From Ignavibacteriota bacterium (GTDB lineage: Bacteria > Bacteroidota > Ignavibacteria > Tepidaquicellales > OLB5), in NCBI GenBank assembly GCA_003820375.1, contig RPQH01000011.1:4783-68782 (forward strand): a stretch of 64,000 bases of DNA, in the 5' to 3' direction. Positions 1 through 64,000 of the stretch are shown one piece after another; positions within the stretch are counted from its first letter, which is position 1; every line of letters starts with the position of its first letter. A program made the position numbers and the translations under genes. A model generated the notes under the pieces. That model was not told the origin of the DNA. It worked only from the letters and a program-made list of their open reading frames with translations, and did no database searches.

Positions 1-62
1 TGCATTGGAGTGAACCGAAAATCCATAAAAGAGTAGGTATAATAAAAATCATTTCATAATAT

Positions 63-398
63 ATGTCAAAATTAGAAGTAACTGCAATTGTAGAAAATAC
101 TCAAACATCTTCCGGGAATACAAGCCCAACTTATTTGGTTGTAAGTGTTATAGACCCTAATGGTGCAGGTGTGATTGGTTTAAATGCCGCGAATTTCACA
201 CTATGTACTGAAATTGTTGGAAACGGGGGAGGGTATAGTCATATTAGCGCAATAAGTTCTGTTAACCCGGGTGTATATATACTGAGATTACTTCCTTTAA
301 AAGGGAAAACCTGGAAAGCAGGGGTTTATATTTATTCTATTGTTGTGCACCATGGAGTTCACAGAGGCCAGACACTTTGTAAATTTTCTGTTAATTAG
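63..398 (+). CDS. hypothetical small protein (111 aa)
   Basis: Only sizeable ORF in this stretch, with an ATG start. No motif I can assign. Confidence 0.35.
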   Translation: MSKLEVTAIVENTQTSSGNTSPTYLVVSVIDPNGAGVIGLNAANFTLCTEIVGNGGGYSHISAISSVNPGVYILRLLPLKGKTWKAGVYIYSIVVHHGVHRGQTLCKFSVN

Positions 399-479
399 AA
401 AATGTGATATATCAAAAATTATTGAAGCATTGCCTTTTTATTGAAGGAAATACTTTATAAGTATTACCTATAATAAGAA

Positions 480-1037
480 TCAACTTTCAAACTTTGATAA
501 TATTTCTTTTCCTTCGATAAGATATTTATAAAACATTTCTTCCAGAACAGGATGTACCCCTTTTAAACCTTTAACAACTTTCTCAGCCCAATCAAGATAC
601 TCTTTTCTTCTTTCTACTGACCAATGGGACGGCGGGGAGTGAACAACATCTTTTATATTGCAAATCTTATCGCTTAATTTTAACATTTTCGCCTTATCGG
701 ATTTCTTTGGTGCATCTTCAACCTGGAGCTGTTTCCTGATTTTCTTGGGAAGATTTTTATCATCTGTTACTTCCAGTACGAGACGTTTTACTTCAAGCCC
801 AAAATGCTGCTCAAGCTCATCAGGTGTCGTTTCGGTATCTTCAATAGTATCATGCAGCAATGCTGCCCGGATTAAATCTACATCTTCCTCTTTGCCGTAT
901 TCTACCAATAATGATGCAACCTGTATAGGGTGATTAATATACGGAGTGGCATCTTTTCCCTTACGTCTTTGATCTTTGTGCTTTTCGGCAGCAAATTCAA
1001 GAGCTTTTAATATTTTTAAAATCCCATTTCTTTTCAT
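480..1037 (-). CDS. HD-domain (p)ppGpp pyrophosphohydrolase-like protein (RelA/SpoT hydrolase-only, Mesh1/SAH-like)
   Basis: 185-aa ORF with HD hydrolase motifs (YINHPIQVA, ALLHDTIEDT) typical of the RelA/SpoT hydrolase domain. No synthetase domain is present. Confidence 0.8.
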   Translation of the reverse strand: MKRNGILKILKALEFAAEKHKDQRRKGKDATPYINHPIQVASLLVEYGKEEDVDLIRAALLHDTIEDTETTPDELEQHFGLEVKRLVLEVTDDKNLPKKIRKQLQVEDAPKKSDKAKMLKLSDKICNIKDVVHSPPSHWSVERRKEYLDWAEKVVKGLKGVHPVLEEMFYKYLIEGKEILSKFES

Positions 1038-1482
1038 ATTCTAATTTTATATATATTTATCGTATAAACAATAGAAATGTTCCTCTCTTATATTTAAAAG
1101 CGGAATGAATAATTTTCACCAAATTCGAATACCTTAAAAGCGGTATAGCATTAAAAAACATATAGTTATATTTTTAAATGGTTCAGAAAGCAAAAGGGGA
1201 GATTTAGCAGATTATGAGTTAACAGGTCATATTTTGCTGAATTTTTAAGAGAACTATATTTAATAGGTGATAATATATCTTCCGGTAAAAGAAGCTAAAC
1301 ATTCTTCCATTCTGCAGGCTTCTTTTTAAATACCATTTCAGTTTTAAACATCTATTAAAAATTGGATTTGTTTCATATCCGGCAGTTTATTTGAACTGCT
1401 TTATAAGGATTATTATTTACAGGTTTTAAATGACACGTACGATGCGTTATGATGAATTACTTTAATTAGTAAAACCTCCTTC

Positions 1483-1524
1483 AAAAAAAAACAGGGCAGC
1501 TTTAACCACTGCCCTTATTTTTTT
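1483..1524. terminator. bidirectional intrinsic-terminator-like hairpin in an 830-bp ORF-free gap
   Basis: A9 run, stem AGGGCAG (1493-1499) / CTGCCCT (1509-1515), then TATTTTTTT. It reads as hairpin plus U-tract on both strands. Confidence 0.6.
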
Positions 1525-1867
1525 CAGCTGATTCTGATTTTTTTAATCTATGGGAACGATATGAAAATTCAGGAGGTTATTGAATTATAATGTGTTGCTA
1601 TTAATAGATTTAATTGTTATTTTGGTCACAGATTGAAAGCAAAAAATAGTTAAAGAGCGGCTTTCGGTTTATTATCGCGAAAATCTAACTTGGAGTAATA
1701 TTCTTTCGATTTTTCTTCGATTTTAACCACATGGATTCTTAAATTTTTCTATTAATTCATTAAACTCAATTTAACGTTTTATTCCTTTAATCGATTTTTC
1801 AAACTAAATGTACACCTATTTATGGGTACACAACTAATAGCCCGCTTAAAAGGGCAGGAGAATTAAT

Positions 1868-2164
1868 ATGAACATCTATGTAGGAAACATCTCAAGAGAC
1901 GCATCAGAATCTGAAATTCGTAAAGAATTTGAACAGTATGGCGAAGTAACAAGCATTAATCTTATCAAAGATAAGTTTACAAATATGCTTAAAGGATTTG
2001 GTTTTGTTGAAATGCCGAAGAAAAATGAAGCTGAAGAAGCTATAAAGAATCTTGATGGAACTATGGTAAACGGAAGACCGCTTACAGTTAACCCTGCTAA
2101 GCCAAAGACCGTTTCAAATAATCATAACAGTGGAAATTCAAGAAGATATAACTCACGTTATTAA
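1868..2164 (+). CDS. RRM-type RNA-binding protein
   Basis: 98 aa with RNP-2 (IYVGNI) and RNP-1 (KGFGFVEM) motifs. AGGAG lies 7 nt upstream of the ATG. Confidence 0.9.
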   Translation: MNIYVGNISRDASESEIRKEFEQYGEVTSINLIKDKFTNMLKGFGFVEMPKKNEAEEAIKNLDGTMVNGRPLTVNPAKPKTVSNNHNSGNSRRYNSRY

Positions 2165-2185
2165 AAAGTAATTCGGTAAATAAAA

Positions 2186-2218
2186 AACCGGGGTATTATC
2201 AATACTCCGGTTTTTTTT
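2186..2218 (+). terminator. intrinsic terminator after the RRM gene
   Basis: AACCGGGGTATT..AATACTCCGGTT hairpin followed by T8. Confidence 0.8.
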
Positions 2219-2221
2219 ATT

Positions 2222-2260
2222 CTCCAAACTTTCCAAACTTTCCAAACTCTCTGAACTCTC
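2222..2260 (-). repeat. 9-nt tandem array (GAGAGTTYR family, read on the minus strand) starting at the stop codon of the desaturase gene
   Basis: The + strand reads CTCCAAACTTTCCAAACTTTCCAAACTCTCTGAACTCTC. In mRNA sense this is TAG-AGAGTTCAGAGAGTTTGGAAAGTTTGG. Confidence 0.85.
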
Positions 2261-3141
2261 TACGCTGTTTGCATTTTTCTTCTTTCCTGCTCTATGCGCA
2301 GCAGTCTCATTGAATCTGTCTTAAACTTATTGTTGAATAATCCGAGGAAATAATTTCTGAATATATACCACCAAAAGCTTCTCTCTTTTAATGAATCATC
2401 TATTAAATGTTCAATCTTTTTATGTTCTTCAGGTAAAACGCTCCAGTGGAGTCCTGCTACTTCGTGATGAATTGTATGATACCCATTATTGAAAAGCATA
2501 TAATTGAGTAAACCTGTAAAATTTCTTGAATGGTTATACTCTGATTCTTCGTTTGCATGTACATGCTGTACATAATTAAATATCAGCACACTAAAAAGTG
2601 AGAACTGCTGTGGAATCACAACAAAAAGAATAGCTTTCTGCCAGTCCATAAAAAATGCTGCAGCAATCCATCCTGCAAGAATTACATACTGTGAAATACA
2701 CAGGTAAAAACGCGTCCTGTTATTTGTCCAAAGATGTTTAAGGAAATTCCTTATAGCTTTCTGCTGGTAATATCCGCTGATTGTCGGGTAAGTAAGGAGC
2801 GTTACAAGATTATTTTTCTCGCTGAAACGGTAAGTTATAGTATAATCACCGATACGGTTGTTCATTTTATGATGGTTCTTATTATGAGTTGGTATCCACG
2901 CAAATATTGGAAAGCCATAAAAAACTGTCAGCCACCAGTCGGTTAATTGATTCATTATCTTCGATTTCCAGATCGTAAGATGGTTATGATTATGTGTAAT
3001 CACAGCTACTGAAACTGATAAAAATAAATAAACTGTGTAAGAAACCGGATGCACACCAATAACAGTCCATTGCAACACCAGAAGTGCGGTTGTTATAACC
3101 ATGTAGATTATAGTTTTTATGTCGGCTTTGTATCTGAGCAT
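2260..3141 (-). CDS. membrane fatty-acid desaturase family protein
   Basis: 293 aa, multi-pass. His boxes HNHNH, HNKNHH and HTIHH are diagnostic of the di-iron membrane desaturase/hydroxylase superfamily. Confidence 0.8.
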   Translation of the reverse strand: MLRYKADIKTIIYMVITTALLVLQWTVIGVHPVSYTVYLFLSVSVAVITHNHNHLTIWKSKIMNQLTDWWLTVFYGFPIFAWIPTHNKNHHKMNNRIGDYTITYRFSEKNNLVTLLTYPTISGYYQQKAIRNFLKHLWTNNRTRFYLCISQYVILAGWIAAAFFMDWQKAILFVVIPQQFSLFSVLIFNYVQHVHANEESEYNHSRNFTGLLNYMLFNNGYHTIHHEVAGLHWSVLPEEHKKIEHLIDDSLKERSFWWYIFRNYFLGLFNNKFKTDSMRLLRIEQERRKMQTA

Positions 3142-3400
3142 AAAATTGATAATTAAAGTTAAAGAAATATCAGCTATTTAAAAGTTATTATGTTAATAAA
3201 TAACAAAGGGATTATAAAAAAGCACTATAGAAGGTAAATAATTGTTTTTTTACCCCTAAAGTGCAGTTATATAACCTTTTATTATATAACAGAATAAATT
3301 TATATAAATTCCGTTTTGTCAGTAATAATACTGAATAAATAAAAATACTTGTTATGAAAACAGTTAAATCAGGAAATAAGTTTTTATGAAAAGTATAAGG

Positions 3401-4888
3401 TCATTTCTTCTTGAGTTCTTTTATCTTCTCATCAGTCCATCCGATGAAATCGAAAAAGAAGAAAGCGTTCTTTTCGAACGGGTCGTCCTTTATTTCTGTC
3501 ATTCCTTTTTTAAGGAAAATAAAATGCTCGGCAAGCTCTTCATCATTTTTAATTCTTGGAAGTTTTCTTATAAAATTTAATATCAATGATTCAAGCTTAT
3601 AGAGCTGTGACCGTTTGTATAAATAGCGGTAAGTTGATTTTATCAGGTACTCTAGCAGCATATAATTCTTAAGTTCATAATGAACTATTAGATTCAATAT
3701 CTTCGAATACCATTCAACATCCTGACGTACAGAAACTAAAGGATGGTTAAGCAGCTTGTTGGTATATTTTAATGCAGATTCAAAACATTTGGAGTGTATA
3801 TACGCCTTAATAATGACACTATAAATTAATATCTCAAAATTCCTGTCAATTTTACCTTCATACTTCAAAAAACCTTTTTCAATATTTTCCACTTCACCAT
3901 CCAGCTTATCCCATTCCTTGTTTTTAATAATAAGTACAATATTCAAATAAGTACGAATAAGAAACAAAGTAACATGTTCAGATACCGTATCTTTAGAGTA
4001 TTTGCCCAGCATTTTATAATATTTATCAACCATTTCCATTTTATCAAAACGTATGCTTAACAACAGCAGATACATTAACACATCATGCCAGAAGTTAAAG
4101 GAGTGGTCTTCAAACGGATGTATATTTTGCTGTATTATCTCAAATCTTTTTTCGGCAAAGAAATGCATTTTTTCAAAATCACCGTAAAAATCCGCAATTA
4201 ATTGATGAATAAAATAATATTGCTCCTTTGCTCTGGCTGATATAGCCATTTCTTCTGATTTTATTAGCGGATGGTCTTTAAGATTTTCAAGAAACCTGTT
4301 CAAACCGATATCACGTGAACGGCCTTTAACTCTATATATACCTGTTAGCCGTTCAACCATCATATTATATTTAGCCAGGTTCTTTATTTTATTGATAATA
4401 AAAATTTCCTGCCTGTAAAGTAAAGAAGAATCTTTTTCCGGAAATATCTTTTTAATAATTATTACTTTCTCAAGCTCTATCATTTGCAGGTACAAATTAA
4501 ATCTTTCATACTTTAAAGCTGTCTCTTTTCCTTTTTCAAGTATATTAAAATATTGTTTATATAAAGCTTTATTATATAATAATTTCGCCCTGTTTATTAT
4601 TTCGTTTAATTTGCCGTCAATCTGTCCTTCCTTGCTGTAATGTATCAGGCTTTTGAACACCAGCTTATAAAGATAATTCTTTGTAAATGTGAGCTGTTTA
4701 ATAAATTTCTCATTTTTAAACTTTTCCTTAATTAAAGATTCATTATAAACCTTTTGCTTTTCAATTACATCAAATAGTTTAACATAGTTCTTACTGCCCT
4801 TCTGCATTGATGCAAAAAGCTTAAAATACCTTTTTTCACTTTTTGTCAATGACTTAATAAGGTCGAACAGGTCATTGCTTGGTTTCAT
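3401..4888 (-). CDS. hypothetical protein (495 aa, Lys/Glu/Leu-rich composition)
   Basis: Long uninterrupted ORF. The + strand ORFs that overlap it are short. No catalytic motif recognised. Confidence 0.55.
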   Translation of the reverse strand: MKPSNDLFDLIKSLTKSEKRYFKLFASMQKGSKNYVKLFDVIEKQKVYNESLIKEKFKNEKFIKQLTFTKNYLYKLVFKSLIHYSKEGQIDGKLNEIINRAKLLYNKALYKQYFNILEKGKETALKYERFNLYLQMIELEKVIIIKKIFPEKDSSLLYRQEIFIINKIKNLAKYNMMVERLTGIYRVKGRSRDIGLNRFLENLKDHPLIKSEEMAISARAKEQYYFIHQLIADFYGDFEKMHFFAEKRFEIIQQNIHPFEDHSFNFWHDVLMYLLLLSIRFDKMEMVDKYYKMLGKYSKDTVSEHVTLFLIRTYLNIVLIIKNKEWDKLDGEVENIEKGFLKYEGKIDRNFEILIYSVIIKAYIHSKCFESALKYTNKLLNHPLVSVRQDVEWYSKILNLIVHYELKNYMLLEYLIKSTYRYLYKRSQLYKLESLILNFIRKLPRIKNDEELAEHFIFLKKGMTEIKDDPFEKNAFFFFDFIGWTDEKIKELKKK

Positions 4889-5079
4889 AGAATGCTATGG
4901 ATATATGTAAATTTTCCGTTATTTATGAAAAAATTTATGTGAATATAATGTAAAATTATAATAAAATCGAGTAATTGCATTTAAAAACGATAATCAGGAT
5001 TCAATGAATTCCCTTAAATAGTATTTGGCAAATGAGATTTGGTGTATTATTTTCACAAAAATAAAAAATCATAACGCCT

Positions 5080-7152
5080 ATGGAAATTATAAAATCTAAA
5101 GAAAACTTCTTTATTCTTATCACAACACTTATGGTATATTCATTTCTTTCATCCGGATATTTCATACATAACCCGGATGGCAGCGATTCAGGACTTAGGA
5201 ACCTGATAAATAAGGAAAACCTTGATACTACAATAAGCCCTAATGACAACTTCTACCGCTATGCAAACGGTAATTGGCTGAAGAATAATCCTATACCTCC
5301 GGAGTTTAACAGGTGGGGAAGCTTCCAGATGCTGTATGACCAGAACAGCAGGGTATTGAAGGAGATACTTGAAGAAGCGGCAAATTCAAATGCTCCTAAA
5401 GGAAGCAACATGCAGAAAATAGGTGACCTCTATTATACTGCTATGGATACAAATGCAATAGATGCATTAGGTACAAAACCAATTGAAGACATTTTGGAAA
5501 AAATAAATTCAATAAAATCCAAAGAAGACCTTGTTAAAGTAATTGCATATTATCACACTTTAAGGATACAAAATTTATTTGGAATGTATGCCGGACAGGA
5601 TGATAAGAACAGCTCTATAGTTATTGCACAGTTCTATCAGAGCGGAATCGGATTGCCGGAACGGGATTATTATTTGAAAGAAGATGATAAATCGGCAGAG
5701 CTGAGAAATAAATATGTTGATTACATAAAACAAATGTTTACTCTGATTAACGATGGCTCAGCCGATGCGAACAGCAAAACAGTTATGGATATAGAGACAC
5801 GCCTGGCAAAAGCACACATGACAAATATAGAACAGCGTAATCCCGATGCAGTTTATAATAAAATGACTCTTGATGAGCTTGTAAAGCTGACTCCGGATTT
5901 TGACTGGAGATTATTTTTCAAAGAAACAGGTATAGATGAAGCTAAGCTTGTTGACGGTATCAATATTGCACAGCCAAAATATATGCAGGAGATTGATGCC
6001 ATGTTAAATGAAGTGAGCTTGAATGACTGGAAAGTCTATTTACGCTGGTGCTTATTAAATGATGCCGCCGGTTTGCTGGGGTCAAAGTTTGAAGATGCAA
6101 ACTATGATTTTTACGGTAAAACATTAAGCGGCTCCAGGCAAAAACAGCCGAGATGGCGTACAGTATTAAATTATGTAAACGGCTCGCTTGGTGAAGCATT
6201 AGGACAGCTGTTTGTTGAGAAAATGTTCAGCCCTGAAGCAAAGGAAAGAGCAATTGAGATGGTACGTAACATTCTTGCTGCTATGCGTGACAGAATAACC
6301 AACCTTGCATGGATGAGTGAACAAACCAAACAAATGGCATTGAAAAAGCTTGATGGTTTTGGTGTTAAGATTGGATACCCCGATAAATGGAGAGATTACA
6401 CAGAGCTTGAAATAAACAGAAGCTCATTATATGAGAACATGATAAGAGCAGCACAATTTGGATTCAAGCGGATGATTAACAAGCTGGGTAAAGCCCCTGA
6501 CCTGCAGGAGTGGGGAATGCTTCCTCATTATGTAAATGCTTATTACAGTGCATCAAAAAATGAAATAGTATTTCCTGCCGGTATATTGCAGCCTCCTTTC
6601 TTCGACCCTGAAGCGGATGATGCTGTAAATTACGGCGGTGTCGGCGGAATTATAGGTCATGAGATTACTCACGGCTTTGATGATGGCGGTGCTAAATATG
6701 ACGTTGAAGGCAATTTAAAGAATTGGTGGTCTAAAGAAGATGAAGAAAAATTTAATGCTTTGACCGGTAAGCTTGTTTTGCAGGCAGGTAATTTTGCACC
6801 AATAGATACATTTAAAGCTAACGGAAAATTAACACTCGGTGAAAATATTGCTGACCTTGGTGGTGTGACAATTGCATATTATGCTTTAATGAAAGCGATT
6901 GACGGTAAAAATGTAAAACCGATAGACGGTTTCACTCCTCAGCAGAGATTCTTTTTATCATGGGCACAGATATGGAGAATTAATATGACTCCTGAAATAA
7001 CCAAGCTCTTCCTGAATACTGATGTACATGGTCCCAATGAGTTTCGAGTTAACGGTCCTCTTTCCAATATGCCGGATTTTCAACAGGCATTTAAAGGGAA
7101 AGAAGGAGATCCCATGGTCAGAAACAATGAAAGCCGGATAGTAATCTGGTAA
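5080..7152 (+). CDS. pepO: M13 family zinc metallopeptidase (PepO / endothelin-converting-enzyme-like)
   Basis: 690 aa with HEITHGFD (HExxH), downstream GENIADLGG (ExxxD), NAYY and the C-terminal ..RIVIW tail typical of neprilysin-family enzymes. Hydrophobic N-terminus. Confidence 0.9.
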   Translation: MEIIKSKENFFILITTLMVYSFLSSGYFIHNPDGSDSGLRNLINKENLDTTISPNDNFYRYANGNWLKNNPIPPEFNRWGSFQMLYDQNSRVLKEILEEAANSNAPKGSNMQKIGDLYYTAMDTNAIDALGTKPIEDILEKINSIKSKEDLVKVIAYYHTLRIQNLFGMYAGQDDKNSSIVIAQFYQSGIGLPERDYYLKEDDKSAELRNKYVDYIKQMFTLINDGSADANSKTVMDIETRLAKAHMTNIEQRNPDAVYNKMTLDELVKLTPDFDWRLFFKETGIDEAKLVDGINIAQPKYMQEIDAMLNEVSLNDWKVYLRWCLLNDAAGLLGSKFEDANYDFYGKTLSGSRQKQPRWRTVLNYVNGSLGEALGQLFVEKMFSPEAKERAIEMVRNILAAMRDRITNLAWMSEQTKQMALKKLDGFGVKIGYPDKWRDYTELEINRSSLYENMIRAAQFGFKRMINKLGKAPDLQEWGMLPHYVNAYYSASKNEIVFPAGILQPPFFDPEADDAVNYGGVGGIIGHEITHGFDDGGAKYDVEGNLKNWWSKEDEEKFNALTGKLVLQAGNFAPIDTFKANGKLTLGENIADLGGVTIAYYALMKAIDGKNVKPIDGFTPQQRFFLSWAQIWRINMTPEITKLFLNTDVHGPNEFRVNGPLSNMPDFQQAFKGKEGDPMVRNNESRIVIW

Positions 7153-7314
7153 CAATTGAAAGATTGATGTTCTTCCATTTATAAGCGAAACGGTTTTCTC
7201 ATCATATAGTAAACTGTGGTCTGTCTGTGTTCCTCCGATACCATAGGCAAGAATCGAAAAGACAGGCAGACCTTCGCTTATTTAATCATTCGAAATTTAA
7301 AACATATAAAAAAT

Positions 7315-9354
7315 ATGAAAAAAATAATTCTAATATTAAATTTCATTCTTTTGTTTGGCATTTCTTTTAATTACAGCCAGACCAGCTATGACGAAACTGC
7401 TGCACCATCGGTAGATGGAAAGATTAATGACGCCGAATGGCGTGGTGCAAAGATATTTAATGATTTCCGTATTACTATACCTAAATCAGATGAAAAGGCA
7501 TATGACAGCACTATTATATATCTGAAACAGACATCTGATGCTTTATATCTGGCATATAAATTCTGGCCAAAGGGAAAGGTTATTTCAAAATCTTTAGTAC
7601 GTGATAGAAGTACTGAAGAAGAAAATGAGTTCTTCATCCTGCTTGATATGGAGAACAAAGGGCAGAACGGTTACTTCTTTGCCTTCAGTTTTTTGAACAA
7701 TCAGCGTGATGCTATTATTTATAACCAGAGAAATATGTCCAATGAATGGGATTGGGTATGGGAAGCAAAGTCAACAATATACAGTGAAGCTAATGGTGAT
7801 AAGCCGGGCTATATTGAAAGCGAAATAAAGATTCCTGTTGAAAAGATGCAAAATAAAAACACTAAACAAATAGGAGTTGATTTCCAGTGTTTTGCATATA
7901 AAGCCGATGGTTCAGGTTATTGGTATTCTAATAATCCAAATATGGAACTGCTCAGCTTGAAAAATACATATAAAGTTGATATTAAGCCATTCAATGAAAA
8001 GCTAAACCTTGATGTAAGCTTAACACCGTTTTTAGTGGGTACAAAATTCAATGGTGTTGGATACAGGGGTGCTTTTGGCGGTGACCTTAACATAAGTTAT
8101 GAAAAGCATAAATTAAAAGGAACAGTATTTACAGACCAGTCGACTCTTGAAGCAGACCCGTTCAGGTTTTCGTTTTACAACAGGCCAATCTTCCTGCAGG
8201 AAAAAAGACCGTTCTTCAGCAAAGACCTGGATATATACAGAACTCCAATCAATGTTTTTTATACAAGGGCAATTGACAGTATTGATTACGGAGCTAACTA
8301 TACTTACCGCAGTGATAAGTTTAAGGCAGGTGTAACTTTTGTAAATGAACCAAAGTTTGACAGGAATGATGAAGCAGACCATACCAAATCGAAAACGTAT
8401 TTTATTGCAAGGCCTAACTTTAACTTTCCCGGGTTTAATGCAGGTGCTTTATTTCTTTACACAAAAAACCATATGACAAACGTTGAAGAAAAAGTAATAA
8501 GCATAGATGGAAAAATTACTTTGCCTTCGAGGTTTAGATTTATACCGCAGTACATAAGGAGTTACAGCAATAATGAGCCCGGTAATGCTTACAGGGCACA
8601 TCTGTATTATGAATTTGATAACTCCGGCGGGCCATATGCTGACTTAATATATACAAGGTTTGATAAAAATTTTAATGTATCAACCGCTTTTACTGATTAT
8701 GGTAATGATTATGATAATGTGTACGGCTCATTTGGCTACAGCTTTAAGCGTAATACAAAAACATTTTCCGATATAAATGTTTCAGGAAGCTATGGACGAA
8801 CCCGCCGTCTGAGCGATAACTTTATTTATTCGGAAGGGCCATATATCAGTGCTTACTACAAGATATTTGGCTGGCTGAGCTTATATCACGGCTTTGAATA
8901 TAACAGACCGAATGATTATGATGAGAATAAAAATCTCATAAGACATACAAATATATTATTTGATAATAATGTAAAAGTAATATTTGGTCCCAATGCTTTC
9001 TTCCTGGGATATTACGGCGGTGATTATTTCGGTACTGCTTTGAAAAATCCTTATGCAGAACTTGACCTTAGCTTAACTGAAAGATTAAGCTTAAACCTGA
9101 CACTAAATTACCTGGAACAGGGTGATGTTAAGCAAACAATTTACAGGGCAAAGCTGGATTATAAGGTAATGGATAGATTGTACCTGCGGTCTTTCTTCCA
9201 GAAGGATAATTACAGGAATCTTGCATTGTGGAATACTCTTATTCAATATGAATTCTTTGCCGGAAGCAATGCATACTTTGTAATAAACCTTGAAGGACCA
9301 AAGCTGCAGAATACGAGAAGGTTCTTTAAAATTGGGTATGAGTTTAATTTCTGA
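7315..9354 (+). CDS. secreted/outer-membrane protein with an N-terminal CBM9-like domain (DUF5916-like)
   Basis: I prefer the ATG at 7315 (MKKIILILNFILLFG signal peptide) over the track start at 7216. The VDGKINDAEW..DALYLAY pattern resembles CBM9-like domains. The C-terminal part is Tyr/Phe/Asn/Gly-rich with a terminal F (..GYEFNF), as in outer-membrane beta-barrels. Confidence 0.6.
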   Translation: MKKIILILNFILLFGISFNYSQTSYDETAAPSVDGKINDAEWRGAKIFNDFRITIPKSDEKAYDSTIIYLKQTSDALYLAYKFWPKGKVISKSLVRDRSTEEENEFFILLDMENKGQNGYFFAFSFLNNQRDAIIYNQRNMSNEWDWVWEAKSTIYSEANGDKPGYIESEIKIPVEKMQNKNTKQIGVDFQCFAYKADGSGYWYSNNPNMELLSLKNTYKVDIKPFNEKLNLDVSLTPFLVGTKFNGVGYRGAFGGDLNISYEKHKLKGTVFTDQSTLEADPFRFSFYNRPIFLQEKRPFFSKDLDIYRTPINVFYTRAIDSIDYGANYTYRSDKFKAGVTFVNEPKFDRNDEADHTKSKTYFIARPNFNFPGFNAGALFLYTKNHMTNVEEKVISIDGKITLPSRFRFIPQYIRSYSNNEPGNAYRAHLYYEFDNSGGPYADLIYTRFDKNFNVSTAFTDYGNDYDNVYGSFGYSFKRNTKTFSDINVSGSYGRTRRLSDNFIYSEGPYISAYYKIFGWLSLYHGFEYNRPNDYDENKNLIRHTNILFDNNVKVIFGPNAFFLGYYGGDYFGTALKNPYAELDLSLTERLSLNLTLNYLEQGDVKQTIYRAKLDYKVMDRLYLRSFFQKDNYRNLALWNTLIQYEFFAGSNAYFVINLEGPKLQNTRRFFKIGYEFNF

Positions 9355-9365
9355 TTATTTAACAT

Positions 9366-9517
9366 CTCACCCAACCCGTACGGATTTCGGATTTCGCCTG
9401 CCTGCCCGTTGCAGTCGGGCCTGCTGCAGGCAGGGATTTGCGATTTCGGATTTAAATTATCATCACTAATTCGCAATTGACAATTCACAAATCGAAATTA
9501 TAGAGGGTGGGGTGGGA
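9366..9517. repeat. nested inverted-repeat / heptamer-array structure in the intergenic region
   Basis: Outer inverted repeat CTCACCCAACCC (9366-9377) / GGGTGGGGTGGGA (9505-9517). Central hairpin CCTGCCTGC (9397-9405) / GCAGGCAGG (9426-9434). CGGATTT heptamers lie on both sides, and CAATTNA heptamers span 9468-9500. Confidence 0.8.
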
Positions 9518-9576
9518 AATTTGCATAAAATGTTTCCGGGATATGTGTCAGTATTAATCAATTTAATTCATTTTAT

Positions 9577-12141
9577 ATGAACAAAATAAAATTTTTATTT
9601 CCGATAATACTTCTGACCGCTGTTGTGTTTTTTGTTAATATTAATAATGGTAAAAAAACAAAGCCATTAAAATTTTCAGGAGCATTAAACTCACTTGATT
9701 ACTGGGCAATGCAGAGAGCATACCCTGACAAAGTTATTCCTGATGCCGGATATTATAGTGCGTTTCAATACTCAAAACAAAATTTAAAAGGAGAAGCTGA
9801 TAACAATTTACAGCAAGGATGGGAACCGATAGGTCCGTGGAATATTGGCGGCAGAACAATATCAGTGGCAATTAACCCGTTTAACACAAATACAATATAT
9901 GCGGGCTCAGCCAGCGGCGGTTTGTGGAGAAGTTATTCAGGCGGTGTTGGTATTAGTGCATGGACAAAGCTTCAGACAGGTTTTCCCGTGCTCGGTGTCG
10001 GTGCAATTGCAATAGACCCGAATGATTCAAATACAATCTATATTGGAACAGGGGAAGTTTACGGTTACCAGAATTCCTTCGGAGGCATTACAATCAGAAC
10101 AACACGCGGAAGTTATGGAATAGGTATTTTAAAAACTACCGATGGCGGTGCAACATGGACTAAAAGCTTAGACTGGACTTACAACCAGAGACGTGGTGTT
10201 CAGGTTATTAGCATTAATCCGCAAAACCCAAATACCATATGGGCAGGTACAACTGAAGGAACATACCGTTCATATAATAAAGGGCAATCATGGGTTAAGG
10301 TAGATTCTACAATTATGGTAACAGACCTTGTAATTAATCCCCTTGATACAAATAAAGTATTCATTGCCTGCGGTAATCTTGATAGTCCCGGAAACGGCAT
10401 ATACCGGACACTCAATGCAGGCAATACATGGACAAAGCTCACAAACGGTCTGCCCGCTTCTTACGGCGGCAAGGCAGTATTTTCAATGTATAAAACTTCT
10501 CCCAATGTGATATTTGTAAGCATTGGTTTTGGAGCTAATAATAACTCTCCGACACAGCTATGCAAAACAACAAATAACGGTGATTCGTGGATTGTGGTAT
10601 CTGATATTAATTATGCCACTTACCAGGGATGGTACTCGCATTTTGTTGGGGTAAATCCAATTGATTCGAGTAAAGTCCTGACTGCCGGAATTGATATTTT
10701 TAAATCAACTAATGGGGGATATGACCTGTTTCAAAAATCGGTTTGGACTGCATGGTATTTTGGCAGGGTTCCGATTGGCGGACCTGAGGGCTCTCCTGTA
10801 TATTCACATGCAGACCACCATTGTATAACGTATCATCCAACTAATCCCGATATAATTTATTTCGGAAATGACGGCGGTGTGTTCAGAACTACAAATGGTG
10901 GTGAAACATTTGAAGGATGCAACGGGGGATACCAGTCAACACAATTTTATAATGGATTCTCAAGTGCAAGAACCGATTCATTGTTCTCAATAGGCGGAAT
11001 GCAGGATAACTCAACTGCTATTTATGACGGTGATTTAGCATGGATAAGAGTGCTTGGCGGTGACGGATGCTGGACTGCTATTAATTACAGAAATAAAGAT
11101 ACATTGTACGGTACATATCAGTATTTAAATATACTGCGGTCAACTAATATGGGAGTGGATTTTGGCAGTGTATCACCGCCGGGTAATTCAAATACATCAT
11201 TTGTTGCTCCGTTTATTGTTGGAAAAATAAACCCGCAAATAATGTATTCGGGACGTTCTGTTGTTTACAAATCCCTCAATGCAGGAGAGAGCTGGGAAAT
11301 CACGAACAATGGTGCACCGCTTGATGGTGTTAATCCTTTGCTGACCTTGGAAGCTTCTCCGGTTAATGATAATATGGTTTATGCAACTACTGCACCGTTC
11401 AGCTCAAGAGCTAAAGTGTTTAAGACAACTAATGGCGGCGATAACTGGATTGATATAACAGGAAATCTTCCTGACAGGTATATGATTGATATTGCAATTC
11501 ATCCAACAAGAGATTCTATTGCTTACATAACACTTTCCGGTTTCGGGTCTTCACACCTGTTCAGAACAACTAATGCTGGGACTAACTGGACAGATTTTAA
11601 TAACAATCTGCCGGATTTACCTACATCCGCTGTTGTCTTTGATCCTATTGACCCGCATCATATGTACGTTGGTAATGACTTAGGTGTATATGTTTCAACA
11701 GATGCAGGATTCACCTGGCAGGAATTTAAAACTGGTATGCCGGATGGCTCTATTGTTATTGATTTAGTGATTTCCCATATCAACAGGAAGCTAAGAGCTG
11801 TTACACATGGAAATGGTATTTTTGAGAGACCATTATTAGGTGTTCCAATTGGAGTTGTGAATAATCAAACAACTGTGAAAGAGTATAAGCTTTCACAAAA
11901 TTATCCAAATCCTTTTAATCCCGCTACAACGATAAAATATGATATTGCCCAAAAAGGACTTGTAACAATAAAGATATATGATATTACAGGAAGAGAAATA
12001 TCTACTCTTGTAAATGAAGTTAAGAATGTTGGCAGTTACTCGGTATTGTTCGATGCATCAAATTTAGCTTCGGGAGTGTATTTCTATAAATTATCATCGG
12101 AAGGGTTTGTGGATGTGAAGAAGATGAGTTTAGTCAAATGA
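9577..12141 (+). CDS. BNR/Asp-box repeat beta-propeller protein (sortilin/GH74-like) with T9SS C-terminal sorting domain
   Basis: 854 aa with about ten SxDxGxTW-like repeats (TTDGGATWTK, TLNAGNTWTKL, TTNGGDNWIDI, STDAGFTWQEF and others). N-terminal signal anchor. C-terminus LSQNYPNPFNP..GVYFYKL..VKKMSLVK. Confidence 0.8.
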   Translation: MNKIKFLFPIILLTAVVFFVNINNGKKTKPLKFSGALNSLDYWAMQRAYPDKVIPDAGYYSAFQYSKQNLKGEADNNLQQGWEPIGPWNIGGRTISVAINPFNTNTIYAGSASGGLWRSYSGGVGISAWTKLQTGFPVLGVGAIAIDPNDSNTIYIGTGEVYGYQNSFGGITIRTTRGSYGIGILKTTDGGATWTKSLDWTYNQRRGVQVISINPQNPNTIWAGTTEGTYRSYNKGQSWVKVDSTIMVTDLVINPLDTNKVFIACGNLDSPGNGIYRTLNAGNTWTKLTNGLPASYGGKAVFSMYKTSPNVIFVSIGFGANNNSPTQLCKTTNNGDSWIVVSDINYATYQGWYSHFVGVNPIDSSKVLTAGIDIFKSTNGGYDLFQKSVWTAWYFGRVPIGGPEGSPVYSHADHHCITYHPTNPDIIYFGNDGGVFRTTNGGETFEGCNGGYQSTQFYNGFSSARTDSLFSIGGMQDNSTAIYDGDLAWIRVLGGDGCWTAINYRNKDTLYGTYQYLNILRSTNMGVDFGSVSPPGNSNTSFVAPFIVGKINPQIMYSGRSVVYKSLNAGESWEITNNGAPLDGVNPLLTLEASPVNDNMVYATTAPFSSRAKVFKTTNGGDNWIDITGNLPDRYMIDIAIHPTRDSIAYITLSGFGSSHLFRTTNAGTNWTDFNNNLPDLPTSAVVFDPIDPHHMYVGNDLGVYVSTDAGFTWQEFKTGMPDGSIVIDLVISHINRKLRAVTHGNGIFERPLLGVPIGVVNNQTTVKEYKLSQNYPNPFNPATTIKYDIAQKGLVTIKIYDITGREISTLVNEVKNVGSYSVLFDASNLASGVYFYKLSSEGFVDVKKMSLVK

Positions 12142-12238
12142 GTGCATAGAGTGAATAGAGTGTATAGAGTGTGTTGAGTGTGTTGAGTGAATAGAGTGTG
12201 TTGAGTGTATAATAAATAGAGTGAATGGCAATTGCAGG
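12140..12238 (+). repeat. 9-nt degenerate tandem array (GAGTGNRTR family) starting inside the stop codon
   Basis: TGAGTGCATAGAGTGAATAGAGTGTATAGAGTGTGTTGAGTGTGTTGAGTGAATAGAGTG... Confidence 0.9.
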
Positions 12239-12314
12239 ATTAACGAATGATTATATTAGGTCTAGTAATAATATTCTTTAGCCCTTATTGCTCATTTAAT
12301 CTCCTTGTATAGTT

Positions 12315-12358
12315 CTGCCGGCTGCTTAGGGTTAATTTAGCAGCCGGCAGTTTTTTTT
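12315..12358 (+). terminator. strong intrinsic terminator
   Basis: CTGCCGGCTGCT..AGCAGCCGGCAG 12-bp stem followed by T8. Confidence 0.85.
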
Positions 12359-12413
12359 ATATTCGTAAACTCCTACAAGCAATAACATCAGGCATGTAAG
12401 TTTATTCTTTCTT

Positions 12414-12458
12414 TATTGCTCATTGCTCATTGCTCATTGCTCATTGTTAATTGCAAAT
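12414..12458 (-). repeat. heptamer array (CAATGAG)n in the 3' region of T9SS paralog 1
   Basis: The + strand reads TTATTGCTCATTGCTCATTGCTCATTGCTCATTGTTAATTGCAAATG. Confidence 0.9.
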
Positions 12459-12459
12459 G

Positions 12460-14250
12460 TTATTTTATCAGAGCCATTTTCTTCACATCACTAAATCCTT
12501 CGCATTCAAGCTTATAAAAATATAATCCGCTTGAATAATTCGTACCATCCCATACCACACTGTAATTGCCGGCATTTTGCTTTTCGTTTACTAATACAGC
12601 TACTTCTTTTCCCAATGCATCAAATATTGTCAGCTTCGCATAATTGTCAATTGGCAATTGATAACTGATAATTGTATTTGGATTGAACGGGTTTGGATAA
12701 TTTTGTGAAAGTGAAAATTCATCCGGTACTATGCTTTCAGGTTTTCTAATAATCCCAATCATTTGGGGAATAAAGCAAATATTAGGAAGTGTTGTCTGCA
12801 ATGCACCTGTTGTTATATCATTACACCCATCACCTGTTGTAAGGTCATTATGAGCATGATAAACCCTGCCTGTTACAGCGGTGGATTTTACTGTTGAGTT
12901 CGATGTATAACTTGAGTTATTAAAACATATTTCAATCAACAAATTTCCTCCGGTATATGTAAACGGAGTAGTGAGAGTAATAAACTGCATTCCGGTTCCG
13001 GGCATTGTAAATGCTCCGCTGTAAACTTCGGTCATTCCTGTTCCAAATCCGGATATTGTTGAAGCAGTTGTATTTTGCATCCTTATTTTAAAACCATTCA
13101 TTACCTGGGGAGCAGCAGAAATAACATCAAATCCAATTCGCATTATCGTAGCAGGGCTTGATCCTATTTCATTGGCAAGATACAGCATATCGGTTCTGGA
13201 ATCCATATAGAATGTATAGAATGGATATCCAACGGAAGTGGAACCTGTTCCCCAGCATGTCAGGAAGTAACCCGGAGGATACACTCTCACATTTGTTGAT
13301 ACGGTATCATTGCCTCTGTTTTGATCTGTTGCTAAAGCAGACACAATTTTGATATTAATAAAACCGGTATCTGCCGGAACCCAGTTAAATGTTACCGAAT
13401 CAACTGCACCTGCATTTAAGCTCATGGATATGGAATTAACCTGGGTACCCTGAATAAAGAATTTTACCGGAAAATTTGATTCGTTAGATGTACCGGTATT
13501 AGCTATCCTGGCTTTTACTTGTTTCTGCAAATTCGTATTGAAATACGCAGGTAAGCCGAGGAATGGACCTGTTGCAATATTATGAGCATATGTCTGACCT
13601 GTTCCATCGACTCTTACTCCGATAGCTTTATATTGCGAGAAGTAGTTTGTAATTGGTGCCCATGCTGACTGGATATATCCATAGCCCGGTCTCTGAGTTG
13701 TTGTAGCTGATTCATCTCCTCCTATATATTTTTGTCTATTCTCTACTGGTTGTGGATCAAAGCTAATTCCTACATAAACACTTCCGGATGTAATTGCAGG
13801 AATACCTGTTAAGTTTGTGAAATCATACCATTCTACTTGAGGCCATGTAGGAACGACAGTTACTGTCTGGTTAGGTACAGAAGCAAGTAAGTTACCCGGA
13901 GAACCGCCAGTACCTGTCTGGTCGTAGATTTCGATATCAAAGGTAAAGCTTAGTGAAGGTTGTGTTGGGTATCTTGTTAAAGCTAAGCATACCTGATTGA
14001 TAGTAAAAGGATATGATGTTGGGGTCATCAACATTACCCACTTACCAATGCCAAAGTTCGGACCCCATCCATACCCATTTTCAAATGTGTTATCATCATA
14101 GACTAATCCTCCAACACACTGCGGTCCTATTAATCCTTCAGTTCCTTTTACAAAGGGACTTCTATCATTAGCAATTTGTAAAGCCGACTGGGAATATATT
14201 AAACCGGTAAAAACTGAAAAGATGAAAAAAAGTAGAATGAGTTTTTTCAT
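12460..14250 (-). CDS. T9SS-sorted surface protein, tandem paralog 1 (unknown N-domain, CARDB-like middle domain, CTD)
   Basis: Start moved to the ATG at 14250 (MKKLILLFF, GAGG 6 nt upstream), matching the other paralogs. Conserved QCVGGLVYDDNTFENGYGW. CARDB-like VKARIANTGTSNE..NAGAVDSVTFNWVP. C-terminal LSQNYPNPFNP..GLYFYKLECEGFSDVKKMALIK. Confidence 0.85.
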   Translation of the reverse strand: MKKLILLFFIFSVFTGLIYSQSALQIANDRSPFVKGTEGLIGPQCVGGLVYDDNTFENGYGWGPNFGIGKWVMLMTPTSYPFTINQVCLALTRYPTQPSLSFTFDIEIYDQTGTGGSPGNLLASVPNQTVTVVPTWPQVEWYDFTNLTGIPAITSGSVYVGISFDPQPVENRQKYIGGDESATTTQRPGYGYIQSAWAPITNYFSQYKAIGVRVDGTGQTYAHNIATGPFLGLPAYFNTNLQKQVKARIANTGTSNESNFPVKFFIQGTQVNSISMSLNAGAVDSVTFNWVPADTGFINIKIVSALATDQNRGNDTVSTNVRVYPPGYFLTCWGTGSTSVGYPFYTFYMDSRTDMLYLANEIGSSPATIMRIGFDVISAAPQVMNGFKIRMQNTTASTISGFGTGMTEVYSGAFTMPGTGMQFITLTTPFTYTGGNLLIEICFNNSSYTSNSTVKSTAVTGRVYHAHNDLTTGDGCNDITTGALQTTLPNICFIPQMIGIIRKPESIVPDEFSLSQNYPNPFNPNTIISYQLPIDNYAKLTIFDALGKEVAVLVNEKQNAGNYSVVWDGTNYSSGLYFYKLECEGFSDVKKMALIK

Positions 14251-14302
14251 TTCAAGCCTCATTTTTTAAGTTAGGGGAAACAGCAATTTGAATATATTAT
14301 TA

Positions 14303-14330
14303 ATATTATATATTAAGCCTTTTAAGTCAA
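14303..14330 (-). promoter_or_regulatory. sigma70-type promoter for paralog 1
   Basis: The minus strand reads ATCATTGACTTAAA..TAATAT: TTGACT (14330-14325), a 16-bp spacer, then TAATAT (14308-14303). The same module recurs at 19992-20019. Confidence 0.6.
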
Positions 14331-14400
14331 TGATATTTCTTGTCTTTAACACGTTGTGATTTGTTTTCTCTCCTGTCTAACTTGTACTTGTGAAGGAAAG

Positions 14401-14464
14401 GCAATCTTTAATCTGCAATCTTTAATCTGCAATCTTTAATCTGCAATCTTTAATCTGCAATCTG
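14401..14464. repeat. 14-nt tandem array (GCAATCTTTAATCT, about 4.5 copies)
   Basis: Near-perfect direct repeats seen directly. They lie just downstream of the stop of paralog 2 in mRNA sense. The same vocabulary recurs at 59481-59555. Confidence 0.95.
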
Positions 14465-16267
14465 TTATTTAATCAATACCAGTTTCTTCACATCAGTAAA
14501 TTCATTGCATTCCAGTTTATAGAAATATAATCCTGAAGAATAATTCGTCCCATCCCATTCCACATTGTAACTTCCGGCATTTTGCTTTTCGTTTACTATT
14601 ACAGCCACTTCTCTTCCCAATGCATCGAATATTGTTAATTTCACATAATTGCTCATGGGCAATTGATAATTGATAATTGTTTTAGGATTGAATGGGTTGG
14701 GATAATTTTGTGAAAGCGAAAATTTGTCCGGTATATTATTGTTAATATTTTTCGTACCAATCATATTTGTCTGAAAGCATATATTTGGCAAATTTACCTG
14801 CACTGCTCCGGTTGTAAGATCTGTACATCCGCCTCCGTTTGGTAAATCTGAATGTTGATGAAAGATTTGCTGCCCGACAGGTGTGCTTAAAACTGTTGAA
14901 CTGGAAGCATTGCTTGAGTTGTTGAAACATATTTCGATTAACAGATTTGCGCCTGTATAAGTAAATGGAGTTGCAAGGTTAATAAACTGCCATCCTGTGC
15001 CCGGTATTGAATATGTTCCGCTATATACTTCTGTCCAGCCTGATGGTATAAATCCTGCAATTAATGTATAGGTTGTATTTTGCATCTTTATTGAGAAACC
15101 ATTCATTACTGCCTGCGGATATGCTTCTGATACATTGAATCCGATTTTCTGGATTGTTGTGCCTGCACCAAATCCAATTTGAGCAGCAGTGTATATCATC
15201 TGAGTTCTTGCATCCATATACCCTGTTTCAAATGGATAGGCTGCTGTAGTTACACCAGGACCCCAGCATGCCTGGTAAACTCCGGAAGGAAGTACATATA
15301 CTGTTGTTGTTACTGTATCGTCTGCTCTGTATTGATCTGAAGCTAAGGATGATATGACTTTAAGTATCTTTGTTCCTGTATCAGTTGGTGTCCAGCTAAA
15401 TGATACTGAATCTACTGCACCTGCATTTAAGTTCGTTGCGATTGTTGATACCTGTGTTCCATTCACTACAAATGAAATTGGAATACCTGTCTCGTTTGAT
15501 GTTCCAAAGTTTTTTATCTTTGCTTTAATAGTTTTTTGTACTCCCGTATTGAAGTATGCCGGTAAGCTAAGGAATGGACCAACACAAATGTTATGAGCAA
15601 AGTTTTGTACTATTCCATCGGCTCTTATACCAATAGCTCTGTAGCCGGAGTAGATGGTGTTCTGTATTGGCACCCAGGTTCCGGTTGTTTGAGTGTAAAA
15701 ATATCCGGCCCTTAATGGTGTTGTTGTAGATTGATCACGACCAATTAAATGTGATGTATAATATGTAACGTTATAGCTGATACCTGCATATACACTGCCT
15801 GAAGTAATGGGAGGAATACCTGTTATGCCGGCAAAATCGAACCATGTCACCGTTGGGAATGTCTGTACACCAACTGCTGTTTGATTTGGAATTATAGCAA
15901 GTAAGTTACCCGGGGAGCCGCCTGGTCCTGTATTATCATATACTACAATATCAAAGGTCCAGTCAGCTGAGCCGCTTGTTCCTTTTGTCAATGCAAAACA
16001 CAATTGATTTATTGTGTAGGGATAAGATTGCGGTGTCATCAGCATGACCCATTTATATATACTATAATAACCACTAATCCATCCACATCCGCCCTCAAAT
16101 GTATTATCATCATACACTAATCCTCCAACACATTGAGCTCCTAATATGCCTTCTGTACCTTTTTCAATATGAGTTTTATTGATTTCATCAAAAGGCAATG
16201 AATATTGTGAATAAATTAAGCAAGTAAAAATTGTTAAAGCAAAATAGAGTAGAATAAACTTTTTCAT
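14465..16267 (-). CDS. T9SS-sorted surface protein, tandem paralog 2
   Basis: 600 aa with the same domain order as 12460-14250. Signal peptide MKKFILLYFALTIF. T9SS CTD ..GLYFYKLECNEFTDVKKLVLIK. Confidence 0.85.
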   Translation of the reverse strand: MKKFILLYFALTIFTCLIYSQYSLPFDEINKTHIEKGTEGILGAQCVGGLVYDDNTFEGGCGWISGYYSIYKWVMLMTPQSYPYTINQLCFALTKGTSGSADWTFDIVVYDNTGPGGSPGNLLAIIPNQTAVGVQTFPTVTWFDFAGITGIPPITSGSVYAGISYNVTYYTSHLIGRDQSTTTPLRAGYFYTQTTGTWVPIQNTIYSGYRAIGIRADGIVQNFAHNICVGPFLSLPAYFNTGVQKTIKAKIKNFGTSNETGIPISFVVNGTQVSTIATNLNAGAVDSVSFSWTPTDTGTKILKVISSLASDQYRADDTVTTTVYVLPSGVYQACWGPGVTTAAYPFETGYMDARTQMIYTAAQIGFGAGTTIQKIGFNVSEAYPQAVMNGFSIKMQNTTYTLIAGFIPSGWTEVYSGTYSIPGTGWQFINLATPFTYTGANLLIEICFNNSSNASSSTVLSTPVGQQIFHQHSDLPNGGGCTDLTTGAVQVNLPNICFQTNMIGTKNINNNIPDKFSLSQNYPNPFNPKTIINYQLPMSNYVKLTIFDALGREVAVIVNEKQNAGSYNVEWDGTNYSSGLYFYKLECNEFTDVKKLVLIK

Positions 16268-16297
16268 GACTTACCTAATATATTATTTTTAAAAAAT

Positions 16298-18079
16298 TTA
16301 TTTAATTAGTACTAACTTCTTTACATCACTAAATCCTTCGCATTCCAGTTTATAGAAATATAACCCTGAAGAATAATTCGTCCCATCCCACTCTACACTG
16401 TAACTTCCGGCATTTTGCTTTTCGTTTACTAATACAGCTGCGTTTTTTCCTAATGCATCAAATATTGTCAGCTTAACATAATTGCTAATTGGCAATTGAT
16501 AACTGATAATTGTTTTTGGATTGAATGGATTGGGATAATTTTGTGAAAGTGAAAATTCTTTTGGTATTTCACTTTGTATTTTCCTGTTATTTCCATTCCA
16601 GATAATTAAACAAATATTCGGGCGTGTTGTTTGGGTACTGCCTGTTGTAATATTTATACACCCGTCTCCGGATGAAAGGTCTTCGTGTTTGTGATATACT
16701 TTTCCGGAAAACGTTGTTGATGCTACAGTTGAATTTTGTGAATATCCTCCATTATTAAAGCATACTTCTATTAATAGATTTGTACCATTATAAACAAATG
16801 GAGTATCAAGAGTTATCCACCTCCATCCTGTGCCGGGTACAGTATAAGTACTGCTGTAAACTATATGCCAACCTGTTTGAGGAAATCCGGAAACCGTAGT
16901 ATTAGTCGTATTCTGCATCTTAATTTTGAAACCGGACATTGTAGCAGGAGCTGCAGTCATAACATCAAAAGCAATATTAGTAATAATTGCAGGCCTGCCG
17001 TCATTTCCAATTTCATTTGCAAGATAGAGCATATCGGTTTTTGAATCCATGTAAAATGTATAGAAGGGATATCCGGCAGGTAATGCGCCGGTACCTATAC
17101 AGCTGTTTATTGCTCCCTGTGAATTCACCGTAACATTTATTGAAGCTGTATCATTGCCTCTGAATTGGTCGTTTGATAAAGCTGCAACTACTTTCAGGTT
17201 GTTGTTTCCAGCTTCTGCAGGTGTCCAATTAAAGCTTACGGAATCAACAGCACCTGTATTTAAATTTTTGTTTACGGTAAATAAATGAATTCCGTTAACG
17301 AAGAATTTAAACGGTACACCTGTTTCATTTGAAGTGCCCATGTTGGTTACTTTAGCTTTAATTACAGATTGAGTACCTAATGTAAATAATTCCGGAATAG
17401 AAAGAAAAGGACCTGCTTTAATATTATGAGAATAAATGACATCTGCAGTATCAACCCTGATACCAACAGCTCTATTTGAAGGAAAGAATGATTGAATTGT
17501 ACCCCATGTGTTCTGTATATATCCATATCCAAGTCTTGCAGGAGTTGTTGGGCTTTCATCAGCAGCAAGGTATCGCCCTGACATTGTTGAAGGATTCCAG
17601 CTAAGACCCACGTAATAACTTCCCGAATTTAATACAGGTATAGATATAATTTGATCAAAATCAAACCATGTTACCGCCGGCCAGACTGGAACATTTACTG
17701 CTGTTTGATTGACAATGCCGGTTATTAAGTTACCTGGTCTTCCATTTGTTCCTGTTGTATCATAAACTTCAATATCAAATATCCAATCCGCTCCTGAATT
17801 TCCTGTAAGCGCAAAACAAATCTTACCGATTTTATATGGGTATGATGAAGGAGTAAATTTTAAAACCCATTTTCCAATACCATAACCGGGATTCCAGCCG
17901 TAACCGTTTTCCCATGTGTTGTCATCATATACTATGCCGCCAACACATTGAGCACCAATTAATCCTTCGTTACCCTTAATAAAAGGCACATTTCCATTTG
18001 TAATTTGAGCAGCGGGTTGAGAATATATTATGCTAGTAAAGACTAATAATGCAAAAATAAGTAAAATTAGTTTTTTCAT
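16298..18079 (-). CDS. T9SS-sorted surface protein, tandem paralog 3
   Basis: 593 aa paralog. The intergenic gap to its neighbours is 30-34 nt, which suggests an operon. GAGGT lies upstream of the ATG. Confidence 0.85.
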   Translation of the reverse strand: MKKLILLIFALLVFTSIIYSQPAAQITNGNVPFIKGNEGLIGAQCVGGIVYDDNTWENGYGWNPGYGIGKWVLKFTPSSYPYKIGKICFALTGNSGADWIFDIEVYDTTGTNGRPGNLITGIVNQTAVNVPVWPAVTWFDFDQIISIPVLNSGSYYVGLSWNPSTMSGRYLAADESPTTPARLGYGYIQNTWGTIQSFFPSNRAVGIRVDTADVIYSHNIKAGPFLSIPELFTLGTQSVIKAKVTNMGTSNETGVPFKFFVNGIHLFTVNKNLNTGAVDSVSFNWTPAEAGNNNLKVVAALSNDQFRGNDTASINVTVNSQGAINSCIGTGALPAGYPFYTFYMDSKTDMLYLANEIGNDGRPAIITNIAFDVMTAAPATMSGFKIKMQNTTNTTVSGFPQTGWHIVYSSTYTVPGTGWRWITLDTPFVYNGTNLLIEVCFNNGGYSQNSTVASTTFSGKVYHKHEDLSSGDGCINITTGSTQTTRPNICLIIWNGNNRKIQSEIPKEFSLSQNYPNPFNPKTIISYQLPISNYVKLTIFDALGKNAAVLVNEKQNAGSYSVEWDGTNYSSGLYFYKLECEGFSDVKKLVLIK

Positions 18080-18113
18080 TTCTTACCTCATAGAAAAAAA
18101 ATTACTTAAAATT

Positions 18114-19940
18114 TTATTTTAATAACATAATTTTCTTTACATCGGTAAAACCATCACATTCTATTTTTAGAAAATATAACCCGCTCGCAAAATTCGTGCC
18201 ATCCCACTCCACATCGTAAGTGCCGGGTGTTTGCTTTTCATTTACAAGTGCGGCAACAACTTTTCCCAAAGCATCATAAATAACAAGCTTTACTTCACTG
18301 CTAACCGGCAATTGATAACTGATAATTGTTTTAGGATTGAATGGATTGGGATAATTTTGTGAAAGTGAAAATTCTTTTGGTATTTCATTTTGTGTCCCAT
18401 TCACTCCGACCATACATGGTGGATTAGGATTTAAATTTGTCGGGTAACCCTGGAAACATATATTTGGTAATGTAGCCTGAACAGTACCGGCTGTAATCAT
18501 AACACAACCATCTCCCGCAGAAATATCCTGGTGGTTGTGAAAAACTCTATTAGGATTTGATGTTGACGCTATTGTAGTACTTGATGTATAACTTGAATTG
18601 TTGAAGCAAATTTCAATTAAAAGATTGCAATTTGAATTATAATAAAACGGAGTTGATAAATATATCCATTGCAACCCGGTTGATGAAACAGAATAAGTTC
18701 CGCTATAAACTTCAGTCCACCCTGTTGAAACAAATCCGGTCAATGATGTCAAAGGTGTATTCTGCATTTTTATCTTAAAACCATTCATAACCTGTGGAGC
18801 TGCTGACAAAACTGTAAAGCCAATTTTAGTTATCACACTTAAATTAACTCCTATTTCACTTGCCAGGTAAAGAAAATCTGTTCTTGAATCCATATAAAAT
18901 GTATAAAAAGGATATTGAACTGCAATAGAACCTGTACCGTAACAAGGACTATAATAACCGGGAGGATATACATGCACAATTGTAGATACTGTATCATTAG
19001 CTCTGTATTCATCAGTTACCAATGCAGAAACAATTTTTAAAATAAAGTTTCCCGTATCTGCAGGCGTCCAGTTAAAAGCTACTGAATCTACTGCATTAGC
19101 ATTCAGGGATGTTATGATTAAGCTATTAACCTGAGTACCATTAACAAAGAATTTCATCGGGATATTTGATTCATTGGATGTACCGAGATTTTTTACTTTT
19201 GCTTTTATTACTTTCTGTACATTTACATTATACAATCCCGGTAAACTAAGGAACGGACCTGTTGCAATATTATGAGTATAAGTAACACCTGTACCATCAC
19301 ACCTTACACCGATAGCTTTATAGTTTGGGTAATATGTTTGAATACCTGCCCATGCACTTTGAATATATCCGTAGCCGGGTCTTAATATTGTTGTAGGGCT
19401 TTCATCAGCAGCAATATAATGAGATGGCATGGTTGCCGGGTCATAACTGATACCTACATAATAACTCTGCCCTGTTGTTAATGGAGGGACACCGGTTAAG
19501 CCGGTAAAATCAAACCATGTTACATTAGGCCATATCGGTACACCTGTTGCAGTCTGATTTGCAATAGTATGAACTAATGTTCCCGGACCGCCGCCTGTTC
19601 CGGTTGCATCATAAAATACAATATCAAAAGTAAAATTAGCTGAACCTGCGGCTACTCTCGTAAGAGCTAAGCAAACCTGATTGATTGTGAATGGGTAATC
19701 AGCCGGGGTCATTTTCATAGCCCATTTACCAATACCGTAACCGGCATTCCATCCATACCCGTTTTCCCATGTGTTGTCATCATAAACTAATCCGCCAACA
19801 CATTGAGCCCCGAGCATTCCTTCATTGCCTTTTATAAAAGGTGTATTATCATTTGCAAGCTGAGATGCAGGTTGAGAATATAAAGTATTTAAAGAAACTA
19901 TAGCTGAGAAGAGTAAAGACAGTAAAATGAGCTTTTTCAT
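18114..19940 (-). CDS. T9SS-sorted surface protein, tandem paralog 4 (first gene of the 3-gene operon)
   Basis: 608 aa paralog. GAGGTAAAAAATG ribosome-binding context. T9SS CTD ..GLYFLKIECDGFTDVKKIMLLK. Confidence 0.85.
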   Translation of the reverse strand: MKKLILLSLLFSAIVSLNTLYSQPASQLANDNTPFIKGNEGMLGAQCVGGLVYDDNTWENGYGWNAGYGIGKWAMKMTPADYPFTINQVCLALTRVAAGSANFTFDIVFYDATGTGGGPGTLVHTIANQTATGVPIWPNVTWFDFTGLTGVPPLTTGQSYYVGISYDPATMPSHYIAADESPTTILRPGYGYIQSAWAGIQTYYPNYKAIGVRCDGTGVTYTHNIATGPFLSLPGLYNVNVQKVIKAKVKNLGTSNESNIPMKFFVNGTQVNSLIITSLNANAVDSVAFNWTPADTGNFILKIVSALVTDEYRANDTVSTIVHVYPPGYYSPCYGTGSIAVQYPFYTFYMDSRTDFLYLASEIGVNLSVITKIGFTVLSAAPQVMNGFKIKMQNTPLTSLTGFVSTGWTEVYSGTYSVSSTGLQWIYLSTPFYYNSNCNLLIEICFNNSSYTSSTTIASTSNPNRVFHNHQDISAGDGCVMITAGTVQATLPNICFQGYPTNLNPNPPCMVGVNGTQNEIPKEFSLSQNYPNPFNPKTIISYQLPVSSEVKLVIYDALGKVVAALVNEKQTPGTYDVEWDGTNFASGLYFLKIECDGFTDVKKIMLLK

Positions 19941-19991
19941 TTTTTACCTCATTTTTTAAAGTTGAAAATAGGGGAATAAGAGAACGGTTAA

Positions 19992-20019
19992 ATATTATAT
20001 TTTAAACTGTTTAAGTCAA
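19992..20019 (-). promoter_or_regulatory. sigma70-type promoter for the paralog 4-3-2 operon
   Basis: Minus strand: TTGACT (20019-20014), 16 bp, TAATAT (19997-19992). Same ATCATTGACTTAAA context as 14303-14330. Confidence 0.6.
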
Positions 20020-20594
20020 TGATAAATCGTGTCTTAAAATACACATGCATTTGTTCTTAATTAAATTCATTTCCATTCTCATTGTTTTCCCTGCATTCCC
20101 ACCATATATCATTCCCCTGACTGATGCAGTCAGGGGAATGACATGTGTTAGGTAAGCGGGGAATGACACGGGGTGACATACAGTAAAAATCAGAGTTGGG
20201 TTCAAAACAGTGCGGAGATGGGTTCAAGTTGTGCCGGAGTTGGGGTCAAGTTAGTATCCAGTTGGGTTATCGTTTTTCAAAAACAGGGGTTAACTCATTG
20301 CAGTATAAGGAGATAACGCCGTCAGAGATGTGAGATTTTTGATTTAAAATTGGCGATTTCGAGCCGGAATCACCAATTTTTCATCATAATAAAACTTCAC
20401 TATATCATTAACCATTATCGTTATGGGAAAATTTTGGCAGCAAATTATTGTCGCTGATGTTGGAGAGTTAAAGTAATACTTTAAGGATTATCCGGCTCAT
20501 TTCAGGACACACCCCGTCTTATCAATTCCGTAGAACGGAATTGATAATCCACCCCTCTCGAGAGGGGAATCCTTTGATTTTTAAGCTCTAAATA

Positions 20595-20636
20595 CACCTC
20601 TCCTCCCAGGAGAGGGGAAAGGGGTGAGGTTTTTTC
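20595..20636 (+). terminator. GC-rich hairpin plus T6 inside the variable spacer of element copy A
   Basis: CCTCTCC (20597-20603) / GGAGAGG (20609-20615), then ..GGGGTGAGGTTTTTT. It is preceded by a perfect 13-bp hairpin (20519-20547) and the palindrome CCCCTCTCGAGAGGGG (20552-20567). Confidence 0.45.
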
Positions 20637-20645
20637 ACAAAAAAC

Positions 20646-20674
20646 TTGACAATTAGTAATTACTATATTAAATT
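20646..20674 (+). promoter_or_regulatory. conserved orphan promoter of element copy A
   Basis: TTGACA (20646-20651), a 17-bp spacer ending CTATAT, then TAAATT (20669-20674). The same arrangement occurs at 40874-40902 and 59130-59158. Confidence 0.7.
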
Positions 20675-20854
20675 ATATAGTGATGCTTATATATCAGTAT
20701 AAGCATAAATAATCGTTCTTTGACAAAATCGTAAATTAGAAAGTTATGTCGTTTGTTAATGTAAGGAATGGAGTCACGAAAATAGTTAGATTTTACACAG
20801 ATGAAAAAAATATGTATTGAAAAATGCACTAAAATAATTTTATCAGGAAATCAT

Positions 20855-22111
20855 TCACTTTTTGGCTGTCTGCATTTGCTTGAACCAGAATATTGTTAAT
20901 CCAATAAGCATTAATATAGAAAAAATGAAAAGAAGAAGATGATAGGGGATAGCAGGCATTGAATTGTAATAAACCAGTATCTGCATGAAAAGCAGTATTT
21001 CGCTTGCAAAAAAACCGGTTAGGAAAGTTATTAAACCTGTTTTTGAAATAACGGTATCAATTTCAAAAAATTCTTTATCTGTAAACCACCAGAACAATCC
21101 GCATGTTACAAATCCAAGCATGACCAGATGAATATACCCGATAATAATATCCCTGTTGCTAAAAACTATGCCTGCAAAATACGGGGCTGATGAAACTGAC
21201 TGCAATACATATTTTAATAGAAGCGAAAAAACGGAAATATATAATAAAAACTTAGCTAATGCCGGTAAATTCTCAGTTAAGAATGTTTTGTGTGTGTAAA
21301 TTATTCTCATCAATAATAACACTCCCAATATCTGAAGGAAAGCCGATAATGCACCTATCTGAACGAACAAATCAGGTACCGGGTAACCTAACAATGACAG
21401 GAAGTAAGCAGGAATGTTTGCAAAAAACAAAAGCCAGAATGCAGATTTTAAGTATGAAGTGTAAATAAATATTTTTACAGTTTCTATTTTCGATAATATT
21501 AAACCAATGATACCGAATGTAAACCACCCGTTATATTGAAAATGCAAATAAAAATATATTGCCTGCTGGTATAAATCTTTATTGGGAATATTAGAGGCCG
21601 TTATGACTGCAAGTCCCCACGGACCAATTGTTGATAATATTAAAAAGAATAATCCGCCGTATATAAACATCATTGATGCCGGGTACCTGTCATATACTTT
21701 ATTTATTCTGACATCTTTCACGAAACAGTAAACAAACCAATATGTAATAATTATATGGAGGGTCGAAAATATTATAGACAGAACCCAGTATCCTTTAATG
21801 GGAAATGTTATAAGCATTCCCAGCACCGAAAACTGAATCAGCCAGAATATCCTGTTATATGCCGTTGATTTAAAACCTGTACCGGGCAAAAATTTATAAA
21901 GGAATGCAATGAATAAAGCGGAATAAACCCATCCCAGCATTGCCGTATGAGAATGTGCGTGAAGAATGTAGTTGAATTCAAACAGGGGAAAGGTTACAAC
22001 AAATTTTAATCTCATTATCACACCGATAAGAGCGATAATGAGAATATAAGCTGAGCCGGTAAGAAGCCAGAACCTCTTTTTATCTTTAAAGATAAACTCT
22101 GATACTTGCAT
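20855..22111 (-). CDS. multi-pass membrane protein of unknown function, translationally coupled to glgP
   Basis: 418 aa and very hydrophobic. His-rich motifs HAHSHTAMLGW and YLHFQYNGW. Its ATG overlaps the glgP stop (TAATG). Confidence 0.7.
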   Translation of the reverse strand: MQVSEFIFKDKKRFWLLTGSAYILIIALIGVIMRLKFVVTFPLFEFNYILHAHSHTAMLGWVYSALFIAFLYKFLPGTGFKSTAYNRIFWLIQFSVLGMLITFPIKGYWVLSIIFSTLHIIITYWFVYCFVKDVRINKVYDRYPASMMFIYGGLFFLILSTIGPWGLAVITASNIPNKDLYQQAIYFYLHFQYNGWFTFGIIGLILSKIETVKIFIYTSYLKSAFWLLFFANIPAYFLSLLGYPVPDLFVQIGALSAFLQILGVLLLMRIIYTHKTFLTENLPALAKFLLYISVFSLLLKYVLQSVSSAPYFAGIVFSNRDIIIGYIHLVMLGFVTCGLFWWFTDKEFFEIDTVISKTGLITFLTGFFASEILLFMQILVYYNSMPAIPYHLLLFIFSILMLIGLTIFWFKQMQTAKK

Positions 22112-24579
22112 TATTCATTTCTGACGGGTTTAATATGCCATATGTCTTCGGCATATTGCCTGATTGTTCTGTCACTTGAAAATTTCCCGGAGCGTGCAGT
22201 GTTAATTATTGATTTCTTAAACCACATATCTTTATCGGCATATTGAGCCTCAACTGCTGACTGTGACTCTAAATAAGATTCATAATCTGCAAGAACAAGA
22301 TACGGGTCATGATTTAATAAATCGTCAACTATAGGTAAAAATATACGAGGTTCATTTTTATTAAAATAATCTGTGCTGAGCATATCTATAACTTTCATTA
22401 GCTTTTCACATCTCTCGTAATAGTCACGCGGCCTGTATCCTCTTGATTTCAATTCGCGTACTTCGTCAGATTTTAAGCCGAAAATAAAAATGTTCTCATT
22501 TCCTACTTCATCTTTGATTTCAATATTGGCACCGTCAAGAGTACCGATAGTTAAAGCTCCATTAAGTGCAAACTTCATATTGCCCGTACCTGAAGCTTCA
22601 TATCCTGCAGTAGATATCTGCTCGGAAAGCTCGGATGCAGGTATGATTATTTCTGCCAGCGATACTGAATAATTTTTCAGGAAAAGCACTTTCAGCTTAT
22701 CGCCAATCTCTTTATCGTTATTTACTACGTCGCCGATTGAGTTTATTAATTTTATAACAAGCTTTGCCATATAATATGACGGTGCCGCTTTGCCTGATAA
22801 TATTATTGTTCGCGGTAAAATATCAGCATTGGGATTTTCTTTTATCCTGTTATATAAAGTTATTACATGAAGTACATTTAACAACTGTCTTTTATATTCA
22901 TGAAAGCGTTTTACATGTGAGTCAATTAATGAACCGGTATTTATCTCAACTTTATAGTTTTGTTTTATAAATTCCTTCAGCCGTAATTTATTCTGCTGTT
23001 TGACTTTTCTCCAGTCTTCAAGGAATTCGTTATCATTAACAAATTGCTCAATGTTCTTTAATTCTGTTAGATTAGTAACCCAGGAATCACCAATCCTGCT
23101 TGTAATAAGTTCTGAAAGCCCGGGATTTGCATGCAGTAAAAATCTTCTTGGAGTAATTCCGTTTGTCTTGTTATTTATCTTATTCTTATAATACTTATCA
23201 AAATCAGGGAATACATATTTCTTTAAAATCTCAGTATGCAGTTCTGCTACACCATTGACCGAGTAGCTTCCTACTATTGCAAGATGTGACATCCTGACTT
23301 TTTTCTCGCCGTTTTCTCCGAAGATTGACATTCTTGCTATCACATTATTATCTGCTGAAAAGTTTTTCCGTACATCTTCAAGGAATATGTGGTTTATCTC
23401 ATCTATTATCCTGTAATGCCTTGGAAGCAATGCCGCTATCAGGCTTGCAGGCCATTCTTCAAGTGCTTCCGGCAGAATTGTATGGTTTGTATATGCAAAT
23501 GTTTTCTTTGTTATTTCCCATGCTGCATTCCACTCAAGCCCCTGTTCATCCATAAGAAGACGCATTAATTCGGGTATTGCAATTGCAGGATGAGTGTCGT
23601 TCAAATGTATTGTAACTTTATCAGGGAATATGGAGAAATCGGAATTATACTTCCTGAAATTTTGAATTATATCCTGAAGCGTTGCCGAAACAAAGAAATA
23701 CTGCTGCTTAAATCTTAAAATTTTTCCTGCAGGAATGGAATCGTTAGGATATAATACTTTTGAGATTACTTCAGACTCGGTTTTATCTTCAACGGCAGAA
23801 AAATAATCTCCCTGGTTGAAATATTTTAAATTAAATTCATTTGTGGAACGAGCGCTCCATAACCTGAGTGTGTTGACATTATTGTTATGATAACCGGGAA
23901 TTGGAATATCGTAAGCAACTGCAAGAACATCTTCCGAGTCCTTCCAGTTGACTAAAAGCTTTCCATCTTCATTTGTGTGTGATTCAACATAGCCGCCGAA
24001 CTTAATTGTAAAACTTAATTCCGGGCGGACAACTTCCCACAGGTTGCCGTATTTCAGCCAGTTATCGGGCTTTTCAATTTGATATCCGTTTTCAATATCC
24101 TGTTCAAATATCCCGTAATTATAAAGTATGCCGTATCCGTATGCGGGGTATTCGAGTGTCGCGAGTGAATCAAGGAAACAGGCTGCTAATCTTCCAAGGC
24201 CGCCGTTGCCAAGACCCATATCGGGCTCTAAGTCAATAATCTTTTCAAGGTCAATTCCCATCTGGCGGAAGGTTTCCTTGTATGCATCATACAAGCCGAG
24301 GTTCAATAAAGCATTCCCAAGCAGGTTGCCTGTCAGGTACTCAAGTGAAAGGTAAAATACTTTTTTGGAATTGGATTCATTGTATTTCTTTTGTGTATCT
24401 ATCCAGTTACGGGTAAGACGCCTCCTGACTGAAAGTATAAGAGCTTTCAATAAGTCTGCTTCTGTTGCCGAGCTAAAATCTTTTACAAGGTCATTTTCAA
24501 GATGTTCAGAAAATGATTTTTTCAAATTCTCCATATTTATACTCATACCGGAATGAACATTTGATTTATTTTTATACAT
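22111..24579 (-). CDS. glgP: glycogen/maltodextrin phosphorylase
   Basis: 822 aa with the PLP-lysine motif EASGTGNMKFALNG and GLGNGGLGRLAACFLDS. Confidence 0.95.
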   Translation of the reverse strand: MYKNKSNVHSGMSINMENLKKSFSEHLENDLVKDFSSATEADLLKALILSVRRRLTRNWIDTQKKYNESNSKKVFYLSLEYLTGNLLGNALLNLGLYDAYKETFRQMGIDLEKIIDLEPDMGLGNGGLGRLAACFLDSLATLEYPAYGYGILYNYGIFEQDIENGYQIEKPDNWLKYGNLWEVVRPELSFTIKFGGYVESHTNEDGKLLVNWKDSEDVLAVAYDIPIPGYHNNNVNTLRLWSARSTNEFNLKYFNQGDYFSAVEDKTESEVISKVLYPNDSIPAGKILRFKQQYFFVSATLQDIIQNFRKYNSDFSIFPDKVTIHLNDTHPAIAIPELMRLLMDEQGLEWNAAWEITKKTFAYTNHTILPEALEEWPASLIAALLPRHYRIIDEINHIFLEDVRKNFSADNNVIARMSIFGENGEKKVRMSHLAIVGSYSVNGVAELHTEILKKYVFPDFDKYYKNKINNKTNGITPRRFLLHANPGLSELITSRIGDSWVTNLTELKNIEQFVNDNEFLEDWRKVKQQNKLRLKEFIKQNYKVEINTGSLIDSHVKRFHEYKRQLLNVLHVITLYNRIKENPNADILPRTIILSGKAAPSYYMAKLVIKLINSIGDVVNNDKEIGDKLKVLFLKNYSVSLAEIIIPASELSEQISTAGYEASGTGNMKFALNGALTIGTLDGANIEIKDEVGNENIFIFGLKSDEVRELKSRGYRPRDYYERCEKLMKVIDMLSTDYFNKNEPRIFLPIVDDLLNHDPYLVLADYESYLESQSAVEAQYADKDMWFKKSIINTARSGKFSSDRTIRQYAEDIWHIKPVRNE

Positions 24580-24702
24580 TTACAAGCCTGCTTATATATC
24601 ATTCCGCTTAGAAATAAGTCTTTCCATGCTATAATAATTCCAATAAAAACTTGATTTTAAAAATTAGAAATTGGAAACTGGATTCAGAAAAATATTTAAA
24701 TA

Positions 24703-25248
24703 TTAAAAAATATCTAAACCTATATCTTTAAAAAATTTTGCCTGCAAATCTTTGGGTGAAACCAGCGGGGTATCAGTCTCCCAATCTATTGCAATATCCG
24801 GGTCTGCATAAAATATGGCTCTTTCATGTTCTTTGCTGTAAAAATTTGTGCACTTATAATGAAATATAGCTTCATCCGATAAAACTGAAAAGCCGTGTGC
24901 AAATCCTTCGGGTATCCATATCTGGTGATGATTTTCATCTGAAAGTATGGCTGCTGTATATTTGCCGAAAGTCGGCGAGCTTTTACGTAAATCAACTGCA
25001 ACATCTTTAACTTTCCCGTATAATACTTCGCATAGCTTGCCTTGTGCAAATTCTCCCACCTGGTAATGAAGTCCTCTTATTGTACCTTTTATTGACCTTG
25101 AAATATTATCCTGCACAAAATTATCAGGTATCCCAAATTCCCCGTATCTTTTGCAGTTGTAAGCTTCCAAAAAATATCCGCGGTCATCTTTAAATACATC
25201 GGGCTTTAAAATCAAAACGCCTTTTAACTCTGTCTCAACTATATTCAT
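24703..25248 (-). CDS. rfbC: dTDP-4-dehydrorhamnose 3,5-epimerase
   Basis: 181-aa cupin with the RGLHYQ motif and FVQDN. It lies directly downstream of rfbA with no gap. Confidence 0.9.
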   Translation of the reverse strand: MNIVETELKGVLILKPDVFKDDRGYFLEAYNCKRYGEFGIPDNFVQDNISRSIKGTIRGLHYQVGEFAQGKLCEVLYGKVKDVAVDLRKSSPTFGKYTAAILSDENHHQIWIPEGFAHGFSVLSDEAIFHYKCTNFYSKEHERAIFYADPDIAIDWETDTPLVSPKDLQAKFFKDIGLDIF

Positions 25249-26112
25249 TTATCCGTCTCTTAATATTTTTTCTAAGTACTCCCTGTAGAAACATTTTGGC
25301 ATACATTCAATAACATATTCGAACTGCTTCCTGTCTATAAAATGCATATGGTATGCAATTTCTTCAATGCATGCAACTTTCAATCCCTGCCTGTCTTCGA
25401 TCAATCCGAAGAAATTTGATGCCTGTAATAATGATTCAGGAGTACCGGTATCAAGCCATGCTACACCTCTGCCAATTTGTTCTACTCTTAATCTTCCTTG
25501 TTTCAAATACTCAACATTTACATCAGTAATTTCCAGCTCACCTCTTGCAGAGGGCTTTAGATTTTTGGAAATATATACAACTTCATTATCATAGATGTAT
25601 AATCCGGGCACAGCAAAATCAGATTTTGGAAATTTTGGTTTTTCCTCAATTGATAAAACTTTTCCGTCATTATCAAATTCTACTATTCCATATCTTTCGG
25701 GATCATTAACACGGTAACCAAATATTGTAGCACCGTTGTTGTTCTTCAAAGCATTGTAAAGGAAATCAAGCTTGCCGTAAAAAATATTATCACCGAGTAT
25801 CAATGTTACATCATCATCACCGATAAACTCTTCACCGATGACAAAAGATTGTGCAATACCTTTGGGCTCCGGTTGAATTGCATATTGAATATTTAAACCG
25901 ATATGGGAACCGGTATTAAAAAGCTTCTGATACTGGGGGATTGTCTCATCGTTTGAAATAATCAGGATATCCTTAATATTGCCAAGCATAAGAATGGATA
26001 ATGGATAATAAATTAACGGCTTATCATAAATTAATGTAAGCTGTTTGCTGTAAACCTTCGAAATCGGGTACATACGGGAACCAGCCCCGCCTGCAAGGAT
26101 GATACCTTTCAT
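25249..26112 (-). CDS. rfbA: glucose-1-phosphate thymidylyltransferase
   Basis: 287 aa with MKGIILAGGAGSRMYPIS (GGxGxR), LGDNIFYG and VAWLDTGT. Confidence 0.95.
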   Translation of the reverse strand: MKGIILAGGAGSRMYPISKVYSKQLTLIYDKPLIYYPLSILMLGNIKDILIISNDETIPQYQKLFNTGSHIGLNIQYAIQPEPKGIAQSFVIGEEFIGDDDVTLILGDNIFYGKLDFLYNALKNNNGATIFGYRVNDPERYGIVEFDNDGKVLSIEEKPKFPKSDFAVPGLYIYDNEVVYISKNLKPSARGELEITDVNVEYLKQGRLRVEQIGRGVAWLDTGTPESLLQASNFFGLIEDRQGLKVACIEEIAYHMHFIDRKQFEYVIECMPKCFYREYLEKILRDG

Positions 26113-26227
26113 ATTTTCGCTTTAATTTAATGGAATTAAAAGACTAAGATAATCTGAGATGGGATTTAATGCAATGAAAAAGAATATATGTGAATTATGA
26201 GTTTTTTTGCAGTTTTTATGGGTACCG

Positions 26228-26368
26228 CAAACGAATACACAAACGAATATACAAACGCTCATACCAAAATTACTCGTAACTTTAATTATTATGTAATTTA
26301 GCCCCAACAGTTATAAAGAATGAATATGCCAACGAACATACCAATGAATATCCGAATGAATACCAAAC
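26228..26368. repeat. two degenerate 11-12-nt tandem arrays in a divergent promoter region
   Basis: CAAACGAATACACAAACGAATATACAAACGCTCATACCAAAA (26228-26268) and GAATGAATATGCCAACGAACATACCAATGAATATCCGAATGAATACC (26319-26368). Confidence 0.8.
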
Positions 26369-26566
26369 AAGAAGATAAGAATATAAGAAGAGAAGAAAAA
26401 TTTTTTTAAAACGGTACCATGAAGTAGAAATGTTGTATAAAGAACTAATAATAAAAGGGATAGGTTTACAGAAATGTGGTAATACTATACAAAACAGAGA
26501 TATTTTATACCTCAAATCCTGCAAATATTCCTTTCTGAAGAAATATCTCAAAAAACTAATAAATGA

Positions 26567-28822
26567 ATGAAAAAAATTTACTTTCTTATTATTTTATTCT
26601 GTATAATAAATATTTCCTATTCACAATGGGTAAAAGTTTCAAATGGTCTTCCAAAACAAAAGGTTGTAGCGTTAACTACAAAAGGGAATAAAATATTTGC
26701 AGCAGTTGGTAATAGTGGTGTTATAGTAAATAACAATAATAGTGGTATTTTTCTAAGTACCAATAATGGATTAAACTGGTATGCTGCTAACAATGGAATG
26801 CAGGATACAAATAATGTCAGCTCACTTATCACTTGCGGTATAAATATTATTGCAGGTACAAGCAAAGGATTTTATAAGACTACCAACGATGGTCTTAGCT
26901 GGTATCAATCAAATAACGGGCTTCCTTCTAATTCTCCAATCAATGCAATGTCTGTTAATGGAGCTACTATTGCCGCATGTGTGTCCGCTACAAAAGTATA
27001 TATTAGTACAAATGAGGGTTCAAGTTGGTTTTATGCCAGTAGCAGTTTACCTGATCCGATATATTGTAGATCAATTGCCATTAACGGTAATAGCATTTTT
27101 TTTGGTACTGAATATACGTATCAAATAGCCGGCAGAGGCATTTATAAAAGCACAAATAATGGCATAAGCTGGTTTACAGTAAATAATGGTATCTCGAATA
27201 ATGTAAATATATTATCTTTAGCTGCAAATGGAACAAACTTATTTGCCGGAACTCGCGAAAATGGAATTTATCTTAGTACAAATGATGGAAATAACTGGAA
27301 GCAGGTAAATAATGGTCTTCCGTCTGAATCAGGATTTTCGGTACTTGCTATAAATGGAACAAGTGTTTTTACAGGCACCGGAGGATATTCATCACTATAT
27401 TATGGAATTTATAAGAGCACAAACAATGGAGCAAATTGGTTTGCGGTTAATAATGGTATTCAATTCAATAGTTTGAAAATTAATTCACTGGCAGTTAATA
27501 ACACAAACATATTTGCAGGCACTGCTGATAATTTGTATACAACGTCTAATGGCGGAACAAATTGGTTTATAGCATCTGATGGTATTCCGGGATGCACGAG
27601 AATCTTAACTTATTCGAGCATAGGAACAAACACATTTATTGGCTCATATTACGGTTATGGTGTTTATGTAAGTTCAGATTACGGAATCAATTGGAATCAG
27701 ATTAATAATGGATTACCGATAAATTTTATTAATGGGTATATATTAGCTTCCAGTAATGCATATTTATTTTCTGGTATCGATGGTAGTGGGCAAAATGGTT
27801 ATGGTGTTTACAAAAGCAGCGATAATGGGGCAAATTGGATTGCAGCTAATAATAATTTCCCGGTCAATACTTACAGAACAATAATTGCCTGTAACGGGTC
27901 CAATATTATTGCTAATGCTCATAATTGGGGAGTATATATAAGTACAAATCTGGGAATTAGCTGGAATGCTGCACCTATTTACACTACATTTAATATTCCA
28001 GCCAGCTGCTTTACCTTTTTAAGGAACAAAGTTTTTGCAGGTACAAATAGCACAAGCAGCACAGGTTACGGAATTTTTTCAAGCACGAATAACGGTACTA
28101 ATTGGGTCACTTCAAGTGATGGAATTCCTACGAATGCTCACATTAGATGTTTATCTGTAAATGGTAATAACATTTTTGCAGGAACAGGACTTTATACTGC
28201 TCATAATGGGCATGGAATTTATAAGAGTACGAACTCCGGTTTGAATTGGTTCGCTGTAAATAATGGAATCAATTCAAATGCAGAAATATCATTCATAATA
28301 TGTAATGGTTTGAACATATTTGCAGCAGATTTGGATAGAGGTATCTATTTGAGTACGGACAATGGTGAAAACTGGACATTGAAAAATGAAGGATTACCTG
28401 CATTTTATTTACTTGGTGCTCTCGGTGTAAGCGGAAATTATTTGTTTGTTAATGTGGATGGTCAAGAATTATATAGAAGAAGTATTTCGGAAATTACAAG
28501 TACAAATCCAATAAGCTCTAATGTTTCTTATGAATATTATTTATCCCAAAACTTTCCCAATCCCTTCAATCCATCAACAAAGATAAAGTTTGAAATTCCG
28601 GAAACCCCCCTTAGTCCCCCCTTTGGTAAAGGTGGGATAGTATCCCTGAAAATCTTTGATATACTTGGCAGGGAAGTTGCGATTCTCATAAATGATAAGC
28701 TCACTCCCGGCTCACATGAAGTTGATTGGAATGCAAGTGAATTTGCAAGCGGTGTGTATTTCTATTCATTGATTGCTGATGGAGTAATTATTGATACAAA
28801 GAAGCTTGTTTTGTTAAAATAA
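26567..28822 (+). CDS. BNR/Asp-box repeat protein with T9SS CTD carrying an in-frame insertion
   Basis: 751 aa with 13 repeats of the STNNGxNW type. Signal peptide. CTD NFPNPFNPSTKIKFEIP-ETPLSPPFGKGG-IVSLKIFDILG..GVYFYSL..KKLVLLK. Confidence 0.85.
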   Translation: MKKIYFLIILFCIINISYSQWVKVSNGLPKQKVVALTTKGNKIFAAVGNSGVIVNNNNSGIFLSTNNGLNWYAANNGMQDTNNVSSLITCGINIIAGTSKGFYKTTNDGLSWYQSNNGLPSNSPINAMSVNGATIAACVSATKVYISTNEGSSWFYASSSLPDPIYCRSIAINGNSIFFGTEYTYQIAGRGIYKSTNNGISWFTVNNGISNNVNILSLAANGTNLFAGTRENGIYLSTNDGNNWKQVNNGLPSESGFSVLAINGTSVFTGTGGYSSLYYGIYKSTNNGANWFAVNNGIQFNSLKINSLAVNNTNIFAGTADNLYTTSNGGTNWFIASDGIPGCTRILTYSSIGTNTFIGSYYGYGVYVSSDYGINWNQINNGLPINFINGYILASSNAYLFSGIDGSGQNGYGVYKSSDNGANWIAANNNFPVNTYRTIIACNGSNIIANAHNWGVYISTNLGISWNAAPIYTTFNIPASCFTFLRNKVFAGTNSTSSTGYGIFSSTNNGTNWVTSSDGIPTNAHIRCLSVNGNNIFAGTGLYTAHNGHGIYKSTNSGLNWFAVNNGINSNAEISFIICNGLNIFAADLDRGIYLSTDNGENWTLKNEGLPAFYLLGALGVSGNYLFVNVDGQELYRRSISEITSTNPISSNVSYEYYLSQNFPNPFNPSTKIKFEIPETPLSPPFGKGGIVSLKIFDILGREVAILINDKLTPGSHEVDWNASEFASGVYFYSLIADGVIIDTKKLVLLK

Positions 28823-28891
28823 ATAACGAAACTCCTTCATTATAAATTGTATTTAATATAATAAATCATCATTTTTGATTAGATGAATTAA

Positions 28892-28955
28892 TCAAATTTA
28901 TCAGATTCATCAGATTTATCAGATTCGCAATTGGCAATTCGCAATTCGAAATTGA
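28892..28955 (+). repeat. 9-nt (CAGATTYAT) then 7-nt (CAATTSG) tandem arrays upstream of the tRNA
   Basis: TCAAATTTATCAGATTCATCAGATTTATCAGATTCGCAATTGGCAATTCGCAATTCGAAATTG. Confidence 0.9.
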
Positions 28956-28959
28956 TTAT

Positions 28960-29031
28960 GCTCCCATGGTGTAATGGACAGCACGACAGGTTCCGGTCCT
29001 GTTGGTGAGGGTTCGAATCCTTCTGGGAGTA
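28960..29031 (+). tRNA. tRNA-Arg (anticodon CCG)
   Basis: Manual cloverleaf. Acceptor GCTCCCA/TGGGAGT (G1-U72 wobble). D-stem GTGT/GCAC with a GG loop. Anticodon stem ACAGG/CCTGT, loop TTCCGGT. T-arm GAGGG-TTCGAAT-CCTTC. Discriminator A. No encoded CCA. Confidence 0.8.
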
Positions 29032-29038
29032 CTAATAC

Positions 29039-29145
29039 AATTACGAATGACGAATGACGAGTTACGAATGAAGAATTACGAATTACGAATGACGAATTAC
29101 GAATGACGAATGACGAATTACGAATGACGAATTACGAATGACGAG
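29039..29145. repeat. heptamer array (ACGAATK)n, about 15 units
   Basis: TTACGAATGACGAATGACGAGTTACGAATGAAGAATTACGAATTACGAATG... It abuts the stop codon of the minus-strand gene 29146-29811. Its units are the reverse complement of the CAATTCG units left of the tRNA. Confidence 0.95.
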
Positions 29146-29811
29146 TTAACCTTTCAACCTGTAACCTGCAGCCACTCTGTGCCTGTCAACCCAATAAGCC
29201 CACAATACAAGCAGCCATTGTGTTAATCCAAGATAAGCAATAGATTTAACATCGGGCGGCGGCGGACCCATGATATTTCCAAAATAAATAATTACAAGAA
29301 AAACTATCAAAGCCCAAAAGGCATATGTGCCAATTTTATCTTTTGCAGATGTTGCAGAGATATAAAACCAAACTCCAAGGATGAAAATAACTGACTCAAG
29401 TATAATAGCAATAACCGGTGAATTCCACAATCCAAAGCCGACATTTGGTCCGGATGTAAGAAGAGGCAGGTCAGGGCGGTGTACAAACAGGTCAAGCACC
29501 CAGTGGCTTAATACCAATAAACCTACAATCAATGAATTCTTTACATTTCTTTTAATAAAGAAATAAATACCTCCAATAATAATACTCCATGCGAGTACAA
29601 AAATTAAGCTGTGGCTGTAGGGATAATCCGAAAAATTTAATGGTGTCATTATAGTATCACCCGGATTTATGACAACATGTTCAATTCCGAATAAGAGCAG
29701 CAATGGCCAAAGCAAATCAAGCCATTGAGAAGCAAGGAACAATGTTCCTAACGAAACCTGCGGAGCCGGTTTTTTGCCGGCTAATCCTGCACCAAAATGA
29801 CCTATAAACAT
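29146..29811 (-). CDS. multi-pass membrane protein, unknown function
   Basis: 221 aa and hydrophobic, with N-terminus MFIGHFGAGLAGKK. The ORFs that overlap it are short. Confidence 0.65.
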   Translation of the reverse strand: MFIGHFGAGLAGKKPAPQVSLGTLFLASQWLDLLWPLLLLFGIEHVVINPGDTIMTPLNFSDYPYSHSLIFVLAWSIIIGGIYFFIKRNVKNSLIVGLLVLSHWVLDLFVHRPDLPLLTSGPNVGFGLWNSPVIAIILESVIFILGVWFYISATSAKDKIGTYAFWALIVFLVIIYFGNIMGPPPPDVKSIAYLGLTQWLLVLWAYWVDRHRVAAGYRLKG

Positions 29812-30038
29812 ATATAATTTTTTTAATTTGCGGAAATTAACTTTGTATTTTTAAAAGTTCAATAACTTTAAAAAAATTCCAATTGATCCTGTCATTCCTT
29901 CCTGCAATCTTCCAATTGCAGCCAACAAGCTTGTAACCTTTAACCGCTTAAACCATCTAATTTAATGTAAAGGATATTTATTGATACTGACTGCTCTTTA
30001 AATTATATTGCATGAGAATCATAATAAAAAAGCTTTAA

Positions 30039-30971
30039 TTGCAAATGGAAAATAAGTTTTCCTATGAAAAAACTTTAAAAACAAAGCCGGGTGAATCATT
30101 CCTGAATTTTCAATCGTATTTACTTGTCACAGCCGGCTCCATTACAAAAGCTTTATATTACACTCCCGTTACACCTCATCAGGTTATTTTGTTTTCACTT
30201 GTATTGGGAATAGCTTCATCGGTATTGCTGATTCAGAATAATATTTATCTTGTAATTTTGGGTGCGGTTTTTCTTTTCTATAAAAATGTATTTGATAAGG
30301 TTGACGGTTCTTTGGCACGTGCCAAAAATATGACAAGCAGAAGAGGAAGATTTTATGATTCAATTTCGGATTTTATAGTATCGTTAAGCTTGTTTATTGC
30401 AATCGGCTTTAAACTGTATGAAAAATATAATGATTGGTTTGTATTTGTAATTAGTTTTCTTGGATTGCTTTTTTCAATGCTCCAGTGTTCGTTCTTTATA
30501 TATTATGAGGTAGCTTTTATAAAACAATCCGGAAAAGAAACAATAAACCGGCTGCTTGAAAATATTACTGAGGCAGATAAACAGCATGAAGATAAGTTCA
30601 CTTTATTCCTGCAAAAAGTGTTTTTAATTATATACGGCTGGCAGGATTGGATTGTGAATAAAACAGATAAATACCTGTTTAATAAAACGAAAAAGAGCTT
30701 AAAACCGGGTGATAACAGTGAGTCAAATTTAGAAGCTATATGGTATATGAATAAACCTTTTTTAACAATTGCCAGCATTTTTTCCATTGGTTCACATATG
30801 GTTTTAATTGCTGTATTTTCAATAGCGGGGAAGATTGAGTACTATCTTTTTGTGAATTTAATATTATGGAATTTATTGTTAGGTTTATCAATTATTTATC
30901 AGTATTATTCCGTTAAAAACAGGATAAAACGGTCAGGAAATGGTATTTATAACAAGAAAATTTCATTTTAG
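30039..30971 (+). CDS. CDP-alcohol phosphatidyltransferase family protein
   Basis: The signature DGx2ARx8Gx3Dx3D is present as DKVDGSLARAKNMTSRRGRFYDSISDF. Multi-pass membrane protein. Confidence 0.8.
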   Translation: MQMENKFSYEKTLKTKPGESFLNFQSYLLVTAGSITKALYYTPVTPHQVILFSLVLGIASSVLLIQNNIYLVILGAVFLFYKNVFDKVDGSLARAKNMTSRRGRFYDSISDFIVSLSLFIAIGFKLYEKYNDWFVFVISFLGLLFSMLQCSFFIYYEVAFIKQSGKETINRLLENITEADKQHEDKFTLFLQKVFLIIYGWQDWIVNKTDKYLFNKTKKSLKPGDNSESNLEAIWYMNKPFLTIASIFSIGSHMVLIAVFSIAGKIEYYLFVNLILWNLLLGLSIIYQYYSVKNRIKRSGNGIYNKKISF

Positions 30972-31353
30972 TGCATCACACAGATTATATGATCCTGCAC
31001 TGAGCAATGAAGAAAGCGAAAGAATTTACGGCAAATGCAGTAATCCAAACGGGCACGGGCATAATTACATGTTGGAAGTTACTGTTGCCGGTGAGCCTGA
31101 TGTACATATCGGTTATGTAATGGACCTGAAAGAGCTAAAAGAACTTGTTAACAGTGAACTGATAAATAAAGTCGACCATAAGAATTTAAACCTCGATGTT
31201 GATTTTATGAAAGGTGTTATTCCTACGGCAGAGAACATTGCAATACAGTTCTGGAAACAAATAGAAAATAAAATTAATAATAATAACAGGAAGCTTTATT
31301 CAGTTAAGCTTTTTGAAACAGAAAATAATAGTGTAGAGTACAGGGGAAGTTAA
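30940..31353 (+). CDS. 6-pyruvoyl-tetrahydropterin synthase family protein (PTPS/QueD superfamily, animal-PTPS-like)
   Basis: 137 aa. FSASHRL..GKCSNPNGHGHNY..DHKNLNLDV follows, to my recollection, the animal PTPS pattern rather than the E. coli QueD CxxxHGH pattern. It overlaps the upstream CDS by 32 nt. Confidence 0.85.
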   Translation: MVFITRKFHFSASHRLYDPALSNEESERIYGKCSNPNGHGHNYMLEVTVAGEPDVHIGYVMDLKELKELVNSELINKVDHKNLNLDVDFMKGVIPTAENIAIQFWKQIENKINNNNRKLYSVKLFETENNSVEYRGS

Positions 31354-32001
31354 ATGAATAAAAATGCAAATAAAAAAAACGGATTAGGTGTAATTGAAGA
31401 TATTGATGAACCGCATCTTCCCGAAATGGATGGGGCATCAACAAGTAAAATGGAACACATTGTTAAAGACCTCCTCATCGAAATGGGCGAAGACCCAACG
31501 CGTGAGGGATTATTAAGAACACCATTACGTGTTGCTAAGGCATATAAGTTTCTTACCAAAGGCTATGAGCAGGATGTTAACACAGTTCTTAACGGTGCAA
31601 TATTCAATGAGTGCTATAATGAAATAGTTCTTGTAAAAGATATTGATTTCTTCAGCTTGTGTGAACATCATCTGTTGCCGTTTTACGGGAAATGCCATAT
31701 AGCCTACATTCCGAATAATAAGATTGTCGGGTTAAGCAAAATACCAAGGATAGTTGAAATATTTTCAAGACGCCTGCAGGTACAGGAAAGGATGACAAAG
31801 CAGATTGGGGATGTATTATATAAGGCACTTCAGCCAAAAGGTGTGGCAGTAGTTATTGAAGCAAGGCACCTTTGCATGATGATGCGTGGTGTTGAGAAGC
31901 AGAATTCAATTGCAACAACATCTAATATGCTTGGAGTGTTTAAATCAGATGCAAAAACAAGAGCCGAGTTCCTGAAATTGATTAATGCAAAACTGAGCTG
32001 A
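31354..32001 (+). CDS. folE: GTP cyclohydrolase I
   Basis: 215 aa with CEHHLLPF and HLCMMMRGV motifs. It starts directly after the PTPS stop. Confidence 0.95.
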
Positions 32002-32771
32002 TGCTGTCTGCAAAAGAATTAAAGATGCTCGGTTCACTGAAGCAAAAAAAATACCGTGAACAGGAAGGAAAGTTTTTAATAGAAGGTTTTCATTTAGTAG
32101 AGGAGTGCCTGAGCTCCTCTTTTTATTTGAAAAAAATAATTGTAAGTAATGATACAGATGAAAATAAACTTGAAAATATAAAGAAAAAATTTAAAAACAT
32201 CATACCCGAAATTACAGAAATCTCACCCCGGCAATTTAAGAAAATATCCGAAACTGAGAATCCGCAGGGAATAATAGGAGTAGTGGGAATACCTTCGAAA
32301 CTGCCAAATACTGAAGAAAAATCAGGAAATTTAATCATAGCACTTGACAGAATTAATGACCCGGGGAATCTTGGCACTATTATCCGCACTGCATACTGGT
32401 TTGGAGCAGACAGAATATTGGCGGGTAAAAATTCCGCTGATATTTATAACTCCAAAGTAATACGCTCATCTCAGGGCGGGATTTTTCATATCGAAATTCA
32501 ACCGGACTGCACGTTGGAAGAAGAGCTTAAAAAATACAGGAAATCGGGTTTTAATGTATATTTATTTACATTAGATGCAGAAAAATATCTGGATGAAATT
32601 AAGAACGTTGATAAATCGGTGCTTGTATTTGGCAATGAAACAGAGGGCATTTCTTCCGGCTTGTTTAATCATGACTATCAAAAGGTAAAGATAAGAGGTT
32701 TCAGCAGCTGCGAATCCCTTAATGCTGCAATCAGCTCTGCTATAGGTTTATACCATTTCAGAAATAAATAA
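32001..32771 (+). CDS. TrmH/SpoU family RNA 2'-O-methyltransferase
   Basis: 256 aa with SpoU motifs NPGNLGTIIRTA, LVFGNETEGIS and SLNAAISSAI. TGATG overlap with folE. Confidence 0.85.
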   Translation: MLSAKELKMLGSLKQKKYREQEGKFLIEGFHLVEECLSSSFYLKKIIVSNDTDENKLENIKKKFKNIIPEITEISPRQFKKISETENPQGIIGVVGIPSKLPNTEEKSGNLIIALDRINDPGNLGTIIRTAYWFGADRILAGKNSADIYNSKVIRSSQGGIFHIEIQPDCTLEEELKKYRKSGFNVYLFTLDAEKYLDEIKNVDKSVLVFGNETEGISSGLFNHDYQKVKIRGFSSCESLNAAISSAIGLYHFRNK

Positions 32772-32850
32772 CCGGTCATATACACAGTACCGGGAAACTT
32801 TAATCCCCCAAATCCCTTTAACTCCTTATAAAAGTTTATATTTAATACTA

Positions 32851-32879
32851 TTGACCGTTAAATTTATTTTAAATAAATT
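32851..32879 (+). promoter_or_regulatory. sigma70-type promoter upstream of the first OmpA-family gene
   Basis: TTGACC (32851-32856), 17 bp, TAAATT (32874-32879). Confidence 0.5.
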
Positions 32880-32981
32880 ATACTTCCGTAGGGGTTAAGT
32901 TCTAATTTCAAAATAAATTTTGGTAAAATTTAGCATTTGATAACTAATCCTACATCAAAAAACATTTCTTCCGGGGGGAAC

Positions 32982-34793
32982 GTGAAAAACTTCCTTACTG
33001 CATATTTTATTTTGTTTATTCTTTCTGTCATTTTATTTTCATTTAATACAAAATATTTATTAGCACAAATACAGGTCGATGACGGAAACGACCCTGAGTA
33101 TTATTTTAATATTGTAAAGCTTTATGCACCTAACGAAGATGCGTTTATTGCATTACAAAGACTGGCAAAGCCTTACATAGATAGAAAAGACTGGAAAAAA
33201 GCAATTAAAGTATTTGAAGAGAACAAGAGCAGGTTCCCGGCAATGACTGAAAGGTTTGATAAAATTATAGCTATTCTCGAAGGTCCTGAAGAAGGCATTA
33301 AAATGATAAATATGGGAGGCAATATTAATTCAGGCGGAGCCGAATATGTACCTAACCTGACTCCCGATATGAAAAAACTTTATTTTACAGGACGAAACAG
33401 GGAAGATGAAATCGGCGGTGAAGATGTGTATATATCTTATTACATTGGCAATCATTGGTCTATAGCATTACCCATTAGCGGAAAGATAAATACCGAAAGT
33501 AATGAATTTGTAAACAGCATTTCTGCCGATGGTAATACATTGGTTCTTTTTGGCAACTATGAGAAACAACTTGGCAGAGGCGATAATTTTTATTCTGAAA
33601 GAATTCCTTTGGGCTGGTCTGATATAAAAACTTTCCCGGCACCGATAAATTCCAAGTGGTGGGATGCGGATGCTTTTTTAACCGCAGATGGTAAAGCAAT
33701 CATATTTTCTTCCGAAAGACCGGGAGGTGTTGGTCCCTATCATCAAAAAGGAGATTACTTTCATGGCATGTACTGGGGTAATATTGACCTGTATGTTTGT
33801 TTAAGAGAAGGTGACGGCTGGAGCAAGGAAGCAATTAATTTAGGTCCATCAATTAATACACCTTTTACCGAGCGTTCGGCTTTTCTTCATCCCGATGGTA
33901 AAACTTTATATTTCTCTTCGGATGGTTTTCCCGGTTTAGGTAAATCTGATGTATTCAAATCTGTCAGGTTAAGCGATACATCGTGGACAATGTGGAGTGA
34001 GCCGATAAATCTCGGGAAAGAAATAAATACCAGCCAGGAAGACTGGGGCTATAAAATATCGACAGACGGGAAAACGGCTTATTTCTCTACTGTAAATAAT
34101 TCGGGTTTTGGTGAGGAAGATATTTATTACATTAACCTGCCGCAGTATGCAAAACCCGAAAAGAACGTAATTACAATTACAGGGAAAGTACTTGATGAAA
34201 AAGGTAAACCTGTTGACGCAGTTATTAAGTGGGAAGATATAGACAGGCTAATAGAAGTAGGTATTGCGAAAACAGACCCTGCAACAGGTGAGTATTTTAT
34301 TGCTTTACCTGTAGGCAAGTATTACGCATATTTTGCTGAAGTCCGCGGTTATTATTCAACAGTGAATTATCTTGACCTGACCGATGCAAATACATTTCAG
34401 GAAATAAAAACGGATGTCAATCTTGTTTCTGTTGAGGAGCTGAAGAATTCAGGCAAGAGCATAAAAATAGAAAATATATTTTTTGATTTCGGAAAATATG
34501 ATTTAAAGGAAAAATCATATGAAGCCCTGAACCTGCTTTATAAGTTTATGAAAGATAACCCCGATATAATGGTAGAAATTAATGCTCATACCGATAACAT
34601 AGGGAGTGATAATTTTAATATTCATTTATCTGAAAACAGGGCATCATCCGTAGTAAATTATCTTTTACAAAAAGGAATTGAGCCCGGCAGACTATTCCCG
34701 CAGGGTTTTGGCAAAAACAACCCTGTTGCAAGCAATGATACCGACGAAGGCAGAGCCCTTAACAGGCGTGTGGAATTCCGCTTGAAAAAATAA
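32982..34793 (+). CDS. OmpA-family protein with TolB-like beta-propeller repeats
   Basis: C-terminal OmpA-like domain (FDFGKYDLK..NAHTDNIGS..NRRVEFRL). Repeats of the type ..DGKTLYFSSD. The start is uncertain: GTG at 32982 preceded by GGGGGG, or the track TTG at 32937. Confidence 0.8.
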   Translation: MKNFLTAYFILFILSVILFSFNTKYLLAQIQVDDGNDPEYYFNIVKLYAPNEDAFIALQRLAKPYIDRKDWKKAIKVFEENKSRFPAMTERFDKIIAILEGPEEGIKMINMGGNINSGGAEYVPNLTPDMKKLYFTGRNREDEIGGEDVYISYYIGNHWSIALPISGKINTESNEFVNSISADGNTLVLFGNYEKQLGRGDNFYSERIPLGWSDIKTFPAPINSKWWDADAFLTADGKAIIFSSERPGGVGPYHQKGDYFHGMYWGNIDLYVCLREGDGWSKEAINLGPSINTPFTERSAFLHPDGKTLYFSSDGFPGLGKSDVFKSVRLSDTSWTMWSEPINLGKEINTSQEDWGYKISTDGKTAYFSTVNNSGFGEEDIYYINLPQYAKPEKNVITITGKVLDEKGKPVDAVIKWEDIDRLIEVGIAKTDPATGEYFIALPVGKYYAYFAEVRGYYSTVNYLDLTDANTFQEIKTDVNLVSVEELKNSGKSIKIENIFFDFGKYDLKEKSYEALNLLYKFMKDNPDIMVEINAHTDNIGSDNFNIHLSENRASSVVNYLLQKGIEPGRLFPQGFGKNNPVASNDTDEGRALNRRVEFRLKK

Positions 34794-34866
34794 TAAATAT
34801 TCTAATTTCTCTGACTGCATAATTTCTTCCTGAAATTTCTTTATACTATTTACTGTTTATTCTATT

Positions 34867-36654
34867 ATGAAATTAATACAATCGTGTATAACTCTTCTTG
34901 TAATTCTTGCTGCCGGAAGCCCTGTTTTATCACAAAGAACTATTGATGATATAACGACAGTTGCTGAGTTTAAACAGTATGCCCGTTTAATGGCACCAAA
35001 TGAAAATGCTTTTGTGGCAGTGCAAAGGATTGCAAAAGAATATCTGGACAGTAAAGACTGGCAGGGTGCTGCACAGGTATTTGCCGCGTACAGCAAGCTA
35101 TTTCCTAATATGAATGAGCGTTTTGCAAAGATAGATTCGCTTTTGAAAGCATCTCCGCAAAATTTAATACTTACTAATCTAAGGGTAATAAATTCAAGTG
35201 ATGATGAATATTTTCCTGTAATTACAATAGATGAGAACCGTATATATTTTACCGGAAGCAGCAGAAAAGATAATATCGGCGGCGAAGATATCTTTTACTC
35301 CGACAGGATAAACGAGAAATGGACTAAGGCAAAGTTATTACCGGCCCCCTTCAGCACATATGAAAATGATGCTGTTAACAGTGTATCTGCAGACGGGATT
35401 ATTCTCGTTGTCTTTGGTACGTATAAAGGTGCAATCGGCGAAGGGGATAACTTTTATTCCGAAAGAACCGCTTCGGGATGGTCTGCAATAAAACCGTTTC
35501 AAGTTCCGGTTAATTCCAAGTACTGGGATTGTGACGGGTTTCTTTCTGCCGATGGCAAAGCATTCTTTTTTGTAAGTGACAGACCCGGGGGAACCGGTGA
35601 GTTCAACAGGAGCGGTTATCCTTTCCATGGTGATATACAAGGTAACACTGATATTTATGTTTGCGTCAAAAATGATTCAGGCTGGTCTGCTCCAATCAAT
35701 CTTGGCACTTATGTTAACACGCCTTATTCAGAACGCTCGCCTTTCCTGCATCCAGATGGAAGGACATTGTATTTTTCATCTGACGGCTTTTACGGACTTG
35801 GTGAGCTTGATGTATTTAAGACTGTCAGGTTAAATGATACCTCATGGACAGAATGGGGTAAACCGGTAAATCTCGGTAAAGATATTAATACAAGCGGAAC
35901 GGATATTGCATATAAGATTTCAACAAAAGGTGAACTCGCTTATTTTTCAACAAATTATTCCGGCGGTGAAGGCGGGTATGACATTTATTCGATAACACTT
36001 CCGCCTGAAGCAAGACCGCAAAGAAATGTGGTTGCCGTTAAAGGAAAAGTAACCGATGAAAATGATAATCCGCTTGATGCAAATATCAATTGGGCGGATA
36101 TTTCTTCTAACACAAATGTCGGAGCTTTAAAATCGGACCCTGTAACCGGCGATTATATCATCGTACTTCCTGTAGGGAAAGTTTACAGCTATTTTGCAGA
36201 TAAGCAGGGTTATTACTCGGTTTCAAATGAAGTGAATCTTTCGGATAAAACCGAATACTCGGAAATGAATGTTGATATAAAAATGATTGCTGTTAAATCA
36301 CTTGAGGAAACAGCAATAAAGCTAAATAATATTTATTTTGATTTTGATAAATATGACCTGAAGCCTGAATCATTCAGTGAACTGGAGAGAGTGTATAAAT
36401 TTCTCACAGATAATCCTGAAATTAAAGTAGAGATATCTGCACATACAGATGCAATAGGCAGCGAAGAATATAATATGGGACTTTCACAAAAGCGTGCACA
36501 AAGTGTTGTTGATTATCTTATCAGCATTGGTATCAATCAGGACAGGTTGATTGCAAAAGGTTACGGTAAAAGCCAGCCTGTAGCAGATAATGGTACCGAA
36601 GAAGGCAGAGCATTAAACAGAAGAGTGGAAATGAAAATAGTTAAGAGTCTATAG
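34867..36654 (+). CDS. OmpA-family protein with TolB-like repeats (paralog of the preceding gene)
   Basis: 595 aa, collinear with 32982-34793. Signal peptide. ..SAHTDAIGSEEYN..NRRVEMKI. Confidence 0.85.
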   Translation: MKLIQSCITLLVILAAGSPVLSQRTIDDITTVAEFKQYARLMAPNENAFVAVQRIAKEYLDSKDWQGAAQVFAAYSKLFPNMNERFAKIDSLLKASPQNLILTNLRVINSSDDEYFPVITIDENRIYFTGSSRKDNIGGEDIFYSDRINEKWTKAKLLPAPFSTYENDAVNSVSADGIILVVFGTYKGAIGEGDNFYSERTASGWSAIKPFQVPVNSKYWDCDGFLSADGKAFFFVSDRPGGTGEFNRSGYPFHGDIQGNTDIYVCVKNDSGWSAPINLGTYVNTPYSERSPFLHPDGRTLYFSSDGFYGLGELDVFKTVRLNDTSWTEWGKPVNLGKDINTSGTDIAYKISTKGELAYFSTNYSGGEGGYDIYSITLPPEARPQRNVVAVKGKVTDENDNPLDANINWADISSNTNVGALKSDPVTGDYIIVLPVGKVYSYFADKQGYYSVSNEVNLSDKTEYSEMNVDIKMIAVKSLEETAIKLNNIYFDFDKYDLKPESFSELERVYKFLTDNPEIKVEISAHTDAIGSEEYNMGLSQKRAQSVVDYLISIGINQDRLIAKGYGKSQPVADNGTEEGRALNRRVEMKIVKSL

Positions 36655-36786
36655 AGTTCAGAGAGTTTAGAGAGTATAGAGAGTTCAGAGAGTTTGGAGA
36701 GTTCGGAGAGTTCGGAGGGTTCAGAGAGTTCAGAGAGTTCAGAGAGTTCAGAGGGTTCAGAGAGTTCGGAGAGTTCGGAGAGTTTA
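36653..36786 (+). repeat. 9-nt tandem array (GAGAGTTYR), about 15 units, starting in the stop codon
   Basis: TAGAGTTCAGAGAGTTTAGAGAGTATAGAGAGTTCAGAGAGTTTGGAGAGTTCGGAGAGTTCGG... Confidence 0.95.
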
Positions 36787-36882
36787 TGGGATGGAATAAT
36801 TGAGAGCTCAAACATTATAGGTAAACTGTGATACAGAATTCTATAATGTATTGTATATTGATACTACATATAGTATCTTTAA

Positions 36883-37161
36883 ATGATGGGTGATATAGAA
36901 AAAAGAATTGAGAAGTGGAGAAGTTCTAAACAACCTGTTTCAAAAAAAGATCTTGAACCAGTGCTTAATTATTATTTTCCGGGTTGGAAATCAGGCAAAG
37001 GCACTTCTCATTTATATAAACTATATCACGAGAAGTTAATTAATAATACTGATTATTTTTATGGTCATTTTACTATTCCGGTTACAGGGGGTAACAAAGT
37101 GAAATATATTTACATTAAACAGCTTATAAAAGCAATTGAAATAATTGAAACAAAATTCTAA
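36883..37161 (+). CDS. hicA: HicA-like mRNA-interferase toxin (N-terminally extended)
   Basis: 92 aa. GKGTSHLYKLYH..FTIPVTGGNKVKYIYIKQLIKAI resembles the HicA GSH..IP.H pattern. It sits immediately upstream of a clear HicB-like gene. Confidence 0.55.
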   Translation: MMGDIEKRIEKWRSSKQPVSKKDLEPVLNYYFPGWKSGKGTSHLYKLYHEKLINNTDYFYGHFTIPVTGGNKVKYIYIKQLIKAIEIIETKF

Positions 37162-37165
37162 TCAT

Positions 37166-37588
37166 ATGAAAAACAATATAACACATTATATGATACTTGA
37201 TTACGAGGTAGTTCATAGAAGATTAACAAAAGAAGAAGGCGGCGGTTATATAGCATATATTCCCCAGTTAGGAAGAAATACATTTCAGGCGGATGGCGAA
37301 ACTCTTGAAGAAGCTTTAGCAAATTTGGAAATTGTGAAAAAGGAATTATTCAAAGACTTTATTAAAAAAGGTTATCAAATTCCGGAACCGGAAAGCCAAG
37401 AACAGGAATACAGCGGGAAATTTATAGTTCGTGTTCCTAAATTTCTGCATAAGGAACTTGTTAGTGAAGCAAAGAAAAACAACAGCAGCTTGAATCAATA
37501 TGTTCTAACACTGTTATCAAAAAATTTATATGTATCGGATGGAAGCACAAAATATTATGTGAAAAAATCCTCAAAACGAAAAAATTAG
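37166..37588 (+). CDS. hicB: HicB-family antitoxin with a C-terminal RHH-like DNA-binding tail
   Basis: EGGGYIAYIPQLGRNTFQADGETLEEALANLE is the HicB N-domain pattern. The C-terminus GKFIVRVPKFLHKELVSEAKKNNSSLNQYVLTLLSK is RHH-like. The ATG at 37166 lies 4 nt after the hicA stop, whereas the track uses a TTG at 37145. Confidence 0.75.
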   Translation: MKNNITHYMILDYEVVHRRLTKEEGGGYIAYIPQLGRNTFQADGETLEEALANLEIVKKELFKDFIKKGYQIPEPESQEQEYSGKFIVRVPKFLHKELVSEAKKNNSSLNQYVLTLLSKNLYVSDGSTKYYVKKSSKRKN

Positions 37589-37628
37589 AATTTTAAAAAT
37601 AAGAATAATCTGAATCATAAAAATTTCT

Positions 37629-38285
37629 TCATTCTTCATTCTTATTTTTTAACTGCAGAAGCTCTTTCGGCTGTTTCATTAATATATCTGCCTCATCAAT
37701 TTCATCTAAATTTCCATGCCCCCATAAACAACCGATGAACTGACACCCAACGTATTGTGCTGCATTGAGGTCAGACCTCCTGTCACCAATCATAACCCAG
37801 TTATCTGCTGTATTATTCTGGTCTTTTATATAAGCTTTAAGCAGCTCGCCTTTATTATTAATTAAAAGGTCTTCAAGTGTTAGTACGGTCTGGAAATATT
37901 CCTCCAGATTATAATAATGAAGAACAGCTTCCACATATTTCCGTCTGCCGTTTGAGCAAACAAACAGCTTATACTTTTTTGAAAGCTCGTAAACTGTTTC
38001 CGGAATATCCTCATACATATAGCCTCTGCCTTCGTTAATCATATTAACAACTGATACCAGTGTTTCTTTATGAAGTATTGCAATTTCTTCCGCTGTAATA
38101 TTTGGGAACAGGTTTCTGAAAATCTCTGTGATTGGTTTTCCTACCTGGTGAATTATAGCTTCAGATGTCGGCAGCGGCAGCTTTAACTGCGCACGTATAA
38201 TAGCATCTTCGTATGCATCGCCTATAAAACTTTCGGATGAGAACAAAACACCATCCATATCAAAAGCCAAATGCGTAATATTCAT
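37629..38285 (-). CDS. HAD-superfamily hydrolase (phosphatase-like)
   Basis: 218 aa with motif I FDMDGVLF and motif IV-like GDRRSD. Confidence 0.8.
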   Translation of the reverse strand: MNITHLAFDMDGVLFSSESFIGDAYEDAIIRAQLKLPLPTSEAIIHQVGKPITEIFRNLFPNITAEEIAILHKETLVSVVNMINEGRGYMYEDIPETVYELSKKYKLFVCSNGRRKYVEAVLHYYNLEEYFQTVLTLEDLLINNKGELLKAYIKDQNNTADNWVMIGDRRSDLNAAQYVGCQFIGCLWGHGNLDEIDEADILMKQPKELLQLKNKNEE

Positions 38286-38293
38286 GTTAAATT

Positions 38294-38800
38294 TTAAAAA
38301 TCCATTCCATCCCAGCAGTTACCTGTATGCAATTGAGGGCAACAGCTTGATTTTAAATAAATGAAAAACTGCATTCTGTAAGCAACTGCTGTCTTCAAAG
38401 GCATGTCAATCAGGTTTGCACCAAGTGTTTTATTTAATGACCATCCCGGAACAACTTCCCTTGTATTAAGTTCGTCTTCATTTAATCCTGCAAACATTTT
38501 CCGGAATTTTTCAATCTGCACATCCATTGCTTCAGGAAAATTCTCCGGCTTTAATGATGCGGCATTCTTTTCGGCATTAGAGTAGCTTGTCCAATCATTG
38601 GTTTTAAATGTATCACATAACATAGCAGCTGCAAATTCGTATGGCGCAAAGGTAAGATATTGGATTAACTCAAGTGTTGTCCTCATATTCTCATTAGGGC
38701 GGTAATTGAAATCATATCCTTCCGGTATCTTTGAATATAAATGTTTGCATACATTACATTCCTGTATAATGGATTGAAGAAGTTGTTCTTTATTTATCAT
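38294..38800 (-). CDS. hypothetical protein (possibly DinB-like fold)
   Basis: 168-aa ORF, 8 nt upstream of the HAD gene. No firm motif, so the fold assignment is a guess. Confidence 0.45.
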   Translation of the reverse strand: MINKEQLLQSIIQECNVCKHLYSKIPEGYDFNYRPNENMRTTLELIQYLTFAPYEFAAAMLCDTFKTNDWTSYSNAEKNAASLKPENFPEAMDVQIEKFRKMFAGLNEDELNTREVVPGWSLNKTLGANLIDMPLKTAVAYRMQFFIYLKSSCCPQLHTGNCWDGMDF

Positions 38801-38832
38801 ATGTTATAATATTAAAGGGGAGTTTATAATGT

Positions 38833-39201
38833 TTACTCAAACAAGCTTTCGTCTCTTTCAAGAAGCAGGATAGAGTGCTGGTGAACTATAAAATATTTTT
38901 CGCCCTCATAAATTACTTCAATCGCATCCCGTGAAAGAAAAATTGCCAGGTCACCTATTTTTGCCTGCAATGGAATATACCTGATTTTTTCTTCTTCTTT
39001 TTTCCAGGGTTCATCCTCGTCGGTTGGTAAAGATATGGGAAAACCCGGACCGACTTTGACAACATAACCGCTTTTGACCTGTTCTTTTTCCTGGATACCG
39101 GGAGGTAAATACAATCCGCTGTCGGTCTTATCCGATAATGATTTCGGTTTTACGAGAATCCTGTCTCCTACAACTATCAGTTTATCAAGTTTATTTTCCA
39201 T
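38833..39201 (-). CDS. GroES/Cpn10-like protein (no adjacent groEL)
   Basis: 122 aa. VVGDRILVKP..SGLYLP..GYVVKVGPG..GDLAIF matches the Cpn10 pattern, with an acidic insertion (PTDEDEPWKKEEEKIRY). Confidence 0.65.
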   Translation of the reverse strand: MENKLDKLIVVGDRILVKPKSLSDKTDSGLYLPPGIQEKEQVKSGYVVKVGPGFPISLPTDEDEPWKKEEEKIRYIPLQAKIGDLAIFLSRDAIEVIYEGEKYFIVHQHSILLLERDESLFE

Positions 39202-39402
39202 GGTTACACTAATTTACAAAATCTATAAAACATTTAAAATTCAATTCTTTATATATATAACCTTTTAATTATTCTATACATTCAAATGAAGATAAGGAAC
39301 TAATCTTTTGAAAAACCACGTTTTAATTTATAATTGTATATGGCGACATATTTAGTTCTTATAAATTATATAAATACAAATAAAATTAAAGATACTTACG
39401 GA

Positions 39403-40074
39403 ATGCAAATGAAAAGAATATACATTGTACTGATAACCACGATAATTTTAACGCCATCCGGTATTTATTCGCAGGCATACGCAACATTTGATACTGCAAT
39501 GTTTACAGCTTACGGCATTTACCATGCAATGGAGCTTAACAACAGCACGGTGCGTGAAAAAGCATATGCTCTTTCTGCCAGCAATACAAATGACTATACC
39601 GGCCAGGTATGTACTATATTTGATTATATGTATTATAACTGGAATTATGTAAACGATCCGGGCGGCATGGAATATTTTGCAGATGCAACCGAAACGCTGG
39701 AAACTATGACAGGGGATTGTGATGATTATGCTATTGCTATGGTATCTATGCTTTCAAACCTAGGAGGGGATGGGCGTGTAATCTGTGTTTCAGGGCATGC
39801 TTATCCCGAAATGTATCTTGGGAAAGATCTCGATGAAAGTACATTAATTGATTTAAAACAACAGATAAACAGCCATTATGAAAAGCTTTACGGCAGGAAA
39901 AACAAAGTAAGAAATATGCATTACCGCCGTGATTATGACGGTACTTACTGGCTTAATCTCGATTGGCAGTCTGATCATCCCGGAGGAAGATGGGTGGATG
40001 ATTCAAGCGATGCGCAATTTCTTGTAATTTATACAAATGGAACTTGGAGACAGGGTTATCTAAATAATGAATAA
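39403..40074 (+). CDS. secreted transglutaminase-like (papain-fold) protein
   Basis: Cys motif TGDCDDYA and downstream SGHAYPE. Signal peptide MKRIYIVLITTIIL. I prefer the ATG at 39403/39409 over the track TTG at 39334. Confidence 0.6.
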   Translation: MQMKRIYIVLITTIILTPSGIYSQAYATFDTAMFTAYGIYHAMELNNSTVREKAYALSASNTNDYTGQVCTIFDYMYYNWNYVNDPGGMEYFADATETLETMTGDCDDYAIAMVSMLSNLGGDGRVICVSGHAYPEMYLGKDLDESTLIDLKQQINSHYEKLYGRKNKVRNMHYRRDYDGTYWLNLDWQSDHPGGRWVDDSSDAQFLVIYTNGTWRQGYLNNE

Positions 40075-40107
40075 TTAAAGATTTTTTCAAACCTCCTTCT
40101 TTAGACT

Positions 40108-40151
40108 GACATCAATGTCATATTGCTGTATGATGTTGATGTCTTTTTTTA
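40108..40151 (+). terminator. intrinsic terminator
   Basis: GACATCAA (40108-40115) / TTGATGTC (40136-40143) followed by T7. Confidence 0.65.
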
Positions 40152-40161
40152 TTTCTTTCCC

Positions 40162-40292
40162 CTCCTTCCCAAGTTGTACTTGGGAAGGAAATTGAGTTTG
40201 AAATTGTATTTCAATCTTTGATCTCCAATGCTGCTGATGTGTAAGTTCAACTTACAGTACATTTTACTTCCCAAGTACAACTTGGGAAGGAG
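40162..40292. repeat. MITE-like unit bounded by a 26-bp inverted repeat
   Basis: CTCCTTCCCAAGTTGTACTTGGGAAG (40162-40187) and its reverse complement at 40267-40292. Each arm is itself a hairpin. A related word, AACTTGTACTTGTGAAGG, occurs near 14375. Confidence 0.75.
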
Positions 40293-40411
40293 GAAAAGCA
40301 ACTGCCAAAGGCAGTCAAGCCAACAACGGGTAACTAATCAAACCCGTCACTGTCTCAAAAATGCCGCCCGCCTGTACGGGCAGACATGTGGATTTTCTCC
40401 ACAAAAAACCG

Positions 40412-41047
40412 GAGTTGGGTTCAAAACAGTGCTAAGTTAGGTTCAAGTTGTGTCGGAGTTGGGTTCAAGTTGGCATCAAGTTGGGTCATCGTTTTTGGAA
40501 AACAGGGGTTAACTCATTGCAGTATAAGGAGATAACGCCATCAAAAATATGAGATTTTCGATTAAAGATTTGCGATTTTGAGCCGGAAACGGCATTTTTC
40601 TAGCAAAATAAAACTTCACTATATCATTAACCATTATCGCTATGGGAAAAATTTGGTAGCAGATAATTGTCGCTGATGTTGGAGGAGTTAAAGTATTACT
40701 TGAAGGTATTTCCGGTTTATTTTATTCACATCCCGGTCTAATCGCATATTGATTCTTCTTACTTCTAACCTCTGATATATAACTTCTTATAATTGTAAAT
40801 CCTGCTAAAATTGATGGGATTGCCACGCTTTGCTCGCAATTGTGCTTAACATCCAACTATTTTCACCAAAAACTTGACAATAAGCAATTACTATATTAAT
40901 TTAATGTAGTAGTGATTATCATCACTCAGTAACGTTCTTTGATAAAATAGAGATGAATTTATACATGTCGTAATATTGTATGAAAATACTGCTCACTAAT
41001 TTGGTTAGATTTTGGAAGTTTGAAAAAAATATGTACTGAAAAATACC
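40412..41047 (+). repeat. ORF-free modular element, copy B
   Basis: Same order of modules as copy A. Islands identical to A include GGGGTTAACTCATTGCAGTATAAGGAGATAACGCC (40505-40539) and AAAACTTCACTATATCATTAACCATTATCG. Confidence 0.85.
40874..40902 (+). promoter_or_regulatory. conserved orphan promoter of element copy B
   Basis: TTGACA (40874-40879), 17 bp ending CTATAT, TAATTT (40897-40902). Confidence 0.7.
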
Positions 41048-41050
41048 TAA

Positions 41051-41172
41051 AGAGTCAGGAGTTCAAGAGTCTGGAGTCGGGAGTCTGAGAGTTGAGAATC
41101 TAAGAGTTTGAAAGTCAGAGTTATAAGTTCGGGAGTTGAGAGCTATAAGTTTTAAAGTTGCGGGTTATGAGC
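41051..41172 (+). repeat. degenerate 7-9-nt array (GAGTYNR words)
   Basis: GAGTCAGGAGTTCAAGAGTCTGGAGTCGGGAGTCTGAGAGTTGAGAATCTAAGAGTTTGAAAGTCAGAG... Confidence 0.8.
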
Positions 41173-41251
41173 CGGGTGGTGAATACTGTTTTTGTTTTCT
41201 GGATACTCATTTTCCCGAATATATTTGGCAATAAGATTCTATGTTCAGTAT

Positions 41252-42982
41252 TTATTTTGTGTCGCGAAGACAGGAGAAGATAAAATCATTAATATCTTTT
41301 ACAGTAACATTTGGAGTGATTTTCATGAAAGTGGAAGGAGAGTTGTTCTGGTATATCCAGTTGGAAATTAATTTCATACTATCCAGCTCTTCTTTATTAT
41401 ATTTACCGTAATTGTTATATAATACAGAGCCAAAAAGGTTTCCTCTGAAATATATATTCTTAATCAATTCATTCAAAATCTCCTTGCCCTGTGTTGAATC
41501 CTGCAGGGCAGGGGAGACATAAAACGTCTTTACCAGCTTACCACCCGAAATAAAAAACAACTCACCGGAATTTTCCTCCCCGGTTTCCGGGCATTTTACA
41601 ATGTAGTTTTTCAGATTAATCTCTGCAGAGGTTAAAATCATGTTAGCCATTACTTTTTTCAGGTCTTCAATCCTGTCACGTAAAATCGATGCCTCTTCAA
41701 ATTGCAGTTGTTCTGAATATTCAAACATCTTTTTCTCGAGCATCTGAAGTGCTCCCGGGCTTGCTTCCGATTCGAGGAATGTTATAACACGGTTCACCTC
41801 TGCCCTGTAAGCAGGGTGCGGCTCCGAGAAATTGCACGGTGCATTGCATTGCTTAAATTCATGATACATGCAGGTTGAGTGTTTAACCGAAGGTGTTAAT
41901 TTTTTATCATCACATTTACGGAGGAAAAATCCCTTGTAAATCCTGTCAAGCAATGAATTAACCGTATACGAACTGCGGAATGGTCCGTAATATCTTCCGC
42001 CGTCCAGCTTCACCTCAAATGTTTTTTCTGCTTTGGGATACTCGTTCTGCACATCAATTTTGATAAATGGGAAATTGCTGTATCTCTTTGTTGCTGAATT
42101 ATACGGCGGCTTTAATGATTTTATCAGCCTGCTCTCAAGTATTAATGCAGAAAGCTCAGAGCCGGTAATTTCATAATTAACTTTTTGTACTTCACGCAGC
42201 ATTTTTTTTATCTTTGGTGTGTGCGATACATTATGATAGAAATAAGAACGTACCCTGCTGTTGAGATTCTTTGCCTTGCCGACATAAATTATCTTATCAT
42301 GTCTATCTTTCATAAAATATACACCGGAATTAAACGGGATATCCTTCAGCTGCTGCTTGATGCGTTTTATATTGGGTGGTATCTTTTCTGCTTCAAATAT
42401 TTTTTTATACTGGAATGAAAGTATTTCATCAATAGATTCGTATTCATATTCATTCAGCAGTGTATCAATAAACCTGAGGAGTATTTTTGCAGTTGCAGTA
42501 GCATCATCAAGTGCACGGTGTCTTCTTTCAACTTTTATCTGGTAATGTTGTGAAAGTGAATAAAGCGATTTTGACCTGAGATTCTTGTTTAGCCTTCTGG
42601 CAAGCCGTCCTGTACAAATGGTGGGTGTATCAACAGGCATCTCACCGCATCTTTGTAATGAGTTATTCAAAAACTTGTAATCGAACGATACATTATGCCC
42701 TCCCAGAACAACATTATCCGAACCGAAGGCAAAATCCTTTAGAATCGGCACAACTTTATCGAATGTTGGCTTATCGTACACCATTTCATTTGTAATTCCT
42801 GTAAGAGATGTAATATATGATGATATATACATCTGTGGATTTACAAGTGTTGAGAATTCTGAAATAATCTTTCCCTTCTGGATTTTAACCATTCCAATTT
42901 CCGTAATACGGTCATGGACGGCACTTAAACCGGTTGTTTCAACGTCTAATACTATGAATGTTGTATCTGAAATTGAGTTCAA
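41252..42982 (-). CDS. DnaQ-like 3'-5' exonuclease fused to a GIY-YIG (UvrC/Cho N-terminal-like) nuclease
   Basis: Exo motifs FIVLDVETTGL, GHNVSFDYKFL and HRALDDA. Then GVYFMKDRHDKIIYVGKAKNLNSRVRSYF and ELSALILESRLIKSLKPPYN. Confidence 0.85.
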   Translation of the reverse strand: MNSISDTTFIVLDVETTGLSAVHDRITEIGMVKIQKGKIISEFSTLVNPQMYISSYITSLTGITNEMVYDKPTFDKVVPILKDFAFGSDNVVLGGHNVSFDYKFLNNSLQRCGEMPVDTPTICTGRLARRLNKNLRSKSLYSLSQHYQIKVERRHRALDDATATAKILLRFIDTLLNEYEYESIDEILSFQYKKIFEAEKIPPNIKRIKQQLKDIPFNSGVYFMKDRHDKIIYVGKAKNLNSRVRSYFYHNVSHTPKIKKMLREVQKVNYEITGSELSALILESRLIKSLKPPYNSATKRYSNFPFIKIDVQNEYPKAEKTFEVKLDGGRYYGPFRSSYTVNSLLDRIYKGFFLRKCDDKKLTPSVKHSTCMYHEFKQCNAPCNFSEPHPAYRAEVNRVITFLESEASPGALQMLEKKMFEYSEQLQFEEASILRDRIEDLKKVMANMILTSAEINLKNYIVKCPETGEENSGELFFISGGKLVKTFYVSPALQDSTQGKEILNELIKNIYFRGNLFGSVLYNNYGKYNKEELDSMKLISNWIYQNNSPSTFMKITPNVTVKDINDFIFSCLRDTK

Positions 42983-43224
42983 TTTTAACAGAGGAAAAAT
43001 TTTTCAGATAAAATAATAATGTTTAAAATTAACTAAAAAATGCAAAAACTAAAAGGGAAAGCTCATAAACTGCTTAAATACATTCAGTAAAAAATACAGA
43101 TTTTTACGGAATACTTTTATAATATTTTTAATTTTCATAAAAATAATATGTTAGATATGGAACTACTCAAACATTGTTTTAATTTATACTTATAATCAAT
43201 TCAAACTTTATAAATTTATTAAAA

Positions 43225-43857
43225 ATGAGAACATATATTAAATCAGTTATTTTTCTTTTCACATTTTCTTTTTTATTCAGCACATACGGCAGTACATGGA
43301 CAGTTGAGGTAACAAATTTCCAGTTTACACCCAGTAATTTCAATGTCAGTGTCGGCGACAGCATTAAATGGGTATTGATAACGGGTGATCATACAACAAC
43401 TTCAATAAGTGTACCCACAGGTGCTTTATCATGGGATTCACCAATTAATATCAATACGCCAACATACATATATGTACCGGCAGTAGCAGGATTATATCAA
43501 TATAAATGCACGCCGCATTTTCCAACAATGACCGGTTCATTCACTGCAACACCTATTGGAATAATACCGATAAGCAGTAATGTGCCTGAAAAATTTAATC
43601 TTTATCAGAATTATCCTAATCCATTCAACCCGGTAACAAAAATAAAATTCGATATTCCGTCAATAGCATCGGGTAGTGCTAAACTAACTGTATATAATAT
43701 TCTTGGCAGTGAAGTAGCTTCACTGGTGAATGAACAATTAAATGCCGGTACATATGAAGTAGAATGGAATGCTTCCAATTATCCAAGCGGAGTTTATTTT
43801 TACACATTACAGGCAGGAGCATTTACAGAGACAAAGAAGATAACACTTATCAAATAA
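43225..43857 (+). CDS. cupredoxin (plastocyanin/azurin-like blue copper protein) with T9SS CTD
   Basis: Type-1 Cu ligand pattern GDHTT (His) and YKCTPHFPTM (Cys-x2-His-x3-Met). CTD LYQNYPNPFNP..GVYFYTL..KKITLIK. Confidence 0.8.
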   Translation: MRTYIKSVIFLFTFSFLFSTYGSTWTVEVTNFQFTPSNFNVSVGDSIKWVLITGDHTTTSISVPTGALSWDSPININTPTYIYVPAVAGLYQYKCTPHFPTMTGSFTATPIGIIPISSNVPEKFNLYQNYPNPFNPVTKIKFDIPSIASGSAKLTVYNILGSEVASLVNEQLNAGTYEVEWNASNYPSGVYFYTLQAGAFTETKKITLIK

Positions 43858-43871
43858 CAGGTAACAATTAT

Positions 43872-43908
43872 AAAAAAAGCCGCTTTGATACAAGCGGCTT
43901 TTTTATTT
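43872..43908. terminator. bidirectional terminator between convergent genes
   Basis: A7-AGCCGCTT..AAGCGGCT-T6ATTT. Confidence 0.85.
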
Positions 43909-43920
43909 GCTTTAAACTTT

Positions 43921-44631
43921 TTATTTTTTGTTTGTTCTCTTCTTAAAAGGAGCTTTTATTTTAATCAGTCTTATCTTCCACCAGTTCTCAAACCTGTTCT
44001 CTTCGCCGTGCATTAAACGTTTTATATTGGCACGGTGATTATAAACAAGAAAAATTGCCACAAATAAGCTGAAATAAATTAATGTATGATAACCGTTAAT
44101 CTCTACATCAAATACATTTTCTCTTAAGAACATAACAAGCGGGAAAGCAAAAGCTGCAGAAATGGAGCCGAGTGAAACATAACCGGATGAAAAAAGAACT
44201 AATACAAATACTCCGATTGCAATTGTAGCATCAATCGGTGCCAAACTGACAAGCATGCCTGCCGCGGTATTAATACCTTTTCCGCCTTTGAATCCTGCAA
44301 AAATTGTCCATACATGACCTGCTATTGCTGAGATACCCGCGATTATTTGTACTACTGCAAAATCTTCAAACGGTGTAACATTTTCAAAAGGAAGCTGGCC
44401 GTAAAAAAATCTTGATATCAATAATGTAGCAATCAGCCCTTTGCTTATATCAACAAGCTGAACTAATGCGCCTAGCTTCCATCCAAGTACACGGAAAGCA
44501 TTTGTGCTTCCCATATTCCTGCTTCCGAATTTCCTTGGATCCATTCCTTTAAAATGTTTTCCAATGAGCATAGCAGTTGGAAATGAACCAACAAGATAAC
44601 TGAATATAATGACTAGTAATAATGAAAGCAT
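43921..44631 (-). CDS. plsY: glycerol-3-phosphate acyltransferase PlsY (with a basic C-terminal extension)
   Basis: YLVGSFPTAMLIGK, GSRNMGSTNAFRVLG and FKGGKG motifs. Confidence 0.9.
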   Translation of the reverse strand: MLSLLLVIIFSYLVGSFPTAMLIGKHFKGMDPRKFGSRNMGSTNAFRVLGWKLGALVQLVDISKGLIATLLISRFFYGQLPFENVTPFEDFAVVQIIAGISAIAGHVWTIFAGFKGGKGINTAAGMLVSLAPIDATIAIGVFVLVLFSSGYVSLGSISAAFAFPLVMFLRENVFDVEINGYHTLIYFSLFVAIFLVYNHRANIKRLMHGEENRFENWWKIRLIKIKAPFKKRTNKK

Positions 44632-44646
44632 AAATTGATTTAGATT

Positions 44647-44889
44647 TTAATGAACCGACTCTATTCTTTTAATTTCGGGCACTTCATGCATTATGGCTCT
44701 TTCAATGCCGGCTCTAAGCGTCATTGGACTCATTGCACAGTTCGTACATGAACCGAGAAATTTTACTTCTGCAATTCCGTCATCTGTTACTCTTACCAGC
44801 TCGACATCACCGCCATCTATTTGCAAAAAAGGCCTGATGTGTTCTAAAACCAACTGAATTTTATTGATAACTTCAGCCAGGTTTTCCAT
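44647..44889 (-). CDS. NifU/Nfu-like Fe-S cluster scaffold domain protein
   Basis: 80 aa with IRPFLQIDGGDVELV and GSCTNCAMS (CxxC). Confidence 0.85.
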   Translation of the reverse strand: MENLAEVINKIQLVLEHIRPFLQIDGGDVELVRVTDDGIAEVKFLGSCTNCAMSPMTLRAGIERAIMHEVPEIKRIESVH

Positions 44890-44962
44890 TTTTAAAAAAT
44901 AATAAGTATAAGTTACTAATTTATATAATAATTATCAGTGAAAAAATAACGCGTGAAATTTT

Positions 44963-45814
44963 CTATAATGAAATCTCTATTTTCGGCTGCCCCGGTCTTT
45001 CGCCTCTGGATATGACTTCCGAAACAAGACTTTTGGCAATCTCAGTAAATTGTTTCGCCTCAACTGAATCAGGATTGCGTAATACAATAGGATTGCCTTC
45101 ATCACCGCCTAAACGTATCTGTGTATTGATAGCAATCTCACCCAGGAAATTAATATCCATCTCTTTGCTGAGCTTATCACCACCGCCCTTGCCGAAAATA
45201 TAATCCTTTGTGCCATCGGGATTATTGTAATAACTCATGTTCTCAATTATGCCAAGAACAGGAACATTTACTTTCTCAAACATCTTAGCACCTTTACGTG
45301 CATCTATCAATGATATATCCTGCGGAGTTGTAACTATTACTGCACCTGTTAACGGGATAGTCTGCGTTAAAGTCAATTGTATATCACCTGTACCCGGAGG
45401 CATGTCGTATAAAAGAAAATCAAGTTCATCCCATGCAACATCATTCATAAATTGTTTTAATGCACTTGATGCCATTGGCCCGCGCCATACAACTGCTTCA
45501 TTTGCATCCACAAGAAATCCGATTGACATAAGCTTCAAACTGTATTTAACAATTGGGAGCAGCTTATTTCTATCACCGATCTTTACAATTTTTGGTCTCT
45601 CATTTACACCAAGCATCATAGGTATAGATGGACCGTATATATCGGCATCTATAAGACCAACTTTATAACCTTCTTTGGCGAGCGCTGCGGCTAAATTAAC
45701 TGCAACGGTAGATTTTCCTACTCCGCCTTTACCTGATGCTATGGCTATTGTATATTTAACGTCCGGTAATATTTCTTCTCCACTTTGACTCTGGAAATTT
45801 GGTATTTCTGCCAT
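44963..45814 (-). CDS. apbC: Mrp/ApbC-family Fe-S cluster carrier ATPase
   Basis: Deviant Walker A SGKGGVGKST. DADIYGPS. MPPGTGD. Confidence 0.9.
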   Translation of the reverse strand: MAEIPNFQSQSGEEILPDVKYTIAIASGKGGVGKSTVAVNLAAALAKEGYKVGLIDADIYGPSIPMMLGVNERPKIVKIGDRNKLLPIVKYSLKLMSIGFLVDANEAVVWRGPMASSALKQFMNDVAWDELDFLLYDMPPGTGDIQLTLTQTIPLTGAVIVTTPQDISLIDARKGAKMFEKVNVPVLGIIENMSYYNNPDGTKDYIFGKGGGDKLSKEMDINFLGEIAINTQIRLGGDEGNPIVLRNPDSVEAKQFTEIAKSLVSEVISRGERPGQPKIEISL

Positions 45815-45899
45815 AAAATTTTAATATTATCAACAAATATAGTGATATTCCCTTACAGATATTATAACAAAATAAGAGCCTATATAAGTTCTTAATTAT

Positions 45900-46343
45900 T
45901 TAATTATCAGTATGTTCACTGCAAATATAATCCTTAACATACCACCATGGGTCTATGTAACCATTGTCTGCATCTGATATTCCCATAGGGATAACTCTGT
46001 ATTGCCCGTATTCTTCTTTAAACTTGAATGCCAGAAGATGCTTCCATGAAGTGCCTCCTATGGTCGCTATGCAAATATCACCTGAAGCAAACAAAACTTC
46101 GAATTCCTCCGGTGAATAATTATTTATTTTATATTTCTTTAAGTTTACGTGTTTAATTTCAAGCCAATCTTCGGATATGTATTTTTTCAGCTTATCTGAT
46201 TGACCGCTCTTAAATATTTCAAGAATTTCGGTAGTTACCTGTTTCATTTTCGTCGATGAAAGCTCTTCACCATTCCCCGATGAATATACTTTGGCTGTAT
46301 AAATAAATAATACTAAAAGAATTGGAATTAATATTTTTTTCAT
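45900..46343 (-). CDS. hypothetical secreted protein
   Basis: 147 aa with signal peptide MKKILIPILLVLFIYTAKVYS. No motif recognised. Confidence 0.55.
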   Translation of the reverse strand: MKKILIPILLVLFIYTAKVYSSGNGEELSSTKMKQVTTEILEIFKSGQSDKLKKYISEDWLEIKHVNLKKYKINNYSPEEFEVLFASGDICIATIGGTSWKHLLAFKFKEEYGQYRVIPMGISDADNGYIDPWWYVKDYICSEHTDN

Positions 46344-46485
46344 GACTGTGATATTAATTTGGTAAAAGTTAAAATTTTTTTTATAGAATGCTCATCCGAC
46401 GACCTGTGCTATTATCAATCATTCGTATTTCAAATGCTCATATCAATTTTCGAAAGTCGTAAGACGAATGAACTTTAAATACCTA

Positions 46486-48615
46486 TTATTTTTCCGAGAA
46501 CGAAACCGATTCAATAAAATCACCAACCTGTATTTCATCAACAACCTGCTGTCCATCAATCATTTTTCCAAATACTGTGTATTTAGTATCAAGGTGCGGC
46601 TGTGATGAATGAGTTATGAAGAACTGGCTTCCTTCTGTATCTTTACCGCTTGATGCCATACCAACAACATAAGGTCCGAAACTGCCTGACTGGTTTATTT
46701 CAGTCCTGATTGAATATCCCGGTCCGCTAAAGCCTGTACCTGTCGGGTCACCGCCCTGTATTACGAAATTTGGTATTACACGATGGAAGATGAGATTATC
46801 GAAATAATGCTTGTCAGCAAGCTTCACAAAACTTTGTGATGTAAATGGGGCATTGGAAATCTCTAATTGTATTTTAATTATACCGCGGTTTGTTTTTATG
46901 TTTGCTACGCTGCGTTTCATTAATGACTCTATAAAAGCCCAGTTAAAATCAGTTCTGTATTTTTTTACTTTTATTTTTTTCTCATAGTTCTTTCCGGTTA
47001 TAATAAACAGAGCATCGGCAGATGTTTTTGCAATATCATAATTTTCGGATGAAAGGTTTTTCTTCAGCAAATCATTTGCTTTGGTAATTTTTAATTCACC
47101 CATCGTCTGTATATACATAAGCATAATATCCAGGTCTTTCGGATATTGGAGGTCATTATAATCGAACAGCAGTATTTGCGAAGTCTCATCTTTATATTTT
47201 GCAAACATGGAATCCTTCAATGCTCCAAGGCATAGGTCAACAATTGCAGGATTTCTTGATGATAAAAATTCCGAGAAAATTAATCTTATATTATTTTTAT
47301 TTTCTTCGTCAACTTTACTGCTTACATTATAAACAAGCTCTACAAATGCTTTATAAAGTTTTGCCATTTCATCACCGGATATCATTTCACCTGATGTAAT
47401 GTTCTTCTGAGCATTGTATCTTTGCACATCTGCACTTATACTGTCACGTACTTCGCGGTAAATTAACCCGTCTGAAATATATGATAACGAACGGATAATA
47501 TCTGCTTTAATATCATAGTTTGTTGTAGTTGAATAATAACTAATCAGTTCATTTTTTGCTTCATCTTTAAATATCCTGGCATATGTTTTTACAGCTTCTG
47601 ATTTTACCTGCCAGTCAACTGCTTTTGCTGGAATGAAATACCACTGCAATCTATCTTTAACCTTATTTTTGATTTCATCTGTCATAGTAAACCCGTCAAG
47701 CAGCCTGCCAATAACATTCAACGCAATTAATGAAATAGAAGTATTTGATTGCTCTGCAGTATTAAATAACAGTTCTAACAGAGAATCTGAAATATTAGCT
47801 TTATTAGTACTGCCGATTGCATTTAAGATATTGACTTTAATTTTCCATTCAGATTCACGGCTAAGTGCTTCAACTAAATATTTAAGCTCATCAGCACCTT
47901 TCAATCTTCCTAGTGCAGTATAAGCCCACATACGTGTTTCAGGATGGTCTTGCTGTGTTAATTTAATTATTTCATTTCTTGCTGCTTCAATCAGGTTCTT
48001 TTCCGGTATCCTGGCAAATGCATAAGATGAACTCCGCATTAATTCCCATTGGTCTGTAGAATTAATAAATTCCTTTAATTTATTTACTGTATTTATATTT
48101 ATAATTTTCCTGTATGCAAATCGTGAAATTGCCATAGCAAGGGCGGCATTAACCTCATCATAAGTTGATTTGTATTCAAGTAACCTGTTCAGGTCTGTTT
48201 CATTGCCCAATATCCCAATTGATAAAATTATTTCAGACAGTACATTTTTATCCTGTTCGTTTTCAAGTGCTTTGAAAAGTGATTCAACACTCCTCCTGCT
48301 GTTTAATTGTCCTAAAACGAATGCTGCCTTCACTCTGAAAACAGGAGTTATTAACCTGTCAGACAATATTCCCGATACTTCAGCAACAGCTGTTGTATCC
48401 TGGATGTTTGCCAGTGCTGTTAATGTACGGTGTAATACCAAATCATTATCTGATTTTAGATATTGCAGAAGTTCCCTGTCTTCACCTAATGAACGTGTAT
48501 CCTGAAGCTCAAGTATTTTTTGGTCATCTCCTGTAAAATTTTGTGCGTTCGTTAGAGATGGTATTAAAAAAATACAGAAAAATATTATTGAGAAAAAATA
48601 TCTGTTAATTTTCAT
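46486..48615 (-). CDS. secreted HEAT-repeat protein fused to a cyclophilin-type peptidyl-prolyl isomerase
   Basis: 709 aa. The C-terminus FHRVIPNFVIQGGDPTGTG..SQFFIT is the cyclophilin signature. The N-terminal ~520 aa look like helical repeats. Signal peptide present. Confidence 0.85.
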   Translation of the reverse strand: MKINRYFFSIIFFCIFLIPSLTNAQNFTGDDQKILELQDTRSLGEDRELLQYLKSDNDLVLHRTLTALANIQDTTAVAEVSGILSDRLITPVFRVKAAFVLGQLNSRRSVESLFKALENEQDKNVLSEIILSIGILGNETDLNRLLEYKSTYDEVNAALAMAISRFAYRKIININTVNKLKEFINSTDQWELMRSSSYAFARIPEKNLIEAARNEIIKLTQQDHPETRMWAYTALGRLKGADELKYLVEALSRESEWKIKVNILNAIGSTNKANISDSLLELLFNTAEQSNTSISLIALNVIGRLLDGFTMTDEIKNKVKDRLQWYFIPAKAVDWQVKSEAVKTYARIFKDEAKNELISYYSTTTNYDIKADIIRSLSYISDGLIYREVRDSISADVQRYNAQKNITSGEMISGDEMAKLYKAFVELVYNVSSKVDEENKNNIRLIFSEFLSSRNPAIVDLCLGALKDSMFAKYKDETSQILLFDYNDLQYPKDLDIMLMYIQTMGELKITKANDLLKKNLSSENYDIAKTSADALFIITGKNYEKKIKVKKYRTDFNWAFIESLMKRSVANIKTNRGIIKIQLEISNAPFTSQSFVKLADKHYFDNLIFHRVIPNFVIQGGDPTGTGFSGPGYSIRTEINQSGSFGPYVVGMASSGKDTEGSQFFITHSSQPHLDTKYTVFGKMIDGQQVVDEIQVGDFIESVSFSEK

Positions 48616-49934
48616 TTCTTATTTGTTGTTGTTTGTTTCTTCTTTGTGTCTTTGGTATCTGTTGTTTTCTTCTGAACCGGCTTTTTGTTCTTATCAGCAG
48701 GCTTTACATCCTTCTTTTTCTTTGCGTCCTCTTCCTGTCTCTCCTTCAGTAATTTTTCTTTTTTCTGTCTATCCGATTCTTTAGTTAAGAACTGGGAGAA
48801 ATTGTAAAACTTAAATCCCTGCTTCTTTAATGTAAGTACCTCGCTGTAAAAATTTTTAAAAGCATCGTAATCCATAAAGAGAACTGTAATTACTTTTCCT
48901 GAATTGCTTGCCTTTGCTTTAAGTGTATTAATAACCGATTGTACTTTACTGCTGTTTATTTCCACGTCCGGAAACTTGAAGAATAAAGTATCGGGTATTG
49001 TTTTTACATCAAATTTCGCAAATTCCTCTGCCAGCTTATTGTATATTTTATCTTTCTGGATATTAGGGTCAGTTGTTGAAAGTAACACATATTTAACGGA
49101 AGGGAAGTCAACATTGAAGCTTTTTACCCTTTGCTTAATTTCCTTATCCTCCATGTCAAGTGAGAAATCGGTTTCAACAGCTTCCTTTTCACCGACACTG
49201 AGGTTTATGATGAGATCTTTTTTATCATGTATCAGCTTATTCTGCAGCTCAATATCCTCCAGGTTTCTTGGAAGTATAAAACTGAATTCGGATGTTGAAT
49301 TTATTATTTCTTCCAGCTGCTCAGTTTTTAATTCGCTGAGATTACTTAAAACAATAACCAGCGTACCGCTTTCGCGGGTAATTTTATCGGTATGATTAAC
49401 CGATATTCTTGCCAGCGGCTGTCCTGCAGCTGAAACGGAATCTTTGAAAACCGTTATATCAATGTCGGTCGTTCTGATATCTTCGTTTACAATTGAATAT
49501 AAACCGGAGCTTTTTATTAAATTTGTAAGGTCAAGATTTACTTCCGCTGATGTCAGGTCTTTAGGTATTAACACACTCTTCGCAAACCATTCGGCATTTA
49601 TTGATGTTTTCTTCTGCTGGTCGGTCTTCGTTTTGACCTGTTTTGTACCTGCCAAAGTTGTAGTTATCCAATCTTTTTTTATACCAAAGCTCATCAAAAC
49701 ACTATCAATATTTTTATCGAGTAATTGAGATGAATTTTGCAGCTCTGTTGAAATAACTTTGGAAGTATCACCTTTATTCTCAGAATTATTCTGTTTATCT
49801 GTGCGTAATGAATTGCCCGGGTTATGCCAAAAAATAAAATATAAAATAACTACAGCAGCAATAACAAGTATCGAGGCCAGTATTACCTTGAACCGGAATG
49901 ATTTTAAAAAACTATTCCTTTTTGTATTAATCAA
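48612..49934 (-). CDS. membrane-anchored hypothetical protein with a Lys-rich C-terminal tail
   Basis: 440 aa. An N-terminal TM helix and a C-terminal KKEKLLKERQEEDAKKKKDVKPADKNKKPVQKK tail. ATGA overlap with the downstream HEAT-PPIase gene. Confidence 0.6.
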   Translation of the reverse strand: MINTKRNSFLKSFRFKVILASILVIAAVVILYFIFWHNPGNSLRTDKQNNSENKGDTSKVISTELQNSSQLLDKNIDSVLMSFGIKKDWITTTLAGTKQVKTKTDQQKKTSINAEWFAKSVLIPKDLTSAEVNLDLTNLIKSSGLYSIVNEDIRTTDIDITVFKDSVSAAGQPLARISVNHTDKITRESGTLVIVLSNLSELKTEQLEEIINSTSEFSFILPRNLEDIELQNKLIHDKKDLIINLSVGEKEAVETDFSLDMEDKEIKQRVKSFNVDFPSVKYVLLSTTDPNIQKDKIYNKLAEEFAKFDVKTIPDTLFFKFPDVEINSSKVQSVINTLKAKASNSGKVITVLFMDYDAFKNFYSEVLTLKKQGFKFYNFSQFLTKESDRQKKEKLLKERQEEDAKKKKDVKPADKNKKPVQKKTTDTKDTKKKQTTTNKK

Positions 49935-50023
49935 TAACTTATGTGATTTGAATTGTCCAAAAATATTTATATTTTAAGTATAATACTATATATTTAATAA
50001 TAAATCATAAGGAGGTTTATACA

Positions 50024-50728
50024 ATGCAACCATATCCTGTAACAGGAAATACAACAGCTGCAAGTGAATACCAGGCATCATTTATACTTAAAGTATATAA
50101 CTGGATGACAATGGGGCTTGCAATAACTGCTTTGATTTCACTGGGAATTGAAGTGGGTCTTCCGGGCTTAAAAATGATTATGGTAAGTAATCCAATGATA
50201 TTCTTTGTATTATTAGGTCTTGAGCTTGTTATAGTGTGGGTGCTATCGGCTGTTATTAATAAAATTCCTGCTTTTGTTGCTGTATTGATTTTCATGGCTT
50301 ATGCCGCATTAAACGGCGTAACATTATCCATAATTTTTATGGTATATACATCCGCATCAATTGCTACAACATTTTTTGTTACAGCAGCTATGTTTGCATG
50401 CACAAGTATTTTTGGATTCATAACAAAAATTGACCTGTCACGGTTTGGAGGAATTTTAATGATGGCATTAATAGGTCTTATTATTGCATCCATTGCAAAC
50501 ATTTTTGTAGCATCAAGTGGTTTGGAATGGATAATTTCTTACGCAGGTGTAATTATTTTTGTCGGTTTAACCGCATATGATACTCAGAAAATAAAAAATA
50601 TGAGTACCGGAATTGACAGCTCATCAGAAGAAGGCGGCAGGGCTTCGATTATGGGTGCTTTAGCTTTATATCTCGATTTTATTAACCTTTTCCTTTTCTT
50701 GCTGCGCATTCTGGGAAGAAGAAGATAA
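50024..50728 (+). CDS. BAX-inhibitor-1/YccA family membrane protein
   Basis: 234 aa and hydrophobic throughout (several predicted TM segments), with N-terminus ..FILKVYNWMTMGL and a basic C-terminal tail, as is typical of the family. Confidence 0.8.
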   Translation: MQPYPVTGNTTAASEYQASFILKVYNWMTMGLAITALISLGIEVGLPGLKMIMVSNPMIFFVLLGLELVIVWVLSAVINKIPAFVAVLIFMAYAALNGVTLSIIFMVYTSASIATTFFVTAAMFACTSIFGFITKIDLSRFGGILMMALIGLIIASIANIFVASSGLEWIISYAGVIIFVGLTAYDTQKIKNMSTGIDSSSEEGGRASIMGALALYLDFINLFLFLLRILGRRR

Positions 50729-50769
50729 TAAACCGGTAATAAACTTATAATAAACAGAAATTTTTTTCA

Positions 50770-50815
50770 CCCTTCTTGTGTTTTACGTATTTAACAAACA
50801 TAAGAAGGGTTTTTT
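50770..50815 (+). terminator. large-loop hairpin plus T6
   Basis: CCCTTCTT (50770-50777) / AAGAAGGG (50802-50809) followed by T6. Related GAAGGG-T-run modules precede the next two paralogs. Confidence 0.55.
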
Positions 50816-50862
50816 ATATTCTATTCGATTTTTAAAGATTTTTATTAATTTAATAAATATAC

Positions 50863-52233
50863 ATGAAAAAAATATTAGTTCTTTTACTGTTTATTTTATT
50901 TTCTCCTGAATTATTTTCTCAATACGTTGTTGAACCTACTGTAACGGGATTGAACAGTCCTGTAGCATTTGCTTTTTTACCTAACGGCAATGTAATAATG
51001 ACACATAAAGCAGGTCCTGTGCGGATATATAATCTTAATAACACAATTGTGTCAACATTCTGGAATTTTACCGATTCATGCCAGAGCGGCTTTGAAAGAG
51101 GAACTCTCGGAATCTGTCTTGACCCGAACTTTTCAACAAATCATTACGTATATGTTTATTATGTTCACCTCAACCCGCAGAGCTTAAGAGTAGTAAGATT
51201 TACTGAAAATAACAATCTCGGAACAAACCCGTTAATAATTTTCGATTATCCTGTTGGAACAATAGCGGGAAATCACGTGGGTGGAAATATACATTTTGGT
51301 CCGCAGGGAAAATTATACATCACAATTGGAGAGACTGCCGTATCCTCAAATTCACAATTACTTACAAATCCGAAAGGGAAAATAATAAGAATTAATTCCA
51401 ATGGTACTATACCAACCGATAATCCATATTATGATGACGGTAATCCATCATCAAATAATGATGACAGGATATGGTGTTATGGATTAAGAAACAGCTTTGA
51501 TTTCTGTTTTAGCCCAATAAATGATTCTCTTTATGCTACTGAAAACGGAGCTAACACTTACGATGAAGTAAACTTTATCCGCAAAGGCAAAAACTACGGC
51601 TGGCCAAATTGCGAAGGATATTGCAATCCTTACAATCCTGCATTCAAACAACCGATGCATGTTTGGGGCTCTCCTCTTCCTGCAGTAACAGGTATAATGG
51701 TCTATAATAGTACAGTCATGCCTGAGTTTAATGGAAAGCTTCTGGTTGCTGATAATGATAACGGAATGATATATAAGCTTGAACTCGGAAATGCCCCGTT
51801 TTATGATACCGTTACAACACGTACACAGGCATTTGATCTGGATGGTTTAACAGCATTAATGCAGGGTCCCGATAATTATATTTATGCATTAAACGGAGGA
51901 TACACAACAACGGGAAAGCTGTACCGTATCAAACCCTCTACATCCGGAACAGGTAACCAGAATACTCCTGAGGGATATGAATTAAAGCAAAATTATCCGA
52001 ACCCGTTTAATCCCAACACAACCATCTCATATTCAATAGGGAATGCAGCAATTGTTAATTTGAAAATCTATAATGCTATGGGACAGGAGGTTGGCTTTAT
52101 AGTTAATGAATATAAATATGCCGGCACTTACAATATAGAATGGAATGCCGTCAATCACCCAAGCGGGATTTACTTATACAAGCTAACTGCAGGTGATTTC
52201 GTCGCCGAAAGAAAAATGGTCTTAATCAAATAA
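50863..52233 (+). CDS. PQQ-dependent sugar (glucose/sorbosone) dehydrogenase-like beta-propeller with T9SS CTD, paralog 1
   Basis: PVAFAFLPNGNVIMTHKAGPVRIY, ERGTLGICLDPNF, NHVGGNIHFGPQGKLYITIGE, GKIIRINSNGTIPTDNPY, GLRNSFDF and GKNYGWP. CTD LKQNYPNPFNP..GIYLYKL..RKMVLIK. Confidence 0.85.
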   Translation: MKKILVLLLFILFSPELFSQYVVEPTVTGLNSPVAFAFLPNGNVIMTHKAGPVRIYNLNNTIVSTFWNFTDSCQSGFERGTLGICLDPNFSTNHYVYVYYVHLNPQSLRVVRFTENNNLGTNPLIIFDYPVGTIAGNHVGGNIHFGPQGKLYITIGETAVSSNSQLLTNPKGKIIRINSNGTIPTDNPYYDDGNPSSNNDDRIWCYGLRNSFDFCFSPINDSLYATENGANTYDEVNFIRKGKNYGWPNCEGYCNPYNPAFKQPMHVWGSPLPAVTGIMVYNSTVMPEFNGKLLVADNDNGMIYKLELGNAPFYDTVTTRTQAFDLDGLTALMQGPDNYIYALNGGYTTTGKLYRIKPSTSGTGNQNTPEGYELKQNYPNPFNPNTTISYSIGNAAIVNLKIYNAMGQEVGFIVNEYKYAGTYNIEWNAVNHPSGIYLYKLTAGDFVAERKMVLIK

Positions 52234-52269
52234 TTAAGAAATAAAACGTAACTTATAAGAATTTTATTA

Positions 52270-52321
52270 ACCCTTCGAATGTTTTTCTAAAAGTTTGGAG
52301 AAACAGAGAAGGGGTTTTTTT
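52270..52321 (+). terminator. large-loop hairpin plus T7
   Basis: CCCTTC (52271-52276) / GAAGGG (52308-52313) followed by GTTTTTTT. Confidence 0.5.
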
Positions 52322-52372
52322 ATCCCCTGATATGCTAAATGTAAGTTTTTAAAAACTTTTATTTGTAATCTT

Positions 52373-53749
52373 ATGAGAAAATTCTTATTTGTACTGATGT
52401 TTACAATTTTTACGCCCTTTCTTTTTTCCCAATATACAATTGAAACTCCAATAACAGGTTTGGTACGCCCGGTAGCATTTAGCTTTTTGCCGAATGGTAA
52501 CGTGATTATGACACATAAAGCCGGACCTGTAAGAATATACACTTTAGGCGGTGCTGTTGTATCTACTTTCTGGAATTTTACCGATTCCTGCAACAGTGTT
52601 GATGAAAGGGGAACACTGGGTATCTGTATTGATCCGAATTATGCTGTAAACCATTATGTTTATGTATTTTACATTCATCTCAATCCGCAAGGTATCAGGG
52701 TGGTGCGGTTTACCGAAAATAACAATCTTGGGACCAATCCCTTAATAGTGTTTAATTACCCGACCGGAACACTTAATGGAAATCATGTCGGCGGAAATAT
52801 CAGGTTCGGTCCTGATGACAAGCTTTATATTACAATCGGTGAAACAGGCATTTCATCCAATGCCCAGTTACTGACTAATCCGCGGGGTAAAATTTTACGC
52901 ATTAATTCTAACGGTACTATACCAACCGATAATCCATATTATGACGACGGGAATCCTTCAACGAACAATGATGACAGGATATGGGCTTACGGATTAAGGA
53001 ACAGCTTTGATTTCTGTTTCAGCCCGGTAAATGACTCGCTTTATGCATCTGAGAATGGTTCAACAATCTGGGATGAGATTAATTTTATCCGCAAAGGTAA
53101 AAATTACGGCTGGCCGGTTTGCGAAGGATATTGCAATCCTTACAATCCTGCATACAGGCAGCCAATGCACGTAATTGGCGGTTCACCACTGCCCGGTGTA
53201 ACGGGTATTATGATATACAGCAGTACCGTAATGCCCGACTTCAATGGAAAGCTCCTTTTTGGCGATAATAATTATGGGAGATTGTTCAGTTGTACGCTGG
53301 GAAATGCTCCTTTCTACGATACCATAACTGCCCGGACACAGGTTTTCGACCTTGATGGATTAACAACATTAATGCAGGGTCCCGATAATTATATTTATGC
53401 ATTAAACGGCGGTTATACTACGACAGGGAAATTATACCGTATCCGGCCTTCCATAACAGGTATTGGCAATAATCATTCTATTCCCGATGGGTTTGAATTG
53501 AGACAAAATTTTCCAAATCCTTTTAATCCTAAAACAATTATCAATTATCAATTGGCAATGAGCAAAGACGTTAAGCTTGTTGTATATGATGTAATGGGAA
53601 AGGAAATTGCTGTACTTGTAAATCAAAAGCAAAATGCAGGCACACACGAAGTAGAATGGAATGCATCAAATTATCCAAGCGGAGTTTATTTTTACAGTTT
53701 AACCGCTGGCGATTTTACTGCTGAGAAAAAAATGGTACTGCTCAAATAA
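52373..53749 (+). CDS. PQQ-dependent sugar dehydrogenase-like T9SS cargo, paralog 2
   Basis: 458 aa, collinear with paralog 1. CTD LRQNFPNPFNP..GVYFYSL..KKMVLLK. Confidence 0.85.
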   Translation: MRKFLFVLMFTIFTPFLFSQYTIETPITGLVRPVAFSFLPNGNVIMTHKAGPVRIYTLGGAVVSTFWNFTDSCNSVDERGTLGICIDPNYAVNHYVYVFYIHLNPQGIRVVRFTENNNLGTNPLIVFNYPTGTLNGNHVGGNIRFGPDDKLYITIGETGISSNAQLLTNPRGKILRINSNGTIPTDNPYYDDGNPSTNNDDRIWAYGLRNSFDFCFSPVNDSLYASENGSTIWDEINFIRKGKNYGWPVCEGYCNPYNPAYRQPMHVIGGSPLPGVTGIMIYSSTVMPDFNGKLLFGDNNYGRLFSCTLGNAPFYDTITARTQVFDLDGLTTLMQGPDNYIYALNGGYTTTGKLYRIRPSITGIGNNHSIPDGFELRQNFPNPFNPKTIINYQLAMSKDVKLVVYDVMGKEIAVLVNQKQNAGTHEVEWNASNYPSGVYFYSLTAGDFTAEKKMVLLK

Positions 53750-53940
53750 AAAGCAGTAAAAGCAGGTAAAAAGCTTTTTAAAAAGTGAAGTTTTGTATTG
53801 CTCTTATCTTAATATATAAGTGATATAAACGCGTAAGAATTATTTAGATCCTTTAAATGTATCTTAATCAGTGAAACGAGGAGAAGGGTTTGAGTTTTTT
53901 TATTTAATGATAATATTTTTAAAATTTACGATAAATTAAT

Positions 53941-55335
53941 ATGAAAATAGCTTTGTTTTTGTTACTGATTTCTGCTTGTTCTTTCCAGGTATTTCCGCAA
54001 TACACAATTGAAGTACCAATATCGAATTTAGTTCAGCCGGTAGCATTTTCATTTTTACCTAACAACAATGTAATAATCACACATAAACCGGGGCTTGTCA
54101 GAATTTACTCTATGGATGGCAGTATTGTCTCGGATTTCTGGAATTTTACAGATTCATGCAGTAGTGCCGGTGAACATGGAGCACTCGGCATTTGCCTTGA
54201 CCCGAATTATGCTACAAACCATTATATATATATCTACTATATTCACAGTAATCCGATGGGAATTAGAATAGTCAGACTTACTGAGAATAATAATGTTGGT
54301 ACAAACCCTTTCATCATATATAATTATTTACCTGCTCCGCTAACAGGATTTCATGTTGGAGGTAACGTAAAATTCGGTGCCGATGGAAAGCTCTATTTTT
54401 CCACCGGTGAAACAGCAGTATCTCCTAATGCACAATTGCTGACTAATCCGCTTGGAAAAATTTTACGTATTAATTCCAATGGGACGATTCCAACTGATAA
54501 TCCATTCTATGATGATGGTAATCCATCAACAGGTAATGATGACAGGATTTGGGCTTATGGATTAAGAAACAGCTTTGATTTCTGCTTTAGTCCTGTAAAT
54601 GATTCTCTTTATGCAACCGAGAATGGTGCCGCTCTTTATGATGAAGTAAATTTCATACGAAAAGGGAAGAATTACGGATGGCCGGTATGCCAGGGATATT
54701 GCAACCCATATAATCCTTTATATCAGCAGCCGATGCACGTTTGGGGTGTCCCTATACCTGCTTTGACCGGTATTATGGTTTATAGCGGCTCTGTCATGCC
54801 TGAGTTTAACGGTAAGCTTCTTGTTGCAGATAATAATTTCGGAAAAATATATAAATGTGATTTGGGTGATGCTCCAAATTATGATACTATTACCGGGGTC
54901 ACACAGGTTTTCGATCTTGATGGTTTTACTACATTGCTGCAGGGACCGGATGGGTTTATCTACGGACTGAGCGGCGGTTATATCACTGCCGGAGGATTAT
55001 ACAGAATCAAGCCGCAGGCTTTTGGAATTAAAAATAATAAGAATGTTGCTGATGTATTTGAGCTAAAACAAAATTTCCCGAATCCGTTTAATCCGAATAC
55101 TAAAATTAATTATGAATTAAAGGCGGCAAGTGATGTCCGCTTATCCGTATTTGATGTTACTGGGAAAGAGATAGCTGTTCTTATTAATAAAAAACAAAAC
55201 CCCGGCCCGTATGAAGTAATCTGGAATGCGGAAGGATTTTCAAGCGGTGTGTATTTTTACCGTATATCAGCCCGCAGGGACGGTTCTTCGACAGAAGAAT
55301 TTACTGATGAGAAAAAAATGATCTTAATTAAATGA
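53941..55335 (+). CDS. PQQ-dependent sugar dehydrogenase-like T9SS cargo, paralog 3
   Basis: 464 aa, collinear. The CTD has an extra RRDGSSTEE segment before the final strand. Confidence 0.85.
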   Translation: MKIALFLLLISACSFQVFPQYTIEVPISNLVQPVAFSFLPNNNVIITHKPGLVRIYSMDGSIVSDFWNFTDSCSSAGEHGALGICLDPNYATNHYIYIYYIHSNPMGIRIVRLTENNNVGTNPFIIYNYLPAPLTGFHVGGNVKFGADGKLYFSTGETAVSPNAQLLTNPLGKILRINSNGTIPTDNPFYDDGNPSTGNDDRIWAYGLRNSFDFCFSPVNDSLYATENGAALYDEVNFIRKGKNYGWPVCQGYCNPYNPLYQQPMHVWGVPIPALTGIMVYSGSVMPEFNGKLLVADNNFGKIYKCDLGDAPNYDTITGVTQVFDLDGFTTLLQGPDGFIYGLSGGYITAGGLYRIKPQAFGIKNNKNVADVFELKQNFPNPFNPNTKINYELKAASDVRLSVFDVTGKEIAVLINKKQNPGPYEVIWNAEGFSSGVYFYRISARRDGSSTEEFTDEKKMILIK

Positions 55336-55400
55336 GTGTATAAAATATATGGAGTGTCCGGCTATTGCCGGATAACTGCAGCGGGTTAAAGCAATTAAAC

Positions 55401-55435
55401 AAAAAGCGTTCTTCAATAGAACGCTTTTTCGTTTT
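55401..55435 (+). terminator. intrinsic terminator
   Basis: AGCGTTCT (55405-55412) / AGAACGCT (55418-55425) followed by TTTTTCGTTTT. Confidence 0.8.
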
Positions 55436-55454
55436 ATTTGTTATAGTATTTAAG

Positions 55455-56873
55455 ATGAAAACAAATAAAATAATATTTCTGCTTTTGTTTATTCCCGTTA
55501 CGTTTTTTTCCCAGTTTTACACAGCAGATACACTCATTACCAATCTCAGCTATCCGGTTGCTTTTGCATTTCTGCCTGACGGGAATGTAATGATTACACT
55601 AAAAGAAGGACCGGTGAAAATATATACTCTGAATAACACAATTGTTTCGCAGGTCTGGAATTTTACGGATTCATGTGTCTCTGACGGCGAAAGGGGTGTG
55701 CTTGGTATTTGCGCAGACCCGCAATTTACGGTTAACAGGTATATCTATATTTATTATGTTCATGCTATACCGCCTTTACCAACAGAACCGCAATGGCTTA
55801 GAGTTGTCAGGTTAACATTGAATGCTAATAATACAGGAGGAAATCCTTTTATTGTTTTTAATCACCCGGTAGAAGTTATTGGATGCTGTCATGTTGGGGG
55901 TAATGTCCATTTTGGACATGACGGGAAACTGTATCTTACACTTGGTGAAACAAATAACCAGCCCGCAGCACAATCAAAAGTTACACCGCTTGGAAAAATA
56001 TTGAGAATGAATTCGAACGGTACGGCACCAACAGATAATCCTTTCTATGATGACGGCAATCCGAATTCGGGAAATGATGACAGGATTTGGTGCATGGGAT
56101 TAAGAAACAGCTTTGATTTTTGCTTCAGTCCCATTAATGATTCACTGTATGCAACTGAAAATGGATTAATTACTGCTGATGAAGTTAACTATATACGTAA
56201 AGGTAAAAACTACGGCTGGCCAATTTGCGAAGGTTACTGCAATCCTCCTGTAGATTCATTTACTCAGCCAATGCACACCTGGTCACCGACTATTGCTGTT
56301 ACGGGAATAATGGTCTACCAGGGAACGCAGTATCCTGAATTGAACGGGAGATTGTTAGTTGCAGATAATAAAAACGGAAGAATATATAAATGTGAGTTGG
56401 GCAGGGCACCTGCTTATGATACTATAATTTCACGTACACAAATAATTGAGCTGGGACCGCTGACATCTTTAATGCAGGGTACTGATGGATTCATTTATGT
56501 TTTAAACGGCGGTTATGAGCCAAGTGGAAAATTACACAGAATAAGACCATCAAGCATTGGAGTAAACAATAATCAACAAGAGGTACCCGGTGGATTTGTT
56601 CTTTATCAGAATTATCCGAATCCGTTCAATCCAAAAACTATTATCAATTACCAATTGACAATGAGCAATTATGTGATGTTAACAATCTATGATTTAATAG
56701 GAAGAGAAGTTGCTGTGCTCGTTAGCCAAAAACAAAATGAAGGCAATTATAAAGTTGAATGGGATGCATCAAATTATCCAAGCGGAGTTTATTTCTATAA
56801 GCTAACTGTCCGGCAAGCCGGATCTTCGACAGGAAATTTCTCTGCGGAAAAAAAGATGGTCCTGTTGAAATGA
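55455..56873 (+). CDS. PQQ-dependent sugar dehydrogenase-like T9SS cargo, paralog 4
   Basis: I prefer the ATG at 55455 (MKTNKIIFLLLFIPVTFFSQ signal peptide), because the track start at 55365 runs through the terminator. The CTD has an RQAGSSTGN insertion. Confidence 0.85.
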   Translation: MKTNKIIFLLLFIPVTFFSQFYTADTLITNLSYPVAFAFLPDGNVMITLKEGPVKIYTLNNTIVSQVWNFTDSCVSDGERGVLGICADPQFTVNRYIYIYYVHAIPPLPTEPQWLRVVRLTLNANNTGGNPFIVFNHPVEVIGCCHVGGNVHFGHDGKLYLTLGETNNQPAAQSKVTPLGKILRMNSNGTAPTDNPFYDDGNPNSGNDDRIWCMGLRNSFDFCFSPINDSLYATENGLITADEVNYIRKGKNYGWPICEGYCNPPVDSFTQPMHTWSPTIAVTGIMVYQGTQYPELNGRLLVADNKNGRIYKCELGRAPAYDTIISRTQIIELGPLTSLMQGTDGFIYVLNGGYEPSGKLHRIRPSSIGVNNNQQEVPGGFVLYQNYPNPFNPKTIINYQLTMSNYVMLTIYDLIGREVAVLVSQKQNEGNYKVEWDASNYPSGVYFYKLTVRQAGSSTGNFSAEKKMVLLK

Positions 56874-57092
56874 GTGTATGGAGTGTGTAGATTATATGGA
56901 GTGCAGTAACCGTGTTACTGCTAATTAATTTGGAGCGTACCCGTCCTGTTTACAGGAGTAACCGCTTAACCCCCAGTACTTTTGCCGTTATATAATTCAT
57001 TAAATAAAGTACTCCCAATTATATTATTCAATAAATCAACAATTATTACTAATTTACTTTAATTTCATTGTAGATATTAAAGTAAAAAATTA

Positions 57093-58514
57093 TTGAATAA
57101 CATAACCGGTTTGAAAAATTCATTTCTGAAAAGATATGACTTGTGGATAATTTTTGCGGTGACCTTTGCGGTTTTTGCTTTTCTGAAAATTCACCAATTT
57201 TACTCGTTTACTTCAATTAATGCTGAAGTCATTGACTGGTATGAAACAACGGTCTGGAATTTTCTGCAGGGGAAGTTTTTTATTGCAAATCATAATATAC
57301 CTTTATTCTCTGAACATTTTTCTCCTTTTATAATATTTTTAGTGCCGTTTTATGCTTTGTTCCGTTCACCTTATGTATTTATTGTAATTCATGCTTTGGC
57401 TTGCGCTCTTCCTGTTATCCCGCTTTATCTTTTAGCAGAAAAATATTTTACTTACCGGTTTGCTCCGGTTGCTTTTTGTCTTGCTTATTTTTTTTCAAGG
57501 ATAGTCAATTTAGGATTGATGTTTGACTTCCATATAGAAATATTTTATCCGCTTCTGTTTTTATCTGCTCTTTTGTATATTGAAAAAGTCAGGTGGAATT
57601 TAGTTTATGTATTCTTAATACTGGCTTTAATGATTAAAGAAGATGCCTCAATTGCAGTTATTGCAATTGGTATATACATTTTCTTCAGCAAAGAAAAACA
57701 AAAAGGGATTATAATTTCATTAATTGGTTTGACCTGGCTTCTTCTTACTACTCAGGTGATAATTCCATATTACCGTGCCGGTATATACGGATGGGGTTAC
57801 GGATTTTTAAGTTACTGGTCTGAATATGGAAATACACAAAAAGATATTTTTCTGAATATGTTCAACCCGGTAAAACATATACAGGTTCTTTTCACCGGTG
57901 CGAAGATGCAAAGTACTTTTAACTTTTTTTCCGTTTATCTTTTCCTGCCTTTCTTTGCTCCGCTTGCTTTTTTACTTCTTGTTTTGCCGCAGTGGTTCCT
58001 TTTATATTCTTCCGGCAATACTATGATGTTCAATGTTGTAAATTATTACGGTTATCTTTCATTGCCTTTTTTATTTTATACCTGTATTCTTGGATTTAAG
58101 AATATTGAAAAGAAAGTTCACAAAAAATATTTTATCATATCCATTTTGATATTGCTGGTTATTGTGAATGCCGCTAACTCAAGGTATTACAAATTATTTT
58201 TTCAGGATTCTATGAAGAAAAAAGCCAGGTACGAGGTAGTCGAAAAAATTATTGAAAACATACCGCCTCAATCGAGCATTACCGCACAGGCAAACCTGGT
58301 GGGGCATATACCTCCAGGAGAAAACCGCGTATTCTTTCCGCAGAATATAAATGAATCGGAGTTAATACTTCTGGACCTTGAAGGTGCTAAATGGCCTTTA
58401 TCGGATTCAGATTACAAACAGTGTGTTGATACACTTCTGAATAATATTAATTTCAGGGTAATTGAAAATAATTCATCGTTTCTATACATAGAAAATTTAC
58501 AAGTAAAGAAATAA
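57093..58514 (+). CDS. polytopic membrane protein (DUF2079-like, possible GT-C-type glycosyltransferase)
   Basis: 473 aa with many TM segments and a soluble C-terminal domain. TTG start as in the track, with no nearby in-frame ATG. Confidence 0.6.
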   Translation: MNNITGLKNSFLKRYDLWIIFAVTFAVFAFLKIHQFYSFTSINAEVIDWYETTVWNFLQGKFFIANHNIPLFSEHFSPFIIFLVPFYALFRSPYVFIVIHALACALPVIPLYLLAEKYFTYRFAPVAFCLAYFFSRIVNLGLMFDFHIEIFYPLLFLSALLYIEKVRWNLVYVFLILALMIKEDASIAVIAIGIYIFFSKEKQKGIIISLIGLTWLLLTTQVIIPYYRAGIYGWGYGFLSYWSEYGNTQKDIFLNMFNPVKHIQVLFTGAKMQSTFNFFSVYLFLPFFAPLAFLLLVLPQWFLLYSSGNTMMFNVVNYYGYLSLPFLFYTCILGFKNIEKKVHKKYFIISILILLVIVNAANSRYYKLFFQDSMKKKARYEVVEKIIENIPPQSSITAQANLVGHIPPGENRVFFPQNINESELILLDLEGAKWPLSDSDYKQCVDTLLNNINFRVIENNSSFLYIENLQVKK

Positions 58515-58517
58515 ATT

Positions 58518-58686
58518 GAGTGTGTAGAGTGTGTGGAGTGAGTGGAGTGTGTAGAGTGTGTAGAGTGTGTGGAGTGTGTGGAGTGTGTGGAGTGTGTGGA
58601 GTGTGTGTAGTGTGTAGAATGTGTAGAGTGTGTAGAATGTGTAGAGTGCATTGAGTGTGTAGGTACGTTGAGTGTGTGGAGTTTGT
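58518..58686 (+). repeat. 9-nt tandem array (GAGTGTGTR), about 18 units
   Basis: TAAATTGAGTGTGTAGAGTGTGTGGAGTGAGTGGAGTGTGTAGAGTGTGTAGAGTGTGTGGAGTGTGTGG... Confidence 0.95.
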
Positions 58687-58693
58687 AGTCAGC

Positions 58694-59310
58694 GGTCACT
58701 CAGTGGTCACTCAGCGGGCAGTTTATGGGCACTCAGTGGGCACTTTACGGGCACTTTATGGGCAGGTTTTGGGCAGGAGTTTTTAAAAAATGACTGTAAC
58801 TTATTGCAGTATAAAGAGATAACTCCTGCCCAAAGTGCTAAAAATGGCTCGAAATTTGGCGATTATAAGCAGGAAATGAGGTTTTTGAAAAACCGCTCCT
58901 GCCCACTGATTTTCGGGAAAAAATAAACAAAATAACCGAATCATCGTCGCTATAATTTAAGAGTTAAAGTAATACTTCAAGGGTTTCCCGGCTCGTTTAA
59001 ACTCACGCCCCCTTAATCACTTCGAAGAGGGAACTGCTTACTATATTAATCCTCTAATCTGATAAATTTGATAAATCTGATGAATTTGATAAATTATTCT
59101 ATACATTCGAAACTATTTTTTGCTAAAACTTGACAAGAGGCAATCTCTATATTAATTTTATATAGTAGTGAATGCTGATGCAATTTATTATCCGTTGTCG
59201 TACTTTGCTAATATCGAAATCATGATTATCAGGTCGTAAATTTAATTTATCGGGAGCTTAGCTACAGGGCCGGATATGGGAATAAAAAAGTATTAAAAAT
59301 GAAAATTTTT
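58694..59310 (+). repeat. ORF-free modular element, copy C (diverged)
   Basis: Eight GGKCAS words at exact 11-bp steps (58694 to 58771). Then CTGTAACTTATTGCAGTATAAAGAGATAAC, GAGTTAAAGTAATACTTCAAGG..CCGGCTC, a spacer containing 9-mers, and the promoter module. Confidence 0.8.
59130..59158 (+). promoter_or_regulatory. conserved orphan promoter of element copy C
   Basis: TTGACA (59130-59135), 17 bp ending CTATAT, TAATTT (59153-59158). Confidence 0.7.
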
Positions 59311-59336
59311 CCATTTGTAGGAGTTTTCCTACAAAT

Positions 59337-59440
59337 CAATTAGCAATTTGCAATGAGCAATGGAGAGTTCAGAGAGTTTGGAGAGTTCAGAGAGTTTGGA
59401 GAGTTCAGAGAGTTAAGAGAGTTTAGAGTGTTTGGAGAGT
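59337..59440 (+). repeat. heptamer (CAATNNG) then 9-nt (GAGAGTTYR) tandem arrays
   Basis: CAATTAGCAATTTGCAATGAGCAATGGAGAGTTCAGAGAGTTTGGAGAGTTCAGAGAGTTTGG... Confidence 0.95.
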
Positions 59441-59480
59441 ATATCTTTTTCCCCACTAGTCCTACAGGAATCTTGTGGTA

Positions 59481-59555
59481 TAATCTTTAATCTATAATCT
59501 TTAATCTGTAATCTTTAATCTGTAATCTGTAATCTTTAATCTGTAATCTTTAATT
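59481..59555 (+). repeat. 7-nt tandem array (TAATCTK)
   Basis: TAATCTTTAATCTATAATCTTTAATCTGTAATCTTTAATCTGTAATCTGTAATC... Confidence 0.95.
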
Positions 59556-59620
59556 CATCAATAATCACTTGTTTAAGGTAAAGTTTTTTTAAATACATTT
59601 CGGTATATTTGTTCTTCATT

Positions 59621-61282
59621 ATGGAAAAAAATTATAAGAAAATACTTGTTACTTCGGCACTTACGTATGCCAATGGATATACTCATTTAGGACATATTGC
59701 AGGCTCATTGCTTCCTGCTGATATATATGTACGTTTCCAGAGATTATTGGGACGTGATGTATTATATATTTGCGGCTCCGATGAACATGGTACTGCTATT
59801 GAAATGTCAGCAATAAAAGAAAACATTACGCCTAAAGAGATAATCGATAAATATCATAAGTCAAATAAAAAAGCTTATTATGACCTTGGAATGTCTTTTG
59901 ATATATATTCACGTACATCGACGGATGTTCACAGAGCAACATCACAGGATTTTTTCATGAACCTGTATAATAAGGACCTGTTATATACTAAAACCGAGAA
60001 ACAGCTTTATTCTGAAAAAGAAAAACGTTTTCTTGCAGACAGGTTTGTAATCGGTACATGCCCTGTATGCGGATTTGAAGAAGCAACCGGCGATGAATGT
60101 GAGAATTGCGGAAGCTCTCTCACTCCTCTTGAATTGAAAAATCCAAGATCAAAAATTACAGGTGATACACCTGTAGTTAAGGAATCCAACCATTTCTATT
60201 TTCCGCTGAGCAAGTACCAGCAATCGCTGGAAACATGGCAGGGAACAAAAAATAACTGGAAACCGAATGTAATAAACTATTGTGCGGGTTGGTTTAAAAA
60301 GGGACTTCAGGACAGAGCCATTACACGCGACCTGGATTGGGGTGTACCCGTTCCTGTTGAAGGTTATGACGAAAAAGTTTTGTATGTGTGGTTTGATGCT
60401 CCCATTGGTTATATATCGGCAACAAAAGAATTGTTCATTGAAAGAAACAATCCTGACGGATGGAAAGATTATTGGTATAATGGAGAGACAAAGCTGGTGC
60501 ATTTCCTGGGAAAAGATAATATCATATTTCATGCAATCTTTTTCCCGGCAATGCTGATGGCACACGGTGATTTTGTTCTGGCAGATAATGTCCCGGCAAA
60601 TGAATTCATGAATCTTGAAGGAAGCAAGCTGTCTAAAAGAAGAGGGAATATAATTTATGTTAAAGATGCAGTTGAAAAAATTAATCCCGATACAATCAGG
60701 TACACAATAGCATCTAACATGCCCGAGAACCGCGACACGGATTTTTACTGGAGCGACCTCCAGGCAAAGAACAATAATGAGCTTGGAGCTATACTGGGCA
60801 ATTTTATAAACAGGACGTTCGTTTTTGCAAATAAATATTTTGATGGAACAATCCCGCCTCAAAATGAATTACAGGATATAGACACAAATATTAAGCTAAG
60901 GCTTAACAGCGGTTTAGAAAAGATTGAAGCAGATTACGAAAATTATAAATTCAAAGATGCTGTCACAGATTCTATGAATATTGTTCGTGATGCCAATAAA
61001 TATTTTAATGATACAGAACCGTGGAAAGCTGTAAAGGAAAATAAAGAAAGATGTGAGACAATAATAAATATATGTCTTCAGCTTGTTCATTCTTTTGCAG
61101 TAATATTTCATCCTGTTTTGCCCTTCAGCACTGAGAAAATCCTTCACATGCTGAATAAAGGGAAAGAGGACCTGAGCTGGGATAAAGCAGGTGATTTTGT
61201 GCTTAAGCCGGGCCACAGGTTAAATCAACCTGAAATACTATTTAATAAAATTGAAGATTCAGAAATTGAAAAACTTTCGTAA
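59621..61282 (+). CDS. metG: methionyl-tRNA synthetase
   Basis: HIGH-region NGYTHLGH. Zn knuckles CPVCG..CENCG. KMSKS-like KLSKRRGN. I prefer the ATG at 59621 (MEKNYKKILVT) over the track TTG at 59609. Confidence 0.95.
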   Translation: MEKNYKKILVTSALTYANGYTHLGHIAGSLLPADIYVRFQRLLGRDVLYICGSDEHGTAIEMSAIKENITPKEIIDKYHKSNKKAYYDLGMSFDIYSRTSTDVHRATSQDFFMNLYNKDLLYTKTEKQLYSEKEKRFLADRFVIGTCPVCGFEEATGDECENCGSSLTPLELKNPRSKITGDTPVVKESNHFYFPLSKYQQSLETWQGTKNNWKPNVINYCAGWFKKGLQDRAITRDLDWGVPVPVEGYDEKVLYVWFDAPIGYISATKELFIERNNPDGWKDYWYNGETKLVHFLGKDNIIFHAIFFPAMLMAHGDFVLADNVPANEFMNLEGSKLSKRRGNIIYVKDAVEKINPDTIRYTIASNMPENRDTDFYWSDLQAKNNNELGAILGNFINRTFVFANKYFDGTIPPQNELQDIDTNIKLRLNSGLEKIEADYENYKFKDAVTDSMNIVRDANKYFNDTEPWKAVKENKERCETIINICLQLVHSFAVIFHPVLPFSTEKILHMLNKGKEDLSWDKAGDFVLKPGHRLNQPEILFNKIEDSEIEKLS

Positions 61283-61301
61283 ACGATATTAAAGAACTAC
61301 T

Positions 61302-62147
61302 ATGAATGATAATTATTCTTATAAATTCGGAAGCTTAGTTTATGATTTAAGCAGCAGAACCCACGTGATGGGAATATTGAATATAACCCCGGATTCATTT
61401 TTTGACGGTGGAAATTTTATGGATACCGGCAAAGCCATTGCACACGGTATTCAAATGGCTGAAGACGGTGCCGACTTTATTGATATCGGCGGTATGTCCA
61501 CACGCCCGGGCTCCGAAGAGATTCCTGTTGAAGAAGAGTTAAACAGGATTATACCTGTTATCAAAACATTAAGAAAAGAAGTTAAAGTACCGTTGTCTGT
61601 AGATACATACCGTTCTGAAGTTGCCGAAGAAGCTATGAAAAACGGCGCATTGATAATAAATGATATAAGTGCATTCACCTATGATGAGAACATGGCACAT
61701 ATTGCGGCAAAGTATAAAGCCACCTGCATTCTGATGCACACTAAAGGTATGCCAAGAACTATGCAGGACAACCCTCAATACGAGAATTTAATGGCTGAGA
61801 TATTAGCATTTCTTGAAAAAGCTGTATGGAAGGCAAATGTTGAAGGAATTGAACAAATGATAATTGACCCGGGTATAGGTTTCGGAAAAACAATTGAGCA
61901 TAATTTGCTTGTCATAAAAAACATATATGAATTGAAACGTCTTGATTGCCCGGTAATGATTGGTGTCTCAAGAAAAAGTACAATAGGTGCCTTAACAGGA
62001 GCCGATGTAAACGACAGGCTTGAAGGAACAATTGCATTAAACACAATTGCATTGCTTAATGGAATAAACATAATCCGTGTTCATGATGCAAAGGAAAATG
62101 TCAGGGCAGCCAAAATAATTGATGCTTATAAGAAGCTATCCCCGTAA
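61302..62147 (+). CDS. folP: dihydropteroate synthase
   Basis: GILNITPDSFFDGG, DIGGMSTRPG, INDISA, DPGIGFGK and RVHD motifs. Confidence 0.95.
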   Translation: MNDNYSYKFGSLVYDLSSRTHVMGILNITPDSFFDGGNFMDTGKAIAHGIQMAEDGADFIDIGGMSTRPGSEEIPVEEELNRIIPVIKTLRKEVKVPLSVDTYRSEVAEEAMKNGALIINDISAFTYDENMAHIAAKYKATCILMHTKGMPRTMQDNPQYENLMAEILAFLEKAVWKANVEGIEQMIIDPGIGFGKTIEHNLLVIKNIYELKRLDCPVMIGVSRKSTIGALTGADVNDRLEGTIALNTIALLNGINIIRVHDAKENVRAAKIIDAYKKLSP

Positions 62148-62342
62148 AATCCGCTAAATTTAGCAATAATACACCTTCTACCGAAAATCGCTACTGGAAA
62201 GTATTGATTTTCCTCCATTTATATATTATTATACCGTATAAGGATTAACCGATTCTCTGATTATAAATCATGTACCTGGTACGTACGTTAGATTTTGCAG
62301 TATCTCTTAATTAACGTATTTAAAAACCTTATACTTACGAAC

Positions 62343-64000
62343 ATGAAAAAACTTTACTTTTTTCTAAGTTCAACAATTCTTCTCGTATTATTATCCTATA
62401 CATCATTATCACAGCCATATGGATGGTTCACACAAAGCAGCAGCACCACGAACAATCTGAATGCTTTATATTTTTCAAATACAACGACAGGTACAGTCGT
62501 AGGTTACGCCGGCACAATTAAAAGGACCACAAACGGCGGAACAAACTGGTATTCACAAAGCAGCGGCACACCCAATCATCTGTTCGGGGTTTATTTTATA
62601 AATGCAAATACAGGGTGGGCTTCGGGTGATGTAGGTGTAATACTTAAAACCACCAATGGTGGTTCAAGCTGGGTTATTCAATACAGCAATACTATTTACC
62701 AGCTTCATTCAATTTCTTTTATTAATTCAAGCACGGGAATGATAGCCGGCTGGTATGGAACGATTGTCAAAACAACCAACGGCGGAAGCTCGTGGCTTGT
62801 ATTAACAAGCGGTATTGTAACAAATCTCCGTGGTATTTCTTTTGTTAATTCTTCAACGGGGTATTCAGTCGGCTGGCTTGGTACAATCATTAAAACATTA
62901 AACGGCGGAGCCAACTGGTATGCTGTTTCAAGCGGTACGGCAAATGAGCTTGAAGATGTGATATTTACAGATGCATATACTGGGTATATAACAGGTGAAG
63001 GAGGGAGGATACAAAAGACGACAAATGGCGGTGCAAACTGGATTGTGCAAAACTCCGGAACGGGCGGCTGGCTGTTGGGAATTACAAATCCTGCGGCAAA
63101 TATGTTCATTACTGCAGGTGAAAACGGTACATTAAGAAAAACTTCCAATGGCGGTTTAAACTGGATTACCCAGTCAAGTGCTTCAGGAATGTGGCTTAAC
63201 AGTATTTCATTCCCGGATACCAATACCGGTTATGCTGCAGGGGATAACGGAGTTATCATTAAAACAACAACGGGAGGATGGCTGCCTCCTCAAACTCCTG
63301 CGTTAAATTCTCCTGCAAATAATGCGACGTGTGTTTCCGTAACGGCAACACTGGACTGGAATGATATTATTCCGCCTGCACCGTTATATACTGTACAGGT
63401 ATCCACACAATCTGGTTTTAATACTATTGTGATTGATAAAGACAGCTTAATGACATCAGCTTATGCTGTACAGTCTGGTGCGTTATCATATAATACTCTT
63501 TATTATTGGCGGGTGAAGGCAAAGAACCAGGTTGCAGAAGGATCGTGGTCAAGTATAAGAAGCTTCACAACTACGTTTCCTTCACCGGCAGCACCGGTTC
63601 TTGTTTCGCCTCCAAACAACTCAACCGGGATAACACTTACTCCAATACTTGACTGGGATAGCATACCTGCAGCATCTTCCTATAGGGTAAGATTATCGGC
63701 AGATTCAACCTTCGGCTCATCTATTATTGATACAAGCGGTGTTGTTATTGCCAGGTATAACGTACCTGCGGGAAAGTTAAGTAATAACATAAAGTATTTC
63801 TGGAGGGTTTATGGTAATAACTCATGTATCACAGGTCCTTCATCACAGGTATGGAATTTCAGAACGTTGATTACCGGTGTAATAGTTGAAAACAATCAAT
63901 TGCCAAAAGAGTTTAAGCTTTATAATAATTATCCTAATCCTTTCAATCCATTAACGCATATCCGCTTCGACGTTCCCTCTTTAGAAGGAGGGGGAGGGAA
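62343..64000 (+). CDS. Ycf48/BNR-like beta-propeller plus Fn3-like repeats, T9SS cargo (partial, runs off the window)
   Basis: Not in the ORF track because no stop is reached. ATG at 62343 (MKKLYFFLSSTILLVLLSYTSLSQ). Six TTNGGxNW repeats. Two repeated ~90-aa modules (LDWNDI.., LDWDSI..). A CTD begins at LYNNYPNPFNP near 63930. Confidence 0.85.
   Translation, partial: MKKLYFFLSSTILLVLLSYTSLSQPYGWFTQSSSTTNNLNALYFSNTTTGTVVGYAGTIKRTTNGGTNWYSQSSGTPNHLFGVYFINANTGWASGDVGVILKTTNGGSSWVIQYSNTIYQLHSISFINSSTGMIAGWYGTIVKTTNGGSSWLVLTSGIVTNLRGISFVNSSTGYSVGWLGTIIKTLNGGANWYAVSSGTANELEDVIFTDAYTGYITGEGGRIQKTTNGGANWIVQNSGTGGWLLGITNPAANMFITAGENGTLRKTSNGGLNWITQSSASGMWLNSISFPDTNTGYAAGDNGVIIKTTTGGWLPPQTPALNSPANNATCVSVTATLDWNDIIPPAPLYTVQVSTQSGFNTIVIDKDSLMTSAYAVQSGALSYNTLYYWRVKAKNQVAEGSWSSIRSFTTTFPSPAAPVLVSPPNNSTGITLTPILDWDSIPAASSYRVRLSADSTFGSSIIDTSGVVIARYNVPAGKLSNNIKYFWRVYGNNSCITGPSSQVWNFRTLITGVIVENNQLPKEFKLYNNYPNPFNPLTHIRFDVPSLEGGGG

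Follow-up and report, generated by a model that had tools for sequence, protein, structure and literature searches.

Three conserved stretches in a 64-kb window of DNA (the window being the whole stretch of 64,000 nucleotides that was analysed), here termed copies A, B and C, belong to a dispersed element that comprises two subfamilies and is present in at least 42 copies; this wider family was overlooked in the original prediction made on this DNA. The copies, including A, B and C, occupy at least 42 distinct sites with unrelated flanks. Type 1 (copies A and B) carries an array of seven units of GTTGGGTTCAA and type 2 (copy C) an array of eight units. Going by sequence, the finding is best described as an interspersed element that is new and restricted to one lineage, and whose putative binding array is unusually regular and lies at one side only. 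In our judgement the chances are about even that copies A, B and C represent a mobile element that is specific to this lineage, non-coding and probably non-autonomous, with a left end that serves as a cooperative platform for a recombinase or DNA-binding protein.

The window represents chromosomal DNA from the MAG of an uncultured member of the Ignavibacteria, with housekeeping genes and many genes for proteins with T9SS sorting tails. Its MetRS was identical to a protein of an NCBI 'Ignavibacteriae bacterium' MAG and to that of a JGI contig (sample 3300027722). A scan of metagenome contigs with the conserved island of the element returned 49 stretches, and all but one chance match came from two assemblies of the same organism. 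Two conserved blocks were used as exact patterns to scan the GTDB representative genomes, yielding 0 matches and 4 chance matches inside coding sequence, an IMG/VR scan gave chance matches of pattern length only, and distant blastn searches of plasmids and phages gave no match to the element. The element was also absent from ~70 kb of syntenic DNA of five relatives (75–87 % MetRS identity) in an nhmmer profile search. GSDH and metG were adjacent, 100–200 bp apart, in four relatives (loci L066, L068, L069 and L070), while in the window (56873–59621) a DUF2079 membrane-protein gene (57093–58514), tandem repeats and copy C sit between them. The relative at locus L067 had 7–9-bp tandem repeats upstream of metG without the element.

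Genes neighbouring the copies were housekeeping or T9SS genes. No consistent orientation relative to these genes was detected; copies were often found between convergent genes, and 14 of 19 type-1 copies pointed toward the 3' end of a convergent gene. A replication-strand bias was rejected, with 16 of 34 copies on the G-rich strand and no consistent orientation relative to GC skew. Intergenic DNA comprised 27 % of the sampled loci (ORF cut-off 100 aa), and many intergenic regions were filled with tandem repeats of 7–9-bp units, with 69 TRF rows in the window (for example at 58518–58688, 59363–59440, 59481–59554, 36653–36784, 29039–29148, 12140–12226 and 14401–14464). A tandem repeat was present within 45 bp of the right end of the element in 12 of 28 copies as compared to 13 % of random intergenic positions. 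The flanks (window 20107–20180 and 40262–40300; upstream at L022, L031 and L040) consisted of a mosaic of other small repeat families, including GGGAATGAC hairpins, CCTTCCCAAGTTGTACTTGGGAAGG hairpins and ~50-bp tandem units with ATCCCTTCGGGAT. Other features of the window included four tandem paralogues of ~600 aa on the minus strand (12460–19940), of which the one that was scanned (18114–19940) had CARDB and a T9SS sorting tail; a tRNA-Arg(CCG) gene at 28960–29032 (region 28887–29148) with upstream repeats of ATTTATCAG and ATTCGCA and 15 downstream copies of AATGACG; a match to the DUF805b RNA motif above the Rfam gathering score at 5–39; and an ORF for a HicB-family antitoxin at 37145–37588.

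Copies A, B and C aligned over ~650 bp that were non-coding, without a conserved ORF. A variability profile identified two conserved blocks, from −112 to about +200 and from about +340 to +547 relative to the island. The left block (~310 bp) comprised the array, a spacer, the island and a GAGTTAAAG block, while the right block (~200 bp) comprised a promoter-like block, a hairpin and a conserved A/U-rich stretch. These blocks were separated by a hypervariable linker of other small repeats, and beyond both ends the sequence was effectively random. For copy C, the conserved end of the left block was GTCGCT...GAGTTAAAGTAATACTTCAAGG (58948–58990, plus strand) and the hypervariable middle spanned 58995–59120 (strand not applicable), with column variability of 0.3–0.5, other small repeats and a 9-bp tandem repeat of AATTTGATA at 59056–59095. 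Profile searches detected 52 left-block and 44 right-block matches, with 43 of the 44 right blocks having a same-strand left block as partner; all unpaired blocks were at locus ends except for one truncated copy (L057). Two modules, a (CTTTGCGGT three times...GCGTGA) and b (GCCCGCCTGTACGGGCAG...TGTGGATTTTCTCCACA), were confined, within the sampled DNA, to the position immediately left of the array. Module b was located at window 40360–40408, and module a at L021, L022, L026, L028, L030 and other loci, in both subfamilies; these modules may be optional leftward extensions of the element.

The left end of copy C was formed by an array of eight 11-bp units with the pattern nnGG[G/T]CAnnnn (58692–58779, plus strand). 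The words were, in order, GGTCAC, GGTCAC, GGGCAG, GGGCAC, GGGCAC, GGGCAC, GGGCAG and GGGCAG, and started at 58694, 58705, 58716, 58727, 58738, 58749, 58760 and 58771, confirming the eight words at exact 11-bp steps of the original prediction. Autocorrelation was in agreement, with a lag-11 identity of 0.72 over 58690–58782, whereas the highest value that 2000 shuffles reached, whatever the lag, was 0.46, and TRF reported periods of 11, 22 and 33 at this array. Across the type-2 arrays (n=20), the 5-bp core positions varied by 0.04–0.09 and the 6-bp spacer positions by 0.17–0.27, a variability across copies that was 3–5 times lower in the word core than in the spacer. As the core is less variable than the spacer, this is the pattern expected of a protein that makes contact with the DNA helix along a single face; a low-varying 5-bp core once per helical turn would be a classic footprint of cooperative protein binding. 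The variant GGTCA was tolerated in direct and inverted words alike. Between array and island was a T5/A6 spacer of fixed length (GTTTTTAAAAAATGACTGTAACTT, 58780–58802, plus strand), followed by the island ATTGCAGTATAAAGAGATAAC (58803–58823, plus strand), which was the best-conserved block between subfamilies. The distance from the last GGG to TTGCAG was 33 bp (3×11) in 22 of 23 type-2 copies and 34 bp in 28 of 28 type-1 copies, such that the proposed register between array and island was borne out by a spacing fixed within each subfamily. A JGI gene call placed an 84-aa ORF without a Pfam match over the array and island of copy C (L001 2052–2306, window 58672–58926); this ORF is almost certainly spurious.

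Both type-1 copies in the window had seven 11-bp units on the plus strand. The copy A array (20195–20271) alternated strong GTTGGGTTCAA with weak units and was followed by the island ATTGCAGTATAAGGAGATAAC (20297–20317, plus strand), while the copy B array (40414–40490) ended in GTTGGGTCATC and was followed by its island at 40516–40536 (plus strand). Type-1 islands ended in ...TATAAGGAGATAACG and type-2 islands in ...TATAAAGAGATAACT. In copies A and B the dominant period was 22 (identity 0.59–0.61) and lag 11 was weaker (0.43–0.51) because strong and weak units alternate; the arrays reported for these copies are therefore real but have a main period of 22 rather than 11. Likewise, words differed by subfamily as described, but were not fully swapped as TGGG..C was common to both. 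The number of units was seven in 22 of 22 distinct type-1 arrays and eight in 19 of 20 type-2 arrays, with a 22-bp duplication in one type-2 array (L044) as the sole exception, and each unit position had its own conserved sequence across copies. This fixed unit number, the position-specific conservation and the retention of period and register despite the change of word indicate, in line with the original prediction, that the array is not slippage noise. The array was present in every copy and was never found without the element, and a search for family members without phased repeats detected none among the copies examined. In hybrid copies at L024, L033 and L062 (and partly L060), the array and island were of type 1 and the segment behind them was a different one, including the type-2-like GGCGATTATG..GGAAAT, indicating recombination or module exchange between copies.

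The right block of copy C contained a promoter-like block (59125–59160, plus strand) consisting of TTG (59130–59132), a 20-nt spacer and TAATTTTA. The pattern TTG-N20-TAnnTTTG was matched exactly in seven other copies and nearly in the rest, and was conserved in both subfamilies. This block is a candidate Bacteroidetes-type promoter, the sole conserved one in the element, from which transcription would exit via the right end. The block was directly followed, on the plus strand, by a hairpin (59165–59191), a conserved stretch GTCGTACTTTGCTAATATCGAAAT (59197–59220; consensus CGTTCTTTG..AATATCGAAAT in both subfamilies) and a 10-bp hairpin ATTTGTAGGA/TCCTACAAAT at the right end (59313–59336), which was also found in several type-2 copies and was replaced in others by a short tandem repeat. 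The corresponding right blocks, both on the plus strand, were at 20641–20834 in copy A (promoter block, hairpin ATGCTTATA/TATAAGCAT, conserved stretch and right end ...GAAAAATGCACTAAA) and at 40869–41052 in copy B (promoter block, hairpin AGTGAT/ATCACT and right end ...GAAAAATACCTAAAG). As the right-block hairpins were unalignable, each copy was folded separately; a hairpin followed the promoter block in all 36 copies that were folded, with pairing retained across at least five unrelated stem sequences and a mean z of −2.9. For the same reason RNAalifold gave no consensus for the right block. The stability of the whole right-block RNA was not above that of shuffled sequences (z +0.94 and −0.78), and Rfam returned nothing for the element at the gathering threshold and generic hairpin noise only at E ≤10. 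In one type-1 copy (L027), an inserted palindromic module of 24 nt, ATCCCAGAGGGATCCCTGTGGGAT, interrupted the stretch from the −7 box to the hairpin, ~30 nt past the promoter block.

Several other candidate features of the element were considered and rejected. For a sigma-54 promoter, inspected by eye, the TGGC...TTGC spacing was wrong in type 2 and the −24 box was poor in type 1. A G-quadruplex, also judged by eye, was dismissed as GGG recurs in type 1 at 22-nt intervals only. A minus-strand Rho-utilisation site had no identifiable promoter to supply it, no inverted repeats flanked the promoter block as for an invertible promoter, and the start codons of the small ORFs ATGTCGTAA and MKKICIEK... 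were not conserved.

The original prediction further held that the last word of the copy C array is mirrored in the core and could close a 9-bp stem around the island. The mirrored words are present, as CTCCTGCCC occurs in the 64-kb window only at 58823 and 58896, and GGGCAGGAG occurs at 58771 with one further, unrelated site at 1852. The inverted repeat is longer than was claimed, matching at 14 of 14 nt between 58768–58781 and 58821–58834. The first inverted word of copy C, CTCCTGCCCAA (58823–58833, minus strand), reads CTCCTGACC in most other type-2 copies, while the second inverted unit, CTCCTGCCCACTGA (58896–58909, minus strand; reverse complement TCAGTGGGCAGGAG), is kept in all type-2 copies. 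The inverted units located by a weight-matrix scan lay exclusively in type 2, at +20 and +93, and none was near the right end; the full unit at +93 was present in 17 of 17 type-2 copies, and no inverted unit was found anywhere in 21 type-1 copies. The mirrored word is therefore not part of a shared architecture, so that of the proposed conservation of periodicity and architecture the period and register stand and the mirrored word is confined to type 2.

A stem formed by the last word and its inverted copy, with the word co-evolving with its partner, could draw on the 14-nt inverted repeat of copy C, on the proportion of paired cells across type-2 copies (85 % and 91 % for the two proposed stems) and on a sub-threshold match to a generic Rfam hairpin (58767–58835). 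However, no pair was changed on both sides in 19 distinct type-2 copies (0 of 11 and 0 of 10 pairs for the two stems), and the observed values for pairing and covariation score were reached or exceeded by 500 of 500 shuffles, leaving the stem unsupported by the larger set of copies. The stem was perfect in 5 of 19 type-2 copies, uncompensated changes of the left arm were present in 7 of 19, and CTCCTGACC, the commonest right arm, produced a G.A mismatch in 12 of 19. GGTCAG, the reverse complement of the CTCCTGACC variant, is a legal form of the word, GGTCA being used in units 1 and 2, and variation in the right arm thus stays within the degeneracy of the word and does not track pairing. Type 1 has no equivalent beyond 6 bp. 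In copy A, GATAAC is present as the partner in a closing pair, but it starts at 20312 rather than 20311 and the match is limited to 6-bp GTTATC/GATAAC, which is broken in 4 of 22 type-1 arrays that read GGTCATC. There is no promoter upstream of the array, and RNAalifold of both strands of the left block found no conserved RNA fold, few compensatory pairs and disagreement between the type-1 and type-2 folds. A closing stem around the island, as RNA or as a DNA cruciform, was rejected as it showed no covariation and was not shared by type 1. The pairing interpretation is thus rejected and co-evolution of the word with a pairing partner must be seen as extremely improbable. Of the alternatives originally offered, the data agree best with a binding protein of altered specificity, an explanation that is plausible but unproven.

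The proposed mechanism treats the array as a docking platform at the DNA level, in which seven or eight copies of a 5-bp core lie one helical turn apart, which places all of them on one side of the duplex. Beside the conserved island, a sequence-specific protein would assemble cooperatively into a filament. This protein may be the recombinase or transposase of the element, or an accessory ribbon-helix-helix or winged-helix protein, and would be supplied in trans. The different words of the subfamilies would, most simply, match two related proteins, and the type-2 inverted words would be extra binding sites in the opposite orientation rather than an arm of a functional hairpin. The promoter of the right block would fire outward. 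A TnpB omega-RNA was rejected; outward transcription fits, but the folds were no better than shuffles, alifold gave no consensus and no tnpB was detected in 386 ORFs. A more specific proposal is that the element represents an undescribed class of bacterial transposable element, devoid of terminal inverted repeats and target duplications, with a filament-nucleating left array of 77–88 bp, an outward promoter and short RNA at the right and two matched, diverged recombinases; the RNA reading into flanking DNA could then even serve a partner protein, by analogy with the right-end RNAs of TnpB. We consider this distinctly unlikely.

Non-autonomous elements derived by deletion typically combine conserved ends and a variable middle. 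This layout, together with the many dispersed copies, the absence from relatives and the existence of subfamilies, points to a non-autonomous mobile element. Neither terminal inverted repeats nor target duplications were seen at the left and right junctions of 32 copies, and no empty site was seen at nucleotide resolution; mobility is consequently suggested by distribution only. A partner gene was sought by all-against-all clustering of 386 ORFs in ~570 kb, a part of the genome, which yielded only a superfamily with the T9SS tail and small housekeeping clusters (72 of the 386 ORFs clustered together, probably via the shared tail), and motif scans of the same ORFs detected neither a serine-recombinase signature nor a TnpB zinc ribbon. 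Three paralogous TrmB-type winged-helix regulators (42–51 % identity) were located near type-2 elements (L023 3512–4360, L050 6748–7512 and L061 913–1686), with the L061 gene starting ~190 bp from the array and transcribed divergently. These were rejected as partner candidates since their proximity was not significant given the density of the element and may be coincidence. Further points against the mobile-element reading are that the words are confined to one end, unlike most two-ended transposons, and that the well-kept promoter and compensated hairpin could mean that copies are selected at the level of the host as an RNA gene.

This latter possibility leads to the main rival, which is not mutually exclusive with a mobile element. 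The host might be maintaining the copies as a multicopy small-RNA gene or as a regulatory module, in which the array would act like an operator and be bound by a ParR-, omega- or MetJ-like regulator of the host; the right block would then make an RNA of ~150 nt, consisting of a 5' hairpin followed by an A/U-rich single strand, with dispersal being historical and the copies now functional. We regard this host-module explanation as rather unlikely. Conservation of the promoter block in both subfamilies (with TTG-N20-TAnnTTTG exact in seven copies), hairpin pairing maintained with at least five different stem sequences, the conserved CGTTCTTTG..AATATCGAAAT, the constant linkage of left and right blocks and the precedent of R1 parC for an 11-bp array as an operator are all as this explanation would have it. 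Against this, the array lies 330–400 bp upstream of the sole promoter candidate with terminator-like hairpins between, which is far for a bacterial operator, and two word classes would require two regulators. Moreover, the RNA was no stabler than shuffled sequences (z values as above), absence from five relatives indicates that the family is not an old conserved gene, and 14 of 19 type-1 copies face the 3' end of a convergent gene.

The array could alternatively be a neutral by-product, arising by tandem duplication once in each subfamily ancestor and inherited without function in a genome prone to short tandem repeats. The abundance of 7–9-bp tandem repeats in this genome, the TRF super-periods of 22 and 33 bp and the 22-bp duplication at L044 are compatible with such an origin, but the other tandem repeats of the genome have 7- or 9-bp periods and widely variable lengths, whereas unit number is fixed in 41 of 42 arrays, the core is 3–5 times less variable than the spacer and both subfamilies independently keep seven to eight units with a period of 11 bp and a register of 33/34 bp to the island. 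A neutral origin is accordingly improbable. Helically phased direct repeats beside an A/T tract, accompanied by inverted repeat copies and with parC as precedent, also resemble the iteron-type replication origin or partition centromere of a plasmid-like or satellite replicon that has been integrated and amplified. This is highly improbable given the presence of at least 42 chromosomal copies, with no rep, parM or parR gene adjoining any copy, no plasmid or phage match and inverted repeats in type 2 only.

If the mobile-element reading is true, the subfamilies form a natural experiment in the change of DNA-binding specificity, in which scaffold, period and register are the same and the word is different. 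They would also provide a ready pair of binding sites with which the recombinase or architectural protein of this uncultured lineage of Ignavibacteria could be identified. The element explains much of the repeat load of the genome and of its contig breaks, to which it is tied because many copies lie at contig ends. If the element is merely a lineage-specific selfish repeat, its value is for annotation, and the 650-bp blocks should not be called genes.

Known repeat families share only some of these features. Correia and ERIC elements are 100–200 bp in length and have terminal inverted repeats and target duplications. Like these repeats and MITEs, the present element is non-coding, high-copy, intergenic and lineage-specific and could fire transcription into its flanks; unlike Correia and ERIC elements it is ~650 bp, has no terminal inverted repeats or target duplications and carries a one-sided phased array. 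With respect to classical MITEs, the element is small, non-coding and dispersed (although ~650 bp is at the large end of the range) but lacks the junction features. Subterminal repeat arrays are known from the eukaryotic hAT and En/Spm transposons (PMC6188088), which likewise have many short words inside the end that bind transposase and are kept in non-autonomous derivatives. The words of these eukaryotic elements differ from those described here in varying in spacing and orientation and in being located at both ends, together with terminal inverted repeats.

The closest analogues appear to be R1 parC and the left end of the IS607 family, with membership of neither established. R1 parC consists of two sets of five direct repeats of 11 bp, and one ParR, a ribbon-helix-helix dimer, is bound per contiguous repeat (PMC2241845). 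The element resembles parC in its 11-bp direct-repeat period, its several contiguous units and the short, fixed adjoining spacer. It differs in that parC is a single locus with two five-repeat sets flanking the parMR promoter, while the element has at least 42 chromosomal copies, one set and no par genes. At the left end of IS1535, an IS607-family element, serine transposase forms a cooperative filament that is nucleated on four helically phased direct repeats of 9 bp, with ~10 bp per protein unit, and the element lacks terminal inverted repeats and target duplications (PMC6188088). The ends of IS1535 are asymmetric, with five motifs at the left and two at the right (PMC6188088). Compared with the four to five 9-bp units of IS1535, the present element has seven to eight units of 11 bp, and no tnpA or tnpB was found for it in 386 ORFs (~570 kb, a part of the genome). 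Inverted motifs in the IS607 family are near the other end, whereas the inverted words of type 2 lie 55–125 bp inside and type 1 has none. Nevertheless, the element is like this family in that helically phased short direct repeats start at the left boundary of every copy and in that terminal inverted repeats and target duplications are lacking. By this analogy, the left end of the IS607 family would be the closest documented mechanism for the array described here.
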